Virus record (IMG/VR): IMGVR_UViG_3300043220_000071
Span: 1 to 45,355 of that record
Length of the DNA stretch: 45,355 bases
DNA from: a virus
Lineage: Duplodnaviria > Caudoviricetes
Reading direction: 5' to 3' (one strand)
Shown here: one piece after another, positions 1-45,355 of the stretch
Numbering within the stretch: the first letter of the stretch is position 1
How the letters are laid out: each line of letters opens with the position of its first letter
Notes under the pieces: model-generated
Databases searched by the model: none
Seen by the model: only the letters and a program-made list of their open reading frames with translations
Told to the model about the DNA's origin: nothing
Position numbers and translations under genes: made by a program

Positions 1-98
1 CAGTGTGCCGTCGCCCACCAGGGATTCTATCGTCATCCCCTCCGGGAACGGCTCAGACATCCCTGACATGTTTATCGTTTCGCCGGGCGGCACAACCA
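1..98. repeat. Terminal direct repeat (circular assembly overlap), left copy
   Basis: Positions 1-98 are identical to 45258-45355, and an ORF reads through the junction in frame. Confidence 0.97.
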
Positions 99-237
99 AC
101 GTAACCTTCTTAGTGCCACCCCTGAGAACGACGTAGCGGTCTTTCGTGCCCGTGTTTGTTAATGAGTACCCCGTGAGCTTCGTGGGGCCAGAGACCTCCT
201 CGGCTTCATTCAGGTTCTCACTCAGATACGTCGCCAC
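1..237 (-). CDS. 5' part of a 105-aa hypothetical structural-module protein spanning the circular junction (join 237..1, 45257..45177)
   Basis: GTG at 237 reads VATYLSENLNEAEEVSGPTKLTGYSLTN...GDGTL and continues across the junction as VANIFHEE...IEVAE* to TAG at 45177-45179; not in the ORF track. Confidence 0.75.
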   Translation of the reverse strand, partial: MATYLSENLNEAEEVSGPTKLTGYSLTNTGTKDRYVVLRGGTKKVTLVVPPGETINMSGMSEPFPEGMTIESLVGDGTL

Positions 238-835
238 TCTTGTGTGCCCCCATCCTGTGACCAGCTAGCTGTCGCTTCGTGCCCTCGTAATCGCAGCCTT
301 CAACGCTGCACGATACGGGTTCCACCTGCCCAGTAGCCTTCCCCGCGAGGGCCAGAGTCGCAGCAAGCTGCCCGCGCTGCGCGTCACGGTCTTCCTGCTT
401 CTCTTCCCTGTCGAGATAGTATTGATGCGCTTCCTGCTCCTTGTGGTGCCGAGTGGCGGCGTGGATGCGCTTGGAGTGCTCGCTAGCGAGGTTGCCCTTC
501 GGGCATCGCTTGCCGGCCAGCCCGATCTTGTCAAGAACGCCGGACTCCCGCTCTGGGCTGTCGGCATGGAGGAAGCAGAGTACCGTACCCCCCACATAGG
601 GCGGAGCCTCCCCTTTCTTCATGGTGAACATCCAGTTGCCCTCAGCATCCTTCTTCTGCATCGCTGATGCCACAATGTGCTCAGGAACCTCAAGCTCTTC
701 GCCGTCCGCCATGGCCCAGATCGTGACCGGGCTCTGGCCCGTGCGAATGTGCTGGAAGAGAACCTCCTTCTCCAACCCGCCCAGACCAGAGGCTTGCGGA
801 CGAAGGTCGCGCTCAGTGATTGTTGCTTCTGTCAT
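218..835 (-). CDS. Hypothetical protein with C-terminal C2H2-type zinc finger
   Basis: 205-aa ORF in operon context; CSVEGC...HRMGAH motif. Confidence 0.75.
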   Translation of the reverse strand: MTEATITERDLRPQASGLGGLEKEVLFQHIRTGQSPVTIWAMADGEELEVPEHIVASAMQKKDAEGNWMFTMKKGEAPPYVGGTVLCFLHADSPERESGVLDKIGLAGKRCPKGNLASEHSKRIHAATRHHKEQEAHQYYLDREEKQEDRDAQRGQLAATLALAGKATGQVEPVSCSVEGCDYEGTKRQLAGHRMGAHKSGDVSE

Positions 836-1259
836 TTCGTCTCTCTTTCTGCTTGGCCTTCACGGCTTCTCTTGGATAGTCAATGCGCTGGGCTGAGTAG
901 TGGGGGCCGAACACGCTGCGGTTCTGTCGCTCGGCGATCTTACGCTCCTCTTGACGGAGAATGTCAGCGATCAGGGTACTCTCGGACTGCATCTCCCTGC
1001 GTCGCTTGGCCCACTTGTCGTTTCTGCGATCCATCTCCGCGAGGTACTGAAGTTCGGCCACGGTGTCGTCGCCGTCAGAGATGTAGATTATGGGCGTGGC
1101 GTCAGGAAAGTCAGAGACAGGGCCAATGTCGGTCTCATACTTGGCCTTCCTGTCGCCACGGATAACCCATAATCTCTGTCGCCAGCGTCCGGCTTCAGAA
1201 GTTTCCATCAAGCCGTAGCAAGGCTCATCTGGATAAATTCTGTCCGCGACTACATGCAT
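813..1259 (-). CDS. Hypothetical protein
   Basis: 148-aa ORF with GAGGA RBS, overlapping the next gene. Confidence 0.75.
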   Translation of the reverse strand: MHVVADRIYPDEPCYGLMETSEAGRWRQRLWVIRGDRKAKYETDIGPVSDFPDATPIIYISDGDDTVAELQYLAEMDRRNDKWAKRRREMQSESTLIADILRQEERKIAERQNRSVFGPHYSAQRIDYPREAVKAKQKERRNDRSNNH

Positions 1260-1270
1260 ATCAGTTCCTC

Positions 1271-1281
1271 TGTGCTATACT
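1271..1281 (+). promoter_or_regulatory. Extended -10 promoter (TGTGCTATACT) for a leaderless HNH transcript
   Basis: TGn-TATACT ends 7 nt before ATG 1289; no SD; near-identical to the element at 14900-14910. Confidence 0.65.
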
Positions 1282-1288
1282 GGGCGGG

Positions 1289-1750
1289 ATGAGAGTAATT
1301 GATTTGGCGGGCCAGAGGTTTGGTCGCCTTTTGGTGATAGAGCGCTCGTTTGCCAAAAGGCGAGTGTCATGGCTCTGTCGATGTGATTGCGGAAAGACTT
1401 CGGTAGTTGGTGCCTGCCCTCTCCGAGATGGCAGAACTAAGAGTTGTGGCTGCCGTCAGGGCAGCTTCATTCACGGTCGCAGTCACACTCCTGAATTTCG
1501 CTCTTGGTGGGCTATGCGTCAACGGTGTGAGAACCCCAATCTCCCCCGTTACTACGATTGGGGCGGTCGGGGGGTTACTGTTTGCGACCGCTGGCAGAAA
1601 TTCGAGAACTTCTTTGTCGACATGGGCGAAAAGCCTACGCCTCGCCACTCCATTGATCGTATCAACAACCACGGCAATTATGAGCCTAGCAACTGCCGAT
1701 GGGCTACGCCCGAACAGCAACAACGCAACTCTCGCCGCTACGAACGCTAG
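1289..1750 (+). CDS. Free-standing HNH homing endonuclease, antisense to the late operon
   Basis: DLAGQRFGRL, WLCRCDCG, TKSCGC, YYDWGGRGVTVCDRW and SIDRINNHGNYEPSNCRWAT motifs typical of phage HNH homing endonucleases. Confidence 0.9.
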   Translation: MRVIDLAGQRFGRLLVIERSFAKRRVSWLCRCDCGKTSVVGACPLRDGRTKSCGCRQGSFIHGRSHTPEFRSWWAMRQRCENPNLPRYYDWGGRGVTVCDRWQKFENFFVDMGEKPTPRHSIDRINNHGNYEPSNCRWATPEQQQRNSRRYER

Positions 1751-1833
1751 TCATCAGCCCCGCACAGAGGACATGTCTTCCCCGTGAACATCTCGCCACA
1801 CTTCTTACAGGTACGGTAGTGAGTGATGGACAT
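1747..1833 (-). CDS. 28-aa zinc-ribbon micro-protein (MSITHYRTCKKCGEMFTGKTCPLCGADD)
   Basis: Two CxxC pairs; fills the gap after 1847..2839; its stop overlaps the HNH stop within CTAG. Confidence 0.55.
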   Translation of the reverse strand: MSITHYRTCKKCGEMFTGKTCPLCGADD

Positions 1834-1846
1834 TAACCCTTCATCT

Positions 1847-2839
1847 CTACGACGCTGGAATGGCGTAAGTCCAGCCGTTTGCGGCTTCGCCGGTCACGTC
1901 TTCAGCCGTGTTGCCTGCCCAGTCGTCGCCTGAGCCTGCTGCATAGCCACCGGCAATGGTGTAGGCCCCGCCGAACGAGTTCCCGTAGAAGTTGGTGAGG
2001 GAACCGTTGGTGTTCTTGAGTTTCTGCGTCGGAGACTGGTTAGCCCCGCCCGCGACGAAGGTGTTGTTACGGACGGTACACATCTTGAACGACATATCCT
2101 TGATGAGATTGTCGCTGTCCGCGAACCAGTTGTCCTCAACAGTCCAGAGGCCGGGTGCGTCTGAGCTTGTGTCGGTGCATTGCATACAGGCCCCGTCCGT
2201 CGAGCCCGACGCGAACCCGTAGAACCTGTTGTTTCGGATCACGCAGAGGGCGGCGTTCGTGTTCGTGTTCGTCACCTGAAGCCCGTAGAGGCCCTGGTTC
2301 TGCCCTACGAACAGGCAGTCCTCGATCACCGTGCCCGACGCATTTGCGTTGGTGGTTACGCCATCGAAGTACACACAGGCGGAGTCGGCAAGCGCATCGA
2401 ACTCAAAGCCAGCGACGTACCAGCCCCTCGCCCTGATCGCAAGGGCAGGTGCCGACGCCGTTGATGCCTGGAGCCACGCCGCCCCAAAGGAATCGGGGCC
2501 GGGCGACACGGCAATCAGTTGCCCGAAGGGACACACAGTATTGAGTGGCGTCTCGACATCCTCGGTGTAGCCACCGGGAGCGACAAAGATGCTCACTCCA
2601 CCCCTGCGGACAGTGCTTGCGCCCAGCGCGGCAGCCGCCGTCATCGCAAGGCTAATCGTTGAGTAAGCCGTAGCCCATGACAGACCTGTTCCGGTGGCTG
2701 AGCCATTAATGGAGTCCACGTAGTAGGACTGCCCGAACGGATACTGGAAAATCTCGTTGCCGTTGTTATAGGCTTCGAGATTCCGCGTTTCGTTGTTGTA
2801 GTGCCAACCACGCTTGGTTGAACTTGGTTCCCATCCCAT
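1847..2839 (-). CDS. Right-handed beta-helix (pectin-lyase-like) virion protein
   Basis: YYVDSINGS..G.SWATAYSTI motif, IFVAPGGY, and repeated IEDCLF/IRNNRF/VEDNWF/VRNNTF strands. Confidence 0.75.
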   Translation of the reverse strand: MGWEPSSTKRGWHYNNETRNLEAYNNGNEIFQYPFGQSYYVDSINGSATGTGLSWATAYSTISLAMTAAAALGASTVRRGGVSIFVAPGGYTEDVETPLNTVCPFGQLIAVSPGPDSFGAAWLQASTASAPALAIRARGWYVAGFEFDALADSACVYFDGVTTNANASGTVIEDCLFVGQNQGLYGLQVTNTNTNAALCVIRNNRFYGFASGSTDGACMQCTDTSSDAPGLWTVEDNWFADSDNLIKDMSFKMCTVRNNTFVAGGANQSPTQKLKNTNGSLTNFYGNSFGGAYTIAGGYAAGSGDDWAGNTAEDVTGEAANGWTYAIPAS

Positions 2840-2870
2840 TTCTTATTCTCCTTTGCGACAAAGGTCGCAC

Positions 2871-2905
2871 CTGAAAAGGATGGGGGCGGTTAGAGGCCCG
2901 CCCCC
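2871..2905 (-). terminator. Putative intrinsic terminator
   Basis: Minus strand GGGGGCGG-gcctctaa-CCGCCCCC followed by ATCCTTTTC. Confidence 0.5.
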
Positions 2906-2918
2906 AAAAGCCTGCTAT

Positions 2919-3719
2919 CTAGAAGTTCCAGTCGCGGCTGCCCTTCCACTGGAAGTAGTCAACCTTGAAAGTGGGGGTCCCCGTCGAGGCGGCGAGGAGC
3001 TGGAGGATCGGGAAGTACAGCGCGTCCTTGTCGAGAGAGCCCGAGTTCATGCGGGCAATCGGTGACAGGCCGTTCTGGTCGGCCATGCCAATCGCACCAC
3101 ACCAACCCTCGGCCCCACCGGCCACGTCGATCTCAACGCGACAGACAACCCACGAGTCGGCTGTAATGGTGGCAACGGCCCGAATGCCCAGCGCCCCCAG
3201 CGTAGTCGAACCGTCAATGGACGCGCCCAGCGCTGCGGTGGTCAACTCTGTTCCGTCCAGTGAGGCGTGGAACCTGTAGTCGTCCACGTTGGCTGACGTG
3301 TCGGTGTAGAAGCCGACCACGTTGCCACCATCGTTCGATACCAGGGTCGTGCCATTCAAGGTGAACGGGTTGATCGGCTCGGCTGCCGCGACCGTCTCCT
3401 GCCAGCCGCAGAACACGCGAAGGTCAGTGGCCGATGAGCCTTTGAACCTCGCCTCCATCTGTAGGGTGCCGTTGCTGGACGGTATTGACGGTGCGCCGTA
3501 GATGGCAATGCCATCAGAGGCATCACCAGTTCCGGGTACGAAGGATGCCACGCCGCCAGATTCGTCAACGGTGTTGATGTATGTAGTGTTGCCGCTGACA
3601 GCGACGAGAGCTAGGTCTTTGACGCGAACGACGGTCGCGTCGGAGATCGACTGCGTGGCCTCGTAGCCACCGAAATCCTCGAATGTTCCAATTCGGCCAA
3701 AATCGCTCTGAATAGTCAT
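2919..3719 (-). CDS. Putative capsid-associated (decoration/minor capsid) beta-rich protein
   Basis: 266 aa, AAAGGA RBS, two genes downstream of the major capsid gene; EDF N-terminus and VDYF C-terminus. Confidence 0.6.
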   Translation of the reverse strand: MTIQSDFGRIGTFEDFGGYEATQSISDATVVRVKDLALVAVSGNTTYINTVDESGGVASFVPGTGDASDGIAIYGAPSIPSSNGTLQMEARFKGSSATDLRVFCGWQETVAAAEPINPFTLNGTTLVSNDGGNVVGFYTDTSANVDDYRFHASLDGTELTTAALGASIDGSTTLGALGIRAVATITADSWVVCRVEIDVAGGAEGWCGAIGMADQNGLSPIARMNSGSLDKDALYFPILQLLAASTGTPTFKVDYFQWKGSRDWNF

Positions 3720-3740
3720 TTGCTTTTCCTTTCTCCGTGA

Positions 3741-4013
3741 CTACCTGCCCGGAGTCTTACTGGGTTTCTTCGCCTTCTTGGCGACTTTTGGGAGCCATAG
3801 ACCCCCATCCTCGTCTACTGAAAGGGGAGCGGCGGTCTTCACTACAGGAGGTGCCTCGGCTGCCAGTCTTGCGCGAACCTTCTTTTCCACCGCCTGCATG
3901 ATCTGGGCGTCGTGCCCCGAGACGCCGCCCCTGCGGTCTCTCTCGCGGAATAGTTCCTCGGCTTTCTCGAACTTGCCCGCCGAGATCAGATCAACGATGT
4001 CCTGATGATCCAT
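3741..4013 (-). CDS. Hypothetical protein
   Basis: 90 aa, directly after the major capsid gene, Lys-rich tail. Confidence 0.7.
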   Translation of the reverse strand: MDHQDIVDLISAGKFEKAEELFRERDRRGGVSGHDAQIMQAVEKKVRARLAAEAPPVVKTAAPLSVDEDGGLWLPKVAKKAKKPSKTPGR

Positions 4014-4015
4014 GA

Positions 4016-4900
4016 CTAACTCGTGGGCGTTGTACAGTCGCTGAAATGCCGATACGCCCAGACCTGGGTTCCGCTGCTCTTGCGCTCCGCAAAAGCAAGC
4101 TCATTGGTGAGCGAGATCACGTCCGCGCCACCACCGAAGTAGATGTCACGGTCTGCCTCGTGCTTGATGTCCAGGCCAATAGCAGCGATGACACCCTCAC
4201 GAGAGTGTGTAGCACCGTTAGCGTCCGCGTTCGCGTCAATGGTGATGTTCCCGTCCGTAAACAGGTTGGACTCCGCCACTGTGCCCGAGAAGCCCTTGCG
4301 GAAGGTGTCCGCTGTCAGGCCCACAGGAACGGTGTAGGTCCCCACCCCAGCGAGGACTTCATCCTGAATGTCCTTCTTCTGGAACGGGTGCAGGACACTG
4401 TAAACCTCGGCCATGCTGGGCTCAGTTGTGTTGCCCTGAATGTTGGCTACGGCTGAAGCTATGTAACCAAAGGCCATCGGGTTACCCGCGCCCGGTGAGT
4501 TTGTGGTGGCGAAGGTTGAGTACGTCGCAAGATAGTCCTCATCGTCGCCCCGGTTCATCGCGTTGGCTGATAGTGCCCCGAACTTGCTGCTCACAATCTT
4601 GGCGAGCTTCCGAAATGTCCTGTCTGTGATCTTGATAAGGATTTGGTTCATCGTCGGCTCGATTGCCTGAAGCGAGCCTGTAAGCTGTTGGAAGTTGCGG
4701 TTATCAGCAGTCTCAGTGATCGCCTGCCGTGAGAGCTGATCCAGAGTAAACTCTGTCCAGCTTAGGCCCGTGCCCTCTTCCTGCTGCTTGATGTCGCAGG
4801 TTCGCCGCCAGACGCCCTCGTACTCTTTGACGATGCGGGCGTCCGCAACGATAGATGGTAGTGCGTCACTGAGACTGCCAGTTGTGGTCTCTCCTGCCAT
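4016..4900 (-). CDS. Major capsid protein (HK97 fold, putative)
   Basis: 294 aa after the scaffold gene, AGGAG RBS; VLHPFQKKDI resembles the conserved 'vvhP' capsid motif. Confidence 0.75.
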   Translation of the reverse strand: MAGETTTGSLSDALPSIVADARIVKEYEGVWRRTCDIKQQEEGTGLSWTEFTLDQLSRQAITETADNRNFQQLTGSLQAIEPTMNQILIKITDRTFRKLAKIVSSKFGALSANAMNRGDDEDYLATYSTFATTNSPGAGNPMAFGYIASAVANIQGNTTEPSMAEVYSVLHPFQKKDIQDEVLAGVGTYTVPVGLTADTFRKGFSGTVAESNLFTDGNITIDANADANGATHSREGVIAAIGLDIKHEADRDIYFGGGADVISLTNELAFAERKSSGTQVWAYRHFSDCTTPTS

Positions 4901-4910
4901 GGTTTATCTC

Positions 4911-5729
4911 CTATCTGCTCGCCTGCTGGCGAGCACGTATTTCTCTGAGTTCCGATACTGGTGTATTGCGGTCGAGCAAACGCTCTGAATCGCTACGCCC
5001 GCCCGCAGGACTGCCAGGGGCAAGGTTCGCACCCTGGCCCTGACGGCTCTCTAGCCTCTCGCGCTCGGCGGCGGCGTCGCGGTTCTCTTTCAGGCCGCCT
5101 GCGTAGCCCTTTTTCTCCCTCTCCTCACCCACCAAACCAACAAACGTTTTCATCAGGTCGGGCCAAGCGGTGCCGGATGTAGCCTTTTTGTTGAGAGCAG
5201 CCGCTTCACGAGGGCCTAGCGCATCCTCCATAAGGGCAAGAAAGCTCTTGGATGAGGCTTGCGAGACTTGGTCTCGCATTAGTTTCTGGTAAGGCTCTGT
5301 GTACGGCTCCCTAAAGGCTTGCAGTTTGGCCAGCATCCGGTCAGCGCCCTCAAAGTCACCCTCGTCCAGCTTGCTGGTAAGCCTCCCTACCAAGCCATTG
5401 ATGGTTTGGTGAGCGTTGGTGGTCTCCCAATCCTTAGTCATCTGCTCTAGCTGGCCCTGGAAGTCTTGCCGAAGTCGAGCCTCGGTGCGGCCATCCCGCT
5501 CCTCAAGGTGCGGCTTCAGTTCTTCAAGGGTGAGCACGTCATAGACATCCGTGAGAGATGACCATGGGGGGGTTGTCTCCTCTGGTGCGGCCTCTTCGGG
5601 CGGCGCAGGTGGGCTCTCGGCTTCGGCTCCCGTGGTGGCTTCGGTGAGCGGGGCCACGGCGGGAGTGGAAGGCGGAGGCGCTTCCTGTGTAGTCTCCGGT
5701 ACAGGCGGGGCCAGAGTATCGTTATCCAT
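4911..5729 (-). CDS. Capsid scaffolding protein (putative)
   Basis: Pro/Glu-rich N-terminus, helical coiled-coil body, AAGGAGG RBS, immediately upstream of the capsid gene. Confidence 0.7.
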   Translation of the reverse strand: MDNDTLAPPVPETTQEAPPPSTPAVAPLTEATTGAEAESPPAPPEEAAPEETTPPWSSLTDVYDVLTLEELKPHLEERDGRTEARLRQDFQGQLEQMTKDWETTNAHQTINGLVGRLTSKLDEGDFEGADRMLAKLQAFREPYTEPYQKLMRDQVSQASSKSFLALMEDALGPREAAALNKKATSGTAWPDLMKTFVGLVGEEREKKGYAGGLKENRDAAAERERLESRQGQGANLAPGSPAGGRSDSERLLDRNTPVSELREIRARQQASR

Positions 5730-5745
5730 GTAGTCCTCCTTGAAT

Positions 5746-5771
5746 CGAAAAAGCCCGCCTTTTCAGCGGGC
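5746..5771 (-). terminator. Intrinsic terminator-like hairpin
   Basis: Minus strand GCCCGCT-gaaa-aGGCGGGC followed by TTTTTC. Confidence 0.6.
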
Positions 5772-5777
5772 ACCGTC

Positions 5778-5790
5778 CATTTCGTGATGG
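5778..5790 (-). promoter_or_regulatory. 13-bp motif CCATCACGAAATG, copy 1
   Basis: Exact copy immediately after the stop codon of 5791..7239. Confidence 0.7.
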
Positions 5791-7239
5791 CTATAATCTT
5801 GTGCCGGTAAACCCGATTCTCTGCGGCCTAAAGGAACGCCCCGTTGGCGTCGCCGCCTGCATCTGCGCCCGTACCGTGAAGGGGTCGAGGCCAGCCGCCC
5901 GGAAGGCCGACAGGGCGTTGCTGAACAGGTCGGGCCTGTCCCGCTGGAACTGCCCCAACTGACTGGCTATCTTGAACGGCGCGGGTAGTAACGCCCCCGT
6001 GGTGGGCTCAACCAACGGCGAGCCTAGCGCTTGGAAGGCAGGGGTAGGGCGGGAGGGTATCTGCTGTGTTGTGGGGAGCGCCGAAATCGGAGTCCCTACT
6101 ATCGGGGCCAACCGAGCTATCGAACTGGTTACGGCCCCCACTACGCTGGCAGGATTGATGCCCGCCAACACCTCTGGGCGCGTGATGTGCTGCCGCGTGT
6201 TGCCGGTTATCTTCCATATCTCGCCCGTCAGGACGTCGCGTACAAACTCAGGCTGAATCCCCAGCCTGGACAGCGCCTCGAAGTTGCCCGTCATGGTCTC
6301 ACCCGTTAGGCCAAACCCCGTGCGCGTCGGTATCGTGCTCAGCCCCAACCCTTGAAAGAACGGCTGAAGGGCCTGTAGGCCGCTGATTTCCAACCCGCCC
6401 TGAGCGCCGCCGCCGAACGGTACGACCTCTACCTTCCCGCCGCCGACTATCAGCACCTCAGGACCGGCCTCGCCCACCAGGAATGACTGCTTTTGGGAGA
6501 ACGCCCCGTCCTGTCCCTTCTCCATCTCAATCACCCCGCCTTCTGCGAGGCTGGGCAGCCCGAAACCGCCCGCCAGGGTGGGGGCCTGGATGCTCTGACC
6601 CAGTTGAGCCTGCATCTGAGGTATGGTCATGTTGAAATCGAGGGCCGGCACGGGTTGGTCGATGAACGCCTGCGCCTGCCCCACTGCCGCCTGTTGGGGG
6701 GTAGTGCCGCGCACCACCTGGCCTGACAGAGCCGCCGACTGCTTGAACGGGTCGGGGCCTACCCTTAGAAGCTCTCGCTGAAGCGCCCCCTTCTCCTGGA
6801 TGAGAGTCCGGCGCTCGGCTCCGATTTCGCCCATCAGTATCGTCTTAACGTCGTTCTCGGCGCGGAGACGCTCTAGTTCAAGCTGCTGCTTCTGGAAGGG
6901 GGAGATGGGTTGCGCCCCTCGCGCTTCGAGTTCTGACAGCGCGGCGGTGGCGTTCGCTAGGCGGGTCTGGGCCTCGTCCAGAGCGGCTTCGGAGGGGAAC
7001 TGGGTGCGGCCTGCGCCGCCGCCCCCTCCACCGTCACGGATTGGCTGAGTTTCACCCGTGGACACCCACCTTTCCCCGTCCCAAATCTGTTGCTCTACGA
7101 AACCGAAGCCTGAGTCTACCCACTGAGAATCACCAGGTTGTGCGCCAGCGCCGCCGCCTGTCGCCGCATGTTCACTCTCAACACGGCGCAGAAAGGCATC
7201 TACCGTCTCGCTTGGCCTAATCTGTGGTTTATGTGGCAT
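5791..7239 (-). CDS. Putative internal virion/ejection protein
   Basis: 482 aa, Gly/Gln-rich, with LAEGGVI...FLVGEAGPEV motif seen in virion DNA-delivery proteins. Confidence 0.6.
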   Translation of the reverse strand: MPHKPQIRPSETVDAFLRRVESEHAATGGGAGAQPGDSQWVDSGFGFVEQQIWDGERWVSTGETQPIRDGGGGGGAGRTQFPSEAALDEAQTRLANATAALSELEARGAQPISPFQKQQLELERLRAENDVKTILMGEIGAERRTLIQEKGALQRELLRVGPDPFKQSAALSGQVVRGTTPQQAAVGQAQAFIDQPVPALDFNMTIPQMQAQLGQSIQAPTLAGGFGLPSLAEGGVIEMEKGQDGAFSQKQSFLVGEAGPEVLIVGGGKVEVVPFGGGAQGGLEISGLQALQPFFQGLGLSTIPTRTGFGLTGETMTGNFEALSRLGIQPEFVRDVLTGEIWKITGNTRQHITRPEVLAGINPASVVGAVTSSIARLAPIVGTPISALPTTQQIPSRPTPAFQALGSPLVEPTTGALLPAPFKIASQLGQFQRDRPDLFSNALSAFRAAGLDPFTVRAQMQAATPTGRSFRPQRIGFTGTRL

Positions 7240-7249
7240 CGTTCATCCC

Positions 7250-7280
7250 CAATAGAAAAGGCCCGCCGACTTGACAGGCC
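7250..7280 (-). terminator. Intrinsic terminator-like hairpin
   Basis: Minus strand GGCCTGTC-aagtc-GGCGGGCC followed by TTTTCTATT. Confidence 0.55.
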
Positions 7281-7312
7281 ATGTTAAAATGGATTCCTTG
7301 GAGGGAGGCTAC

Positions 7313-7390
7313 ATGCGAACTCTCATATCGTTCTCTGGGGCACTAACCTTAGCAGTCGTACTCATCTACATACTCACTGGGCGCATCTAG
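7313..7390 (+). CDS. 25-aa single-helix membrane peptide (MRTLISFSGALTLAVVLIYILTGRI), antisense to the late operon
   Basis: Strong SD GGAGGGAGG, TG-T-TAAAAT extended -10 at 7282-7290, hydrophobic sequence. Confidence 0.65.
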   Translation: MRTLISFSGALTLAVVLIYILTGRI

Positions 7391-7392
7391 GC

Positions 7393-10300
7393 TCATCTAG
7401 CAATACCAGCGAACGCTTCCTCACCTAACGCTGCCTCTTCCTCACGACTCAGCTGCCGCTCCAGCAAGTCAGGGTAGAACTTCGCCAGAATGACTTGGTT
7501 GCTCTGTAACATCTCGTCTCGGCGGGGATCAAGGAAAACGTCGCGCACCCTCCCCCTGCGAAAGAGCATCGCAAACCGCAATATCTTGCTGGATATGCCT
7601 AACTCCTTCGCGGCGAGAATCATGGCCACAACACGGCTGAGTTCCCGCCTCGTGCGCCGTAGGAAGTCGCGTTGGAAATCCCCTACGGATACGTTCACGA
7701 ACTCGTCCAGCTCCTCACCCTCTTTTAACGTGAGGCCCTTGTATTTCGGCGTGTCAAAGAGCTTGTCCACTACGCCCTGTGCCTTGCGGAACTCCGTCAC
7801 GGTCGGCGTGTCAAACTTGCGGATGAACTCCATCACCCGTCGTCTATCACCCGATGACAAACCTTTCAGGGCGGTGTCACGGGCCTTGAAGAATCCGTCC
7901 CAATCCACTTCACCATCTGGCTGCGCGAAGTCGTCCACGTTGACATCAAAGTAGGCGTCGATGGCGGCGTTGACTGAACCTGACGGAGCCTCTTTGTCAT
8001 CAAACTCTATCTGGAAATCAGCCTTGATCTGTTCGCGTCGGTTGAAGAAGTCCCTCTGTCGGTCACGGTATTTCTCCCGCCAAGCATCACCCGACCATTG
8101 ACCAGAGTTCAGGTTGGCATCGTCGTCCAGTTGCTCGGTCTGCTGCACCTCACGGGTAGCCTCAATCGCCTCAAACCCCTGGCCCTGTGGGGTTGTCTGG
8201 CCCCTGAGTTTTGCCGTCTCCCGCCGCAACTCTAGCTCTTGCCCAATCCGTACCTCAACCTCGTCGTCTATCTCGTTGGCGCGAGGTGAGTCGGTTGCCT
8301 TGATGTCTTCGTAACTGCCCTCAATCCCCTTCTCCCGCATCACCTCACCACGGATGCGGTCAAGGAGTTGGGGCGTCGTCTCCGCCCGCAGGTTGATACC
8401 GGTGGCCTGAACCCCTAAGCCCGTGGTGCCCAACCGAGCCTCACCTGGCTGGATCAGCCCCTCCGTCTCCTCAATGTTGCTGCGGAGGAGTTCCAGCCCT
8501 GCTTGGCCGGGGCCGATGGGGGCAAACAAGTCCTGGGCGAGCTGTGCCGTGCGGGAGAAGATACCTCCCGGTCCTACAGTATCAATGGGTGCCCCAAAGA
8601 AGTCCTTGCCCGTGGCCTGGCTGACCCCCGCACGCACAGGTACGCTATAGCGGGCAGACAGGAAGCTCTTGGGGTCAAGGGTGCGGAACGCGGTGTCCAT
8701 CTGCCCCATGAGGTCTATCGTTACCTGAACTCCCGACCGCCCCGTCAACGGTATGTTGGGCGCGGCAAAGTCGGTGTTGTATCCGAAGGGTAGCGGTCCC
8801 CACTTGTCCTTCGATATGGGAGTGTACCTGCTTATCGGCAGGGGCTCGCCAGTCGAGGCGAAGTGAATAGTGTTTGCAAGGGCTATGACGCCAAGGTACG
8901 TCCCCAGCAGGCGGGTTCGGAAGTACGCCGCGTTCTCTCCCCTGATCGCCCCCGTGAACGCCCTCAACAGACCTTCCTGCTCATTCAGGCTGAAGAGAAA
9001 GCGGGTGAGGAACCAGCGGGCTTGCTGGTTCTGGACAACGCTCATGCCGGCGGGAATAGTCGAGTAGCTGGCGTTTGCTTGTTTGGCGATCATCCCCGCC
9101 AGTTGACGGTCAGGCAGGTCGGGGTGCTGCCGCATAATCATAGGCCCGATGTTGTTCTTTATATCGCTCAGAGTAGCAGCGGGGTAAACCCCCTTGAACA
9201 GCCCGTTACGCCACGCCCGCTCCAGGTCGGCCAGGAGACGGAAGGGGGCCTTGCCCATCTGCACTATTCTCGGCTCTGCCCGCACCTCAGCAATAACCTT
9301 GTCCAGTTCAGGGAATATCGTCTCATCTCGAAGGCTCAGACCCTCCTCGCTTATCATCTTGTTGGAAATCCTCCGACCCTTCCACAGCGGGGTGTCGTCC
9401 ACCGCCAGCCTGCTTAATCTGCTTCGGAAGCCCGGACTGAAGGTCGAACGGACAATATCAACGGCGCTCTTAGGCCACTTCGCCAGGTGAGTCACCGCAG
9501 CGACGGGCTGGCCGCGCCTCACCGCGTCCACAAAGCCCGTCCATGCCCCGACATGGGAGCGTCCAAGGAAGTCAACGTGCTGGAAGACCGAACCGATGAG
9601 CTTAGCCCGCTTAGGCAGGAAAACGGCAGCGTCCACGGCCTTCTGAAAATCTACGATCTTGCCGAATATCTCACCCTTCCCCAGTTTGGGGGTCACGCCG
9701 TAGACGTTCTCCAGCCGGTTCGCCAGCGAGTCAGGTACAGCCCAACGGCGGGTAAAGGCCACCCCACCGCCAGGGGCAGCGTAGGGTTTGCCCTCAAACG
9801 CAGAACCGACCCTGGGGACGCGCCAGCCCTCGGGAACAGTCCCCCCTGTGTGGGGGAGGGCCAATTCCTTAGCCTTAATTTTGTCGATGAGCTTCATCTG
9901 CTCCCTGTACTTGATGCCCATGAGCCGCGAAAACCGCGCCTGCTCTGCGGGGTTCTCAAACAGCGGCCTAAACCCTGCCTCTATCATCTCGTCATAGGTG
10001 GCGTTGACTCTGGGGAGCCTGAACGCCGGGCTGCGGCCTAACGCGCCCCTGGCCTCTCCAGTGAACATCCCCTCCGGCGGTTGCCAGCCACGGAAGAAGT
10101 AGTCCTCCACAAGCGCCTGATCGGGGTCGAAGTCAACCCGTGCCGCCTGCTCCCAATCGGTTTGTGCGCGGAGTTCGTCATAGATGGGGCGCAACCGTTC
10201 GGGGACGGCCATCTCACCCGATGTTACCTTAGTGGGGTTATGCAAGAGACGGTTGAGTTCATCGAACGCACCCTCCTCCTTGGCCACAACCGACTGGCGG

Positions 10301-11451
10301 AAGCGCCGCCCGAGGCCAGCGTCCACCAGTAAGTTGTTAACGTCCTCTGCCGCATTTGCCGCGATTCTCGTCTCAGTGTTGATGACCCCCTGATGACGGC
10401 GGACCAGCGTTTCCCCTGGCTTCTCGCCCTTCAGGGCCGCTTCAAGGATGCCGTCAAACTCTGGGTCGTCGGGAGTCAGCCTACCCGTAGGCGGTTCTTT
10501 CGGCGGCGGGCCTGGGTCGCCCTTCGCTATGTGGGGGTCAAGTCCCCCAGCCTCCGCCGCCAGGGTGCGCCGCAATTGGGGTGACGTGATGGCCTTTCTA
10601 GCCGCGCCTACCGCTGGGCGTACCGCCATGCCGCCCGCAAACCCACCTCCCAGGCCACCCACTAGTTCACCAACAAAAGGCGGCACTCCAACTTCCTCTG
10701 CGACCTTTCCACCCACAAAAGCACCGCCACTGCCCGTCACGGCGGTCGCGGGGCCAATCAACGGCCCACCAACACCAAGCGTACCGATTGTCGCGCCGAG
10801 TTCAGCGGGCGTCCTCAACCCTGGAATCTTGCCTGCGATGCCGGGGAAAGGAGGCTCACCAGCAGGAGCGCCAATATCAAACGCTGGGAACTCAGGCGAC
10901 TCAGGGGAGATACCCCTTGTTAGGGCTTCCTCCTGTGCTGGCGTGGGGTCTATTCCGATTCGGGGCTGGCCCGTTGAGTACGATATGTTGTAACCCTTCT
11001 TGAGGGCCGCGTCTAGTTCCTCTGGCGTCAGGGGCTCACCCGTTCGGGCCTTGCGCTGCAAGGATACCCCCATAGGGTCTTGACGGACTTCTGGTGGCGT
11101 CGGAACTCGTGTTTCTAGCCTGTCCACGAACCGCCCGAACGGTGACGGGCTGGGCTCGAACGTCGGACGCGCAGACGGCTGCTGCCGCTGCTCCACCTCA
11201 CGAAAGCGGGCCATTTTCTCGTCCAACTCCAGTCCCCGTGCCCGCTCAGCCTCCATCTCAGTGTTGACGGACTGCGCCTGATCCAGTTGCGTCCCTCTTG
11301 TCCGTTCCTGCTCCATCTCGGCCTGTATCTCCTGGGTGCGGCGCTGCTCGAACTGGGCAAGTTCCTGCTTGCGCTGAACCTCTCGCTGGGTCTGGTCCTG
11401 AATGCGTCTCAGGCGCATATCAGGGGTGACGTAGGAGGAGTATCTAACCAT
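7393..11451 (-). CDS. Large internal virion (ejection/polyvalent-type) protein
   Basis: 1352 aa; N-terminal coiled coil, Gly-rich hydrophobic segment, QATGKDFFGAPI motif resembling large polyvalent protein domains. Confidence 0.7.
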   Translation of the reverse strand: MVRYSSYVTPDMRLRRIQDQTQREVQRKQELAQFEQRRTQEIQAEMEQERTRGTQLDQAQSVNTEMEAERARGLELDEKMARFREVEQRQQPSARPTFEPSPSPFGRFVDRLETRVPTPPEVRQDPMGVSLQRKARTGEPLTPEELDAALKKGYNISYSTGQPRIGIDPTPAQEEALTRGISPESPEFPAFDIGAPAGEPPFPGIAGKIPGLRTPAELGATIGTLGVGGPLIGPATAVTGSGGAFVGGKVAEEVGVPPFVGELVGGLGGGFAGGMAVRPAVGAARKAITSPQLRRTLAAEAGGLDPHIAKGDPGPPPKEPPTGRLTPDDPEFDGILEAALKGEKPGETLVRRHQGVINTETRIAANAAEDVNNLLVDAGLGRRFRQSVVAKEEGAFDELNRLLHNPTKVTSGEMAVPERLRPIYDELRAQTDWEQAARVDFDPDQALVEDYFFRGWQPPEGMFTGEARGALGRSPAFRLPRVNATYDEMIEAGFRPLFENPAEQARFSRLMGIKYREQMKLIDKIKAKELALPHTGGTVPEGWRVPRVGSAFEGKPYAAPGGGVAFTRRWAVPDSLANRLENVYGVTPKLGKGEIFGKIVDFQKAVDAAVFLPKRAKLIGSVFQHVDFLGRSHVGAWTGFVDAVRRGQPVAAVTHLAKWPKSAVDIVRSTFSPGFRSRLSRLAVDDTPLWKGRRISNKMISEEGLSLRDETIFPELDKVIAEVRAEPRIVQMGKAPFRLLADLERAWRNGLFKGVYPAATLSDIKNNIGPMIMRQHPDLPDRQLAGMIAKQANASYSTIPAGMSVVQNQQARWFLTRFLFSLNEQEGLLRAFTGAIRGENAAYFRTRLLGTYLGVIALANTIHFASTGEPLPISRYTPISKDKWGPLPFGYNTDFAAPNIPLTGRSGVQVTIDLMGQMDTAFRTLDPKSFLSARYSVPVRAGVSQATGKDFFGAPIDTVGPGGIFSRTAQLAQDLFAPIGPGQAGLELLRSNIEETEGLIQPGEARLGTTGLGVQATGINLRAETTPQLLDRIRGEVMREKGIEGSYEDIKATDSPRANEIDDEVEVRIGQELELRRETAKLRGQTTPQGQGFEAIEATREVQQTEQLDDDANLNSGQWSGDAWREKYRDRQRDFFNRREQIKADFQIEFDDKEAPSGSVNAAIDAYFDVNVDDFAQPDGEVDWDGFFKARDTALKGLSSGDRRRVMEFIRKFDTPTVTEFRKAQGVVDKLFDTPKYKGLTLKEGEELDEFVNVSVGDFQRDFLRRTRRELSRVVAMILAAKELGISSKILRFAMLFRRGRVRDVFLDPRRDEMLQSNQVILAKFYPDLLERQLSREEEAALGEEAFAGIAR

Positions 11452-11809
11452 TCCGCTCTACCCACTTCTTAAACTCGATCATCCCAGGCCCGAACCCCAT
11501 CTCGGCGATATATTGACTCAATCGGTCGTCCAAGGCTGCTGCGTTAAACGCAATGCCGAGGTAGTCCCGCTTCTCGTCTTCAGGCGATTGCTTCACCGAC
11601 CCTACGGGGCGGTTGGGGACGACGTTCAGATTTCCCTTAATCTCCTCGACCCTTTTCTGTGCGGCATTGAGGATGCGGTCGTAGCGCCCCGTAGGGTCTT
11701 CGAGATTGGGAGAGCCAAAGTTATTCACTGATTCCCGCCAGTTGTGATTCCTGCTGACCTCGTGTAGCCCTAGCGGTGTTCGCCGCCGTGCGAGCCAACT
11801 GTCCCCCAC
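11444..11809 (-). CDS. Hypothetical protein (true start may be downstream, overlapping the portal stop)
   Basis: ORF between the portal and the large internal protein, overlapping both. Confidence 0.6.
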   Translation of the reverse strand: MGDSWLARRRTPLGLHEVSRNHNWRESVNNFGSPNLEDPTGRYDRILNAAQKRVEEIKGNLNVVPNRPVGSVKQSPEDEKRDYLGIAFNAAALDDRLSQYIAEMGFGPGMIEFKKWVERNG

Positions 11810-13622
11810 CGCCCAACTCGGGCGGGACGTCGCCCTGGAAGCGAGCTAAGAGCGCCTGCTGAGCTTGCTGGGGTAGGTCGGCGAAGCCTTGAGCGATGGC
11901 CGCTATCTCCTCCGGCGACAGCTCTCCGGCGGCAACCTGGGCCTGCCGCTTCAGGGTATCGATGTACTGGTCAACCAGAGCGTTCACAACTAACTGCTCG
12001 TTCACGCTATCGACCATCTCCATTGGGTTTTCGATGTCCAGTTCTCCTTGAAGGACGGCGACGTCCGAGAGTAGAGGTCGTTGTCCCGGCCCGCGAGCTT
12101 CCGTGAGTAATCGGGCGTTGGTCACCGCCGCGCCACGGTTCACGGGTAGAGCTAGTTTAATTACCCCCTGAAGCAGGAGGTCGTATTTCTCCGCGTCCTC
12201 TCTGGTGAGCGAAATCTCCCTGGAGCCGTGTTTGCTGTCGGCCTCTCTCACGGTTACTTTGTCGTCTTCCGGCAATGCCCTAAGGTGCAATTTACAGATG
12301 TTGGCGAAGCCGTCCTCTAAATTGGAGTGGGGCACGGAGAGTTCAGTGATCTGGGCCTGGCGGGCGGTATCCAAGTGAACGGCGGACTGCCCCGCTGGCC
12401 CTTGGCCAATGGTTTCAGGTCTGTGCGCCCCTGACCTATCGAGGTACTGCGCCCCGAAGGCGACCAGTTGGAATAGATTGGGATTCACCGTCGCGGTAGG
12501 GAACCTCCCCAACTCCTCTTGACCTTCCTCACCACCGTAGAGGACGACGTTCTCGTTGGCTCGGATGTCTATGGTTTTCTCCTCGATGCCTAACGCTGTC
12601 CGTAGTCTTGGGAACAACCTCGCCCAGAGCGGGGATTCTACCTCTTTGCGGGTGACGGTCCTTAAGTCAGTAATGGACTCATCGAGCATCTGCACCATTT
12701 CCCTGCCGTGGTAAGACGCCCCTCTGCGGGTGTGGCCTCTGTCGTTCTGTCTCATGGGATCGAAGCGGATGAACGTGTACGGCAGCATCCCCAATCCGTG
12801 CTCCCACGGTTCTTTCAAGAACATCGCGTCCCGCTTGAAGACCTTACCCTTCCCCTGTCTCAGAATGGACGCAACGTACTTGTGGTTCGCGTACTCGATG
12901 ACTTCCAGCTCGGTGTCTTTTTTGAGGTCGTCGGGCAGGTCTATGGCCCCGAAGCGGGTTTCGATGATGTCTTTCGTTATCTTCCTAACCTCGAACACTT
13001 CCGCGATGCCGCGTTCGTCCCACTCCCTATACGTCGAAACCGGGTCAACGTACCGCCACACAATAGGCCAGTTATTATCCTTAGCCCTTTGAAGTTTCGC
13101 TTTTTGCTTCTTGATCTCCTCTTCGGGAGCGCCCTCGGAAACCAGGGAATTTAACTTGTCAACCTCTTCCGCCACTTCGTCATCGGCCCAAAATTGAGGA
13201 GCGGGGAGGACTTTGGAGACGAACTCCCCGATTAAATTCTGGTCTAAGAGTCCGGTATCCCAGACGGGGAAATCCCCCTGGGAAAGCCACACGGCGATAT
13301 TCAGCCAGGGCTCAATTTTCCCTGATACATGTCTCTCCGCTTCTTGTCCTCCGACAGCGTTGACCCTCGCGGAAGGTCGGGGTCTTAGAACGTGGACGTT
13401 GCGGTCAATCTGGGTGCCGACGATCCCCATCCCCACGCCCCTGACCGTGTTCCTGTCTCCGCGCTGATCCTTTTTGTCCCCTGGATCGTAGGCGTTGATA
13501 ACGTGGTCTTGGTGGTATTGGGAGACCATCTGCTGATCGAGTTTCTGCTGAGAGCCGGACGAGGCTTCTTTCTCCCTGGCACGTTCATCGACCTTTTTAG
13601 GGTCGGGGAGGTCTTTTCTCAC
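11721..13622 (-). CDS. Portal protein (putative)
   Basis: 633 aa directly downstream of TerL with GTGA overlap; WEHGLGMLPY motif; Gln/Ala-rich C-terminus as in podoviral portals. Confidence 0.8.
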   Translation of the reverse strand: MRKDLPDPKKVDERAREKEASSGSQQKLDQQMVSQYHQDHVINAYDPGDKKDQRGDRNTVRGVGMGIVGTQIDRNVHVLRPRPSARVNAVGGQEAERHVSGKIEPWLNIAVWLSQGDFPVWDTGLLDQNLIGEFVSKVLPAPQFWADDEVAEEVDKLNSLVSEGAPEEEIKKQKAKLQRAKDNNWPIVWRYVDPVSTYREWDERGIAEVFEVRKITKDIIETRFGAIDLPDDLKKDTELEVIEYANHKYVASILRQGKGKVFKRDAMFLKEPWEHGLGMLPYTFIRFDPMRQNDRGHTRRGASYHGREMVQMLDESITDLRTVTRKEVESPLWARLFPRLRTALGIEEKTIDIRANENVVLYGGEEGQEELGRFPTATVNPNLFQLVAFGAQYLDRSGAHRPETIGQGPAGQSAVHLDTARQAQITELSVPHSNLEDGFANICKLHLRALPEDDKVTVREADSKHGSREISLTREDAEKYDLLLQGVIKLALPVNRGAAVTNARLLTEARGPGQRPLLSDVAVLQGELDIENPMEMVDSVNEQLVVNALVDQYIDTLKRQAQVAAGELSPEEIAAIAQGFADLPQQAQQALLARFQGDVPPELGGGGQLARTAANTARATRGQQESQLAGISE

Positions 13623-15802
13623 GCCAGGACTCCGTGTTCCACTAGCTTCGGCGGCTTAAACCCAATCGGCATGGCTTCTATCTCTTGGAGGGCATCTGCC
13701 GCCGCATCCCACGCATGATCTGGGGTGTTAACGTCAAACTTGTCCGTCTCCAATTCGCGGCCTCTTCTTTTAGCCCAGGACAGCCCTGAGGCTTCGCGGA
13801 TGAGGAACTGGGACTCGTTACAGATGGTCAACATTCCTTGACTCAACGGTGTTATCCACGACTTCACTCTCAATTCAATCCGGTTGGAGCGGGCCTTGAT
13901 TGCGGGGATGCCTTTTTCCTGCATCCACCGAATTCTGTCTTTCCCAGAGGGGTCGCAGACGAACAGAGTGATCCCGTCGTCCATCGCGTCCCGGCACGCC
14001 TTAACGAACGTTTCGTCGTTACAGTCTCGTTTGTACAGCCACTCCCGTAAATATCTATGACCCGTCTTTGTGACGGCGCACTCCACAATCGCCGTGGCAC
14101 TCTGAACGCCGAAGTCCACCCCCGCTATTTTTCTGATGAACAGTTCGTCCGGCCAGGGGGCGATATGCTTGTCAGGGTCGAAGTTGGGCAGGACCAACCC
14201 CTCCATTTGGACGAACTCCCCCAGAACGTACTGGCGGTACATCGGAGTCCCTTCGATGTAGGTCTGGGTCATCCTCTCGATATACCCATCGGGGAGATTT
14301 GCTTTGTTCTCAAAAGTAGAGCCAGGGAACAGAACATGCCCGGTTTCTTTCGCCGTGGGATTATCGACCCACTCCCGCCACAGCCAGTTCCTCCCTGAGG
14401 GGGTGGTGGCGACGCCCAGCCAGTGCCTAAACCCTTTTTGCCTCAGACGGCCCACCAGATTCAGGTAAGCCTGCTCCTGGGAGCCGTGCTCGGTGGAGCC
14501 GGCCTCGTTCATCAGCGCCCACGCCACCTCGAACCCCACTAGCCTCTCAGGCGTCTCAGCGGCCTTGAGCATCCATAGACAGCCGTTTGCGAACTCAATC
14601 CGGTGGTTGGGACCACCTTTGCCCTGCTCAGTCCAGAAAGACCCCTCGTACTCGCCGAAGAAGCCCCTGAGTGTCGGCAAACACGACTCGGCGAACATCG
14701 CCGCCACGGGCTCCGTCCAGACTCCCCTGGAGCCGGGGTTTTCTATCGTGTACATCCAGCACTTGATGACCCCCCCCGCTGTTTTGCCTGAGTTGTGGTG
14801 CCAAAGGCCATTGGCTGAGTAGTGGTGAAGATGGGGAACCGTTAGATCGTAGTAATCGCCATAGCGGTCGAATGTCACCCGCACTATAGAGTCCCAGAAT
14901 GTGCTATAATGAACACATGGGAAAGGGAATGGGTCCTGGATCGCAGAAGACACAATTTCAGCGGCGGCTCGATTATGCTCAGGTGTTAAAGCTGTATCGG
15001 GAACTTGGAACGCAGCGTCGGGTAGCCGAGAGGCTGGGCTCGAATCAAGGGACGATCTCAGGAATACTCCGTTCTCAAGGTGTACGCGTGGGTGTCGGCC
15101 CCGTGACAAAATACGATCTACCGATGGACGAGATCGCGTCCCGTTATCTAGCGGGCGAGACCTGCCGAGAGATTGCGAAAGACTACGGCGTTGACGATGA
15201 GCGCATTCGCCGCCGCTTGAAATCGAAAGGTGTAACGAGGCGGAATGGCGGAGGGCCAAAGGGGAGCAAGAACTTTTTCTGGAAGGGGGGTTTTCAGCCC
15301 ACGATGCACTACTATCGGCGACAATCATACGAGGTAGCGGCAATCTGTTTAGGATACCCGCTGCCCCAAGGAATGATAATCCATCACTTGGACGAGAACC
15401 CGAGGAATAACAATCCCGACAACCTCTGCCTATTTGAGAATCAAGGAGACCATGCCCGCTTCCATCTGCGGCTACACAATCTCCAGCGGACAGGTCAGAA
15501 AGTTGACGCCATCCAGACGGCGTTAGAAAACGGTGGCCGAGAGTTACCACCACCTCCCGCCCCGATTTCGTTACCACTCGGTACAAGTCGGCGCGACCCT
15601 TCAAGAAAGAGGCGGTCGCAGGGGATGAGCCCAACAGCGTCCTGACATCCCCGCGTTCTCTGTCTGCAACTGGCATTCCTGAAACAAGAGTCTCCGCAGC
15701 TACGCATCCCTGACCCCCCATGAACGCCGGGAACGCGGCCTCGGAGCGGACAAACCCGTCCTGTGCGCCCTTGTTCAGGGCGACCTCTACTTCAGTCGTC
15801 AT
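13619..15802 (-). CDS. terL: Terminase large subunit precursor containing an intein (predicted spliced product 422 aa)
   Basis: Walker A GGQG|SGKT split by the intein; Walker B-like ALMNEAG; ATTPSGRNW coupling motif; GVDFG and DHAWDA RNase H-like nuclease motifs. Confidence 0.95.
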   Translation of the reverse strand: MTTEVEVALNKGAQDGFVRSEAAFPAFMGGQGCVAAETLVSGMPVADRERGDVRTLLGSSPATASFLKGRADLYRVVTKSGREVVVTLGHRFLTPSGWRQLSDLSAGDCVAADGSGHGLLDSQIGRGCRDCYSSGSRPSDGLSFLGAAGILNRLPLPRMIVADSSASWAENPPSRKSSCSPLALRHSASLHLSISSGGECAHRQRRSLSQSLGRSRPLDNGTRSRPSVDRILSRGRHPRVHLENGVFLRSSLDSSPASRLPDAAFQVPDTALTPEHNRAAAEIVSSAIQDPFPFPCVHYSTFWDSIVRVTFDRYGDYYDLTVPHLHHYSANGLWHHNSGKTAGGVIKCWMYTIENPGSRGVWTEPVAAMFAESCLPTLRGFFGEYEGSFWTEQGKGGPNHRIEFANGCLWMLKAAETPERLVGFEVAWALMNEAGSTEHGSQEQAYLNLVGRLRQKGFRHWLGVATTPSGRNWLWREWVDNPTAKETGHVLFPGSTFENKANLPDGYIERMTQTYIEGTPMYRQYVLGEFVQMEGLVLPNFDPDKHIAPWPDELFIRKIAGVDFGVQSATAIVECAVTKTGHRYLREWLYKRDCNDETFVKACRDAMDDGITLFVCDPSGKDRIRWMQEKGIPAIKARSNRIELRVKSWITPLSQGMLTICNESQFLIREASGLSWAKRRGRELETDKFDVNTPDHAWDAAADALQEIEAMPIGFKPPKLVEHGVLA
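14900..14910 (+). promoter_or_regulatory. Extended -10 promoter (TGTGCTATAAT) inside the intein, for the antisense HNH
   Basis: Consensus TGn-TATAAT ending 6 nt before ATG 14917 (leaderless spacing). Confidence 0.75.
14917..15645 (+). CDS. HTH-HTH-HNH homing endonuclease encoded antisense within the intein
   Basis: Two helix-turn-helix units (TQRRVAERLGSNQGTISGIL; TCREIAKDYGVDDERIRRRL), GSKNFFWKGG motif, HNH core IIHHLDENPRNNNPDNLCLFENQGDHARFH. Confidence 0.9.
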   Translation: MGKGMGPGSQKTQFQRRLDYAQVLKLYRELGTQRRVAERLGSNQGTISGILRSQGVRVGVGPVTKYDLPMDEIASRYLAGETCREIAKDYGVDDERIRRRLKSKGVTRRNGGGPKGSKNFFWKGGFQPTMHYYRRQSYEVAAICLGYPLPQGMIIHHLDENPRNNNPDNLCLFENQGDHARFHLRLHNLQRTGQKVDAIQTALENGGRELPPPPAPISLPLGTSRRDPSRKRRSQGMSPTAS

Positions 15803-16068
15803 TTCGTGATGGGCTCCCCATACTGCTTACGCACATCCAAGCCGCGATTCCACATCTCCCGCGCCACCACCTTCATCAAGGCGGCGCTGATTACCACCGC
15901 CTCATCCACCGTCATGTGTATATCGTTGAAGTCGTGCAGGGAACGCATCTCAAGACGGATGATGTCCGCTTTGCAGTCCCACTTCGGGTTGTGGACGCGC
16001 CCAGCGCGGATGTACGTCCCGCCCGCTGCTAGCGCGCTAAACTCCCAGTTAGTTCTCTGTCTCTTCAT
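15799..16068 (-). CDS. Hypothetical protein
   Basis: 89 aa, ATGA overlap with terL. Confidence 0.7.
   Translation of the reverse strand: MKRQRTNWEFSALAAGGTYIRAGRVHNPKWDCKADIIRLEMRSLHDFNDIHMTVDEAVVISAALMKVVAREMWNRGLDVRKQYGEPITK
15800..15812 (-). promoter_or_regulatory. 13-bp motif CCATCACGAAATG, copy 2 (its ATG is the terL start codon)
   Basis: Exact copy lying between the GGGGAG SD and the terL ATG. Confidence 0.7.
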
Positions 16069-16213
16069 CTAGCCAGCCGCTCTCCCACCCCTGTAGGGCC
16101 ATCAACGCACTCTTCAGGCTATGTACACACTCACGAAACCGAGCATGCCAACGTAACTTTCCAACCCATATCCGCTTCATCCCCTGCTCCTTTCCCTGTA
16201 GTACAATCTAGGC

Positions 16214-16399
16214 ATGATTCCACCTCATCACGGCAGGTCTCAAGCCATGCGGCACATGCTCATGGTTTACTGGCGGCGGTGGGAAAACGGCTACCGAGGG
16301 AAGATGCCCTATGTTGTCGGCCCAGGCTGGCGACCCCCTGGAGGAGCCCCCATCCCGCGTGAGCCAAGATTTAAGGCTTACGTTTTCCGCTCTCTGTAG
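16214..16399 (+). CDS. Small antisense hypothetical protein, probably leaderless
   Basis: TACAAT at 16202-16207, 6 nt before the ATG; 61 aa. Confidence 0.45.
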   Translation: MIPPHHGRSQAMRHMLMVYWRRWENGYRGKMPYVVGPGWRPPGGAPIPREPRFKAYVFRSL

Positions 16400-16593
16400 G
16401 CCCGCTGGCGCTCTGCGTTCGTCTTGTGCTCTCTTGGACGGCCTGAACCTGTGCCGAATCCTCGCGTTACGTTAGCGGGTTCCGTAACACCCCTATCTGG
16501 CGTTACGTTAGCTTGGGGTGGTTTTGTTACGGTAGTTGGCCAGCACACAGGACACGTCCCAGCACCGCTGTAGCCGCACCTCTTACAGGACAT
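16378..16593 (-). CDS. Small protein with N-terminal CxxC-CxxC and basic C-terminal NAERQRAYRERK helix
   Basis: AAGGAG RBS before MSCKRC; the basic helix motif is common in phage DNA-binding proteins. Confidence 0.65.
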   Translation of the reverse strand: MSCKRCGYSGAGTCPVCWPTTVTKPPQANVTPDRGVTEPANVTRGFGTGSGRPREHKTNAERQRAYRERKT

Positions 16594-16964
16594 TATGTAA
16601 TGCTCCTTTAGATAGGGCCGCGTCTCGGAGTCAATACCATAGTGGTTAACAGAGAAGCGCGGATCGGGAACCCGTCCCCAGGTTCGCACTATATGTCATA
16701 TGTAAAGTAAATCCCTATCTAGATTACTTGACCGCCCAGTTATAGCGTGGTTCTGTGGCCCTGGAACCTGTGCAATAATGTCTCTGGTCGGCCCTGCAAC
16801 CGCCCGCCCTTTTCTTTCTGGGTATCTAGGGTAGTTAACACCCTCGCTCCTGTATATCCTGTACCAATAACCACAGGGATACCCACTCGCGCTCATCCAC
16901 AGAACGCTTACCGAGTCTGAGGTACTTCCCTCGGCTCATATCCCAAAGGAGCAACTGATACCAG

Positions 16965-17384
16965 CTATTCACGCGTCACCAGGTTAAACTGAACGTTCAT
17001 CTGGTTACCGCCACCCTTCTGGAGCTTCAGTAGCTCTATAGGCTTATCCATGGCGATACCGGTAGTGACGGGTATCTGGCTGTCTGGGAGGGTATCTAAG
17101 ACCATCATCATCCGTTCCTGGGCCTTCATCCCCATCTCCATAATTCCCGTCTTGAACGTCTCTTCCCTCTCCTCGCCCATCTCCTTCCATCTCTCTGGAT
17201 CGAGTCGCCTGAACCACCGCATGATGAGCATGGCATTAGGGTGTCGGTCAGGGTAACGCTTAGCCATCTCCCGCTCTGCCTGGCTGTAGTTGTTAGTCTC
17301 GTAGACCAAAGCACACGCCTCTCCCTTGACATCGCTAGGATAGGAATCAGTGCGGCGCTTAGTTAATGCTCTATCCACAGTCAT
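16965..17384 (-). CDS. Terminase small subunit (putative, HTH)
   Basis: AGGAG RBS, N-terminal HTH-like segment, helical core with GIAMDK motif, upstream of terL. Confidence 0.65.
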   Translation of the reverse strand: MTVDRALTKRRTDSYPSDVKGEACALVYETNNYSQAEREMAKRYPDRHPNAMLIMRWFRRLDPERWKEMGEEREETFKTGIMEMGMKAQERMMMVLDTLPDSQIPVTTGIAMDKPIELLKLQKGGGNQMNVQFNLVTRE

Positions 17385-17634
17385 GGACCTTCTCCTGGTG
17401 GTTAGAAACAGAAAGGCCGCTCTTTCGAGCAGCCCTCTGTGTTGACAGACCCTTCGCTGTACTCTCAATATAACACAAAGAGTGAGGGTAGCTAATAGAC
17501 ATTTCTAATTGGTCGTAAGGTAGACCAGCGGCAAACTCCTTAAAGGCATTCCGAATAGACGCTATCTCATTGTCATCAAAGATAAGCCCCTTAGGCCGCA
17601 ACGCTAGGGTTAGCCTCATCTCACTTGTGTCCAC
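17371..17634 (-). CDS. Hypothetical protein
   Basis: 87-aa ORF overlapping its neighbours. Confidence 0.5.
   Translation of the reverse strand: MDTSEMRLTLALRPKGLIFDDNEIASIRNAFKEFAAGLPYDQLEMSISYPHSLCYIESTAKGLSTQRAARKSGLSVSNHQEKVHDCG
17404..17476 (-). promoter_or_regulatory. Putative promoter (TG-T-TATATT) followed by a terminator/attenuator hairpin upstream of terS
   Basis: Minus strand TGTTATATT, then GGCTGCTC-GAAA-GAGCGGCC-TTTCTGTTT. Confidence 0.5.
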
Positions 17635-17878
17635 TAGACAGCTCCTCCTTTATCGTTTCAATCATCTGGTCCGTGCTAGCAATTTGGAGTAAATGCGCTT
17701 CCTGGCCCCGATCGCAATGCTCGTGAATTGACAGCGCAACCTCTGGGTGACTTCGCATTAACGAAACCCCCAGCATCACGCCAGTCATAAACGCAACTTC
17801 TGGACTCCACTCCTTTACCACCCATTCAGGAGGTGACATATAGACACGACCAACTATCTCTGCTAGCTCTTTATTCAC
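17621..17878 (-). CDS. Hypothetical protein
   Basis: 85 aa, coupled to neighbours. Confidence 0.65.
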   Translation of the reverse strand: MNKELAEIVGRVYMSPPEWVVKEWSPEVAFMTGVMLGVSLMRSHPEVALSIHEHCDRGQEAHLLQIASTDQMIETIKEELSSGHK

Positions 17879-18173
17879 GACGGTAGGCAGCCATCAAGCG
17901 CTGAAGGCCAGCGTTGATGCCTCCCTCTCTGCTCCTCTCACGTTCAGCCTCTACTCGCTCTTCATGTGAAGGGCCTCGCCAAGCCGGGACAAACTCTAAT
18001 GTGGAGATGAACCAGCTTCGACCGCAGAGCAGGCAAGTAAGCGCCGGATGAGTATATGCAGAGAACAGCCAGCCCATGCAGCGAGGGCAATTAGGGTCTA
18101 AGCCCCTTGATTTCATATTCATCGGTAAACGGGGCACCTCCGCAGGTGGAGCACCAAGCTCAAAGGAGGACAC
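17871..18173 (-). CDS. Zinc-ribbon protein
   Basis: CPRC..CLLCG motif. Confidence 0.65.
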   Translation of the reverse strand: MSSFELGAPPAEVPRLPMNMKSRGLDPNCPRCMGWLFSAYTHPALTCLLCGRSWFISTLEFVPAWRGPSHEERVEAERERSREGGINAGLQRLMAAYRRE

Positions 18174-18228
18174 CTAAAAACTTGCCAGGCCCTTCCTTGC
18201 GGAGGTTTGTCCGGCCCCGTTCATAATC

Positions 18229-18237
18229 ATTCTACCA
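18229..18237 (-). promoter_or_regulatory. Leftward extended -10 promoter (TGGTAGAAT)
   Basis: TGn-TAGAAT at the head of the minus-strand packaging operon. Confidence 0.5.
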
Positions 18238-18332
18238 TAGCGTTAGACTGAGCGATTATCTCCTTGCTGAACTTCACCATCACGTCATGTCCTTTGTGAT
18301 AAAGATTGCAATGTTCCCTATCTGGCAGATAC

Positions 18333-18361
18333 TTGACATGCCTATTCTAAGGGTGTACTGT
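18333..18361 (+). promoter_or_regulatory. Sigma70-type promoter for the plus-strand cassette
   Basis: TTGACA-17 bp-TACTGT. Confidence 0.7.
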
Positions 18362-18394
18362 CATTGTAGTCATGGTAGTAGCTGGAGGGACAGC

Positions 18395-18535
18395 ATGGTG
18401 AGGCTCACCTGGACAGAAGGCCGCAAGGGAACATTATTTAGTCGCCTCTTCTGCACCACAAAACAGGCGCGAGATTGGGGCGAAACGGAGCTGAGACCTT
18501 ATGGCATTGGATATGCCATCGAACGGACCCGGTAG
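18395..18535 (+). CDS. Small hypothetical protein (46 aa)
   Basis: GGAGG RBS; first gene after the promoter. Confidence 0.65.
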   Translation: MVRLTWTEGRKGTLFSRLFCTTKQARDWGETELRPYGIGYAIERTR

Positions 18536-18567
18536 CCAACGGATCAGTAATCAGGAGGGAAGACACG

Positions 18568-18765
18568 ATGAAGAAGCTAAACCCGCAGATGAAGGACTGG
18601 ATGAGTACGCGGGGGTTTGAGGTCGCTCAGATTGGCGTCGTGTTCGGCAGCTTTAACCCGACTGAATTGATTAAGCGGCTCGCGGCCGCCCCGTCTGCGG
18701 GAGAGAAAATCAACGCCACTACCGTTTGTCGTGTGTTAGACGAAATGAGAAACGCCTATCACTAG
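18568..18765 (+). CDS. Hypothetical protein (65 aa)
   Basis: AGGAGG RBS before MKKLNPQ. Confidence 0.7.
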   Translation: MKKLNPQMKDWMSTRGFEVAQIGVVFGSFNPTELIKRLAAAPSAGEKINATTVCRVLDEMRNAYH

Positions 18766-18816
18766 TCCCCCCAGCGTTGGCCCTGACTCGCTCGGGGCCG
18801 ACCCCGGACGGATTAG
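18762..18816 (+). repeat. Structured intergenic repeat, copy 1
   Basis: CTAGTCCCCCCAGCGT...CCGGACGGATTAG shared with 19165-19220. Confidence 0.8.
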
Positions 18817-18832
18817 TAGGAAAGGGGAAATC

Positions 18833-19168
18833 ATGCAAGACCTAGAGGCCAGCACATTCCAGAAGCGGCCCGCGTACCGCTACATCCGCAAGAGTGACAA
18901 TGTGCCCGACATCGGCGAGAATGGCCGCAACGCCGACCAGGGAGACCCCATAGCGTTAGTTAAGCTGTTCAACCCTACAGGGGCGGGCACTTGGTACATA
19001 GCCGAGTATGACCCCGAAACACGCACGGCATACGGGCGGGCCGACATCCAGTTCAACGAGTACGGGTACATCAACATCGCAGAGCTAGTAGAGTTTCGTG
19101 GGCAGTTTGGCCTACCAATAGAGCGCGACCTCCACTGGAGCCCCCGCCCGCTGAGCGAATGCGCCTAG
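18833..19168 (+). CDS. DUF2958-family protein
   Basis: VKLFNPTGAGTWYIAEYD...EYGYI..AEL...GLPIERDLHW matches the family pattern as I recall it. Confidence 0.8.
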   Translation: MQDLEASTFQKRPAYRYIRKSDNVPDIGENGRNADQGDPIALVKLFNPTGAGTWYIAEYDPETRTAYGRADIQFNEYGYINIAELVEFRGQFGLPIERDLHWSPRPLSECA

Positions 19169-19220
19169 TCCCCCCAGCGTCCCGTCCATCACATGATGGG
19201 CGCGATGCCGGACGGATTAG
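19165..19220 (+). repeat. Structured intergenic repeat, copy 2
   Basis: Same conserved ends as copy 1 with a different apical hairpin. Confidence 0.8.
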
Positions 19221-19238
19221 AGAACGGAGGGAAGACAA

Positions 19239-19325
19239 ATGGGAGATCACTACGTAATCAGGTGTTGCAAATGCGACGCCTTAGTTTGCCGCTACTGCTC
19301 GCACACGTGCAAGCGGACGGATTAG
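19239..19325 (+). CDS. 28-aa Cys-rich micro-protein (MGDHYVIRCCKCDALVCRYCSHTCKRTD)
   Basis: GGAGG RBS; 6 Cys; ends in the repeat's GGATTAG. Confidence 0.5.
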   Translation: MGDHYVIRCCKCDALVCRYCSHTCKRTD

Positions 19326-19341
19326 CAGGAGGGAAACCAGC

Positions 19342-19620
19342 ATGACTGACAAGCATACACCTGGGCCGTGGCAATCTGGCGGCTGCGTCGTGTATGGCCC
19401 CGATGGTGCTGGCGTCGCCGATCTAGTCGCTGGCGTCTGTAATCATAATGGCCGAAGCCCCGACGAAACGGAGGCCAACGCCCGCCTCATCGCCGCCGCA
19501 CCGGAGCTGCTGAAGGCGCTGGAGCCGTTCGCTGCAATAGACGTTGAGGGCACCACACTCACGCTAGAACATTTAGAGAACGCCCGCGCCGCTATCAAGG
19601 CCGCGAAGGAGGACGCATGA
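19342..19620 (+). CDS. Phage early hypothetical protein (HTPGPW...ANARLIAAAPELL family)
   Basis: Widespread phage motif; AGGAGG RBS. Confidence 0.85.
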   Translation: MTDKHTPGPWQSGGCVVYGPDGAGVADLVAGVCNHNGRSPDETEANARLIAAAPELLKALEPFAAIDVEGTTLTLEHLENARAAIKAAKEDA

Positions 19621-19862
19621 ACAAGCCGCTAGTAGTAACAGATGGCCGTTACCTGTGGGTACATCATCAGAACGGGCCAAAGCTAGGGCCACTCAACTAC
19701 AACAAGCATCTCACCGAGGAAGGCCAGATAGATATAGAAGTCAACAATCACGACCCCTACGGCTGCCCAGTGAATCCCCGCGCCTGTGTTGGTGGCCGAG
19801 TACACTTAGTAGAAAATCCCATGTTCCCGCCAGGCGACTTGTGGAGCAAGGGGGACGCATGA
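19617..19862 (+). CDS. Hypothetical protein
   Basis: ATGA-coupled, GGAGG RBS. Confidence 0.7.
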   Translation: MNKPLVVTDGRYLWVHHQNGPKLGPLNYNKHLTEEGQIDIEVNNHDPYGCPVNPRACVGGRVHLVENPMFPPGDLWSKGDA

Positions 19863-20092
19863 CTACCAGATACACAGAGAAGCAGATCGAGGACGTGGCC
19901 CGAATCCTGCTGGAGCACGTCCTGCTGTCACGCGTTAGCCCCATGACCCACGACCTAGTGAACACCTTCGCCGACCTCTTCGCCGCCGACAACCCGCCCG
20001 AACTGGGCTGGGGGTGCGGCCCAGGCTGCCTAGCACATAGGGGCTTCGACCGTGCCGCCTTCCTGATAGCCTGCGGGCTGGAGGGATCATGA
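19859..20092 (+). CDS. Hypothetical protein
   Basis: ATGA-coupled; FADLFAADNP...FDRAAFLIACG. Confidence 0.75.
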   Translation: MTTRYTEKQIEDVARILLEHVLLSRVSPMTHDLVNTFADLFAADNPPELGWGCGPGCLAHRGFDRAAFLIACGLEGS

Positions 20093-20217
20093 CCTACACC
20101 TGCCAGAAATGCGGCTACACCTGGACGCCCCGGCCTAAACGGTTCGAGCAAGGCCGCTCTAAGCCGGTCCAGTGCCCACACTGCCAGAGTAAAGACTGGG
20201 ATAAGAAGGGAGACTGA
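20089..20217 (+). CDS. 42-aa zinc-ribbon protein (CQKCGYTWTPR...PVQCPHCQSKDWD)
   Basis: GGAGG RBS, ATGA overlap; paralog of 34457..34582; not in the ORF track. Confidence 0.8.
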   Translation: MTYTCQKCGYTWTPRPKRFEQGRSKPVQCPHCQSKDWDKKGD

Positions 20218-20221
20218 ACAA

Positions 20222-20359
20222 ATGGTAAGCGACCCTAGCTGTTACGTTTGTGGACACGCACCCGAAGAACATCGCGCCGGGTATGCCGAGTGCGAGATTG
20301 AGGACTGCGACTGCATCTACTTTGAGGCGCGGGAGGAAGATGAAGAAGACGAATCCTAG
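20222..20359 (+). CDS. 45-aa Cys/His micro-protein with acidic tail
   Basis: GGGAG RBS; CYVCGH...H...C....C.C then EEDEEDES. Confidence 0.65.
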   Translation: MVSDPSCYVCGHAPEEHRAGYAECEIEDCDCIYFEAREEDEEDES

Positions 20360-20389
20360 CCACATATCATCATGGAAGGAAGGGACAAA

Positions 20390-20686
20390 ATGAAATGGAG
20401 TCACGTAGTTGAAGGGCAGGCCATCCACCTCTTAGGCGTGAGTGAAACCTGTACCTGCAAGGCCCGCCATGTCTGCCAGTCTTGCCAGGGTCAAGACGAA
20501 CGCCTCCGTGCCGTCAACGCCAAGCTCCTAGAAGCGCTGGAGGGGTGCGAGTCGGCACTCCGTAAGGACGGCGAACGAACTCTCGTGGTGCGAAATGCCG
20601 GCGTAATACCTTCCGATGGCACAATGCCCCACCATCTCGTACTCGCTAACCAGGCCCGCGCTGTCATTGAGGAGGCTAAGAAATAG
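20390..20686 (+). CDS. Hypothetical protein
   Basis: LLEALE...ARAVI C-terminus similar to 19342..19620. Confidence 0.7.
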   Translation: MKWSHVVEGQAIHLLGVSETCTCKARHVCQSCQGQDERLRAVNAKLLEALEGCESALRKDGERTLVVRNAGVIPSDGTMPHHLVLANQARAVIEEAKK

Positions 20687-20778
20687 CCCCGCCAGTTCGC
20701 CTGCCGTGGAGTCCTATAGACGGACGGCGGGGAAGAATTAAATAGAGCGCCCCACACAGGACGCTCATCGTACCATAA

Positions 20779-20807
20779 AGCGTATCATTAGAAACGGGAG
20801 GTGTCAA
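20779..20807 (-). promoter_or_regulatory. Antisense sigma70-type promoter facing the early cassette
   Basis: Minus strand TTGACA-17 bp-TACGCT with TG extension. Confidence 0.6.
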
Positions 20808-20860
20808 GATGACCCACACAGCCAGGCCCGCGCTGTGTTAAAGCACACTGAGGAGAGGTC

Positions 20861-21130
20861 ATGAATAACGACAGCCTGGATACTTGGAAATGCGGCCATA
20901 TCAGTCACGGTTGCACTGTCTGCATAGAGCGCCGCGTTGACGACCTCACGCACACCCTAGAAGCAGCCAGGGGGTTTATTATCAAGCGGCACGGGATTGT
21001 ATTAGCAGTAACACAAATCGACGAGGTGCTATACAAAGAGGAGTGGGCGATTAGGTTGGAATCACCACTGACGCAGGATGAATCTCCGTCTTATACCAGC
21101 GCTGCCCCTCGCACCAATGAACGTGCGTAG
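20861..21130 (+). CDS. Hypothetical protein
   Basis: GAGGAG RBS; converges on 21051..21314. Confidence 0.6.
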   Translation: MNNDSLDTWKCGHISHGCTVCIERRVDDLTHTLEAARGFIIKRHGIVLAVTQIDEVLYKEEWAIRLESPLTQDESPSYTSAAPRTNERA

Positions 21131-21314
21131 TAGCGTTAGCCTTAATACCCCCGAAGGTAGTACCCTCAACCTCAAGCGTTACGACACCATCCTGAAATGA
21201 AGCACCAATTACTCGCACACCTTCAGGAAACGCCAAGACCTGTTCTAGGACGTGCGGGGCTACCTTTACGGACGACCGTAACGGAATCGTTAGCAACCCC
21301 TCAGTTATCGCCAT
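21051..21314 (-). CDS. Hypothetical protein
   Basis: GGAGG RBS, 87 aa. Confidence 0.65.
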   Translation of the reverse strand: MAITEGLLTIPLRSSVKVAPHVLEQVLAFPEGVRVIGASFQDGVVTLEVEGTTFGGIKANATTHVHWCEGQRWYKTEIHPASVVIPT

Positions 21315-21454
21315 ATCGCCTCCATCACTGTGAATGGCCCCTGTGGCGTGCCCGCACCGACCGCTCGTGCCAGTTTTCCCAGCAAATAACCCAGTAGCGA
21401 TGCGAAGGCCACAGCCTCACGGCAATCCAAGAGTGGCCGTCGTCATCGAAACGT

Positions 21455-21715
21455 TTAATCATTAGTCAGTCCAGCTACCCGATACGGCCCGCCACTTTCC
21501 TCAAACCACCCAGGACAACAGTCCTCGCAATGTGGAATGTCATGCCTGCACCGACGGCAGGAGTGAATCTCTGTTTGACACCGAGCGCAATGATAACGGA
21601 CTACGCCATCATTAGGCTCGGCCCAGCTACGCTCCATCGCATCGAACTTATGGAAACCATCAAGGCAAAGAAACAACAACCCATATTTCGACATGTGTGC
21701 AGCCTCCTCAGCCAT
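21455..21715 (-). CDS. Cys-rich hypothetical protein
   Basis: Several CxxC motifs; overlaps the upstream gene. Confidence 0.55.
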   Translation of the reverse strand: MAEEAAHMSKYGLLFLCLDGFHKFDAMERSWAEPNDGVVRYHCARCQTEIHSCRRCRHDIPHCEDCCPGWFEESGGPYRVAGLTND

Positions 21716-22139
21716 TCGTCACCGCGACGCCGTTCAGGGAGTCTGTCATTTCTTGGATGGCGTCTTTCACTATCCTATTCACGTCCCCGCCGGTGATACC
21801 CCAGTAGTCCCCCACCTTCTCCCGCCAGTTGTAGCGGCTTATATCGTTCCGCTTCTTCTGCTTCTTCCCGTTCGCCCCATTCTTCCCGTTCTCGACATGA
21901 GCCCAGCTCGACTCCCCCAAACAGACCGTCATCCAGAGTATCTTCTCATGTTGAAATGGCAGCGCCCTCATCGCCTGCTCTATGTCCGACCACAAACAGC
22001 TAGTGTTCGCCCAGGGGGCCTCTTCTAACGGAGGTGGCCTAGACACCAGTACGTCGTCCGGAGGCCGCATACGCGCTCCCTGGGCTCTACGCTGGTAGTC
22101 CGCGAGGAGCTTCCTGAGCATCCCTGGGTTGTAGATCAT
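21708..22139 (-). CDS. Putative transcriptional regulator (sigma region 4-like HTH)
   Basis: DIEQAMRALP...ILW...WREKVGDYWGITGGDVNRIVKDAI resembles sigma70 region-4/late-activator HTH. Confidence 0.6.
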   Translation of the reverse strand: MIYNPGMLRKLLADYQRRAQGARMRPPDDVLVSRPPPLEEAPWANTSCLWSDIEQAMRALPFQHEKILWMTVCLGESSWAHVENGKNGANGKKQKKRNDISRYNWREKVGDYWGITGGDVNRIVKDAIQEMTDSLNGVAVTNG

Positions 22140-22297
22140 AGCTGCCTTCGTTGCATCACTTCTTGAATCGCTCGAATCATGCCCTCACTCATCGCATCGC
22201 GGTCTTCCTGTATGAGTTGACACATACGCAGACCGCTGCAATACCTCGTTGAGCGCCGGATAAACCGGCGACAGTGACGGTAACGACACTGCTTCAC
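22136..22297 (-). CDS. Small Cys-containing hypothetical protein (53 aa)
   Basis: GGAGG RBS, GTG start, ATGA overlap with the downstream gene. Confidence 0.55.
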   Translation of the reverse strand: MKQCRYRHCRRFIRRSTRYCSGLRMCQLIQEDRDAMSEGMIRAIQEVMQRRQL

Positions 22298-22322
22298 GCC
22301 AGCACCTCCATCGCCGTAAGAG

Positions 22323-22493
22323 TCATCCCTTTATCTTGAACCCCGCAAAGCCCGCCGCCAGCGCCGCTATCGCCGCTACAGAAACGCTGAATAACGTCCC
22401 ATCAATCCCCTGGCTGAGCGCGTAGAGCTGGAGCGCGGCGATTAAGGCCGCAGCCCACATGATTGCGATGAGCGCCGGCAGTCTCTTCATCAT
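22323..22493 (-). CDS. Small two-helix membrane protein (lysis cassette)
   Basis: Two hydrophobic segments; downstream of the amidase. Confidence 0.7.
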   Translation of the reverse strand: MMKRLPALIAIMWAAALIAALQLYALSQGIDGTLFSVSVAAIAALAAGFAGFKIKG

Positions 22494-22708
22494 GCCGACG
22501 GCCTCACAGCGTCGAATACGCCCCATCCCGCCACGGCGACGAACGTTATCGGGATCGTCAGGATCGCCAGCTCCTCAGTCGTCAGCCACTCCCAGCGCAC
22601 GACCGAGAACGCCACTATCGCCTGCACCGCCGCGACCCAGCCGGCACGGGTCAAGCCGTCACTGATAGCGTTGCCTGTTACGCCGGTAACACGGTCCATG
22701 TTGCTCAT
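22490..22708 (-). CDS. Holin (putative)
   Basis: 72 aa, two hydrophobic helices, in the lysis cluster. Confidence 0.65.
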   Translation of the reverse strand: MSNMDRVTGVTGNAISDGLTRAGWVAAVQAIVAFSVVRWEWLTTEELAILTIPITFVAVAGWGVFDAVRPSA

Positions 22709-22872
22709 CGTCGCCTCCGTTCCTCTCGCATCTTCGCCTCGTGCATCTCCGCCAGCTCCTCCGCCGTCCTTCTCTTAGGCTTCCTCAACGCCATCTTCGT
22801 CAGGAACGCCACGCCCCCAACCGCCGCGATGGCCGCTAACCCCCAGCCGATGATGAGGATGACGATCTCCAC
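22705..22872 (-). CDS. Small membrane protein with basic C-terminus
   Basis: GTG start right after the amidase stop; N-terminal TM helix. Confidence 0.6.
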   Translation of the reverse strand: MEIVILIIGWGLAAIAAVGGVAFLTKMALRKPKRRTAEELAEMHEAKMREERRRR

Positions 22873-22873
22873 A

Positions 22874-23644
22874 CTACAGCTTTGCCTTAACGGCCTTGAC
22901 GGCCTGGGCATCGGTATACGAACCGCCGCTAAGCTGGAGGGCATCTACCTTGCCCTGTAGCGCTAGGTGGGCCAGCACCTGGACCTCGCCGTGCTGGTTC
23001 TGGCGTGTTTCCAGGAAACGAACGTGCTTACTGAGAGCTCCTTCGGGGTCGAGGTTCTTAGCCTCCATCTTGGCTACGACCTTATCAGCTATGGCCTCTA
23101 TCTCTTCTGGTGTTAACGCCATGTCGTCCTCCCATTCGTTGATTAGCGCGAACTTCGCGTTCCAGGGGTTACGCCCCGAAGGGCAGCTAGTGGCCGAGAG
23201 CCAGTTGTGCTCCCACATGTTCTTTCTGAGAGTCGGGGGGTTGGCCCCGAACGCCGGGCACAGCGCACGCAGGGCGACGTCTATCTTGGCGCTCCAGTAA
23301 ACCTGATTCTCCGTCCAGGGCTCGCCCGCTACCCCCTCATGCTCTTTGCCCACAAGGGTCAGGTTGCCTATCAGCGAGGTATCCTGCCGCCGGTCCCCTG
23401 GAAGGCCGGCGTGCCATGTTATTTTCTCCAGCGAGTAATGTTGAATGGGCTCGCTGTGCGTCGGGAGAGAGAACGTCCACGACGACTGCGCGGGGCCGTC
23501 CAGCACGGAGTAGGCACCAGCCATCGAGCCCTCCATGCTGTGGTCTACCACGCCCTCTATCTGCGCCAGGGTCCGGTCGCCCGTGCCGTATCCCTGCTTC
23601 CAGTCGCGGCCAAGACGGCGGGCGCAGAAGCTCAGCCAGGTCAC
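22874..23644 (-). CDS. Endolysin, N-acetylmuramoyl-L-alanine amidase (Amidase_2-like)
   Basis: VVDHSMEG, TWHAG, GKEHEG and EHNWLSATSCP Zn-amidase motifs; adjacent to holin-like genes. Confidence 0.85.
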   Translation of the reverse strand: MTWLSFCARRLGRDWKQGYGTGDRTLAQIEGVVDHSMEGSMAGAYSVLDGPAQSSWTFSLPTHSEPIQHYSLEKITWHAGLPGDRRQDTSLIGNLTLVGKEHEGVAGEPWTENQVYWSAKIDVALRALCPAFGANPPTLRKNMWEHNWLSATSCPSGRNPWNAKFALINEWEDDMALTPEEIEAIADKVVAKMEAKNLDPEGALSKHVRFLETRQNQHGEVQVLAHLALQGKVDALQLSGGSYTDAQAVKAVKAKL

Positions 23645-23672
23645 GGCTTACCCCCAGGGGCGCAGAGGGGAG

Positions 23673-23930
23673 TCAATGCTTGCACCCGCCACCACCGCAC
23701 GAGCCGATGCCTGCAAAACAAGCAGCCGACTCCCTGGTCTCCTCGACGGCGCTCTCTCGTGCGTCTTCCTCGGTGTAATCCATGCCAATTAGCGTCTTGT
23801 ACGACTCGAGCGCCGCTTCAACCCCAGCAGCCGCAGCATCAACAAACCCCGCCTTGGAAAGCGCCATCGGGGCCAACTCACAGCGCGACTCGTGGCTAGG
23901 CAAAGACTCGCAGTCGCACGTCTCGCTCAT
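23673..23930 (-). CDS. Hypothetical Cys-containing protein
   Basis: 85 aa, ATGA-coupled. Confidence 0.6.
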   Translation of the reverse strand: MSETCDCESLPSHESRCELAPMALSKAGFVDAAAAGVEAALESYKTLIGMDYTEEDARESAVEETRESAACFAGIGSCGGGGCKH

Positions 23931-24160
23931 CGCCTGCTCCGCACATAAGCGTCTGCACTCTTCGGCGTCATGGTGTCGGGCTCCAGCACGGGGATGTTAC
24001 GCCGGTAACACTCGGGGATTTCAGGGAGCGTCCAGTCGTCGGACGGGCACCCGTCTGGGGCAACGTCCGTGACGGGCTCAGGGAATAGGAAGTCTAGCCA
24101 CTCGCTAAGCCAGCATTTCATCATGCAAAAGAAAAAGGCCCGCCGCACCTTTCGGGCCAT
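23927..24160 (-). CDS. Hypothetical protein (start uncertain)
   Basis: ORF coupled to the downstream gene. Confidence 0.45.
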   Translation of the reverse strand: MARKVRRAFFFCMMKCWLSEWLDFLFPEPVTDVAPDGCPSDDWTLPEIPECYRRNIPVLEPDTMTPKSADAYVRSRR

Positions 24161-24170
24161 TGGTGCTCGG
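24126..24170 (-). terminator. Intrinsic terminator-like structure
   Basis: Minus strand GGCCCG...CGGGCC followed by TTTTTCTTTT. Confidence 0.6.
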
Positions 24171-24200
24171 GCCAGTGGCGACGGGGCTAACCGCCGACTT

Positions 24201-24380
24201 CTATTCGGTTGCTACTAGCTTAGGCTCCTTGACCTCAATCGTCAACCCGCCTACACCGTTGAACCTGACGCTGTAGATGCGCCGACACTTTGGACACCTC
24301 ACCCCCTCAAAGGGAACCGACAGTATCCCAGGCAGCCGCCAGCCATCAGCCATACACCACCAGCGCCTAGGGTCTGACAT
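24201..24380 (-). CDS. Small zinc-ribbon protein, Mu Com-like
   Basis: WWCMADG...VRCPKCRR; 59 aa. Confidence 0.55.
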   Translation of the reverse strand: MSDPRRWWCMADGWRLPGILSVPFEGVRCPKCRRIYSVRFNGVGGLTIEVKEPKLVATE

Positions 24381-24789
24381 GCCGTCTTTCGTTCTTGCAG
24401 ATTCGACACTTTCGATGCCCGTTGTGCTCAACGAGATTATCGCCAGCAAGAGGGTGGCCCCTAGGGCAGTGCGTCACCCTAGCGTTGTCTGCGGTAGGGG
24501 AAAAGCCGCGCAGCACATTCACGCTGTTAGAAACTAGCTCCATGTGCCCCGGATTAACACAGCCAGGGTTAAGGCACAGATGATCCACAACCAAGCCGTC
24601 AGGAATAGACCCAACAAGCAGTTGATAGGCAAAGCGATGCGCGTAGATATTCTTCTGAGCCACCGTGACGCGCCCGTAACCTTGCTTGCTACGGTATCCA
24701 CGCCACATCCAGCAGTTACCCAACTTATCTACCTTGGCCCAGAAGCGAGCTTGCGGGGTTGTTAGGTAAACCGTATGCTGATTGGGCAT
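24367..24789 (-). CDS. HNH homing endonuclease
   Basis: RFWAKVDK..CWMW.G....GYG, AHRFAY, VDHLCLNPGCVNPGH, THCPRGH, CRIC motifs. Confidence 0.92.
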   Translation of the reverse strand: MPNQHTVYLTTPQARFWAKVDKLGNCWMWRGYRSKQGYGRVTVAQKNIYAHRFAYQLLVGSIPDGLVVDHLCLNPGCVNPGHMELVSNSVNVLRGFSPTADNARVTHCPRGHPLAGDNLVEHNGHRKCRICKNERRHVRP

Positions 24790-24884
24790 CGAAAGTGCCC
24801 CTTTCGGTGTCGGGGAGCCGGGCGTGTAAGCGTCGCGGCTCCTATCTAACTCAGATACAACCATTATACCACTTTTGGCGGGGC

Positions 24885-25118
24885 TCAGTCACCTGATGGG
24901 TTCTCCCGCGCACGCTCACGTTCGCAATTCTTACACGTAGGAAGGTCACGCCAGTCTTGCGGCCAATCGGAACGCTCAGATGCCACGGGACCAACTCCGC
25001 ACAATGCCCGCTCAGCATGGTAAGGAGCCTTCTCTTGTACCCAGGCTAAGTGAAGTCGCCCGCCGCTACCCACAAGCCCCCTAATAACCCGCCAAGCGTC
25101 GAAGTCTATCGGGCTCAT
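24885..25118 (-). CDS. Hypothetical protein
   Basis: H..ALCG..TCKNC motif; GGAGG RBS. Confidence 0.65.
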   Translation of the reverse strand: MSPIDFDAWRVIRGLVGSGGRLHLAWVQEKAPYHAERALCGVGPVASERSDWPQDWRDLPTCKNCERERARENPSGD

Positions 25119-25435
25119 GTCTCCTCCCCTGGGGCTAGGGCAGCACGGTAAGGGCAGTCATCCTGTGGGTGCCGCCCGTCAGCCCAGCCACAATAAGGGC
25201 AACCTCTCGTTTCCACTACGCTCCTCAACAACCGCAGCGCTTCCCGCAGCCTCTCCCCCTGGGCCAGCCGCGCCGCAGCAGCCGAGGAGGTGTTGGCGGC
25301 CCTCAATTCCTCATCGGCCAGCCTCTCTATCTCGGCAGGCAAGGCTCCGTATTCATGGGCCTTATCGCGGATTCTCGTTATCGCGGCCACCAGCACCGCC
25401 TTCTCCGCGTCGCAGGTCTCCGTGCATTTCGTCAT
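25115..25435 (-). CDS. Hypothetical protein
   Basis: 106 aa with CPYCG..H..DC motif. Confidence 0.65.
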   Translation of the reverse strand: MTKCTETCDAEKAVLVAAITRIRDKAHEYGALPAEIERLADEELRAANTSSAAAARLAQGERLREALRLLRSVVETRGCPYCGWADGRHPQDDCPYRAALAPGEET

Positions 25436-25662
25436 GGGCGGGCCTCCGATGGCATCCAGCCTGCTTCGAGCATGGCGTCCATCGCCTCCTCACACTCCTT
25501 CCAGCATTGTTGCGGCAAGGAAGGCGGGGTTGGACAATGGGTGCGGTGGATCACATCGCGGGCGTTCTCTAAGGCGAGGAGCATACGCTGGTGCTGTGTC
25601 CAGACCTCGTTGAACCGCTTTTGTAATCGGTCTAAGGCTGCGGCGTAGTCTGTGATTATCAT
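25432..25662 (-). CDS. Hypothetical protein
   Basis: GGAGG RBS before MIITDY. Confidence 0.6.
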   Translation of the reverse strand: MIITDYAAALDRLQKRFNEVWTQHQRMLLALENARDVIHRTHCPTPPSLPQQCWKECEEAMDAMLEAGWMPSEARP

Positions 25663-25777
25663 GCGTCCTCCACTACGAGCAGATTGCAGGGGGCGCAGCC
25701 GTACGTCCTCACCCTCATCTGATTCTCCATAATCAACTGCTTCATCCACTGCGAGCACCTGGGGCATTGGGGTGGGC

Positions 25778-26059
25778 TCATGCCATAGCCTCCTTGATGG
25801 CGTCGCGGGCCTCTTGGCAGATACGGTAGGGGCAGTCCTTAAAAGTCAGTTCGTGAACGTCTTTATAGTGCAGGTTCCCTGCGAACCGCTTTGCCAGAGC
25901 TTCCAACCGCTCTATCGTGTGACCGCAGTCACAATCCGCTAGCCCGCACAATGGTTTCCTCACGTCGCCTTCTCCTCCTTCTCCCTTGCCTCTAGTTGTC
26001 CCATTGCCAGGACTTGTTGCACCGAGTACAGCCGCCCCATGTTGATTGGCAACGGCCAT
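25778..26059 (-). CDS. Hypothetical protein (start probably internal, near 25963)
   Basis: LCGLADCDC...CPYRIC; AAGGAGG upstream of an internal GTG. Confidence 0.5.
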   Translation of the reverse strand: MAVANQHGAAVLGATSPGNGTTRGKGEGGEGDVRKPLCGLADCDCGHTIERLEALAKRFAGNLHYKDVHELTFKDCPYRICQEARDAIKEAMA

Positions 26060-26118
26060 ACTCGTCTACGTTCTGGCCCGTCACCACGTTGTCATGAACC
26101 CCGAGTAGACAGAGCAAT

Positions 26119-26439
26119 TTACCCAGCATCTTGCTTCTCCTTCGCCTCATCGGGCGTGATGTCGATGGCGGCACGGGCACCCTGACACCCCCAGCGCAGA
26201 CAATCCCGCCACTTGCCATCGTGCATCCGGTCAGCGTGCAGTGCTGTAGCGCAGTCCTCCAGCACCTTCCCGCGCAGCCTGGCCTGCGCCTCAGCACCCT
26301 CCAGCGCGGTCTGTAGGCGGGCGACCTCGGCACGGTAATACTGTGCGTCGAATCGGTGTTCCCCGATATGGCCTTCCTCAACAAGGCAGCGCCAGAGGCC
26401 CGATGCATCTTCTGCTTGTGCCTTACACTGGCTCATCAT
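26119..26439 (-). CDS. Hypothetical protein
   Basis: 106 aa, ATGA-coupled, GGAGG RBS. Confidence 0.6.
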   Translation of the reverse strand: MMSQCKAQAEDASGLWRCLVEEGHIGEHRFDAQYYRAEVARLQTALEGAEAQARLRGKVLEDCATALHADRMHDGKWRDCLRWGCQGARAAIDITPDEAKEKQDAG

Positions 26440-26981
26440 TCCCCCTCCTTGGACAGGATGCGGTCAAGCTCGTTCACCCCAACGCTGTACTTAGCCCTAC
26501 GACGCAACTCCTCCACCGCACCCAGCTTCCCCTGCGCCTCGTCGCGCTCACGTAGAAAACCTTCTGCCTGCTTGATAACCTTGTTCCAACCCTCTTCACA
26601 GCGTCGCCAGTGCCCCTGCGCCTCCTCCAGCGCCTCCAGGGCGGCGAGTAGGCCAGTCGTCCAGTTTCCCTCGAAGGGCACCGTCACGAAGGCCAAGTGT
26701 ATCCCCTTCTGCCCGGCCTCGGCTGCAAAGCAACGAACACAGCGAATTCCCCCAGGCCCACCGACAACAGCCTCCCACTCCTCATCTCGTGCATGCCAGA
26801 CGGCGGCAACTGCCGAACCGCACGAGTCGCATGTTTCGCCGTCTGTAGGCAATCCCTTTGCCGTGTCACGCTCCATCCGTGCCTCGGCGAGGTCGCGATA
26901 GATTGGCTCCGCAGTGTAGCGATAGCGCTTCAAGTCCCGCCGCTCCTCCTGTGTTAGGTGCTTCTGCCAATCGTCAGTCAT
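26436..26981 (-). CDS. Hypothetical protein with Zn-binding motif and coiled coil
   Basis: CDSCG...W.....GGIRCVRCF. Confidence 0.65.
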   Translation of the reverse strand: MTDDWQKHLTQEERRDLKRYRYTAEPIYRDLAEARMERDTAKGLPTDGETCDSCGSAVAAVWHARDEEWEAVVGGPGGIRCVRCFAAEAGQKGIHLAFVTVPFEGNWTTGLLAALEALEEAQGHWRRCEEGWNKVIKQAEGFLRERDEAQGKLGAVEELRRRAKYSVGVNELDRILSKEGE

Positions 26982-27032
26982 GGCCCCTCCGTCGCCGCCT
27001 CGCACCGCTTCTTGGCCGCTAGGGTGTCAAGC

Positions 27033-27323
27033 TCAGTCATCCCAGGTTTCCTTGCTATAGAGTCGGCCCTGGTAGGCCAGGGGCCAGAATGGGAAGTGGG
27101 CCTTTTCGTTGGCGAAGGCCTCAATGTCGGGGAGCGGCACATCATCCTGAACTAAGATATATAGGCCGGTGCTGTACGGGATGTTCCACGAGTCGATGAC
27201 CTGAATAGGCACGTCGCGCACCTGCCGCGTCGAATAAAGATACGGGCTACGGTGCCGGTTCTTGGCCCCGCAGCTACCGCAGATATAAGTGTCCTTGTCA
27301 TCCGGCCTCTTAGACTGCCTCAT
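27033..27323 (-). CDS. Hypothetical protein
   Basis: GGAGG RBS, ATGA overlap with the VRR-NUC gene. Confidence 0.6.
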   Translation of the reverse strand: MRQSKRPDDKDTYICGSCGAKNRHRSPYLYSTRQVRDVPIQVIDSWNIPYSTGLYILVQDDVPLPDIEAFANEKAHFPFWPLAYQGRLYSKETWDD

Positions 27324-27619
27324 TCGCTTCCTCCATTTTGATATGGGCTCAGCACACGCTCTATCTGCTTCCAGCACGAAGGGCGCCAGCAATACGCCTT
27401 GCACTTCCCCGTGCCAGCCAGTATCCACAGCCACTCCGCTTGTTCCGGCGTCAGCTTCGCGTTCACCTTCAACTCAGCCACCACCACTTGCCCGTCACGG
27501 GCCATGAACAGATCCGGCCAGCCCTTCGGTGAGTGCATGGAGTTCCACGTCCAAGCCACCTTCCAGCCCCGCAGCTTCGCCAGATCCACAACGGCCCGCT
27601 GGAAGTCGCTTTCCCTCAT
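27320..27619 (-). CDS. VRR-NUC domain nuclease (Holliday junction resolvase-like)
   Basis: ESDFQRAVV...GW...GWPDL...ELK....LTPEQAEW PD-(D/E)xK pattern. Confidence 0.9.
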   Translation of the reverse strand: MRESDFQRAVVDLAKLRGWKVAWTWNSMHSPKGWPDLFMARDGQVVVAELKVNAKLTPEQAEWLWILAGTGKCKAYCWRPSCWKQIERVLSPYQNGGSE

Positions 27620-27807
27620 TCTTCCTCCCAGTCCCAGGTGAACCGTATCCGCCAGTCTCGGCCTTCATAGAGCTGGTTAACCAGTTCCTCGAAGTCCTTC
27701 GCAGACCGTTCTAAGAACTCGACAGGTGTCTCGGTCAGCCCCATCCTGTAATACTTTGGGGGGTAGACCTCGATTCGGTGGTTAATTGCTTTCCGTTGTT
27801 CGCTCAT
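27616..27807 (-). CDS. Hypothetical protein
   Basis: GGAGG RBS, ATGA-coupled. Confidence 0.6.
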   Translation of the reverse strand: MSEQRKAINHRIEVYPPKYYRMGLTETPVEFLERSAKDFEELVNQLYEGRDWRIRFTWDWEEE

Positions 27808-28010
27808 TTCCCCTCCCAGTGACACGGGCGCTCGTAAGTCCACGACCGCAGCAAAGTACCATCGTTGTCCAGGACTGATACCGCGTAGGCGTGCATCTTC
27901 CGGCACCTATCCCCGCATCGCGCCGGCCCGATACGGATACCGCTCCACACGGGCCAGCCCCGGTTCTCAATCCAGTCATGGATGAGGTCATGAATGTCAG
28001 GCTTCCTCAT
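27804..28010 (-). CDS. Hypothetical protein
   Basis: 68 aa, coupled. Confidence 0.55.
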   Translation of the reverse strand: MRKPDIHDLIHDWIENRGWPVWSGIRIGPARCGDRCRKMHAYAVSVLDNDGTLLRSWTYERPCHWEGK

Positions 28011-28188
28011 CCCACACCCGTTCTTGTGGCGCGCTCTGAAGCGTCTCCTTTACGTTGAAGCCGGACTTATACGCTGTCCGGTATTCACGCTCTTGGCCGC
28101 AGTTTTCGCACACCGCCTTGACCGTCTCGGTGCCGTGCGGCGTCTCAATGCGCTCTTTATGGACACAGGGCGGGGCTGCGGTTGTCAT
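27997..28188 (-). CDS. Small Zn-binding hypothetical protein
   Basis: CVH...CENCG. Confidence 0.6.
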   Translation of the reverse strand: MTTAAPPCVHKERIETPHGTETVKAVCENCGQEREYRTAYKSGFNVKETLQSAPQERVWDEEA

Positions 28189-28190
28189 GG

Positions 28191-28394
28191 CTAAGCGTTC
28201 TGCAACTTCAGCGCCTTAAGCACGACTCCTTGGCAACCTAGACACAAATCGAAAGAGTGGAATCTGACGGAAGTTTCAGTCACCCTCTCGTGAAGCCGCA
28301 CCGCCGTCCAGTGATCTGGTAAAGAGTCGTACTTAAAATGCGCTTTGGCGCCGCAGATATCGCAGGTTGCTGTCTTTATCGTCAGCGTACTCAC
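28191..28394 (-). CDS. Small zinc-finger protein
   Basis: TCDICG...DLCLGC. Confidence 0.7.
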   Translation of the reverse strand: MSTLTIKTATCDICGAKAHFKYDSLPDHWTAVRLHERVTETSVRFHSFDLCLGCQGVVLKALKLQNA

Positions 28395-28410
28395 GTCACC
28401 TTTTCTCCCT

Positions 28411-29055
28411 TCACCAGCAATGTGGCCAGCCCGCGCTAGTCCCCGGACTCACCATCGACGCCCACTCAGCTACGTTGTAGCCCTGGTGATAGGCGCTGTA
28501 CGGGTCCGCCAGGCCGGTGATAGCCGACACGATTGCCCACGTCCCAGGGTCGAACTGGGCGAGCCCTAAGTGATACCCGCCGGGATCCACGCGCCACGAG
28601 GATTCGCACTTCACCATCGCTACGACTCGCTCCTCCGGGTAGGGCGCTCCTCCGTCTCGGTAGCCTTGGAGGAAGCGGAGGGCGGTGTCGCAGTCCCAAT
28701 CGGGGGCACAGATAAGGGTTTCCCACTCCGAATGTCGGGCCGCTCCAGCCACTGAATCGGCAACCCCCGACGAATCCTCTCCGTCTGCTCCCGCCCCCAA
28801 TCCTGCCACGCCGTTGACGGCTTCGGGAGTCTGTGGCAGCGGCAGAACAGGCGATGGAGTGAGAGCATCTAAGCGCTCGGTTCGCAGCGGCACAGTGGGT
28901 AAGGCTCCCCGCAAGCACCACAACGGGCCATCATAATATTCGGATGGGCTGCAATCTTGCGAACCCGCTCCTCCTTGTCGGGACAATCGCACTTCGATAG
29001 GTGCTTCTGGCAGACCGCGCAATACATCGTCGCCTCCTAGCGTCACCAGCCCCAC
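28411..29055 (-). CDS. Rpf-like/lysozyme-fold transglycosylase
   Basis: MVKCESSW (catalytic Glu), GLAQFDPGTW, DPYSAYHQ, GWPHC, matching resuscitation-promoting-factor domain motifs. Confidence 0.8.
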   Translation of the reverse strand: MGLVTLGGDDVLRGLPEAPIEVRLSRQGGAGSQDCSPSEYYDGPLWCLRGALPTVPLRTERLDALTPSPVLPLPQTPEAVNGVAGLGAGADGEDSSGVADSVAGAARHSEWETLICAPDWDCDTALRFLQGYRDGGAPYPEERVVAMVKCESSWRVDPGGYHLGLAQFDPGTWAIVSAITGLADPYSAYHQGYNVAEWASMVSPGTSAGWPHCW

Positions 29056-29077
29056 CAGAAGCAGGGCCAGAGCTAAC

Positions 29078-29236
29078 TTAGTGTGGTGCGGTCTGATCCT
29101 TACCTACGCTGATGTTCAGAGCTGACGCGCAGGCCCCACAGATACTCCCCCGCTTTAGAGCCCCAGTTAAGGCTTTCGGCTTAGAACACGGCACGACGCG
29201 CCCACAGAAGGTGCAGTGGATATGCTCAGCTACCAT
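29078..29236 (-). CDS. 52-aa ClpX-type C4 zinc-finger micro-protein
   Basis: GGGAGG RBS; HCTFCGR...SICGAC; not in the ORF track. Confidence 0.65.
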   Translation of the reverse strand: MVAEHIHCTFCGRVVPCSKPKALTGALKRGSICGACASALNISVGKDQTAPH

Positions 29237-29245
29237 CGAAGCCTC

Positions 29246-29258
29246 CCATCACGAAATG
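29246..29258 (+). promoter_or_regulatory. 13-bp motif CCATCACGAAATG, copy 3
   Basis: Exact copy abutting the RBS of 29078..29236. Confidence 0.7.
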
Positions 29259-29348
29259 CACAGGTCGCACCCTAACCGTAATAGTTCCTATAAGACATAA
29301 AGAGAAGAGTGCCAAAAGCACTTGACGGTTTAGTTGACGGTTTGGGTG

Positions 29349-29660
29349 CTAGCAGTTCAACCCCCCAGGGGTATCGGTTCGCACCCCTGCTAAAATCGCA
29401 TCCCCCACTAGAATCTTGTACGTATTCACCCCGTAAGGCCCCGTGCCGACGTCGCGGACTATGAGGCCGCTGCGCTCCAAGTCACCCAGCAAATCCCGCA
29501 CGTAGCGTTCCGACACGCGAGCCTTCCTTGACAATGCCGCAACACCCGGCCAACAGATGCCGTTCTCGTTGGCGTAGTCGGCCAGCGCCAGCAGAACCAG
29601 CAATGTAGCCCCGCTTACATCAGCGTGCTTCCAAACTGCGCTCATGACCTCAATGCTCAC
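29349..29660 (-). CDS. Replication-initiator-type N-terminal winged HTH protein (short or truncated)
   Basis: SIEVMSAVW...LLVLLALADYANENGICWPGVAALSRKARVSERYVR..L..LE..GLI. Confidence 0.8.
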   Translation of the reverse strand: MSIEVMSAVWKHADVSGATLLVLLALADYANENGICWPGVAALSRKARVSERYVRDLLGDLERSGLIVRDVGTGPYGVNTYKILVGDAILAGVRTDTPGGLNC

Positions 29661-29731
29661 AATGCCCTCCGCACCTATGCCTCGCCACACCCGCCAACGG
29701 CACACGCAGAACCGACTAAGCTCGTGGACAT

Positions 29732-30079
29732 TTATGGCCCTTCCATTCGGCGCGGGGTATTGCAACCTTGCAATTCGGGCATGGATACCCCCAGCGGCGC
29801 CGGCCCACGGTCCTCAGCCCCAGCCTCCACCTCGCGTATCTCACCAGCGGCGAGTTCGCCATCGGGACACCTACACTTCCCGTTCAGGTGATGTAGTACC
29901 GACGTGTGATTCACCAAGCCCAGGATGTCCGCTATCTCTGTAAGGGTGTAGTTCTCTGCACGCAGAGCCACCATATGCTCGTGCCTAAGCTGGACGTTTT
30001 CCTGCGCCCTGAAGGGTATGTATCGCAGTCGGCGAAACATCGTCGCGCAATCCGCGAGCGCTGCATCTAGCGCCTTCAT
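29732..30079 (-). CDS. DNA-binding protein with DnaA C-terminal-like HTH
   Basis: YTLTEIADILGLVNHTSVLHHL resembles the DnaA domain IV HTH. Confidence 0.7.
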   Translation of the reverse strand: MKALDAALADCATMFRRLRYIPFRAQENVQLRHEHMVALRAENYTLTEIADILGLVNHTSVLHHLNGKCRCPDGELAAGEIREVEAGAEDRGPAPLGVSMPELQGCNTPRRMEGP

Positions 30080-31137
30080 CCTTGCTCCTCCAGCCCTTCA
30101 AGGAACTGCCCGATCTCAGGCCACTCAGCGATGCCGAACTCCCTGGCCTTTTGCCACAATTCTTCCAGCGTCCACCGCTTCACCTTCGGCTTCGTCCCCT
30201 TGACTTGGCGACGGAATTCTGCCACCGACCACTGTTCCTCTTCGCACTTGTCCAGCCACATCTCCATGTCTTCGCGGTTCAGCCCCAACATCACGACATG
30301 GTGGGAGAAACGCAGCCCGGTGCGCCTCATGTTCTTCGGGACCGCCTCACAGACGTACATGATGTTGGCCATAGATTCGTGGACGTAGCCGAAGTCACAG
30401 ATGTACTGCTCCGCCTCTTCTCCTAGCTCGGCCCGCCAAGCGTTAGCAGTGTCGCCGGCGATCCATTGGCGGTTCCATTCGGTGTCATGGATTTGTTGGG
30501 CGATTGCTACGCGCTGTTCGTGGGTTAGAGGAGAAGAAGCGCTAGAATCACCAGCACTATCAGGAGCCACATGAAGCTCACCACCATCGCCGCCGCCAAC
30601 ATCTCTCGCTGGCCCCGTCTCAGCCCCAGCCGGTAAGCCCTCTGGGTTGCTGGCCGAACCTTGTCGTTCTTCATCGCTTTCCTCCTTGCTCAGTGATGGT
30701 GCCGAGGAACCACGGTGCGCAGCCGTGTTCGGCATAGGCCTCACTGCAAGTGCCGCCTCAGCACCATCACTCAACCGGCCAGCTTCCTCGCCCTCCTCTA
30801 CCCGCTGGCCAACGTTCGGGCTGCGCGTTGTGGCATCTGGCATCACCTCCTTTTGAACCAAGCACTTGTAGCGCTTGCTGACCTCAACAGGGACTTTAAT
30901 CCAGACGCCCTTAGCCTTACGCCACTCAAAGAATCCGTCCTTCACGCGGGTTTCTAGTACATGGCGGTGCTTGGCATCGTGGTGGCCCCTACAGAGCGGA
31001 CTCTTGTTCTCAGGTACGTCCCGTTCTTTTGACCCGCCCATCCCCTTCGCCTGAACATGGTCTATGTCGATGTCCTGGTCCGTGCCGCAGACCAGGCACA
31101 CGAGGTCTTGGCCCGTGGGTTGCTTAGCGACGGTCAC
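30076..31137 (-). CDS. HNH-like domain fused via a low-complexity linker to an LmbU-like DNA-binding domain
   Basis: N-terminal CLVCG..DIDHVQAKGMGG..N..PLCRGHH..KH; C-terminal QWIAGD..RRTGLRFSHH..WLDKC...WSVAEFR. Confidence 0.7.
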   Translation of the reverse strand: MTVAKQPTGQDLVCLVCGTDQDIDIDHVQAKGMGGSKERDVPENKSPLCRGHHDAKHRHVLETRVKDGFFEWRKAKGVWIKVPVEVSKRYKCLVQKEVMPDATTRSPNVGQRVEEGEEAGRLSDGAEAALAVRPMPNTAAHRGSSAPSLSKEESDEERQGSASNPEGLPAGAETGPARDVGGGDGGELHVAPDSAGDSSASSPLTHEQRVAIAQQIHDTEWNRQWIAGDTANAWRAELGEEAEQYICDFGYVHESMANIMYVCEAVPKNMRRTGLRFSHHVVMLGLNREDMEMWLDKCEEEQWSVAEFRRQVKGTKPKVKRWTLEELWQKAREFGIAEWPEIGQFLEGLEEQG

Positions 31138-31418
31138 GGCCCCTCCCCCGTTAAGACCCACTCAGCCCCGCGCTCATAGGCGGCTTGGGCTTCGGCGGGG
31201 TCGTCGGTGTTGACAACGCCTCTAAGATTCCCCGTCAACCAATTGCTGTGAGGATGGTCTTCGATACGTTCCAAGATTCGGCCAGATGTTGAAAGAAAGT
31301 CAGCTGGTTGGTTGCAGGAAAAGGTACATAGAGACTTCTGGTGCATGCTAGCTCGCCGCCCCTCAAACTCAGCGAAACCCACTAGGCACGGCGGCAGCCC
31401 CTCTCTAGGGTCACTCAC
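31134..31418 (-). CDS. Hypothetical protein
   Basis: 94 aa, GTGA-coupled. Confidence 0.6.
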   Translation of the reverse strand: MSDPREGLPPCLVGFAEFEGRRASMHQKSLCTFSCNQPADFLSTSGRILERIEDHPHSNWLTGNLRGVVNTDDPAEAQAAYERGAEWVLTGEGP

Positions 31419-31882
31419 CTATTCACCCAGTCCTCTAGTGCGCCCGCGAGGTAGGTCATCCCCCCAGCCTTCTCCTCTGGCGTCCCCATGCCGTGCTGTA
31501 GGGCCATAGCAGCCGCCTTAATGCAGGTCTGGCGCACAATGGACGTCTGCCTGTCCGTGGGGGACTCTGAGGGCTCGCTGGTGGTGTCTGGAGGTGGATA
31601 CTCGTATGGAACCTCGTCGGGTGGGAAGTCTTGTTCGGGCGGGAAAACGCTGCCTGGCGCGTCGCTCTCCTGCGGGCGGGACAGATTCTCAATCACGGAG
31701 ATGTACGTCTTGTCGCCCTTTCCTTTGGCGTACTCGATACGCACTCTGTCACCCTGGCGAATGTTGGTATCAAATGGTTTCCCGCGATAATCAGCTAGGC
31801 TCCAGTTGAGCCATTCGCCCTTGTCCACGACCTTGATACCGAACTCGCTCGTGGCCACGACAGTCCCAGTCCATTCAGGCAT
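31415..31882 (-). CDS. Putative OB-fold single-stranded DNA-binding protein
   Basis: Beta-rich N-terminal domain (GDRVRIEY), acidic Pro linker, C-terminal RQTSIVRQTCIKAA helix; GGAGG RBS. Confidence 0.55.
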   Translation of the reverse strand: MPEWTGTVVATSEFGIKVVDKGEWLNWSLADYRGKPFDTNIRQGDRVRIEYAKGKGDKTYISVIENLSRPQESDAPGSVFPPEQDFPPDEVPYEYPPPDTTSEPSESPTDRQTSIVRQTCIKAAAMALQHGMGTPEEKAGGMTYLAGALEDWVNR

Positions 31883-31956
31883 CCTCTTCCTCCATGTGCG
31901 GCGCGGTGTCCAAGGTATTGGCCGAAGCCTGGTCCCGCGCTGAAAACGAAACCATC

Positions 31957-32169
31957 TCACTCTCTCAGCAGTCGTTCTTCGAGCTTGGCGATGGTGTCGC
32001 GGATTCGCTTATGCGCCTCACGGCATCGGGCACAATTGGCTTTGTTATGCTCGGCCAGGTGCAGCGAATGGCCGAGTGCTCTCATGGCCATGGTCAGGAA
32101 CTCTTCGTCAGTCACAGAAACAGGCTCCCTCGCTATGGCATTTCCCCTCACAGATACAGGCGCACTCAT
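31957..32169 (-). CDS. Hypothetical protein
   Basis: 70 aa with H...H....C..C. Confidence 0.55.
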   Translation of the reverse strand: MSAPVSVRGNAIAREPVSVTDEEFLTMAMRALGHSLHLAEHNKANCARCREAHKRIRDTIAKLEERLLRE

Positions 32170-32467
32170 ACTTCCCGTTCCAGCAGAGCTTCCCGCAGCG
32201 CCCCTGTTGTGATGTCCGTTCAGGAATCAAACACTCGCGGCTCGCGCCTTCCCTGCCGCACTTCGAGCAAAACAGGTTACTGCCATGGAAGGGGTGAGTG
32301 CCATCCAGCATCACCATCAACTCGCCTGAGACAGCGTGGGGGACGACTCGGGTTCTGGGCGGCGTCGGGCCGCACTCAGGGCAGCGTACCCAGATGGCGT
32401 ACCACTTGCTGTAACGGATTCGGAATACGCGGCCATCCTCAACGATGATTGTCATATCCACTCCCAT
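32108..32467 (-). CDS. Cys-rich hypothetical protein
   Basis: Multiple Cys motifs including C.CICEGKCH. Confidence 0.55.
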   Translation of the reverse strand: MGVDMTIIVEDGRVFRIRYSKWYAIWVRCPECGPTPPRTRVVPHAVSGELMVMLDGTHPFHGSNLFCSKCGREGASRECLIPERTSQQGRCGKLCWNGKYECACICEGKCHSEGACFCD

Positions 32468-32540
32468 AATCCGATGAGCAGCCCAGCCAGGATGAAGGGG
32501 AACAGGATGGCCATGACGTGATGGAGGATGCGGAGAGGGG

Positions 32541-32756
32541 TCACTTCTTCGCCTCCAAGGACTTCAGCGCACGGCTATATGCAGTGAGTGAGCAACGGCA
32601 ACAGATGTCAGAAGTACAACCGCCGCTAGCTAACCGCACGGTGAAGTGGACATCAACAATCTTGTTCTGAATCTTGGGGTGCGCCGAAAGGTTGGCCCCG
32701 CGCTCAGCACGGAGGTAGAAATTACCGCAGATTTCGCACTTGAATGCGTCGCTCAT
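32541..32756 (-). CDS. Small zinc-finger protein
   Basis: AFKCEICG...DICCRC; AAGGAG RBS. Confidence 0.65.
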   Translation of the reverse strand: MSDAFKCEICGNFYLRAERGANLSAHPKIQNKIVDVHFTVRLASGGCTSDICCRCSLTAYSRALKSLEAKK

Positions 32757-32950
32757 AGCCCCAACTCCTTTGCCCTCTTCGCATTCAGGCAGTTTTTGCA
32801 GACAGGGTAGGGCTTGGCGGTGCGGTTGAGGCCCACACACGGCAATCCGCAAAGTGACGAGCCGTAGAAGCGCTCCACAATGTGGGCAATGGTACTCTCT
32901 AGTCCAAGCTGTCGAGCGTATGCGTATGCCTTCTCCCAGGGGTCTTTCAT
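32753..32950 (-). CDS. Hypothetical Zn-binding protein
   Basis: AHIV..SLCG..VCKNC, similar to 24885..25118. Confidence 0.65.
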   Translation of the reverse strand: MKDPWEKAYAYARQLGLESTIAHIVERFYGSSLCGLPCVGLNRTAKPYPVCKNCLNAKRAKELGL

Positions 32951-33162
32951 GGCTGCACTCCTTCGCCTTTACAGCGCTCGCACCTAATGTCAACAGGCGT
33001 TCCCTCCCACGATTCATCACCAGCATCTATCGCCATCTCACGGGACACCCTGTAGTGCAGCTTCCCCTCACCCCCACATTCCCCACACACCTCTCGTTCC
33101 CTCGCTGCTTCCACAAGGCTCTCGGCTTCTTGCTGGCGGTGCTCGGCTTCTTGTGGGTTCAT
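32947..33162 (-). CDS. DnaJ-type zinc-finger micro-protein
   Basis: CGECGGEG and CERCKGEG (CxxCxGxG twice). Confidence 0.75.
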   Translation of the reverse strand: MNPQEAEHRQQEAESLVEAAREREVCGECGGEGKLHYRVSREMAIDAGDESWEGTPVDIRCERCKGEGVQP

Positions 33163-33398
33163 TTCTCCTCACAGTCGGGGTCTAACTGCTTGGCTTTCTC
33201 GATGAGAGCGCAGCGAGCTATTTCCAGCTCCCCCAACGTTGTCAGAACACCAGGGGGTATCTTGAACCAACCCTCTCCGGCAGGCTCCGACTTTTCGATC
33301 ACTTCCATCAGGACGGCTGCATCCCATTCCAGCCCGTCCACCAACTCATGGATAAGATCACTCTGGCTACGGCGTTTTCTGGCTAGTTCTAGCGTCAT
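33159..33398 (-). CDS. Hypothetical protein
   Basis: AGGAGG RBS, 79 aa. Confidence 0.7.
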   Translation of the reverse strand: MTLELARKRRSQSDLIHELVDGLEWDAAVLMEVIEKSEPAGEGWFKIPPGVLTTLGELEIARCALIEKAKQLDPDCEEK

Positions 33399-33530
33399 CT
33401 CATCCTCCTATTCCTAAGGTAGGGACGATGAAGAATGTGGGGCTGCAAAGATGTCACGTGTGCGCAAGCTATGGTCCTCATCATCCCTACTCTAGGCAGG
33501 AGAGGACGGGGGAACCGAACCCCTCCTGCA

Positions 33531-33543
33531 CCATCACGAAATG
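33531..33543 (+). promoter_or_regulatory. 13-bp motif CCATCACGAAATG, copy 4
   Basis: Exact intergenic copy. Confidence 0.7.
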
Positions 33544-33557
33544 CCCCGCCTCCTTTC

Positions 33558-33773
33558 TCAGCTTGCCTTTTCTGTCTTCTCTGGAGATGGCATCCGCATG
33601 AAGAGTTCAGCGAATTCGGCAAAGGCCCCCTCGATAACTTTGGCGCACCTTCCGCGAATGATTAACGCGATGGTATTTGCCTCATCCTCCTTCACCCGTT
33701 CCCATGCCTCTGGGGTCATACGCGCCCTCAATCCTTCCAACAGAGCCGCTTTCTCCGGTAAAAAGTCGTTCAC
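33558..33773 (-). CDS. Hypothetical protein
   Basis: AAGGAGG RBS, 71 aa. Confidence 0.7.
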   Translation of the reverse strand: MNDFLPEKAALLEGLRARMTPEAWERVKEDEANTIALIIRGRCAKVIEGAFAEFAELFMRMPSPEKTEKAS

Positions 33774-33870
33774 ACCCGCCTCCTTTCTCTCCTTTGTCCG
33801 GCACGGCCCTCGTCTGGGGGTGCAGAGACGAGCCGTGCCCCGTTAGGGGTAGCCGTGCGGGAAAAATGAG

Positions 33871-34122
33871 TCATGAAACTATCTCGCCTAAGTCCACAAA
33901 GGCACCCAGGCAGGCTATGTCACAGAACTGCTTTATCCCAGTCTCAACAAGCGTGACGTGCTTCCAATTATCTAGTGAGTCACGCTCAACGAAGCCGCAG
34001 TAGCCACTGAAGGCGAGGGAAAGGTGACGCTTATGTACCCGTTTGCCGTCACTCAGAACCTTATTACACGAGTCACAGCGATAGATGACGGTGGTGCTTA
34101 TCTCTTTCACGCCAGCCTCCAA
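33871..34122 (-). CDS. Zinc-binding hypothetical protein
   Basis: YRCDSC...QFCDIACL. Confidence 0.65.
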   Translation of the reverse strand: MEAGVKEISTTVIYRCDSCNKVLSDGKRVHKRHLSLAFSGYCGFVERDSLDNWKHVTLVETGIKQFCDIACLGAFVDLGEIVS

Positions 34123-34460
34123 ATGCGAATCTCTCTGCCGTGGGCCTCACGCCGGGTACTCTTGACGTACTGGCCCGTCCAGGCGAACCGCCTGTCGTGG
34201 AAAATCGCACCGAAACAGTTCGGGTGCGGCGGATATTCCACGTCCATGATGAAATGCACGTCATCAGATGTGACAGTTCCTGTATCGCGGCAATACCGCG
34301 CAGCCACCTCACGCGCATCGTCTACCCACCGATAACGTGAAACCGACGCTATCCCCTGCTCTTTGAGTTCCAGGCCGGTTAGGGCTAGCTGGCCCGTGCG
34401 ACGTCGGTGTCGGCCTAGCGTTGTGAGTGCGCCCTCTACATTGAGCTGGGCGGTTGTCAT
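34107..34460 (-). CDS. Hypothetical (possibly DNA-binding) protein
   Basis: VTSDDV...PHPNCFGAIF...S.RREAHGR.IRIW. Confidence 0.7.
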   Translation of the reverse strand: MTTAQLNVEGALTTLGRHRRRTGQLALTGLELKEQGIASVSRYRWVDDAREVAARYCRDTGTVTSDDVHFIMDVEYPPHPNCFGAIFHDRRFAWTGQYVKSTRREAHGREIRIWRLA

Positions 34461-34582
34461 GACTTCACCTCATCCCATTTACGCGACTTGCACGCAGGGC
34501 ACATCTTAGGCTTTTCTGGCTGGCGGGGATACCACTTCGCTCCGCACCGAAGACACTGTACCTCTCTAATCATTGTAGGCAT
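34457..34582 (-). CDS. 41-aa zinc-ribbon protein (CLRCGAKWYPR...PKMCPACKSRKWD), first gene of the operon
   Basis: ATGA overlap with the next gene; paralog of 20089..20217; not in the ORF track. Confidence 0.8.
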   Translation of the reverse strand: MPTMIREVQCLRCGAKWYPRQPEKPKMCPACKSRKWDEVKS

Positions 34583-34589
34583 AGTACCT

Positions 34590-34617
34590 ATCTTAGGGAC
34601 GATTCAAGGTAAAGCAA
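34590..34617 (-). promoter_or_regulatory. Putative promoter of the minus-strand regulatory/replication operon
   Basis: Minus strand TTGCTT-16 bp-TAAGAT, 7 nt before ATG 34582 (leaderless spacing). Confidence 0.5.
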
Positions 34618-34725
34618 GGGGTTAGTTGACGTAAGGCGAAGGTATTTCTTAACTTAGCGAGCGCCAAGCTAGCTCAGGCTTACGGACGTGAGGCGGCAGT
34701 TCTGGTGAAGATGACGAAGAGGCTG

Positions 34726-34738
34726 CCATCACGAAATG
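34726..34738 (+). promoter_or_regulatory. 13-bp motif CCATCACGAAATG, copy 5
   Basis: Exact copy just past the stop of the last structural gene. Confidence 0.7.
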
Positions 34739-34748
34739 GCGGATAGCG

Positions 34749-35216
34749 TCAGTTAGCAATCTGGGACAACATCTGGAAGTTGGTGCCGTCATAGGCAACT
34801 ATGACCATCTGCCCAGCTTCAATGTCATTGTCCGCTAAGTCTTGGTCGTGGAGTTTCTTAATCGTCTTTGCGCCAAGACTGTTGACGTTCAGTGTTGCCG
34901 CACCCGTGTTGGCGGTATTGGCCTTGAAGTGAAATAGCTGCCCCACCACATAAGCCGAAGGGGCAGAAGTGAGCGTAATGACATAGGTGTCTGAGGCTTC
35001 AGCGTCTGTCGCGTACGGGACGACCACTACATCCTTGATGAGCAACCTATCTATGCTGACACCTGCCGCTGGCGTTCGTTCAGTAATAGTGTCCGTTCGC
35101 AGAGTTGTTATGTTGGCTACTTGGACGAACAGCCGCCGCAGGCGAAGGATGCCCTGGCTCAACAGGCTCCGCCGCTCAGACGGAGCCTGAAGCGTAGGAT
35201 CGTATTCCTGTGTCAC
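34749..35216 (-). CDS. Tail fibre-type protein
   Basis: FKANTANTGAATLNVNSLGAKTIKK...DIEAGQMVIVAYDGTNFQ, a common tail-fibre domain. Confidence 0.8.
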   Translation of the reverse strand: MTQEYDPTLQAPSERRSLLSQGILRLRRLFVQVANITTLRTDTITERTPAAGVSIDRLLIKDVVVVPYATDAEASDTYVITLTSAPSAYVVGQLFHFKANTANTGAATLNVNSLGAKTIKKLHDQDLADNDIEAGQMVIVAYDGTNFQMLSQIAN

Positions 35217-35404
35217 CCCTGGAAGCCTCTCAGCGCTTGCAGCAAGCCTCTCAGCGCCTTGCCAGCCTGACCTTCGTAGTAGGTGCCCTTTTCGAGAGTG
35301 CGTCCCGCTTCGCCCAGCCGTGAGTTATCCTCGCCGTCAAAGATATACTTCACGTCTGAGGGTCGGTGAACGGGGTGGACGGTGTGGATTTTGACTATCT
35401 TCAT
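35213..35404 (-). CDS. Hypothetical protein
   Basis: 63 aa, coupled on both sides. Confidence 0.6.
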   Translation of the reverse strand: MKIVKIHTVHPVHRPSDVKYIFDGEDNSRLGEAGRTLEKGTYYEGQAGKALRGLLQALRGFQG

Positions 35405-37932
35405 GAGCCCGCCTTCTCTATCACTGGGGCCGCTATCACGTATTCAGGCGGCTCTTGGTTGCGCGGTGTCAAGGCGCTAATCTCGTCGGCGCGGAGCATT
35501 CGCGGTTTCCCCATGATGCCGTTGAACGTGTCCCTGCCGGGGAGAGTGTACTTCTTCAGGTCGCCCACATACCCCTCAAGCTCGGAGCGTATCTTCTTCG
35601 CCGTCCTGCCCGTCTGATCCGCCACGTCGAACAGGAACATCCACTCACGGGAGGTTCGGGGCAGGGCTACTACACGCAACACTACATCTCGCAGGTGGGG
35701 ACCGTTGGTGTTCGTGAGATTAGAGTTCCCCACCCATCGCACCTGTACCAATAGCGTCCTGGCCGTATCGTTGCTGTCCTGTGTCCAGAACTGGCGGAAG
35801 AAGCCGTCCGAACTGATGGTAGAGCCAGGATCCTCTAAGGAGCCCCCGTCGCGGTAGACACTGAACCGGAAGGCACCAACCACGGAGCCGAAGTCCTCCG
35901 CCCAGCCCTCAATGGCCCAGAGCTGCTTGGGGACGTTAGGCATCCCCCCGTCGATGCGCCCACTGGTGACGCTACCAACAGCCATTAGGCCGATGTCGCC
36001 CCTGCGACTAAGAGGGGCACCATCCTTATCCAGCCAGATGTACCTCAGGTCGTTCCCGTCGGCATACCACAGACAGGGCCTAGTCTCTGAAGCAGAGAAC
36101 TTCGAGGTCTCCGTTATGTGAACTCCGTGGAAGTCGTTGAAGTCAGCCGAGGGAAGGGCGATCACTTGCGAGATTAAGGGCATGGGGCCAGGCGGGTCAG
36201 TCTCCTTCCGCTCCCTTATCATCGTCAAGAAGGCGGTTGTACCCGCCGACGAAACGTATAGCCTGTAGGTATATGCGCCGAAAGTCGCTCCTCCCATCCA
36301 ACGTCCATGCTTGAAGTAGTCGGTGGAGCCTAGGCTGGGATCATTGGCTCGGTTCTCGGGGTTGGAGTCGGGGCCTTCCGGTTCACCCGTGAGTGTCCAC
36401 CAGAGCCCTGAAGAGGCGGGGATCATGAACCCTCCATGCCAGTACACCATCCCCTGCCCGTTGCGCTCGGCCTGCTGAATATCGGGAAAGACGTTCTGAG
36501 CCTCCCCTATCAAGTCCCACTCGTAAAAACCGTCTTCCTTGGCGATATAGCCTAGCCCGCCCGCCTCACCCAGCTCAGTGATGTTGGAACTGACATCGCC
36601 CGCAAAGAAATCACCGCCCCAGTTGGCCTCCGTGTTCGGGTCGGAGCCGCGAGGCAGGATAGAGATTTGGTTCTCATCCGTAGAGCGGATAAGCTGATTA
36701 CCTACGACTTTGAGATGCCGTGCGTCTGCGTCGGCGCTGGCCGTCCAAGTATCATCACTGGTGCCGCCCGCTATCGTGGTGAGTTTTTGTATCTTGCCGT
36801 TATCCCCCAACCCCAGCCGCCAAAGGGTGTTCGACCCATCGTTCCATTCGGCGGGGTGGCCCATCGGCTGGGTGGTGTCCACGACAAACGTTTTTGTATT
36901 GAGAAGAGTCCCGAAGTTGGCGGCGGCGAGGCTGATCTTGTAGACGTTGACCTCGCCATCCTCAACGCTGATGGCGTAGAGCACCGGCAGCTTGGCGGGC
37001 TTCAGGGCGATAGCCCCAAGAGCCCAGTTCGACGAACTGCCAAGCGTCCAGCTCATCGTGACGGTGCCAGCACCGGGTTCACTACTGCCAGCGCCACGGA
37101 TGGTAGTCCCCTCAAGAACGTTCCAGCGCTGAGTCTGGCTTGCACCCACCGTCGCCGTGACGTTTCCCACGACCAGGCAGCCCACCACCACCTCCCCCGA
37201 AGCGCTTGACACATCGACAGTAGCAGGGCTACTGGAGCCAGAGGCCGCGACGAAGGAGCCTACAGGTTTTGCCTGGTCAACGTTCGTCCAGCTATCAGCC
37301 CCACCAACGATGTCACGCGTCGCGCCGCTGTAGGTGGCGACGATGTTGGCCGCGCCAGTCGCCGGGGCCACCAGAAACCATATCTGCATCTGGCTGCCGT
37401 TTGATGGGTGGTTACCAGCATACGTTAGGGCCGTGCCGCCGTAAGTAACGGTGTCAGGCCCAGGCGTGGGCACGTTGGACAGCCCGACCCTAAGAAGGCG
37501 GTCATCACCCGACCCAACCGTGTGCTCCCAGGTGAGGCTGGTGACGGTAGAGTCACTGGCGTCGGAGGCGGCATCGAAGGCGATAGTGGCGTTGGGGGCC
37601 AGCGCCTCAAACCCGTACATCGGCGGGTTGGCCGCGTCCGTGAGCGTGACCTTTGTGGGCACAATAGGGGGTCGGATGATGTTCGGCTCCTGAACGATCA
37701 TCCCAGTGCTGACGAACGCCCCCGCCTGCCGCTCATCGTAGGTGGAGTACGCCAACCCGCCGTGAAAGGAAAGGGGAATAGCTAAAGGCTGATTGGGCTC
37801 TGCCTCCGGTTGTTCAGAGACGGTTTCGTAAGAGACGTTGTTGGGGATACGGGACAGGGGGTAAGACTTCTTCCCCGTATCGTCGACTGCTGAGACGCCG
37901 AGCTCGTCGCCTATATCGGACGCGGCTCTCAC
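35401..37932 (-). CDS. Putative tail nozzle/tubular protein (beta-propeller) with an inserted domain
   Basis: 843 aa following the adaptor-like gene; propeller-like repeats (GYIAKEDGFYEW, GMVYWHGGFMIP). Confidence 0.6.
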   Translation of the reverse strand: MRAASDIGDELGVSAVDDTGKKSYPLSRIPNNVSYETVSEQPEAEPNQPLAIPLSFHGGLAYSTYDERQAGAFVSTGMIVQEPNIIRPPIVPTKVTLTDAANPPMYGFEALAPNATIAFDAASDASDSTVTSLTWEHTVGSGDDRLLRVGLSNVPTPGPDTVTYGGTALTYAGNHPSNGSQMQIWFLVAPATGAANIVATYSGATRDIVGGADSWTNVDQAKPVGSFVAASGSSSPATVDVSSASGEVVVGCLVVGNVTATVGASQTQRWNVLEGTTIRGAGSSEPGAGTVTMSWTLGSSSNWALGAIALKPAKLPVLYAISVEDGEVNVYKISLAAANFGTLLNTKTFVVDTTQPMGHPAEWNDGSNTLWRLGLGDNGKIQKLTTIAGGTSDDTWTASADADARHLKVVGNQLIRSTDENQISILPRGSDPNTEANWGGDFFAGDVSSNITELGEAGGLGYIAKEDGFYEWDLIGEAQNVFPDIQQAERNGQGMVYWHGGFMIPASSGLWWTLTGEPEGPDSNPENRANDPSLGSTDYFKHGRWMGGATFGAYTYRLYVSSAGTTAFLTMIRERKETDPPGPMPLISQVIALPSADFNDFHGVHITETSKFSASETRPCLWYADGNDLRYIWLDKDGAPLSRRGDIGLMAVGSVTSGRIDGGMPNVPKQLWAIEGWAEDFGSVVGAFRFSVYRDGGSLEDPGSTISSDGFFRQFWTQDSNDTARTLLVQVRWVGNSNLTNTNGPHLRDVVLRVVALPRTSREWMFLFDVADQTGRTAKKIRSELEGYVGDLKKYTLPGRDTFNGIMGKPRMLRADEISALTPRNQEPPEYVIAAPVIEKAGS

Positions 37933-39158
37933 ATCCGCACCCCTATCCTGGTCGGCAGTTCAACCGTCACCCTCTGGAAGTGGATAGCTCTGAGAAGGGC
38001 CATCGTCTCAGCGGCCTTGTCCGGCTCTCGTACCAGCTTCTCCGCCCATCTGACGATGAAGTCCTGCTCCGCTACAGAGGTAGAAGTGTCGGCGGAGAGT
38101 TCGTCTAACGGCCTCAGAGCGTAAATGAAGGGGCGGGCGCTCCCAGCGTCCACCCATATATGCAATGGTAGGTTCCCCCGTCTGTCGACGCTCTCAAAAC
38201 CGTAGGACAGGGGTTGGGAACGAGTCTCGTTGGAGCGGTAGTCATTGTCGGAGCTGGGGCCTCCCGTGCCTTGCGCGAAACTCCGCACGTCCAGCAGTTG
38301 TTCCGGTCGGGTGACCCACGACGGGAGAGAATAAACTCGCCTGCCCGTACTCCACACCTGGAAGTTCTCCCAGAACGTGATGTCGGTGTCGGTGTCGGAG
38401 ATGAAGCGAAAGTCTATCTGCTCACAGTCCGAAGGGGTGGAGAATTGATAAACCAACTCTATCCATGAGGGTTCGTCCGTAGTGGCGTCTTCGATAGTAG
38501 CGCTGGAGTCGGTTACATCAACGACGCGGAAGGTTGCTGAGTCTCCTGAAGTGACGTAGCAGTCCACGGCGGCGTAGAGGCTTAGGCTTTCGGGGACGCC
38601 GATGTTGCCGGTGTTCCCATATCCCCCCGCCGACGTCGCCGTGTTCTTGAGACTCTGCGCCCCGTGCTTGACAATGGTGGCTTCCGTCGCCAGGGTCGCG
38701 TTCGTGGAAGAATAGTCCGTCGCTATCGTGGACGGTTCCATGTCGTTGGCGTCGTTGCCCATGATGTGCATAGAGAGAGGAAAGAAGGTCGGCAGAAAGA
38801 TGTTGCGCTGTACGCGATTGATGGCGTTCTGCAACACCGCCGGTGGGTGGTCGCTGATAATGAACAGGTCACCACTGGCGAGGCTGGCGATGCTGGGGTC
38901 TACCGTGAGTGAGCCTGTTACAGTCCAGCCTGCCTCGGTGACACGGCTCGTACCCCTAGAGCCAGCGTCGGCTGCCTGGACCACGTAGACATACTTCCGG
39001 TCGAAGGCGTTTACGTCACCGGAGGAGTAGTTTAGAGCCCCGCCCGTCTCGGTGATCGTCGTGCCCGTTGAGGAACTGTTAGTGCCGGTAACTGGGTCGT
39101 GTTTATCCGCGTAGAGAAGGCGAGAAAGCTCTCTTTGTATAGCGATGCGGGTCGGCAT
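37929..39158 (-). CDS. Putative head-tail adaptor with an inserted carbohydrate-binding-like module
   Basis: 409 aa; LQNAINRVQRN adaptor-like helix; central ANDME...KHGAQSLK...WENFQV CBM-like segment. Confidence 0.55.
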   Translation of the reverse strand: MPTRIAIQRELSRLLYADKHDPVTGTNSSSTGTTITETGGALNYSSGDVNAFDRKYVYVVQAADAGSRGTSRVTEAGWTVTGSLTVDPSIASLASGDLFIISDHPPAVLQNAINRVQRNIFLPTFFPLSMHIMGNDANDMEPSTIATDYSSTNATLATEATIVKHGAQSLKNTATSAGGYGNTGNIGVPESLSLYAAVDCYVTSGDSATFRVVDVTDSSATIEDATTDEPSWIELVYQFSTPSDCEQIDFRFISDTDTDITFWENFQVWSTGRRVYSLPSWVTRPEQLLDVRSFAQGTGGPSSDNDYRSNETRSQPLSYGFESVDRRGNLPLHIWVDAGSARPFIYALRPLDELSADTSTSVAEQDFIVRWAEKLVREPDKAAETMALLRAIHFQRVTVELPTRIGVRM

Positions 39159-39167
39159 TGGCTACTC

Positions 39168-39296
39168 CTATTTCTTGGCGAAGTGGCGGAGCTTCGTCGT
39201 GCTCAGAGACTTAAAAGAGCGGGGTTTCTTCCCCGCCCTTCGTCGGCCTAACTCCGCACCCGCCGCCCTGCGCTGCTTGGCGCTTTTTGCTGGCAT
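39168..39296 (-). CDS. 42-aa basic protein, DUF3008-like (MPAKSAKQRRAAGAEL...)
   Basis: MPAKS.KQ..AAGA motif; fills the intergenic gap; not in the ORF track. Confidence 0.7.
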   Translation of the reverse strand: MPAKSAKQRRAAGAELGRRRAGKKPRSFKSLSTTKLRHFAKK

Positions 39297-40544
39297 CTAC
39301 CCCACTCCCGTTACCGTCAGGCTGTAGCGGCGTGTGGCGGGTGCTCCGTCCGCCGCCGCAATTTCCACGTCGTTGCCATCATTAACGAAGAGGTCGAGGT
39401 CGTCATCGTCAAAGAAGGCGGGCATTATTCTCCCCCCTGAGTTACCGATAGTACGGCCTAGAGAGGTCATGCGCAGGTCATCGTTCTCAATGCCGTAGGT
39501 TTGTTCAGTACCCCAGCTAGTCATACTGTTATCAGACTTCTTAAAATAGCAGACAACCGTGGAGAGCAGAGTCTCGTCTCCTGCGTCCGAACCACAATAA
39601 GCCACGTAAATATCACCATTTTGCTGGTTAACCAAAAGAGAGGGAAAAGACGAATCATCGGTATCGGTGTCAATATTTGCTTTCTGAGTAATGGTTGGCG
39701 TAGCTTGAGTAATATCTACAGACCTAAAGTCGCCAGTCGCGGAGTCAACGGCGTTCCAGTACACAACTAAGATGTGTTCGTCCGAATGTCGGCTAACCGC
39801 GTCGAAGACACCCTTGTAGCTTCGAGCTTCGGCTCCTGTAACGCTGCTCGTCGCGTCAATCGCAGTTACACCCCAAGTTCCAGCACTCTCATCGTACTTC
39901 CAGAACTCTAGGTCTTGGTTGACAGCATCGAATACTACCGCGCAAATATCGTCGGTGTCGGCAGCCGCGCCAGGGAACAGCTTTATCACTTCCTCGTCCG
40001 CGGAATAGGGTGAGGTCTCCGACGTACCGGCTGTGGCAAATCCATCTGTGGAGGACAGCATACTGTGGTCGGTGTTCTCGGCGTCATCCTCGTAATCCCC
40101 CCTCACAGCTACATAGACCCTCCCTGATTTTGCGACGGTTATTGCTACATCGCTGTCGCCACTAGTGGGACTCACAGTGAGCGAGTCTATTGTACGGTCT
40201 GTGCCCCAAGTGTCGTCCGAGGTGTCGAACTGTATGTAATGAACTTCGTTGGTGGGGGCGGTTATTAAAAATGCTATGTGGAGGAGAGTCCCGCTATTGC
40301 CTTCGGTTTCCTGGTCGAACCATACCGCCATCGACCTATTACCTCCGTCAGCGGGGTTGTTAGCGGCATCTTGAACTGTCCAGGACGCCCCACTATTCGA
40401 GGTCTTGTAAACCTCGATTGGGCTACCAGTTTGGTTGACAAGAATAATATAACCAACTGAAGGACTTGTCCAGTATGGCCCGTGAACGGCGTTACGTTCA
40501 TTGGTGACAGCAGAACAGTTGTCAAATACAGTTACGTCAGCCAT
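39297..40544 (-). CDS. BNR/Asp-box beta-propeller virion protein
   Basis: YKTSNSGASW and KKSDNSMTSW Asp-box-like motifs; acidic, 415 aa. Confidence 0.7.
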   Translation of the reverse strand: MADVTVFDNCSAVTNERNAVHGPYWTSPSVGYIILVNQTGSPIEVYKTSNSGASWTVQDAANNPADGGNRSMAVWFDQETEGNSGTLLHIAFLITAPTNEVHYIQFDTSDDTWGTDRTIDSLTVSPTSGDSDVAITVAKSGRVYVAVRGDYEDDAENTDHSMLSSTDGFATAGTSETSPYSADEEVIKLFPGAAADTDDICAVVFDAVNQDLEFWKYDESAGTWGVTAIDATSSVTGAEARSYKGVFDAVSRHSDEHILVVYWNAVDSATGDFRSVDITQATPTITQKANIDTDTDDSSFPSLLVNQQNGDIYVAYCGSDAGDETLLSTVVCYFKKSDNSMTSWGTEQTYGIENDDLRMTSLGRTIGNSGGRIMPAFFDDDDLDLFVNDGNDVEIAAADGAPATRRYSLTVTGVG

Positions 40545-40559
40545 GAGTCACTAGCATCC

Positions 40560-41960
40560 TTAGTCCTGGTAGAGAATGACTATCCCAGCGTCGCCCGCGC
40601 CGGGAGCACCGTTGTCGGTTCCAGAGCCAGTCGTGATCGCAACGGTCAACGCGGTGCTGTAGGCGAGGCCGCACACTGGAATGGGAAGCACGACGCCCGC
40701 GCCGTCCGAGTCGGCGTTGCCAGGAATCAGGTAGTTGTTTGTCGGGGCTGTAGTCCCCACTGTGACGGTGTTGGTGTTGAAAAGCTGCAACCACAAGGGG
40801 GCAGCAGTCGCGTTCCAAGCATAGATACCGTAGATGGTCACCGCGCTGGAGGCAGGGTCTTCCTCCGACTCGTCAAGGTCCACGGAGGTGAACATCTTGC
40901 ATCCACCTGTACTAGACGAGTGAGGACGAGTGTAGAGCGCACCGGCGGCATCAGCCTGGAAGGGAACGTAGTCTCCATCTGTGCCACCCAGGGCGGCCAG
41001 GGCGTCGTTCCTGACCGCTAGGGACATGACCCCGACATCACCGGAGGCGTGTTGGGCATCCTCGATTTTAGCCAAGTCGCCAGCGGCTCCCGTGGCGGCA
41101 CCAATCGTCACCTCGCCCACTACCGCTGCGCCTGCCGACAGGACAGTATACAGAGCACCGCTGGCGTTCACCTGTAGGGGTGCTATCTCGTTGTCTGTCC
41201 CCGCTAGGGCAGCAAGAGCATCGTTACGAACCACACCGATAATCTGGCCACTGGTGGTCGTTTCAGTGTAGGTAGCGGTTCCCAGCACCGCCACGGGGTT
41301 GTCAATCAACTGCAAGGCGGTGAGCGCGTCGCCGGATATGGTGGTGTCCAGCGTAGCCGCTGACACGTCCATCGCCGCTCCCTCTTGAATGTAAAGCGCT
41401 CCAGAGGCGTTCACTTGGAGGGGAGCTATTTCGTTATCAGTCCCTGCCAGCGCCGCGAGGGTGTCGTTGCGCACCACACCGATGACGTTGCCACTGGTCG
41501 TGGTCTCGGTGTAGGTCGCCGTTCCCAACACGACCACGGGGTCATCAATCAGTTGTAGGGCTGTGAGGGCGTCGCCTGTAACAAGGGTGCTCGCCCAGAG
41601 CCGCCCGTTATCGAGCTGAAGCGGCTCGTAGTCGCCGTCCGTGCCGCTCAGGTCGGCGGGGGTCGCCTTCCGCACAGCGAGCATCTGAACGCCCGCGTCG
41701 CCTGTCGAATGGGCGGCATCCTCAGCCAAGACGATGGAGGAGGCGTCGATGGTCACGTCGTTGTTCCCACCTAGGTCTACCGTGACGGTCGCGTTGGAGG
41801 CCCGTATGTCTACGGGGAGCCCCGCTGATGTGGTGACCAGCGTGGCCGTATTTAAGGCCCCGAACGCCAGCTTGTTGATTTGATACCATACGCCGGTGAT
41901 GTCGTCTGCGGCGATAACCGCCCCGCCACTTCCCGCATCAAGCTCGATATTGTCGGCCAC
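40560..41960 (-). CDS. Repeat-containing structural protein (fibre-like)
   Basis: 466 aa; internal 81-aa tandem duplication; recurring EDA.H..GD.GV..LAVR and PLQV.A.GALY units. Confidence 0.75.
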   Translation of the reverse strand: MADNIELDAGSGGAVIAADDITGVWYQINKLAFGALNTATLVTTSAGLPVDIRASNATVTVDLGGNNDVTIDASSIVLAEDAAHSTGDAGVQMLAVRKATPADLSGTDGDYEPLQLDNGRLWASTLVTGDALTALQLIDDPVVVLGTATYTETTTSGNVIGVVRNDTLAALAGTDNEIAPLQVNASGALYIQEGAAMDVSAATLDTTISGDALTALQLIDNPVAVLGTATYTETTTSGQIIGVVRNDALAALAGTDNEIAPLQVNASGALYTVLSAGAAVVGEVTIGAATGAAGDLAKIEDAQHASGDVGVMSLAVRNDALAALGGTDGDYVPFQADAAGALYTRPHSSSTGGCKMFTSVDLDESEEDPASSAVTIYGIYAWNATAAPLWLQLFNTNTVTVGTTAPTNNYLIPGNADSDGAGVVLPIPVCGLAYSTALTVAITTGSGTDNGAPGAGDAGIVILYQD

Positions 41961-41965
41961 TTATG

Positions 41966-42121
41966 TCACCCCTTCTTAGCCTTCTTCTGTGGCTGTGTGA
42001 GCTGTGCTTCGAGTTGCTTATTCCTGATTTCCAGCGCCACGTTCGTCTCGTGCAGTACCATAAGTTCGGCCTGGAGCTTACCCATCATGGTGAAGAGTTG
42101 GTCTACGTTTACCTGTACCAT
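41966..42121 (-). CDS. 51-aa coiled-coil protein
   Basis: MVQVNVDQLFTMMGKLQAEL...; abuts both neighbours. Confidence 0.65.
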   Translation of the reverse strand: MVQVNVDQLFTMMGKLQAELMVLHETNVALEIRNKQLEAQLTQPQKKAKKG

Positions 42122-42349
42122 CTATAGCCCTAACTTCTTTCTGCGGTTACAACCCGCTGTGACACAGTAGAAGTAGCCGTCGCCTGGATTGTGCGTGTAC
42201 TCGTGCCCATGTCGGGCAACACCCCGCGTCCGTTGATATGGAAGGGCAGGTTCGGGGGCCGGAGAGTGATGCAGTTTAATGTTCAGCACCCAACCTACGA
42301 GGATGCCGCCTGCTCCGCTGGCCAGCCCTACCCCTATCAGTTCTATCAT
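42122..42349 (-). CDS. Small membrane-anchored protein
   Basis: N-terminal TM helix; H.H...C...C C-terminus. Confidence 0.6.
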   Translation of the reverse strand: MIELIGVGLASGAGGILVGWVLNIKLHHSPAPEPALPYQRTRGVARHGHEYTHNPGDGYFYCVTAGCNRRKKLGL

Positions 42350-42438
42350 TGCTTGAACCAACGCAGAAGGAACGAATCCGCTTCTTCAACAACCACGCCA
42401 CTGCCTCGGAACTTGAGGTTGATTACCCAGGCAAGCAT
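42346..42438 (-). CDS. 30-aa hypothetical peptide
   Basis: TAATG and ATGA coupling with both neighbours. Confidence 0.5.
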   Translation of the reverse strand: MLAWVINLKFRGSGVVVEEADSFLLRWFKQ

Positions 42439-42878
42439 TAGTTGGCCACCACGTTGCCGTCATCCGAGATAGGAAGCCAGTACACGGTGAAGTCGATGAC
42501 GCCAGCACTGATGTTGTTACTACCAAGAACGCGGCAGGAGATGTTGTCGGTGATTGCTATGTCCTTGAGTGCCGCTGGTATAGCCATTCCTCCAACTTCA
42601 GTTGGATCAGTGTCCATCCAAAAGTCGTTGGCGTCGATGTCGGTGGCTGTAGTCGCGCCGACGAATAAGGCTGTAGAGTTGTTCACGCCTAGTCTAAGAT
42701 TTGGGGTTCCTGCACTCTCCTCTAGGCTAGTAGTGCAGAAGGGAACAATGGCTACGACTATAACCTCACCTGTCACAGTGAAGATGTCTGTTTCTGTATT
42801 GAGGGCACCCGTACCGCCCGCAGTGAAAGTGATGGTCTTTCTGGCAGGCGGTATATGACCACCAGTTTCAAGAGGCAT
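42438..42878 (-). CDS. Putative virion structural protein (beta-sandwich)
   Basis: 146 aa, beta-rich, in the structural operon. Confidence 0.7.
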   Translation of the reverse strand: MPLETGGHIPPARKTITFTAGGTGALNTETDIFTVTGEVIVVAIVPFCTTSLEESAGTPNLRLGVNNSTALFVGATTATDIDANDFWMDTDPTEVGGMAIPAALKDIAITDNISCRVLGSNNISAGVIDFTVYWLPISDDGNVVAN

Positions 42879-42879
42879 T

Positions 42880-43173
42880 TCAATCTCCCTCCGTCACTAG
42901 TAGGGTAGTCGTACCGGAAACCAGCACCCCGTTAATCGCACCTGTATAAAGGTTGCCTATATTGCGGCTCATCTCGTAAGAGCCTCCGTTCGCATTCACG
43001 CGAATACCCTCATTCTTCACTGCCGTTGAGCCTAAGTTCAAGTAGCAAACGACCGTGCCATCGTTGACAATCAGCGCATATTTTCGCCCTTGGTTGGTAG
43101 CAAGCACCGCTGCGCTAGCTGAGGTCATTGAAGCAGTTGTGTGCGCCATAGTGAGGCTAGGTCCACCTGGCAT
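42880..43173 (-). CDS. Putative virion structural protein
   Basis: 97 aa; N..RKYALIVNDG...YL.LG..A....GI motif. Confidence 0.7.
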   Translation of the reverse strand: MPGGPSLTMAHTTASMTSASAAVLATNQGRKYALIVNDGTVVCYLNLGSTAVKNEGIRVNANGGSYEMSRNIGNLYTGAINGVLVSGTTTLLVTEGD

Positions 43174-43207
43174 CTTTAATCTCCCTTCTCCTTCGTGGTG
43201 ACTACGT

Positions 43208-44296
43208 TCATACCTCTAACGCCCCCCTCGCTACTGCGGTGAATTGCAGTAGTCCTGAGAGGTTGTCACTGATAGTTAACGACAGGAAATTACCAGCGCC
43301 ACCCTCTAAAACAATCGGCTCTGGAAACGCTACCAGGATTGTGATGAACGTGTTTGTGCCGTCGCTAATGTGGTTGATGATGTTTGAGTCCGCCGAAAGG
43401 AAATCTCCCAACTGCCGGAGGGTGACGCTGAAAAGCGTTTTCCCCTTCTGCACTCTGTTGAACACAACCCCGTTTGTGAGCGGGGAAGTTATCCCCATGA
43501 AGTCGTCGTAGGCAAGATTGGGTACTGTAGCGTTTTCCGACGCGTCCGCCACTGAAGTAATGCCGGTGATGTTGTCAGCTAGCGCGACCCGCAGCTCCGT
43601 GATGTGGAACCTTGTTCCTATCGGCGTTGTCGCCTTGAACACAGCAGGCGTGCCGGTCTGCTCGAACTGAATATCGTCAAACTTCACCGTTGGCTTTGTG
43701 CCCCCCAAGCGGGTCATCGTAATTACCATACCGTCAAGGAGTTGTGTGTTAAGTCCTAAATCGGCCTTCGGGATGACGAAGTTCTGCTCTGCGAAATTCC
43801 CCGTGTTGATGTAGTCGTTCAGGTCTATGGAATTGCCGACGGCGACCCCAGCTAGGTCAAACGCCACGATGATCGAGTTGTTGGTCGAGTTGTATATATC
43901 GAGATCGACCTTCCCTGTAAGGGCGGTGAAGCCTGACATGTCGATGGTCGTCGCGCCCTGCTCTGCGAAGGATGCCGCGTCGTTGTTGTTAGCTGAAGTG
44001 ATCGTCGTCTTGCCCCCGTCCGCGAAGTTCCACGTTCCCGACAGGGCCGTACCCGTCCACTCCACTGAAGTGCCCCCGTTGTGGATGATCTCAGGTGTTC
44101 CCGTAAACGCAATGTTCTGGTTCATCGCCGCCCCGAACGAGTCGTTAAGGAAAGGATGAACCTCTGGGCTGAAGTCCTGAAACGGCCTCGTGAGTACCAA
44201 CAGGCCGGAATGGTTAGCCCGCTTTGCGGTCGAGAACCTGTGGACATGGGACTTCAACCCCGTCCCGTCACCGTCCAGTATATTTACATCAATCAT
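43208..44296 (-). CDS. Putative virion structural protein with carbohydrate-binding-like domain
   Basis: 362 aa, beta-rich, VKFDDIQF motif. Confidence 0.65.
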   Translation of the reverse strand: MIDVNILDGDGTGLKSHVHRFSTAKRANHSGLLVLTRPFQDFSPEVHPFLNDSFGAAMNQNIAFTGTPEIIHNGGTSVEWTGTALSGTWNFADGGKTTITSANNNDAASFAEQGATTIDMSGFTALTGKVDLDIYNSTNNSIIVAFDLAGVAVGNSIDLNDYINTGNFAEQNFVIPKADLGLNTQLLDGMVITMTRLGGTKPTVKFDDIQFEQTGTPAVFKATTPIGTRFHITELRVALADNITGITSVADASENATVPNLAYDDFMGITSPLTNGVVFNRVQKGKTLFSVTLRQLGDFLSADSNIINHISDGTNTFITILVAFPEPIVLEGGAGNFLSLTISDNLSGLLQFTAVARGALEV

Positions 44297-44859
44297 TCGT
44301 AATAGGCGTGGATTCGCACGCAGGCCAGCGTTGTCGCAGATGCGACATTCTGCACCGTGAGTGTGAGCGAGTCGTTTTGCCCCAGGATCAGCGCCCCCTC
44401 ATACTCTATGTTGCTGTGACCTACATCATTGATATGCTGGCTCATCCACACCCCGCCGCTCCGCGTCTTGCCAGCGGCGCTTGCGGCAAAGACATCAGCG
44501 TCCGCAACGTTGCTTGAGGCGAAGTTATGGTTCACCTCCACTCCCGCATTCGCGTCTGAGACGATGGTTCCGCCCGTGTCGTTCTTATATAGAATCCACT
44601 GCTGAATGACACTACCGCACGTTCTGATTTTGTGGATGTGAAGATGCTTGGTACTAGATGTGTTCTTCAAATAGAAGATTGCGTGTTCATCCGTAGTCGT
44701 GGGCGCAATGAAGGCACCCGTCGCAAACTCATACGATTGTGCCACCTCCTGTGAATTGTCCTTGCAGTCGCAGTTCGTTATCGCCTTTGTTAGTAGACGA
44801 TTGCTGGTGTCTACAGCAGCCCTATATCCTTTGCCTGCTCCATCTTCTATCTGTGACAT
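44293..44859 (-). CDS. Putative virion structural protein
   Basis: 188 aa; IEDGAGKGY.AAVD..NRL N-terminus. Confidence 0.7.
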   Translation of the reverse strand: MSQIEDGAGKGYRAAVDTSNRLLTKAITNCDCKDNSQEVAQSYEFATGAFIAPTTTDEHAIFYLKNTSSTKHLHIHKIRTCGSVIQQWILYKNDTGGTIVSDANAGVEVNHNFASSNVADADVFAASAAGKTRSGGVWMSQHINDVGHSNIEYEGALILGQNDSLTLTVQNVASATTLACVRIHAYYE

Positions 44860-45177
44860 CTATGCCTCCGATATATCCGTGTCATCTAACTCTTCTCCTG
44901 TCACCATCGCGAGATGAGCGTTCTGGATTTTCAGTTCCGTCAGTATCTCGCCCAAGATGACGCTTGTGGCCCGCACCTCATCTACGGTAATAGTCCCGAC
45001 CTGCTCCACCACCACCGTCTTGTCACGAACCCAATCCGCGCCGTCGTAGACGAACTCCTCTTGCGTATCAGTTTCAGTGAAGGTCGAAGCTACCGGCACA
45101 CCCACCGGCTTGGTGTCCGTGGACAGGCCGAAGAATCGGGGTATGTGTTGGTGAGAGTCAGTGTCAGTGACGGCCAC
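44860..45177 (-). CDS. Hypothetical structural-module protein
   Basis: 105 aa; GLSTDTKP..VPV.STF.ETDT...YDG..W motif. Confidence 0.7.
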   Translation of the reverse strand: MAVTDTDSHQHIPRFFGLSTDTKPVGVPVASTFTETDTQEEFVYDGADWVRDKTVVVEQVGTITVDEVRATSVILGEILTELKIQNAHLAMVTGEELDDTDISEA

Positions 45178-45257
45178 TACTCGGCTACCTCAATCGACAG
45201 ATCACCGAAGGCAGGGAACACCGCCGACTCCATCTCTTCGTGGAAGATGTTGGCAAC
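45177..45257 (-). CDS. 3' part of the junction-spanning 105-aa protein
   Basis: In frame with 237..1; the stop overlaps the GTG start of the next gene (TAGTG). Confidence 0.75.
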   Translation of the reverse strand, partial: VANIFHEEMESAVFPAFGDLSIEVAE

Positions 45258-45355
45258 CAGTGTGCCGTCGCCCACCAGGGATTCTATCGTCATCCCCTCC
45301 GGGAACGGCTCAGACATCCCTGACATGTTTATCGTTTCGCCGGGCGGCACAACCA
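45258..45355. repeat. Terminal direct repeat (circular assembly overlap), right copy
   Basis: Identical to 1-98. Confidence 0.97.

Follow-up and report, generated by a model that had tools for sequence, protein, structure and literature searches.

A phage terminase intein with an antisense HNH gene that likely acts as its homing endonuclease

The terminase gene terL of an uncultured phage contains an in-frame intein, the opposite strand of which carries an intact HNH gene, and we consider it likely that this antisense gene acts as the homing endonuclease of the intein. The window analysed here, meaning the whole stretch of DNA under study, is a 45,355-base virus record with direct terminal repeats. 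The antisense HNH-intein element found in it is not a one-off insertion and belongs to a widespread family. We also lean towards a broader reading, in which this is a large and so far unpublished family of P-loop inteins from uncultured phages whose homing nuclease is encoded antisense, by an HNH gene that has a promoter to itself.

On the minus strand, terL remains a single uninterrupted frame of 727 aa that stays open through the whole insert; the host gene is thus unsplit, not two ORFs. The gene and the parts of its intein are laid out below, with the support for each in brackets.

13619..15802, minus strand: terL precursor gene, 727 aa, a single open frame (ORF; Pfam Terminase_3, phrog_2)
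15707..15802, minus strand: N-extein, 32 aa, its C-terminal end being the first half of Walker A, GGQG (translation; intein-less relatives)
14792..15706, minus strand: class-1 intein, 305 aa, from C1 to HHN (Pfam, motifs, intein alignment, intein-less relatives)
15467..15706, minus strand: N-terminal splicing region of the intein, residues 1-80, with C1 at 15704-15706 and T55 and H58 of block B (motifs, alignment)
14897..15466, minus strand: intein linker, residues 81-270, the antisense reading of the HNH gene (open; protein not conserved)
14792..14896, minus strand: C-terminal splicing region, W271 to N305, with D287, H304 and N305 (motifs, alignment)
13619..14791, minus strand: C-extein, 390 aa, its first residue being Ser+1 of SGKT (translation; intein-less relatives)

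All of the class-1 residues are present, namely C1, a TLGH (TxxH) motif at residues 55-58 that supplies T55 and H58, D287 of block F, H304-N305 and Ser+1; C1, T55, H58 and N305 are invariant among 15 aligned inteins. The intein frame scores 44 bits against Pfam Intein_splicing (PF14890; cut-off 35.8) and slightly below the cut-offs of TIGR01445 and TIGR01443, and an intein profile search of the PDB returns DnaB inteins at E 1e-17. Relatives that lack the intein have an ungapped GGQG-SGKT at the exact insertion site, which indicates a precise in-frame insertion and gives a predicted spliced TerL of 32 + 390 = 422 aa. The first-pass annotation had placed a class-1 intein at 14792..15706, splitting the TerL Walker A motif between GGQG and SGKT, and the motifs, the PF14890 match and the intein-less relatives all bear this out. 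We regard the insert as a real class-1 cis-splicing intein, splicing itself being a prediction from the sequence. Given the class-1 motifs and the essential nature of TerL, the intein would splice out, rejoining Walker A and discarding the linker of ~190 aa. No endonuclease family matches the 305-aa intein frame, which agrees with the earlier remark that the linker has no recognisable in-frame nuclease motif, and the in-frame HNH domain of canonical HNH inteins is therefore missing.

There is no sign that the insert is an assembly artefact. In sequencing run X1, possibly the source sample, one 1071-nt contig spans 14693-15763 with zero differences at a depth of 79.8, like that of its flanks (71-79); runs X2 and X3 have zero cover over the intein, which we read as no more than the joints visible in contigs. 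A group I intron was rejected as well, an Rfam scan of 13500-16200 having given no intron match and a single match at chance level (E 0.4).

The plus strand of the same region carries the following features.

14902..14910, plus strand: candidate extended -10 promoter, TG at 14902-14903 and TATAAT at 14905-14910, 7 nt before an ATG (sequence, family comparison)
14917..15645, plus strand: antisense HTH-HTH-HNH endonuclease gene, 242 aa, intact (ORF, Pfam, homologue alignment)
14971..15243, plus strand: two helix-turn-helix modules, residues ~19-55 and ~68-109, predicted to bind DNA (profile matches)
15373..15477, plus strand: HNH catalytic region, residues 153-187 (Pfam; invariant residues)
15478..15645, plus strand: C-terminal tail of the HNH protein, lying over the N-terminal splicing domain of the intein, where the intein frame is the conserved one (alignment, codon-position identity)

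The 242-aa ORF matches HNH_3 (PF13392) at E 1e-9, with 38.2 bits against a cut-off of 24.8, and its closest Atlas clusters are likewise HNH_3; the profile match to I-HmuI (PDB 1u3e) is weak (E 0.017). H156, H157, N169, H179 and H183 are invariant in 60 aligned HNH proteins (the query and 59 of its 72 top matches, chosen for matching over most of their length), and all five are kept here. An intact HTH-HTH-HNH ORF at 14917..15645, as reported in the first pass, is thus upheld by an HNH_3 score above cut-off and two helix-turn-helix regions. Its placement within the ~190-aa linker needs amendment: the gene does span the linker, but its last ~55 codons overlie residues ~21-76 of the intein, in the N-terminal splicing domain, crossing block B, and the consensus tail motif of the HNH proteins is the reverse reading of block B. 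Directly after the gene no terminator-like site was found on the plus strand, and the first 74 nt of the ORF have weak RNA structure (z +1.26, not significant).

Both of these opposite frames are intact, and both are under selection. Across the HNH gene, none of the 28 antisense loci listed has a single stop in the intein frame, against an expectation from synonymous recoding of 2.9-7.4 stops per locus (5.8 for the window, where 0 of 300 recodings were free of intein-frame stops); in the same register, the free-standing HNH loci (169 distinct ones, among the loci listed) have 4.35 stops per 100 codons. The stop-free intein frames, the invariant residues and the shared register together rule out a chance antisense ORF. 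Codon positions were compared in 20 of the 28 loci, with seven distant loci and one truncated locus omitted. Nucleotide identity at HNH codon positions 1/2/3 is 0.45/0.53/0.28 in the second helix-turn-helix module and 0.64/0.70/0.45 in the HNH core, and turns to 0.69/0.56/0.70 in the tail on block B. Amino-acid identity follows the same course, at 0.53 in the HNH frame versus 0.32 in the intein frame for the core, and 0.42 versus 0.60 for the tail; the core values speak for the earlier expectation that homologues conserve the plus-strand HNH residues and not the intein-frame linker. Since both measures flip in the tail, we infer that the nuclease frame constrains the linker and that, in the overlap, the constraint comes from the splicing frame. 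The alignment was built in the HNH frame and may be biased towards it, but we argue that this does not force the result, because conservation switches frame in the tail.

How far the arrangement extends can be gauged from several searches. Among 50%-identity representatives, the HNH search gave 42 proteins at E <=1e-30 and 219 at E <=1e-10. DNA searches with HNH alignments, three of which gave the best ~80 loci each so that all locus counts are lower bounds, yielded at least 275 HNH loci with the window included, at least 34 of them with antisense intein parts, at least 59 with an intein on the same strand and at least 182 without an intein. After removal of six duplicates, at least 28 distinct antisense loci are left, with both intein halves visible in at least 24 and an identical register, codon position 1 opposite position 1, in all those listed. 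A single reverse invasion of one mini-intein, as first proposed, does not describe an element that recurs on this scale. Among the loci listed, the strong matches, those scoring above ~90 bits against the family profile, all lie antisense in an intein. A separate test, using proteins only, scored 27 inteins from the TerL search for an antisense HNH motif at nine positions. The motif could be encoded at 9/9 positions in 15, and at 8/9 in six, of the 21 long inteins without an in-frame nuclease (in one of those six at a different place), compared with controls of 5-6/9 in five mini-inteins and 6/9 in one in-frame HNH intein; shuffled inteins gave the full motif in at most 1 of 40. Searching viral contigs with the HNH protein as a single query gave zero matches. 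Cultured phages returned distant HNH proteins only (14 records, <60% identity) and short intein matches (8 records), and no cultured carrier of the intein together with the antisense HNH gene was identified among those matches.

Within TerL the distribution is patchy. The intein is missing from 32 of 34 related TerL genes, the window and P0003 being the two carriers, and the nearest TerL relative, 92% identical over 387 columns, is intein-less. The TerL tree places the carriers in different starred clades, which forces two changes, and they are joined in 0% of 200 bootstrap trees; a single gain of the intein followed by many losses may also underlie this tree. Run X1 further contains contigs that join across the intein site, one of them at the exact junction (depth 4.7), the other intein-less joints coming from more diverged relatives at depths of up to 83.6. 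Near-identical inteins in divergent exteins were not found among the loci compared. The patchy TerL distribution and the empty alleles in run X1 are compatible with homing, with no recent event implied. By analogy with HNH_3/I-HmuI-type enzymes, the helix-turn-helix modules would recognise the Walker A sequence, free of the intein, in a related phage that infects the same cell, whereupon the HNH domain would nick or cut near the empty site and repair off the intein-bearing genome would copy the element.

Some free-standing phage endonucleases cut at sites other than their own locus. The HNH enzyme could similarly be active but a lodger, keeping to the intein as a safe site while cutting elsewhere than the empty terL junction, in another gene or in the DNA of a competing phage. 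Mean identity across 17 loci is 0.52 for the splicing domains, 0.49 for HNH and 0.24 for the exteins, so that one nuclease family would have to recognise many junctions. In the same 17 loci, distances of splicing domain and HNH agree only moderately (rho 0.36, p 0.02), those of HNH and extein are borderline (rho 0.21, p 0.05) and those of splicing domain and extein show no correlation (rho 0.16, p 0.13); the antisense cores also fail to form one group in a weak tree of HNH cores (241 cores, 95 columns), where they require six changes. The moderate agreement and the scattered cores would suit a lodger, yet the confinement of all strong profile matches, among those listed, to antisense positions in inteins would not. 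Moreover, 16 of the 17 insertion sites examined are Walker A-type motifs, whose Gly and Lys codons offer a shared target, and even a cut at some nearby site would carry the intein with it through co-conversion. For these reasons we think a lodger unlikely.

A role of the gene in the biology of the terminase itself was also weighed. HK97 gp74 is an HNH cofactor of terminase, and the gene described here sits inside terL, with a transcript that would be complementary to terL mRNA; it might aid packaging as such a cofactor, or its RNA might tune terL expression. We hold this to be highly improbable, as 32 of the 34 related TerL genes do without the HNH element, and as the hosts of the antisense element, though mostly TerL, include DnaB (L091) and an SNF2-like helicase (L218); strong family HNH matches, among the loci listed, are moreover always accompanied by an intein. 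A homing role remains our preferred reading, and the conserved element most probably works as a homing element.

As a rule an intein has its endonuclease as a domain in its own frame, and a long linker without features is usually taken for a decayed nuclease. The linkers described here are, in dozens of loci, the reverse side of a conserved HNH gene, and annotation or homing-cycle counts that treat such linkers as dead would therefore be wrong. If the broader reading is true, many inteins annotated with a degenerate endonuclease are in fact mobile, and carrying an antisense HNH gene may be what is normal for this intein clade: the full signature is seen in 15 of the 21 long inteins, and six more match at 8 of 9 positions. 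A single stretch of DNA would then be read three ways, as splicing domain on one strand and as nuclease tail and promoter on the other. The family is also a ready-made natural collection of long sequences that code on both strands, with selection passing from one strand to the other at a fixed place.

The nuclease shares with HNH_3 (PF13392) phage homing endonucleases such as I-HmuI the motif HH-x-D-x-N ... N ... H. In I-HmuI the nuclease is N-terminal and the DNA-binding part C-terminal, whereas here the helix-turn-helix modules are N-terminal and the nuclease C-terminal, and the host is an intein and not a group I intron. The architecture as such is not new to inteins, contrary to what the first-pass annotation had supposed: an intein with an antisense endonuclease is already published for LAGLIDADG and VSR-like nucleases, and the HNH form is a variant of that arrangement. 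In the accessible part of their preprint (bioRxiv 10.1101/2025.01.02.630785), Gosselin, Arsenault and Gogarten count 63 inteins of non-canonical type in a set of about 800. Many of the 63 are in terminase, and the types are in-frame HNH, anti-sense LAGLIDADG, anti-sense VSR-like and frame-3 endonuclease VII-like; the authors trace the anti-sense LAGLIDADG form back to Gorbalenya 1998 and propose that a free-standing endonuclease entered an intein, the same origin that the first pass had put forward. Those actinobacteriophage inteins, as described there, have in common with ours a whole in-frame intein in an open host frame, an endonuclease ORF on the opposite strand, an unstructured in-frame linker, terminase hosts and a patchy distribution over the extein tree. 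They differ in that their antisense types are LAGLIDADG and VSR-like, HNH occurring in frame only as far as the accessible text goes, while the nuclease here is HTH-HTH-HNH.

Other systems share single aspects of the arrangement. The available text of Phillips, DeSimone and Gogarten (bioRxiv 10.64898/2026.09.14.751524) describes a cyanobacterial DnaX intein with a LAGLIDADG ORF in the +2 frame, a Shine-Dalgarno motif and purifying selection; Gosselin et al. call this intein anti-sense, and in that available text Phillips et al. use neither the word antisense nor HNH. As presented there, the DnaX intein likewise keeps splicing and endonuclease in separate overlapping frames, with the endonuclease frame under selection and with empty, mini and full alleles side by side; its nuclease is LAGLIDADG, unlike the opposite-strand HNH found here. 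The ShiLan insertion in phage methylases hides an HNH gene while keeping the host frame open (Arsenault et al. 2025, PMC11855218), although the HNH gene of that account lies on the same strand, in the third frame, and without a splicing domain. Fractured genes, in the portion of Dassa et al. 2009 (PMC2677866) that bears on them, have split inteins with a free-standing GIY-YIG or Vsr-like endonuclease between the halves; their host gene is broken in two, unlike the continuous terL frame. In the mainly open literature we found no report of an antisense HNH gene in an intein, of an HNH overlap with block B or of an antisense HNH promoter; the supplements of both bioRxiv preprints could list cases.

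Expression of the antisense gene may depend on a short sequence at its 5' end. The extended -10 is written in the codons just before the C-terminal splicing block of the intein. The first pass had called a consensus promoter here, and in part this stands: TGc-TATAAT is present at 14902-14910, and a strong -10 box recurs in 17 of 26 antisense loci. The -35, on the other hand, is unusable, with 2/6 matches, and a two-hexamer promoter scan did not list the site, which we accordingly treat as an extended -10 candidate only. The survey took in the 26 loci whose C-terminal splicing block is visible and scanned the HNH strand at distances of 95-130 nt from the +1 codon, an interval picked after a first view of the -10 data; the corresponding frequencies are 6/33 in same-strand inteins and 15/312 in windows inside HNH genes, and 8 of the 26 loci have no -10 box within it. 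Twelve of the 26 have the box precisely at offset 116, even though the intein residue opposite it differs between loci (Y, N, C, S). A host-type promoter of this kind would drive an mRNA convergent with terL that begins at or next to ATG 14917, and we predict this mRNA to be leaderless because the start codon sits 7 nt after the -10 hexamer, a spacing that recurs with ATG or GTG in 9 of 26 loci. A second in-frame ATG at 14899, upstream of the -10, is a possible start in the window; we prefer 14917 because L090 and L096 have an in-frame TAG within the -10 hexamer, which blocks the upstream start in both.

The lack of a -35 box in the window could suggest that in this phage the antisense gene is silent, or a recently dead relic, in a mini-intein with a long linker. 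The related P0003 intein has lost a motif with a Tyr residue by which the -10 box can be recognised in most relatives, and antisense ORFs are expected to decay once homing stops, according to the part of Gosselin et al. (bioRxiv 10.1101/2025.01.02.630785) that is accessible. A relic would, however, have had to keep 242 stop-free codons, five invariant residues and a perfect TG-TATAAT at a conserved offset, with empty targets in the same run X1, and we judge it quite improbable. For a functional homing gene, a promoter of its own could supply the nuclease during DNA replication and not only late with the terminase, which, if true, would free nuclease expression from late terminase timing. Gosselin et al. 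mention no promoter in that same accessible part, whereas here a position-fixed -10 box recurs together with leaderless or Shine-Dalgarno starts. Such a box gives a direct handle on how an antisense intein nuclease is expressed, a question open in the published cases. Four loci (L008, L011, L015 and L039) have a Shine-Dalgarno-like motif before a start 25-40 nt away, and one (L087) has a perfect -35 box.

The HNH gene is not always in frame with the intein that carries it, even where both lie on the same strand. After removal of duplicates, and with both intein halves required to be in view, the matches listed contain 28 distinct same-strand inteins (at least 28, since the loci come from best-match listings), and in 18 of these the HNH motif is out of the intein frame (+1 in 10, +2 in 8, in frame in the remaining 10). 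The intein frame is free of stop codons in all of the out-of-frame cases, which are the following HNH loci from the DNA searches:

L032, L041, L042, L049, L060, L061, L065, L072, L131, same strand, HNH out of the intein frame
L133, L135, L137, L156, L157, L176, L251, L253, L273, same strand, HNH out of the intein frame

They resemble the frame-3 endonuclease VII-like inteins of Gosselin et al. (bioRxiv 10.1101/2025.01.02.630785) and the ShiLan phage methylase insertion (PMC11855218); no published same-strand out-of-frame HNH intein was found in the papers examined.

In L100 (783-1649, minus strand) an antisense-HNH intein of the window's type interrupts TerL at another position, GLMA-SPNLP, which lies downstream of Walker A; this suggests a target switch. 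Intein lengths range from 252 to 421 aa because members of the HNH family differ in their number of N-terminal HTH repeats (about 1 to 4; HNH genes of L008, L094, L214 and L087).

In the intein-bearing TerL nearest to the window's, P0003, protein comparison finds the splicing domain and HNH-core region near-identical to those of the window intein and the rest of the linker unalignable; the promoter-side Tyr usual in relatives is missing from this linker. The DNA-binding region in P0003 may have been swapped or have decayed. Related inteins include mini-inteins of 124-143 aa (P0038, P0041, P0042, P0050, P0055) and one with an in-frame HNH (P0061), and together these could help to order nuclease gain, loss or inversion.

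Elsewhere the window carries other HNH matches and long open reading frames:

24367..24864, minus strand, second HNH_3 gene (165 aa, E 2e-12), apparently free-standing
30076..31161, minus strand, weak HNHc_6 match
35401..44859 and 7393..13622, minus strand, long ORFs without a match in the Pfam search (843, 409, 415, 466, 362, 1352 and 633 aa)

The 633-aa ORF adjoins terL, immediately after it, in the usual place of the portal gene.

Follow-up and report, generated by a model that had tools for sequence, protein, structure and literature searches.

Organization of the terL locus

The window analysed here is a stretch of 45,355 nucleotides from a virus of the Caudoviricetes (IMG/VR record IMGVR_UViG_3300043220_000071, positions 1 to 45,355). 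Its terL frame (15802-13619, minus strand) is one continuous frame of 727 aa, interrupted in protein terms by an intein, and a predicted HNH gene lies on the opposite strand of that intein. The stop-free spans run from 14700 to 15826 in the terL frame and from 14890 to 15642 in the plus-strand frame, which confirms the approximately 730 bp open on both strands that had been noted in the initial annotation. The features are as follows.

15707..15802, minus strand: terL N-extein, 32 aa, ending in the first half of Walker A (GGQG); intein-free relatives show GGQGSGKT uninterrupted
15461..15706, minus strand: intein N-terminal splicing domain, C1 at 15704-15706, block B T55-x-x-H58 at 15544-15533 (Pfam, model, Foldseek)
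14912..15460, minus strand: intein insert in the terL frame, approximately 183 stop-free codons, predicted disordered, the antisense of the HNH gene (model)
14792..14911, minus strand: intein C-terminal splicing domain, block F Asp287, block G His304-Asn305 (sequence, conservation, model)
13619..14791, minus strand: terL C-extein, 390 aa, Ser+1 first (SGKT) (PHROG 2, PF04466)
14900..14916, plus strand: HNH promoter-like signal, extended -10 TG-C-TATAAT (sequence, family enrichment)
14917..15465, plus strand: HNH gene body, two helix-turn-helix (HTH) domains, conserved helix and HNH_3 core (Pfam, invariant columns, model)
15466..15573, plus strand: overprinted HNH tail, residues 184-219, probably under selection (family codon data, model)
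15574..15645, plus strand: distal HNH tail, residues 220-242 and stop, variable read-through

In the register of the two genes, HNH codon position 1 lies opposite terL position 1, and HNH position 2 opposite terL position 3. The last HNH histidine (H183, 15463-15465) lies opposite the end of the intein N-terminal domain (AADG, ending at 15461), so that the HNH core does end almost where that domain starts, as previously described. A further 59 HNH codons follow H183, and the frame then closes with TGA at 15643-15645.

The terL intein

Judged by its sequence, terL carries a 305-aa class-1-type intein in the Walker A (ATP-binding) loop. The N-terminal domain matches Pfam PF14890 (E 2.5e-10), all of the class-1 residues are present (C1, T55-H58 as TxxH, D287, H304-N305 and Ser+1), and Y286, D287, H304 and N305 are invariant across 19 intein loci. 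The structural model, with pLDDT values of 90-98 per block for intein residues 1-80 and approximately 90 or more for residues 271-305, is consistent with a Hint fold; the matches listed by Foldseek at E<=0.001, the top ones included, were all inteins. The C-extein was identified as a terminase large subunit (PHROG 2, E 7.6e-24; also PF04466).

The insert is different in character. Its pLDDT is below 50 over most of intein residues 86-265, and the part opposite the HNH core has a family identity of 0.23 in the intein frame vs 0.51 in the HNH frame. Family searches of the terL-frame protein found no nuclease family there, such as a canonical in-frame homing endonuclease would supply. Nor was there a stop and restart between the intein halves, as in a split intein or fractured gene, terL being a single frame. 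It appears that terL would be translated straight through the insert, the frame of which is open, and that the two Hint halves would fold around a disordered loop of approximately 185 residues. Splicing, to which the intact C1, TxxH, Asp-F, His-Asn and Ser+1 point, would then rejoin GGQG-SGKT.

The antisense HNH gene

The opposite strand is predicted to encode an intact HTH-HTH-HNH protein of 242 codons (14917-15645). This protein matches PF13392 (HNH_3) with an E value of 1.1e-9, above the cut-off, and HTH families as well. The HTH domains occupy residues of about 20-53 and 70-103 and are followed by the conserved helix (131-145) and the HNH_3 core residues H156-H157, N169, H179 and H183, of which H157, N169, H179 and H183 are invariant in 69/69 aligned homologs and in 52/52 further representatives. 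The locus would thus combine an intact opposite-strand nuclease ORF with an open host frame, the arrangement of non-canonical antisense-nuclease inteins. The ATG at 14917 is the likely start. An ATG at 14899 was also considered and was dropped, as the MCYN-like beginnings of many homologs represent translated promoter motif.

When the complete HNH model was used for fold searches, no PDB matches were returned at E<=0.001, only HTH-level matches, a result without bearing on whether the tail's fold is new. Viral models named endonuclease or homing endonuclease were matched at E<1e-4. The solved HNH homing endonuclease 1u3e was matched weakly (E 0.015). The 1u3e protein is I-HmuI, an HNH_3 (PF13392) phage homing endonuclease with nicking activity. 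Enzymes of that type and the present protein share an HH-x-D/N...N...H core with attached DNA-binding domains; the present protein differs in its weak sequence match, its tandem N-terminal HTH and its C-terminal tail. Low-scoring free-standing HNH loci are without the C-terminal tail. As the patchy distribution of the intein suggests, the HTH-HTH-HNH protein would likely nick or cut intein-free terL near Walker A during co-infection, and repair would copy the intein in.

Maintenance of the open terL frame

Stops in the terL frame would be created by xTT-A, xCT-A or xTC-A junctions in the HNH gene. The initial annotation had given this register correctly and had reported that no such junction occurs; none was found. 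Across 14 window genes (6,875 codons, with 133 codons as the longest open run), stops arise in this antisense register at 4.7% per codon; the rate in 172 non-open HNH ORFs is 4.2% per codon. The idea that a frame merely stays open most readily in this register was rejected, since the register yields the most stops in window genes (4.7% vs 2.2% and 2.4%). When the 182-codon insert was redrawn synonymously at the window's codon usage, zero stops were obtained in 27 of 20,000 cases; when the gene's own synonymous codons were permuted, in 292 of 20,000. The earlier estimate of a chance of order 10^-3 was therefore a fair one. For the whole 242-codon HNH ORF, antisense stops were absent in 1/20,000 redraws and 55/20,000 permutations.

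The distinct close loci (>=100 bits) are open in this register in 22/22 cases and in either other register in 0/22, whereas only 1/173 non-intein HNH ORFs is open in the same antisense register. Neither shuffled nor non-intein HNH sequences are commonly open, and the proposal of purging selection stands. A family-wide shuffle gave 247 expected stops over 54 loci, with 48/54 loci at <=5%, but some circularity enters here, since only loci with an open intein frame could be parsed; the single-gene shuffles and close-locus counts were relied on instead. These data support the conclusion that selection keeps the terL frame open through the insert: terL is essential, so any stop in its frame would be lethal.

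The overprinted tail on block B

Openness of the tail itself is within chance in this window. The 60-codon overlap was free of stops in 830 (redraw) and 7,186 (permutation) of 20,000 cases, and the 35-codon tail core in 4,256 and 9,998. The case for the tail therefore rests on family data. The profile that delimited the tail-bearing group itself includes the tail, and top-ranked matches are enriched for that group.

It is apparent from these data that selection in the HNH frame is supported for approximately 36 codons (residues 184-219) and not for all 59. This segment is antisense to intein residues ~45-82, block B included. The tail is at least 35 residues long in 69/69 aligned homologs, and the HNH frame is stop-free over intein residues 45-82 in 30/30 tail-bearing loci, compared with 4/24 sister, 0/4 canonical and 2/7 mini inteins. 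The HNH Asn lies opposite intein residue 95 in 30/30 tail-bearing loci. The published norm is a second ORF situated outside the splicing domain; here 59 codons overlap the N-terminal domain.

The codon data are most telling at Leu210 (TTA, 15544-15546), which is fixed by the intein Val54-Thr55 codons. L210 is found in 69/69 homologs, though synonymous intein codons would permit Ser too. At the block-B Val54, GTA (read as Leu in the HNH frame) is used in 27/27 tail-bearing loci vs 1/23 sister inteins; the remaining three tail-bearing loci have GCA at position 54, likewise Leu in the HNH frame. As background, GTA accounts for 86/601 Val codons in the same C-exteins. Intein third-position identity in tail-bearing loci is 0.50 in the tail zone vs 0.40 and 0.37 outside it; the values for sister loci are 0.37 in the zone vs 0.37 and 0.36 outside. 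The family counts are phylogenetically non-independent, and the P values of the tail codon tests (7e-5 and 3e-13) overstate the case.

The HNH model has pLDDT values of 90-97 per block for residues 181-220, a confidence that may owe something to the conservation that the intein forces on the tail. In the distal tail (residues 220-242) the top-residue frequency is 0.30, the occupancy 0.72 and the pLDDT 64-68, and HNH stop positions past the tail core scatter over intein residues 4-44. The last ~23 codons thus resemble read-through, with little sign of HNH-frame selection. The overprinted C-terminal tail proposed earlier holds for the ~36 codons that appear selected in the HNH frame, but not for the remaining ~23.

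Restriction of the third positions is confined to the zone and to tail-bearing loci, as would be expected of overprinting; the order of events is suggested by an unrooted comparison. The HNH frame of the sister inteins also reads on into the N-domain, mostly to intein residue 52-54. The tail likely began as such read-through and would then have become part of the nuclease fold in this clade, with a probable structural role. Synonymous positions of the intein are observed to be fixed for hydrophobic residues on the other strand, presumably having changed in that direction after the tail arose.

A promoter-like signal at the intein border

A TATAAT hexamer is situated at 14905-14910, 6 bases before the HNH ATG and within intein codons H266-T269. 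Neither this extended -10 nor the large family membership described below formed part of the initial annotation. A match of at least 5/6 to TATAAT at this place was found in 17/30 tail-bearing and 10/24 sister loci vs 0.7-1.0% of background windows, in a 25-base window chosen once the motif had already been seen. Among the loci with a hexamer of at least 4/6, 19/44 have an in-frame start exactly 6 bases past it. There is no TTGACA match at the -35 position in this window, and a two-hexamer promoter scan did not list the HNH -10 site. The promoter is thus putative, and the HNH transcript is predicted to be leaderless. Transcription of HNH, likely by a host-type RNA polymerase, would start from an extended -10 of its own at the edge of the insert and so would not depend on the terL transcript.

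Family and distribution of the element

A block-B motif scan yielded 62 loci, of which 61 were parsed (L295, in which the intein frame ends early, was not) and 51 were distinct. Of the distinct loci, 40 have an antisense HNH in the register described here, 4 are archaeal inteins whose inserts are ordinary in-frame ones, and 7 are mini or partly deleted. Mini and partly deleted forms in the family include P0194, P0195, P0196, P0199 and L248. By these comparisons the element belongs to a large family, and the same antisense design is also present in helicase-like and other host genes. The intein tree was a quick one of 131 columns, the overlapped zone included, with a branch support of 94; the four archaeal inteins, whose start was unparsed, were left out. 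Single-protein locus searches of viral contigs, with the intein and with the HNH, gave no match, and in annotated phages the HNH gave no more than a weak, partial match and the intein N-domain no more than weak ones. No terL C-extein relatives were found in prokaryote genomes.

Among the 50 closest terminases (46-89% identical), 49 have the length expected without an intein, and GGQGSGKT is continuous in all five intein-free terminases that were read. The site is empty in 5/5 related phage loci, and empty and filled alleles were found within one run. Splicing domains 55-63% identical reside in exteins that are only 22-35% identical. The nearest intein, P0098 (75%), is in a related terminase (69%); no near-identical intein, as recent homing might leave, was found in a distant extein. 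Taken together, the patchy distribution appears to fit homing.

Interpretation and alternative explanations

Our main reading, to which we assign a probability of about 0.82, is that terL carries an intein in its ATP-binding loop whose likely homing nuclease is a separate, opposite-strand HNH, and that approximately 36 codons of the N-domain are selected in both readings. A broader proposal, which we put at roughly even odds, is that this is an unpublished large lineage of phage inteins in which a protein segment was born by antisense overprinting on a catalytic motif, the sisters representing neutral read-through. The reversed block B would be required in the nuclease fold and a promoter built into the other intein border; the nuclease would be inseparable from the splicing domain, and the element would time its own expression, possibly damping terL.

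The tail might instead be a mere antisense shadow of a conserved N-domain, the HNH having lost its stop and read on harmlessly. The chance-level openness of the tail in this window alone is compatible with this, as are the sister inteins that read into the N-domain and the behaviour of the distal 23 codons. A shadow would, however, place no constraint on intein third positions, which are indeed unconstrained outside the zone and in sister loci, and GTG avoids a stop as well as GTA does, yet is used in 0/27; we regard this explanation as improbable. That the third positions are held by a nucleic-acid signal at block B (RNA structure, terminator or binding site) seems more improbable still. Neighbouring third positions are biased together (Leu61 CTA 20/28, Thr62 ACG 27/29), as such a signal might require, but the three loci that switched to GCA retained Leu, and 52 further proteins have, at position 210, L in 41, I in 1 and V in 1, with 9 unaligned. 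The block B region contains no terminator-like site, and the single Rfam match is at chance level (E 0.6).

Overprinting aside, the element could be kept mainly as a regulator, early plus-strand transcription keeping terL repressed until late infection, whether through antisense pairing or through collision of polymerases. In favour are the complementarity of the two predicted transcripts over at least 730 bases, the conservation of the promoter-like signal, and the absence of a plus-strand terminator-like site in 15645-16400, which could let the transcript cross the terL start. It is hard, on the other hand, to reconcile a regulator with the 49 of 50 closest terminases that do without the element, with invariant catalytic residues that such a role would not require, or with the same design in other hosts; interference as a side effect is possible, but as the main function it is improbable. 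It is unlikely, if somewhat less so, that the element is immobile in this lineage, vertically inherited with the HNH as an intact but idle relic. Mini and partly deleted family forms exist, and the relation to P0098 is compatible with shared descent; vertical descent would nonetheless require many precise losses, as exteins at 84-89% identity are empty, and this copy retains all invariant residues and a perfect hexamer. Removal of the insert as an RNA intron, with the open terL frame incidental, is barely conceivable: no Rfam intron family was detected, an intact Hint domain lies on both sides, and the frame is open in all 22 close loci. No point in favour of an intron was found.

Relation to known systems

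Non-canonical inteins whose LAGLIDADG or VSR-like homing endonuclease is anti-sense have been described in actinobacteriophages (Gosselin, Arsenault & Gogarten, bioRxiv 10.1101/2025.01.02.630785). As far as the available part of that text extends, those inteins share with the present one a contiguous intein, often in terL, an opposite-strand nuclease ORF, an in-frame insert without recognisable fold and a patchy distribution. Their HNH inteins are in-frame and an anti-sense HNH is not among their four types, whereas here the HNH, an HNH_3 with HTH domains, is antisense; a promoter analysis was not found in the same portion of the text, whereas a promoter-like signal is described here. The cyanobacterial DnaX intein, with an out-of-frame LAGLIDADG (Phillips, DeSimone & Gogarten, bioRxiv 10.64898/2026.09.14.751524), resembles the present one, in the sections available, in its disordered in-frame insert, second-frame selection, empty and filled alleles in one population and mini-intein derivatives. 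Its nuclease is called a +2 ORF between the splicing domains (anti-sense according to Gosselin et al.). The text has 0 occurrences of HNH, and the sections available show no block B overlap. Gorbalenya (1998) is cited in both the Phillips and the Gosselin papers.

Fractured genes (Dassa et al. 2009, PMC2677866), on the evidence of the accessible text, are like this locus in having a once free-standing endonuclease between intein halves, its own control signals and a short 3' coding overlap (6-69 bp). They differ in lying on one strand, with a split intein and GIY-YIG or Vsr-like nucleases; the present intein is contiguous, with an antisense overlap of 177 bases. The ShiLan insertion, in which an out-of-frame HNH is hidden (Arsenault et al. 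2025, PMC11855218), likewise has, from what its text offers in part, a second-frame HNH inside a phage gene that keeps its own frame open, with leaderless initiation proposed, but it has no splicing domain, is read from the host transcript in another frame and resides in a methylase gene. The opposite-strand nuclease layout is thus known for LAGLIDADG and VSR-like enzymes; an antisense HNH in an intein was not found in the literature searched.

The present family offers a natural experiment on the origin of overlapping coding, the antisense reading being selected in one intein group and not in its sisters. Many phage inteins that seem 'degenerate' may hide an intact opposite-strand nuclease, as did 40 of the 51 distinct block-B-motif inteins, and a promoter of its own, encoded at the intein border, is a candidate answer to how such hidden nucleases are expressed. 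If the segment was indeed born by overprinting, splitting the nuclease from the splicing domain would kill the nuclease. One synonymous substitution at a time in the intein, as at Val54, would probe the nuclease and leave splicing untouched.

Layout of terL, its intein and the antisense HNH gene

The terL intein with an antisense HNH gene is real, and it is selected on both strands. The features concerned are as follows.

15802–13619, minus strand: terminase large subunit (terL) ORF (PHROG 2, E value 7.6e–24)
15706–14792, minus strand: intein of 305 residues, splitting the Walker A motif of terL between GGQG and SGKT
14899 or 14917 to 15645, plus strand: HNH ORF with two helix-turn-helix (HTH) domains and an HNH_3 core (PF13392, E value 1.1e–9)
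14905–14910, plus strand: hexamer of a promoter-like TG-C-TATAAT, 6 bases ahead of the ATG at 14917 and within intein codons 266–269

The motifs of the intein are intact: C1, block B (T55-x-x-H58), D287 of block F, the terminal H304-N305 and Ser+1 are all present. In an AlphaFold model, built with 19 related inteins as input, residues 1–80 and 271–305 were confident and all-beta and the middle was of low confidence; the Foldseek matches of this model were solved inteins. The virus contig has direct terminal repeats, and the run matching it best is labelled as a marine sediment metagenome. Most structural genes of the window lacked a Pfam or PHROG match. Elsewhere in the window, an amidase-like ORF (22874–23644, minus strand) and a 361-aa ORF opening with a third HNH-like domain (30076–31161, minus strand) were observed.

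Both frames are stop-free, in the register claimed in the initial annotation, and the HNH core ends at the boundary of the intein N-terminal domain, as was also proposed: the last HNH histidine (H183) occupies 15463–15465, the domain boundary lies at 15461, and 59 codons follow. In the 14 window genes examined, antisense stops in this register occurred at 4.7 % per codon, the highest value among the three registers. A 182-codon insert with no stops arose in 27 of 20 000 redraws from window codon usage and in 292 of 20 000 trials that permuted the codons of the gene itself; for the whole HNH ORF the figures were 1 and 55 of 20 000, respectively. Openness of the tail alone, in this one sequence, was not significant (830 of 20 000 redraws; 7186 of 20 000 permutations).

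Antisense openness across the family

A protein search yielded 70 HNH matches among 649 candidates. After exclusion of a fragment and of the entry for the window itself, 69 sequences (the query and 68 others) were aligned, and the alignment was used to retrieve DNA loci, which were then scored. In the antisense register of the window, all 22 distinct loci scoring at least 100 bits were open, vs 1 of 173 non-intein HNH ORFs; none of the 22 was open in either other register. The claim of dual coding under constraint, which common openness among free-standing homologues would have undermined, is therefore not refuted. Among weaker loci, 6 of 178 were open in this register, but inteins account for five of the six.

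A second scan, with the intein block-B motif only, gave 62 loci, of which 61 were parsed and 51 were distinct. These comprised 40 with an antisense HNH gene, four archaeal loci with ordinary in-frame inserts and seven mini or partly deleted forms. Fourteen earlier loci were added to the 40, giving group A (tail-bearing, n=30) and group B (sister antisense-HNH loci, n=24). The insertion site is a P-loop ahead of SGKT or SGKS in 40 of these 54 loci. The host proteins of the family are mainly terminases, but also DnaB, SNF2-like and giant helicase-like proteins.

Selection on the overprinted tail

The initial annotation had described the HNH tail as overprinted on block B. This holds for approximately 36 codons, which are under selection; it does not extend past residue 220, where the top-residue frequency falls from 0.60 (residues 184–220) to 0.30 in the 69 proteins. 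At least 35 residues are kept after H183 in all 69.

The third position of an intein codon is the second position of an HNH codon, and selection on HNH would therefore be expected to freeze synonymous sites of the intein. Such freezing was observed. Third-base entropy was 1.23 bits at intein residues 49–82, vs 1.70 and 1.82 outside (19 loci). Pairwise third-position identity in group A was 0.50 in the tail zone, vs 0.40 and 0.37 outside, and was flat in group B (0.37, 0.37 and 0.36).

The clearest site is Val54, which precedes the block-B threonine. In the HNH frame, GTT and GTC at this codon give a stop, GTG gives Ser and GTA gives Leu. All 27 group A loci with valine use GTA, and the remaining three have GCA, likewise read as Leu; in group B, one of 23 loci has GTA and 16 have GTG, although the loci are related and such counts are not independent. 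Of 601 Val codons in the C-exteins of group A (the host-protein parts after the intein), 86 are GTA. The tail leucine, L210, is invariant in the 69 proteins; 52 further representatives had L in 41, I in one and V in one, with nine unaligned. The HNH frame is stop-free across intein residues 45–82 in 30 of 30 group A vs 4 of 24 group B loci, group A having been defined with a tail-containing profile. The HNH Asn faces intein residue 95 in all 30 group A loci, and residues 100–136 in the 23 group B loci measured.

In the HNH model, the last HNH helix extends to residue 191, an extra helix spans 198–204 and pLDDT is at least 90 to about residue 220, a confidence that may borrow from conservation imposed by the intein. 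The tail would be part of the HNH fold. A quick tree placed group A on one branch with support of 94 (131 columns, overlapped zone included; the careful search was unfinished). This agrees with an order in which read-through preceded recruitment, without proving it.

Distribution of the intein

The distribution is patchy and matches the pattern expected of homing. The 50 closest terminases are 46–89 % identical over the C-extein; 49 have 415–470 residues and no intein match (five of the 49 were read), and one, P0098, carries the same intein. The site was empty in all five related phage loci. Splicing domains 55–63 % identical to that of the terL intein reside in exteins only 22–35 % identical; no distant extein was seen to carry a near-identical copy. 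In run X1, which may be the source sample, one contig has the exact intein and others join across the site, and in runs X2 and X3 there is coverage of the flanks but none of the intein. The closest intein is that of P0098 (75 % in the splicing domain), which occupies the same position in a related terL; its insert resembles that of the terL intein for about 50 residues and then diverges, perhaps through a frameshift or other DNA-binding domains.

A promoter-like signal and expression

The TG-C-TATAAT signal, which does not figure in the initial annotation, is a putative promoter. Within the matching 25 bases, a window picked after the motif was seen, at least five of six bases of TATAAT matched in 17 of the 30 loci of group A and 10 of the 24 of group B, compared with none of the 4 canonical inteins, 2 of the 7 mini forms and 0.7–1.0 % of background windows. 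An in-frame start lies exactly 6 bases after the hexamer in 19 of the 44 loci with a four-of-six match; in many others it lies 18–33 bases on, several with a Shine–Dalgarno-like stretch. The –35 match is poor at this locus, and a two-hexamer scan of the window did not list the signal.

From this layout, terL would be read through the insert and then spliced, and the HNH gene would be transcribed from its own promoter to give a product that cuts empty alleles. The initial annotation also raised repression of terL by antisense transcription. This is possible, because no terminator-like site was found on the plus strand between 15645 and 16400, but it is unnecessary to explain anything observed.

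The same design was seen at a free-standing HNH gene facing minus-strand genes (1289–1750, plus strand, 153 aa, PHROG 374, E value 2e–61), where TG-C-TATACT stands seven bases ahead of the ATG (1270–1750). Just upstream of the terL region, TACAAT lies six bases ahead of the ATG of a 61-aa ORF (16202–16399, plus strand) with no PHROG match; this ORF may be a further leaderless gene that faces those for packaging.

Comparison with published and other inteins

Gosselin et al. (bioRxiv 10.1101/2025.01.02.630785) list in-frame HNH, anti-sense LAGLIDADG, anti-sense VSR-like and frame-3 endonuclease VII inteins, and place second ORFs typically outside the splicing domain. Phillips et al. (10.64898/2026.09.14.751524) describe a DnaX intein with frame-dependent selection; same-strand relatives of the idea appear in Dassa et al. 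(PMC2677866) and in Arsenault et al. (PMC11855218). Neither an antisense HNH within a contiguous intein nor a block-B overlap turned up in full-text searches of a literature with few subscription journals and no bioRxiv supplements. The layout alone is moderate news; what makes a good testable case is that the overprinted tail is specific to one clade, with a sister group as control, and that a putative promoter is built in.

Sister antisense-HNH inteins (L084, L162, L163 and L251, L260, L301, L305) occupy P-loop motifs in helicase-like proteins of great length, and also a GDG-TGVGKG motif; their HNH tails form different basic helices. In L295 the intein frame stops 213 codons past block B with no C-terminal motif; the copy is either broken or misassembled. 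Mini or partly deleted inteins of the family are P0194, P0195, P0196, P0199, L248, L250, L254, L268 and L298; P0194 and P0199 (in DnaB) appear to retain only a shadow of the HNH core. The persistence in L248 of GTA at Val54 and of an open tail frame suggests that its deletion is recent. A second design was observed in inteins just ahead of the terL Walker B motif (L156:2854–3729, L222:2869–3543 and L187:2857–3816), in which the antisense gene, in the same register, has the HNH core first and the HTH domains after; in L156, a LAGLIDADG-type intein is also present in the same gene.
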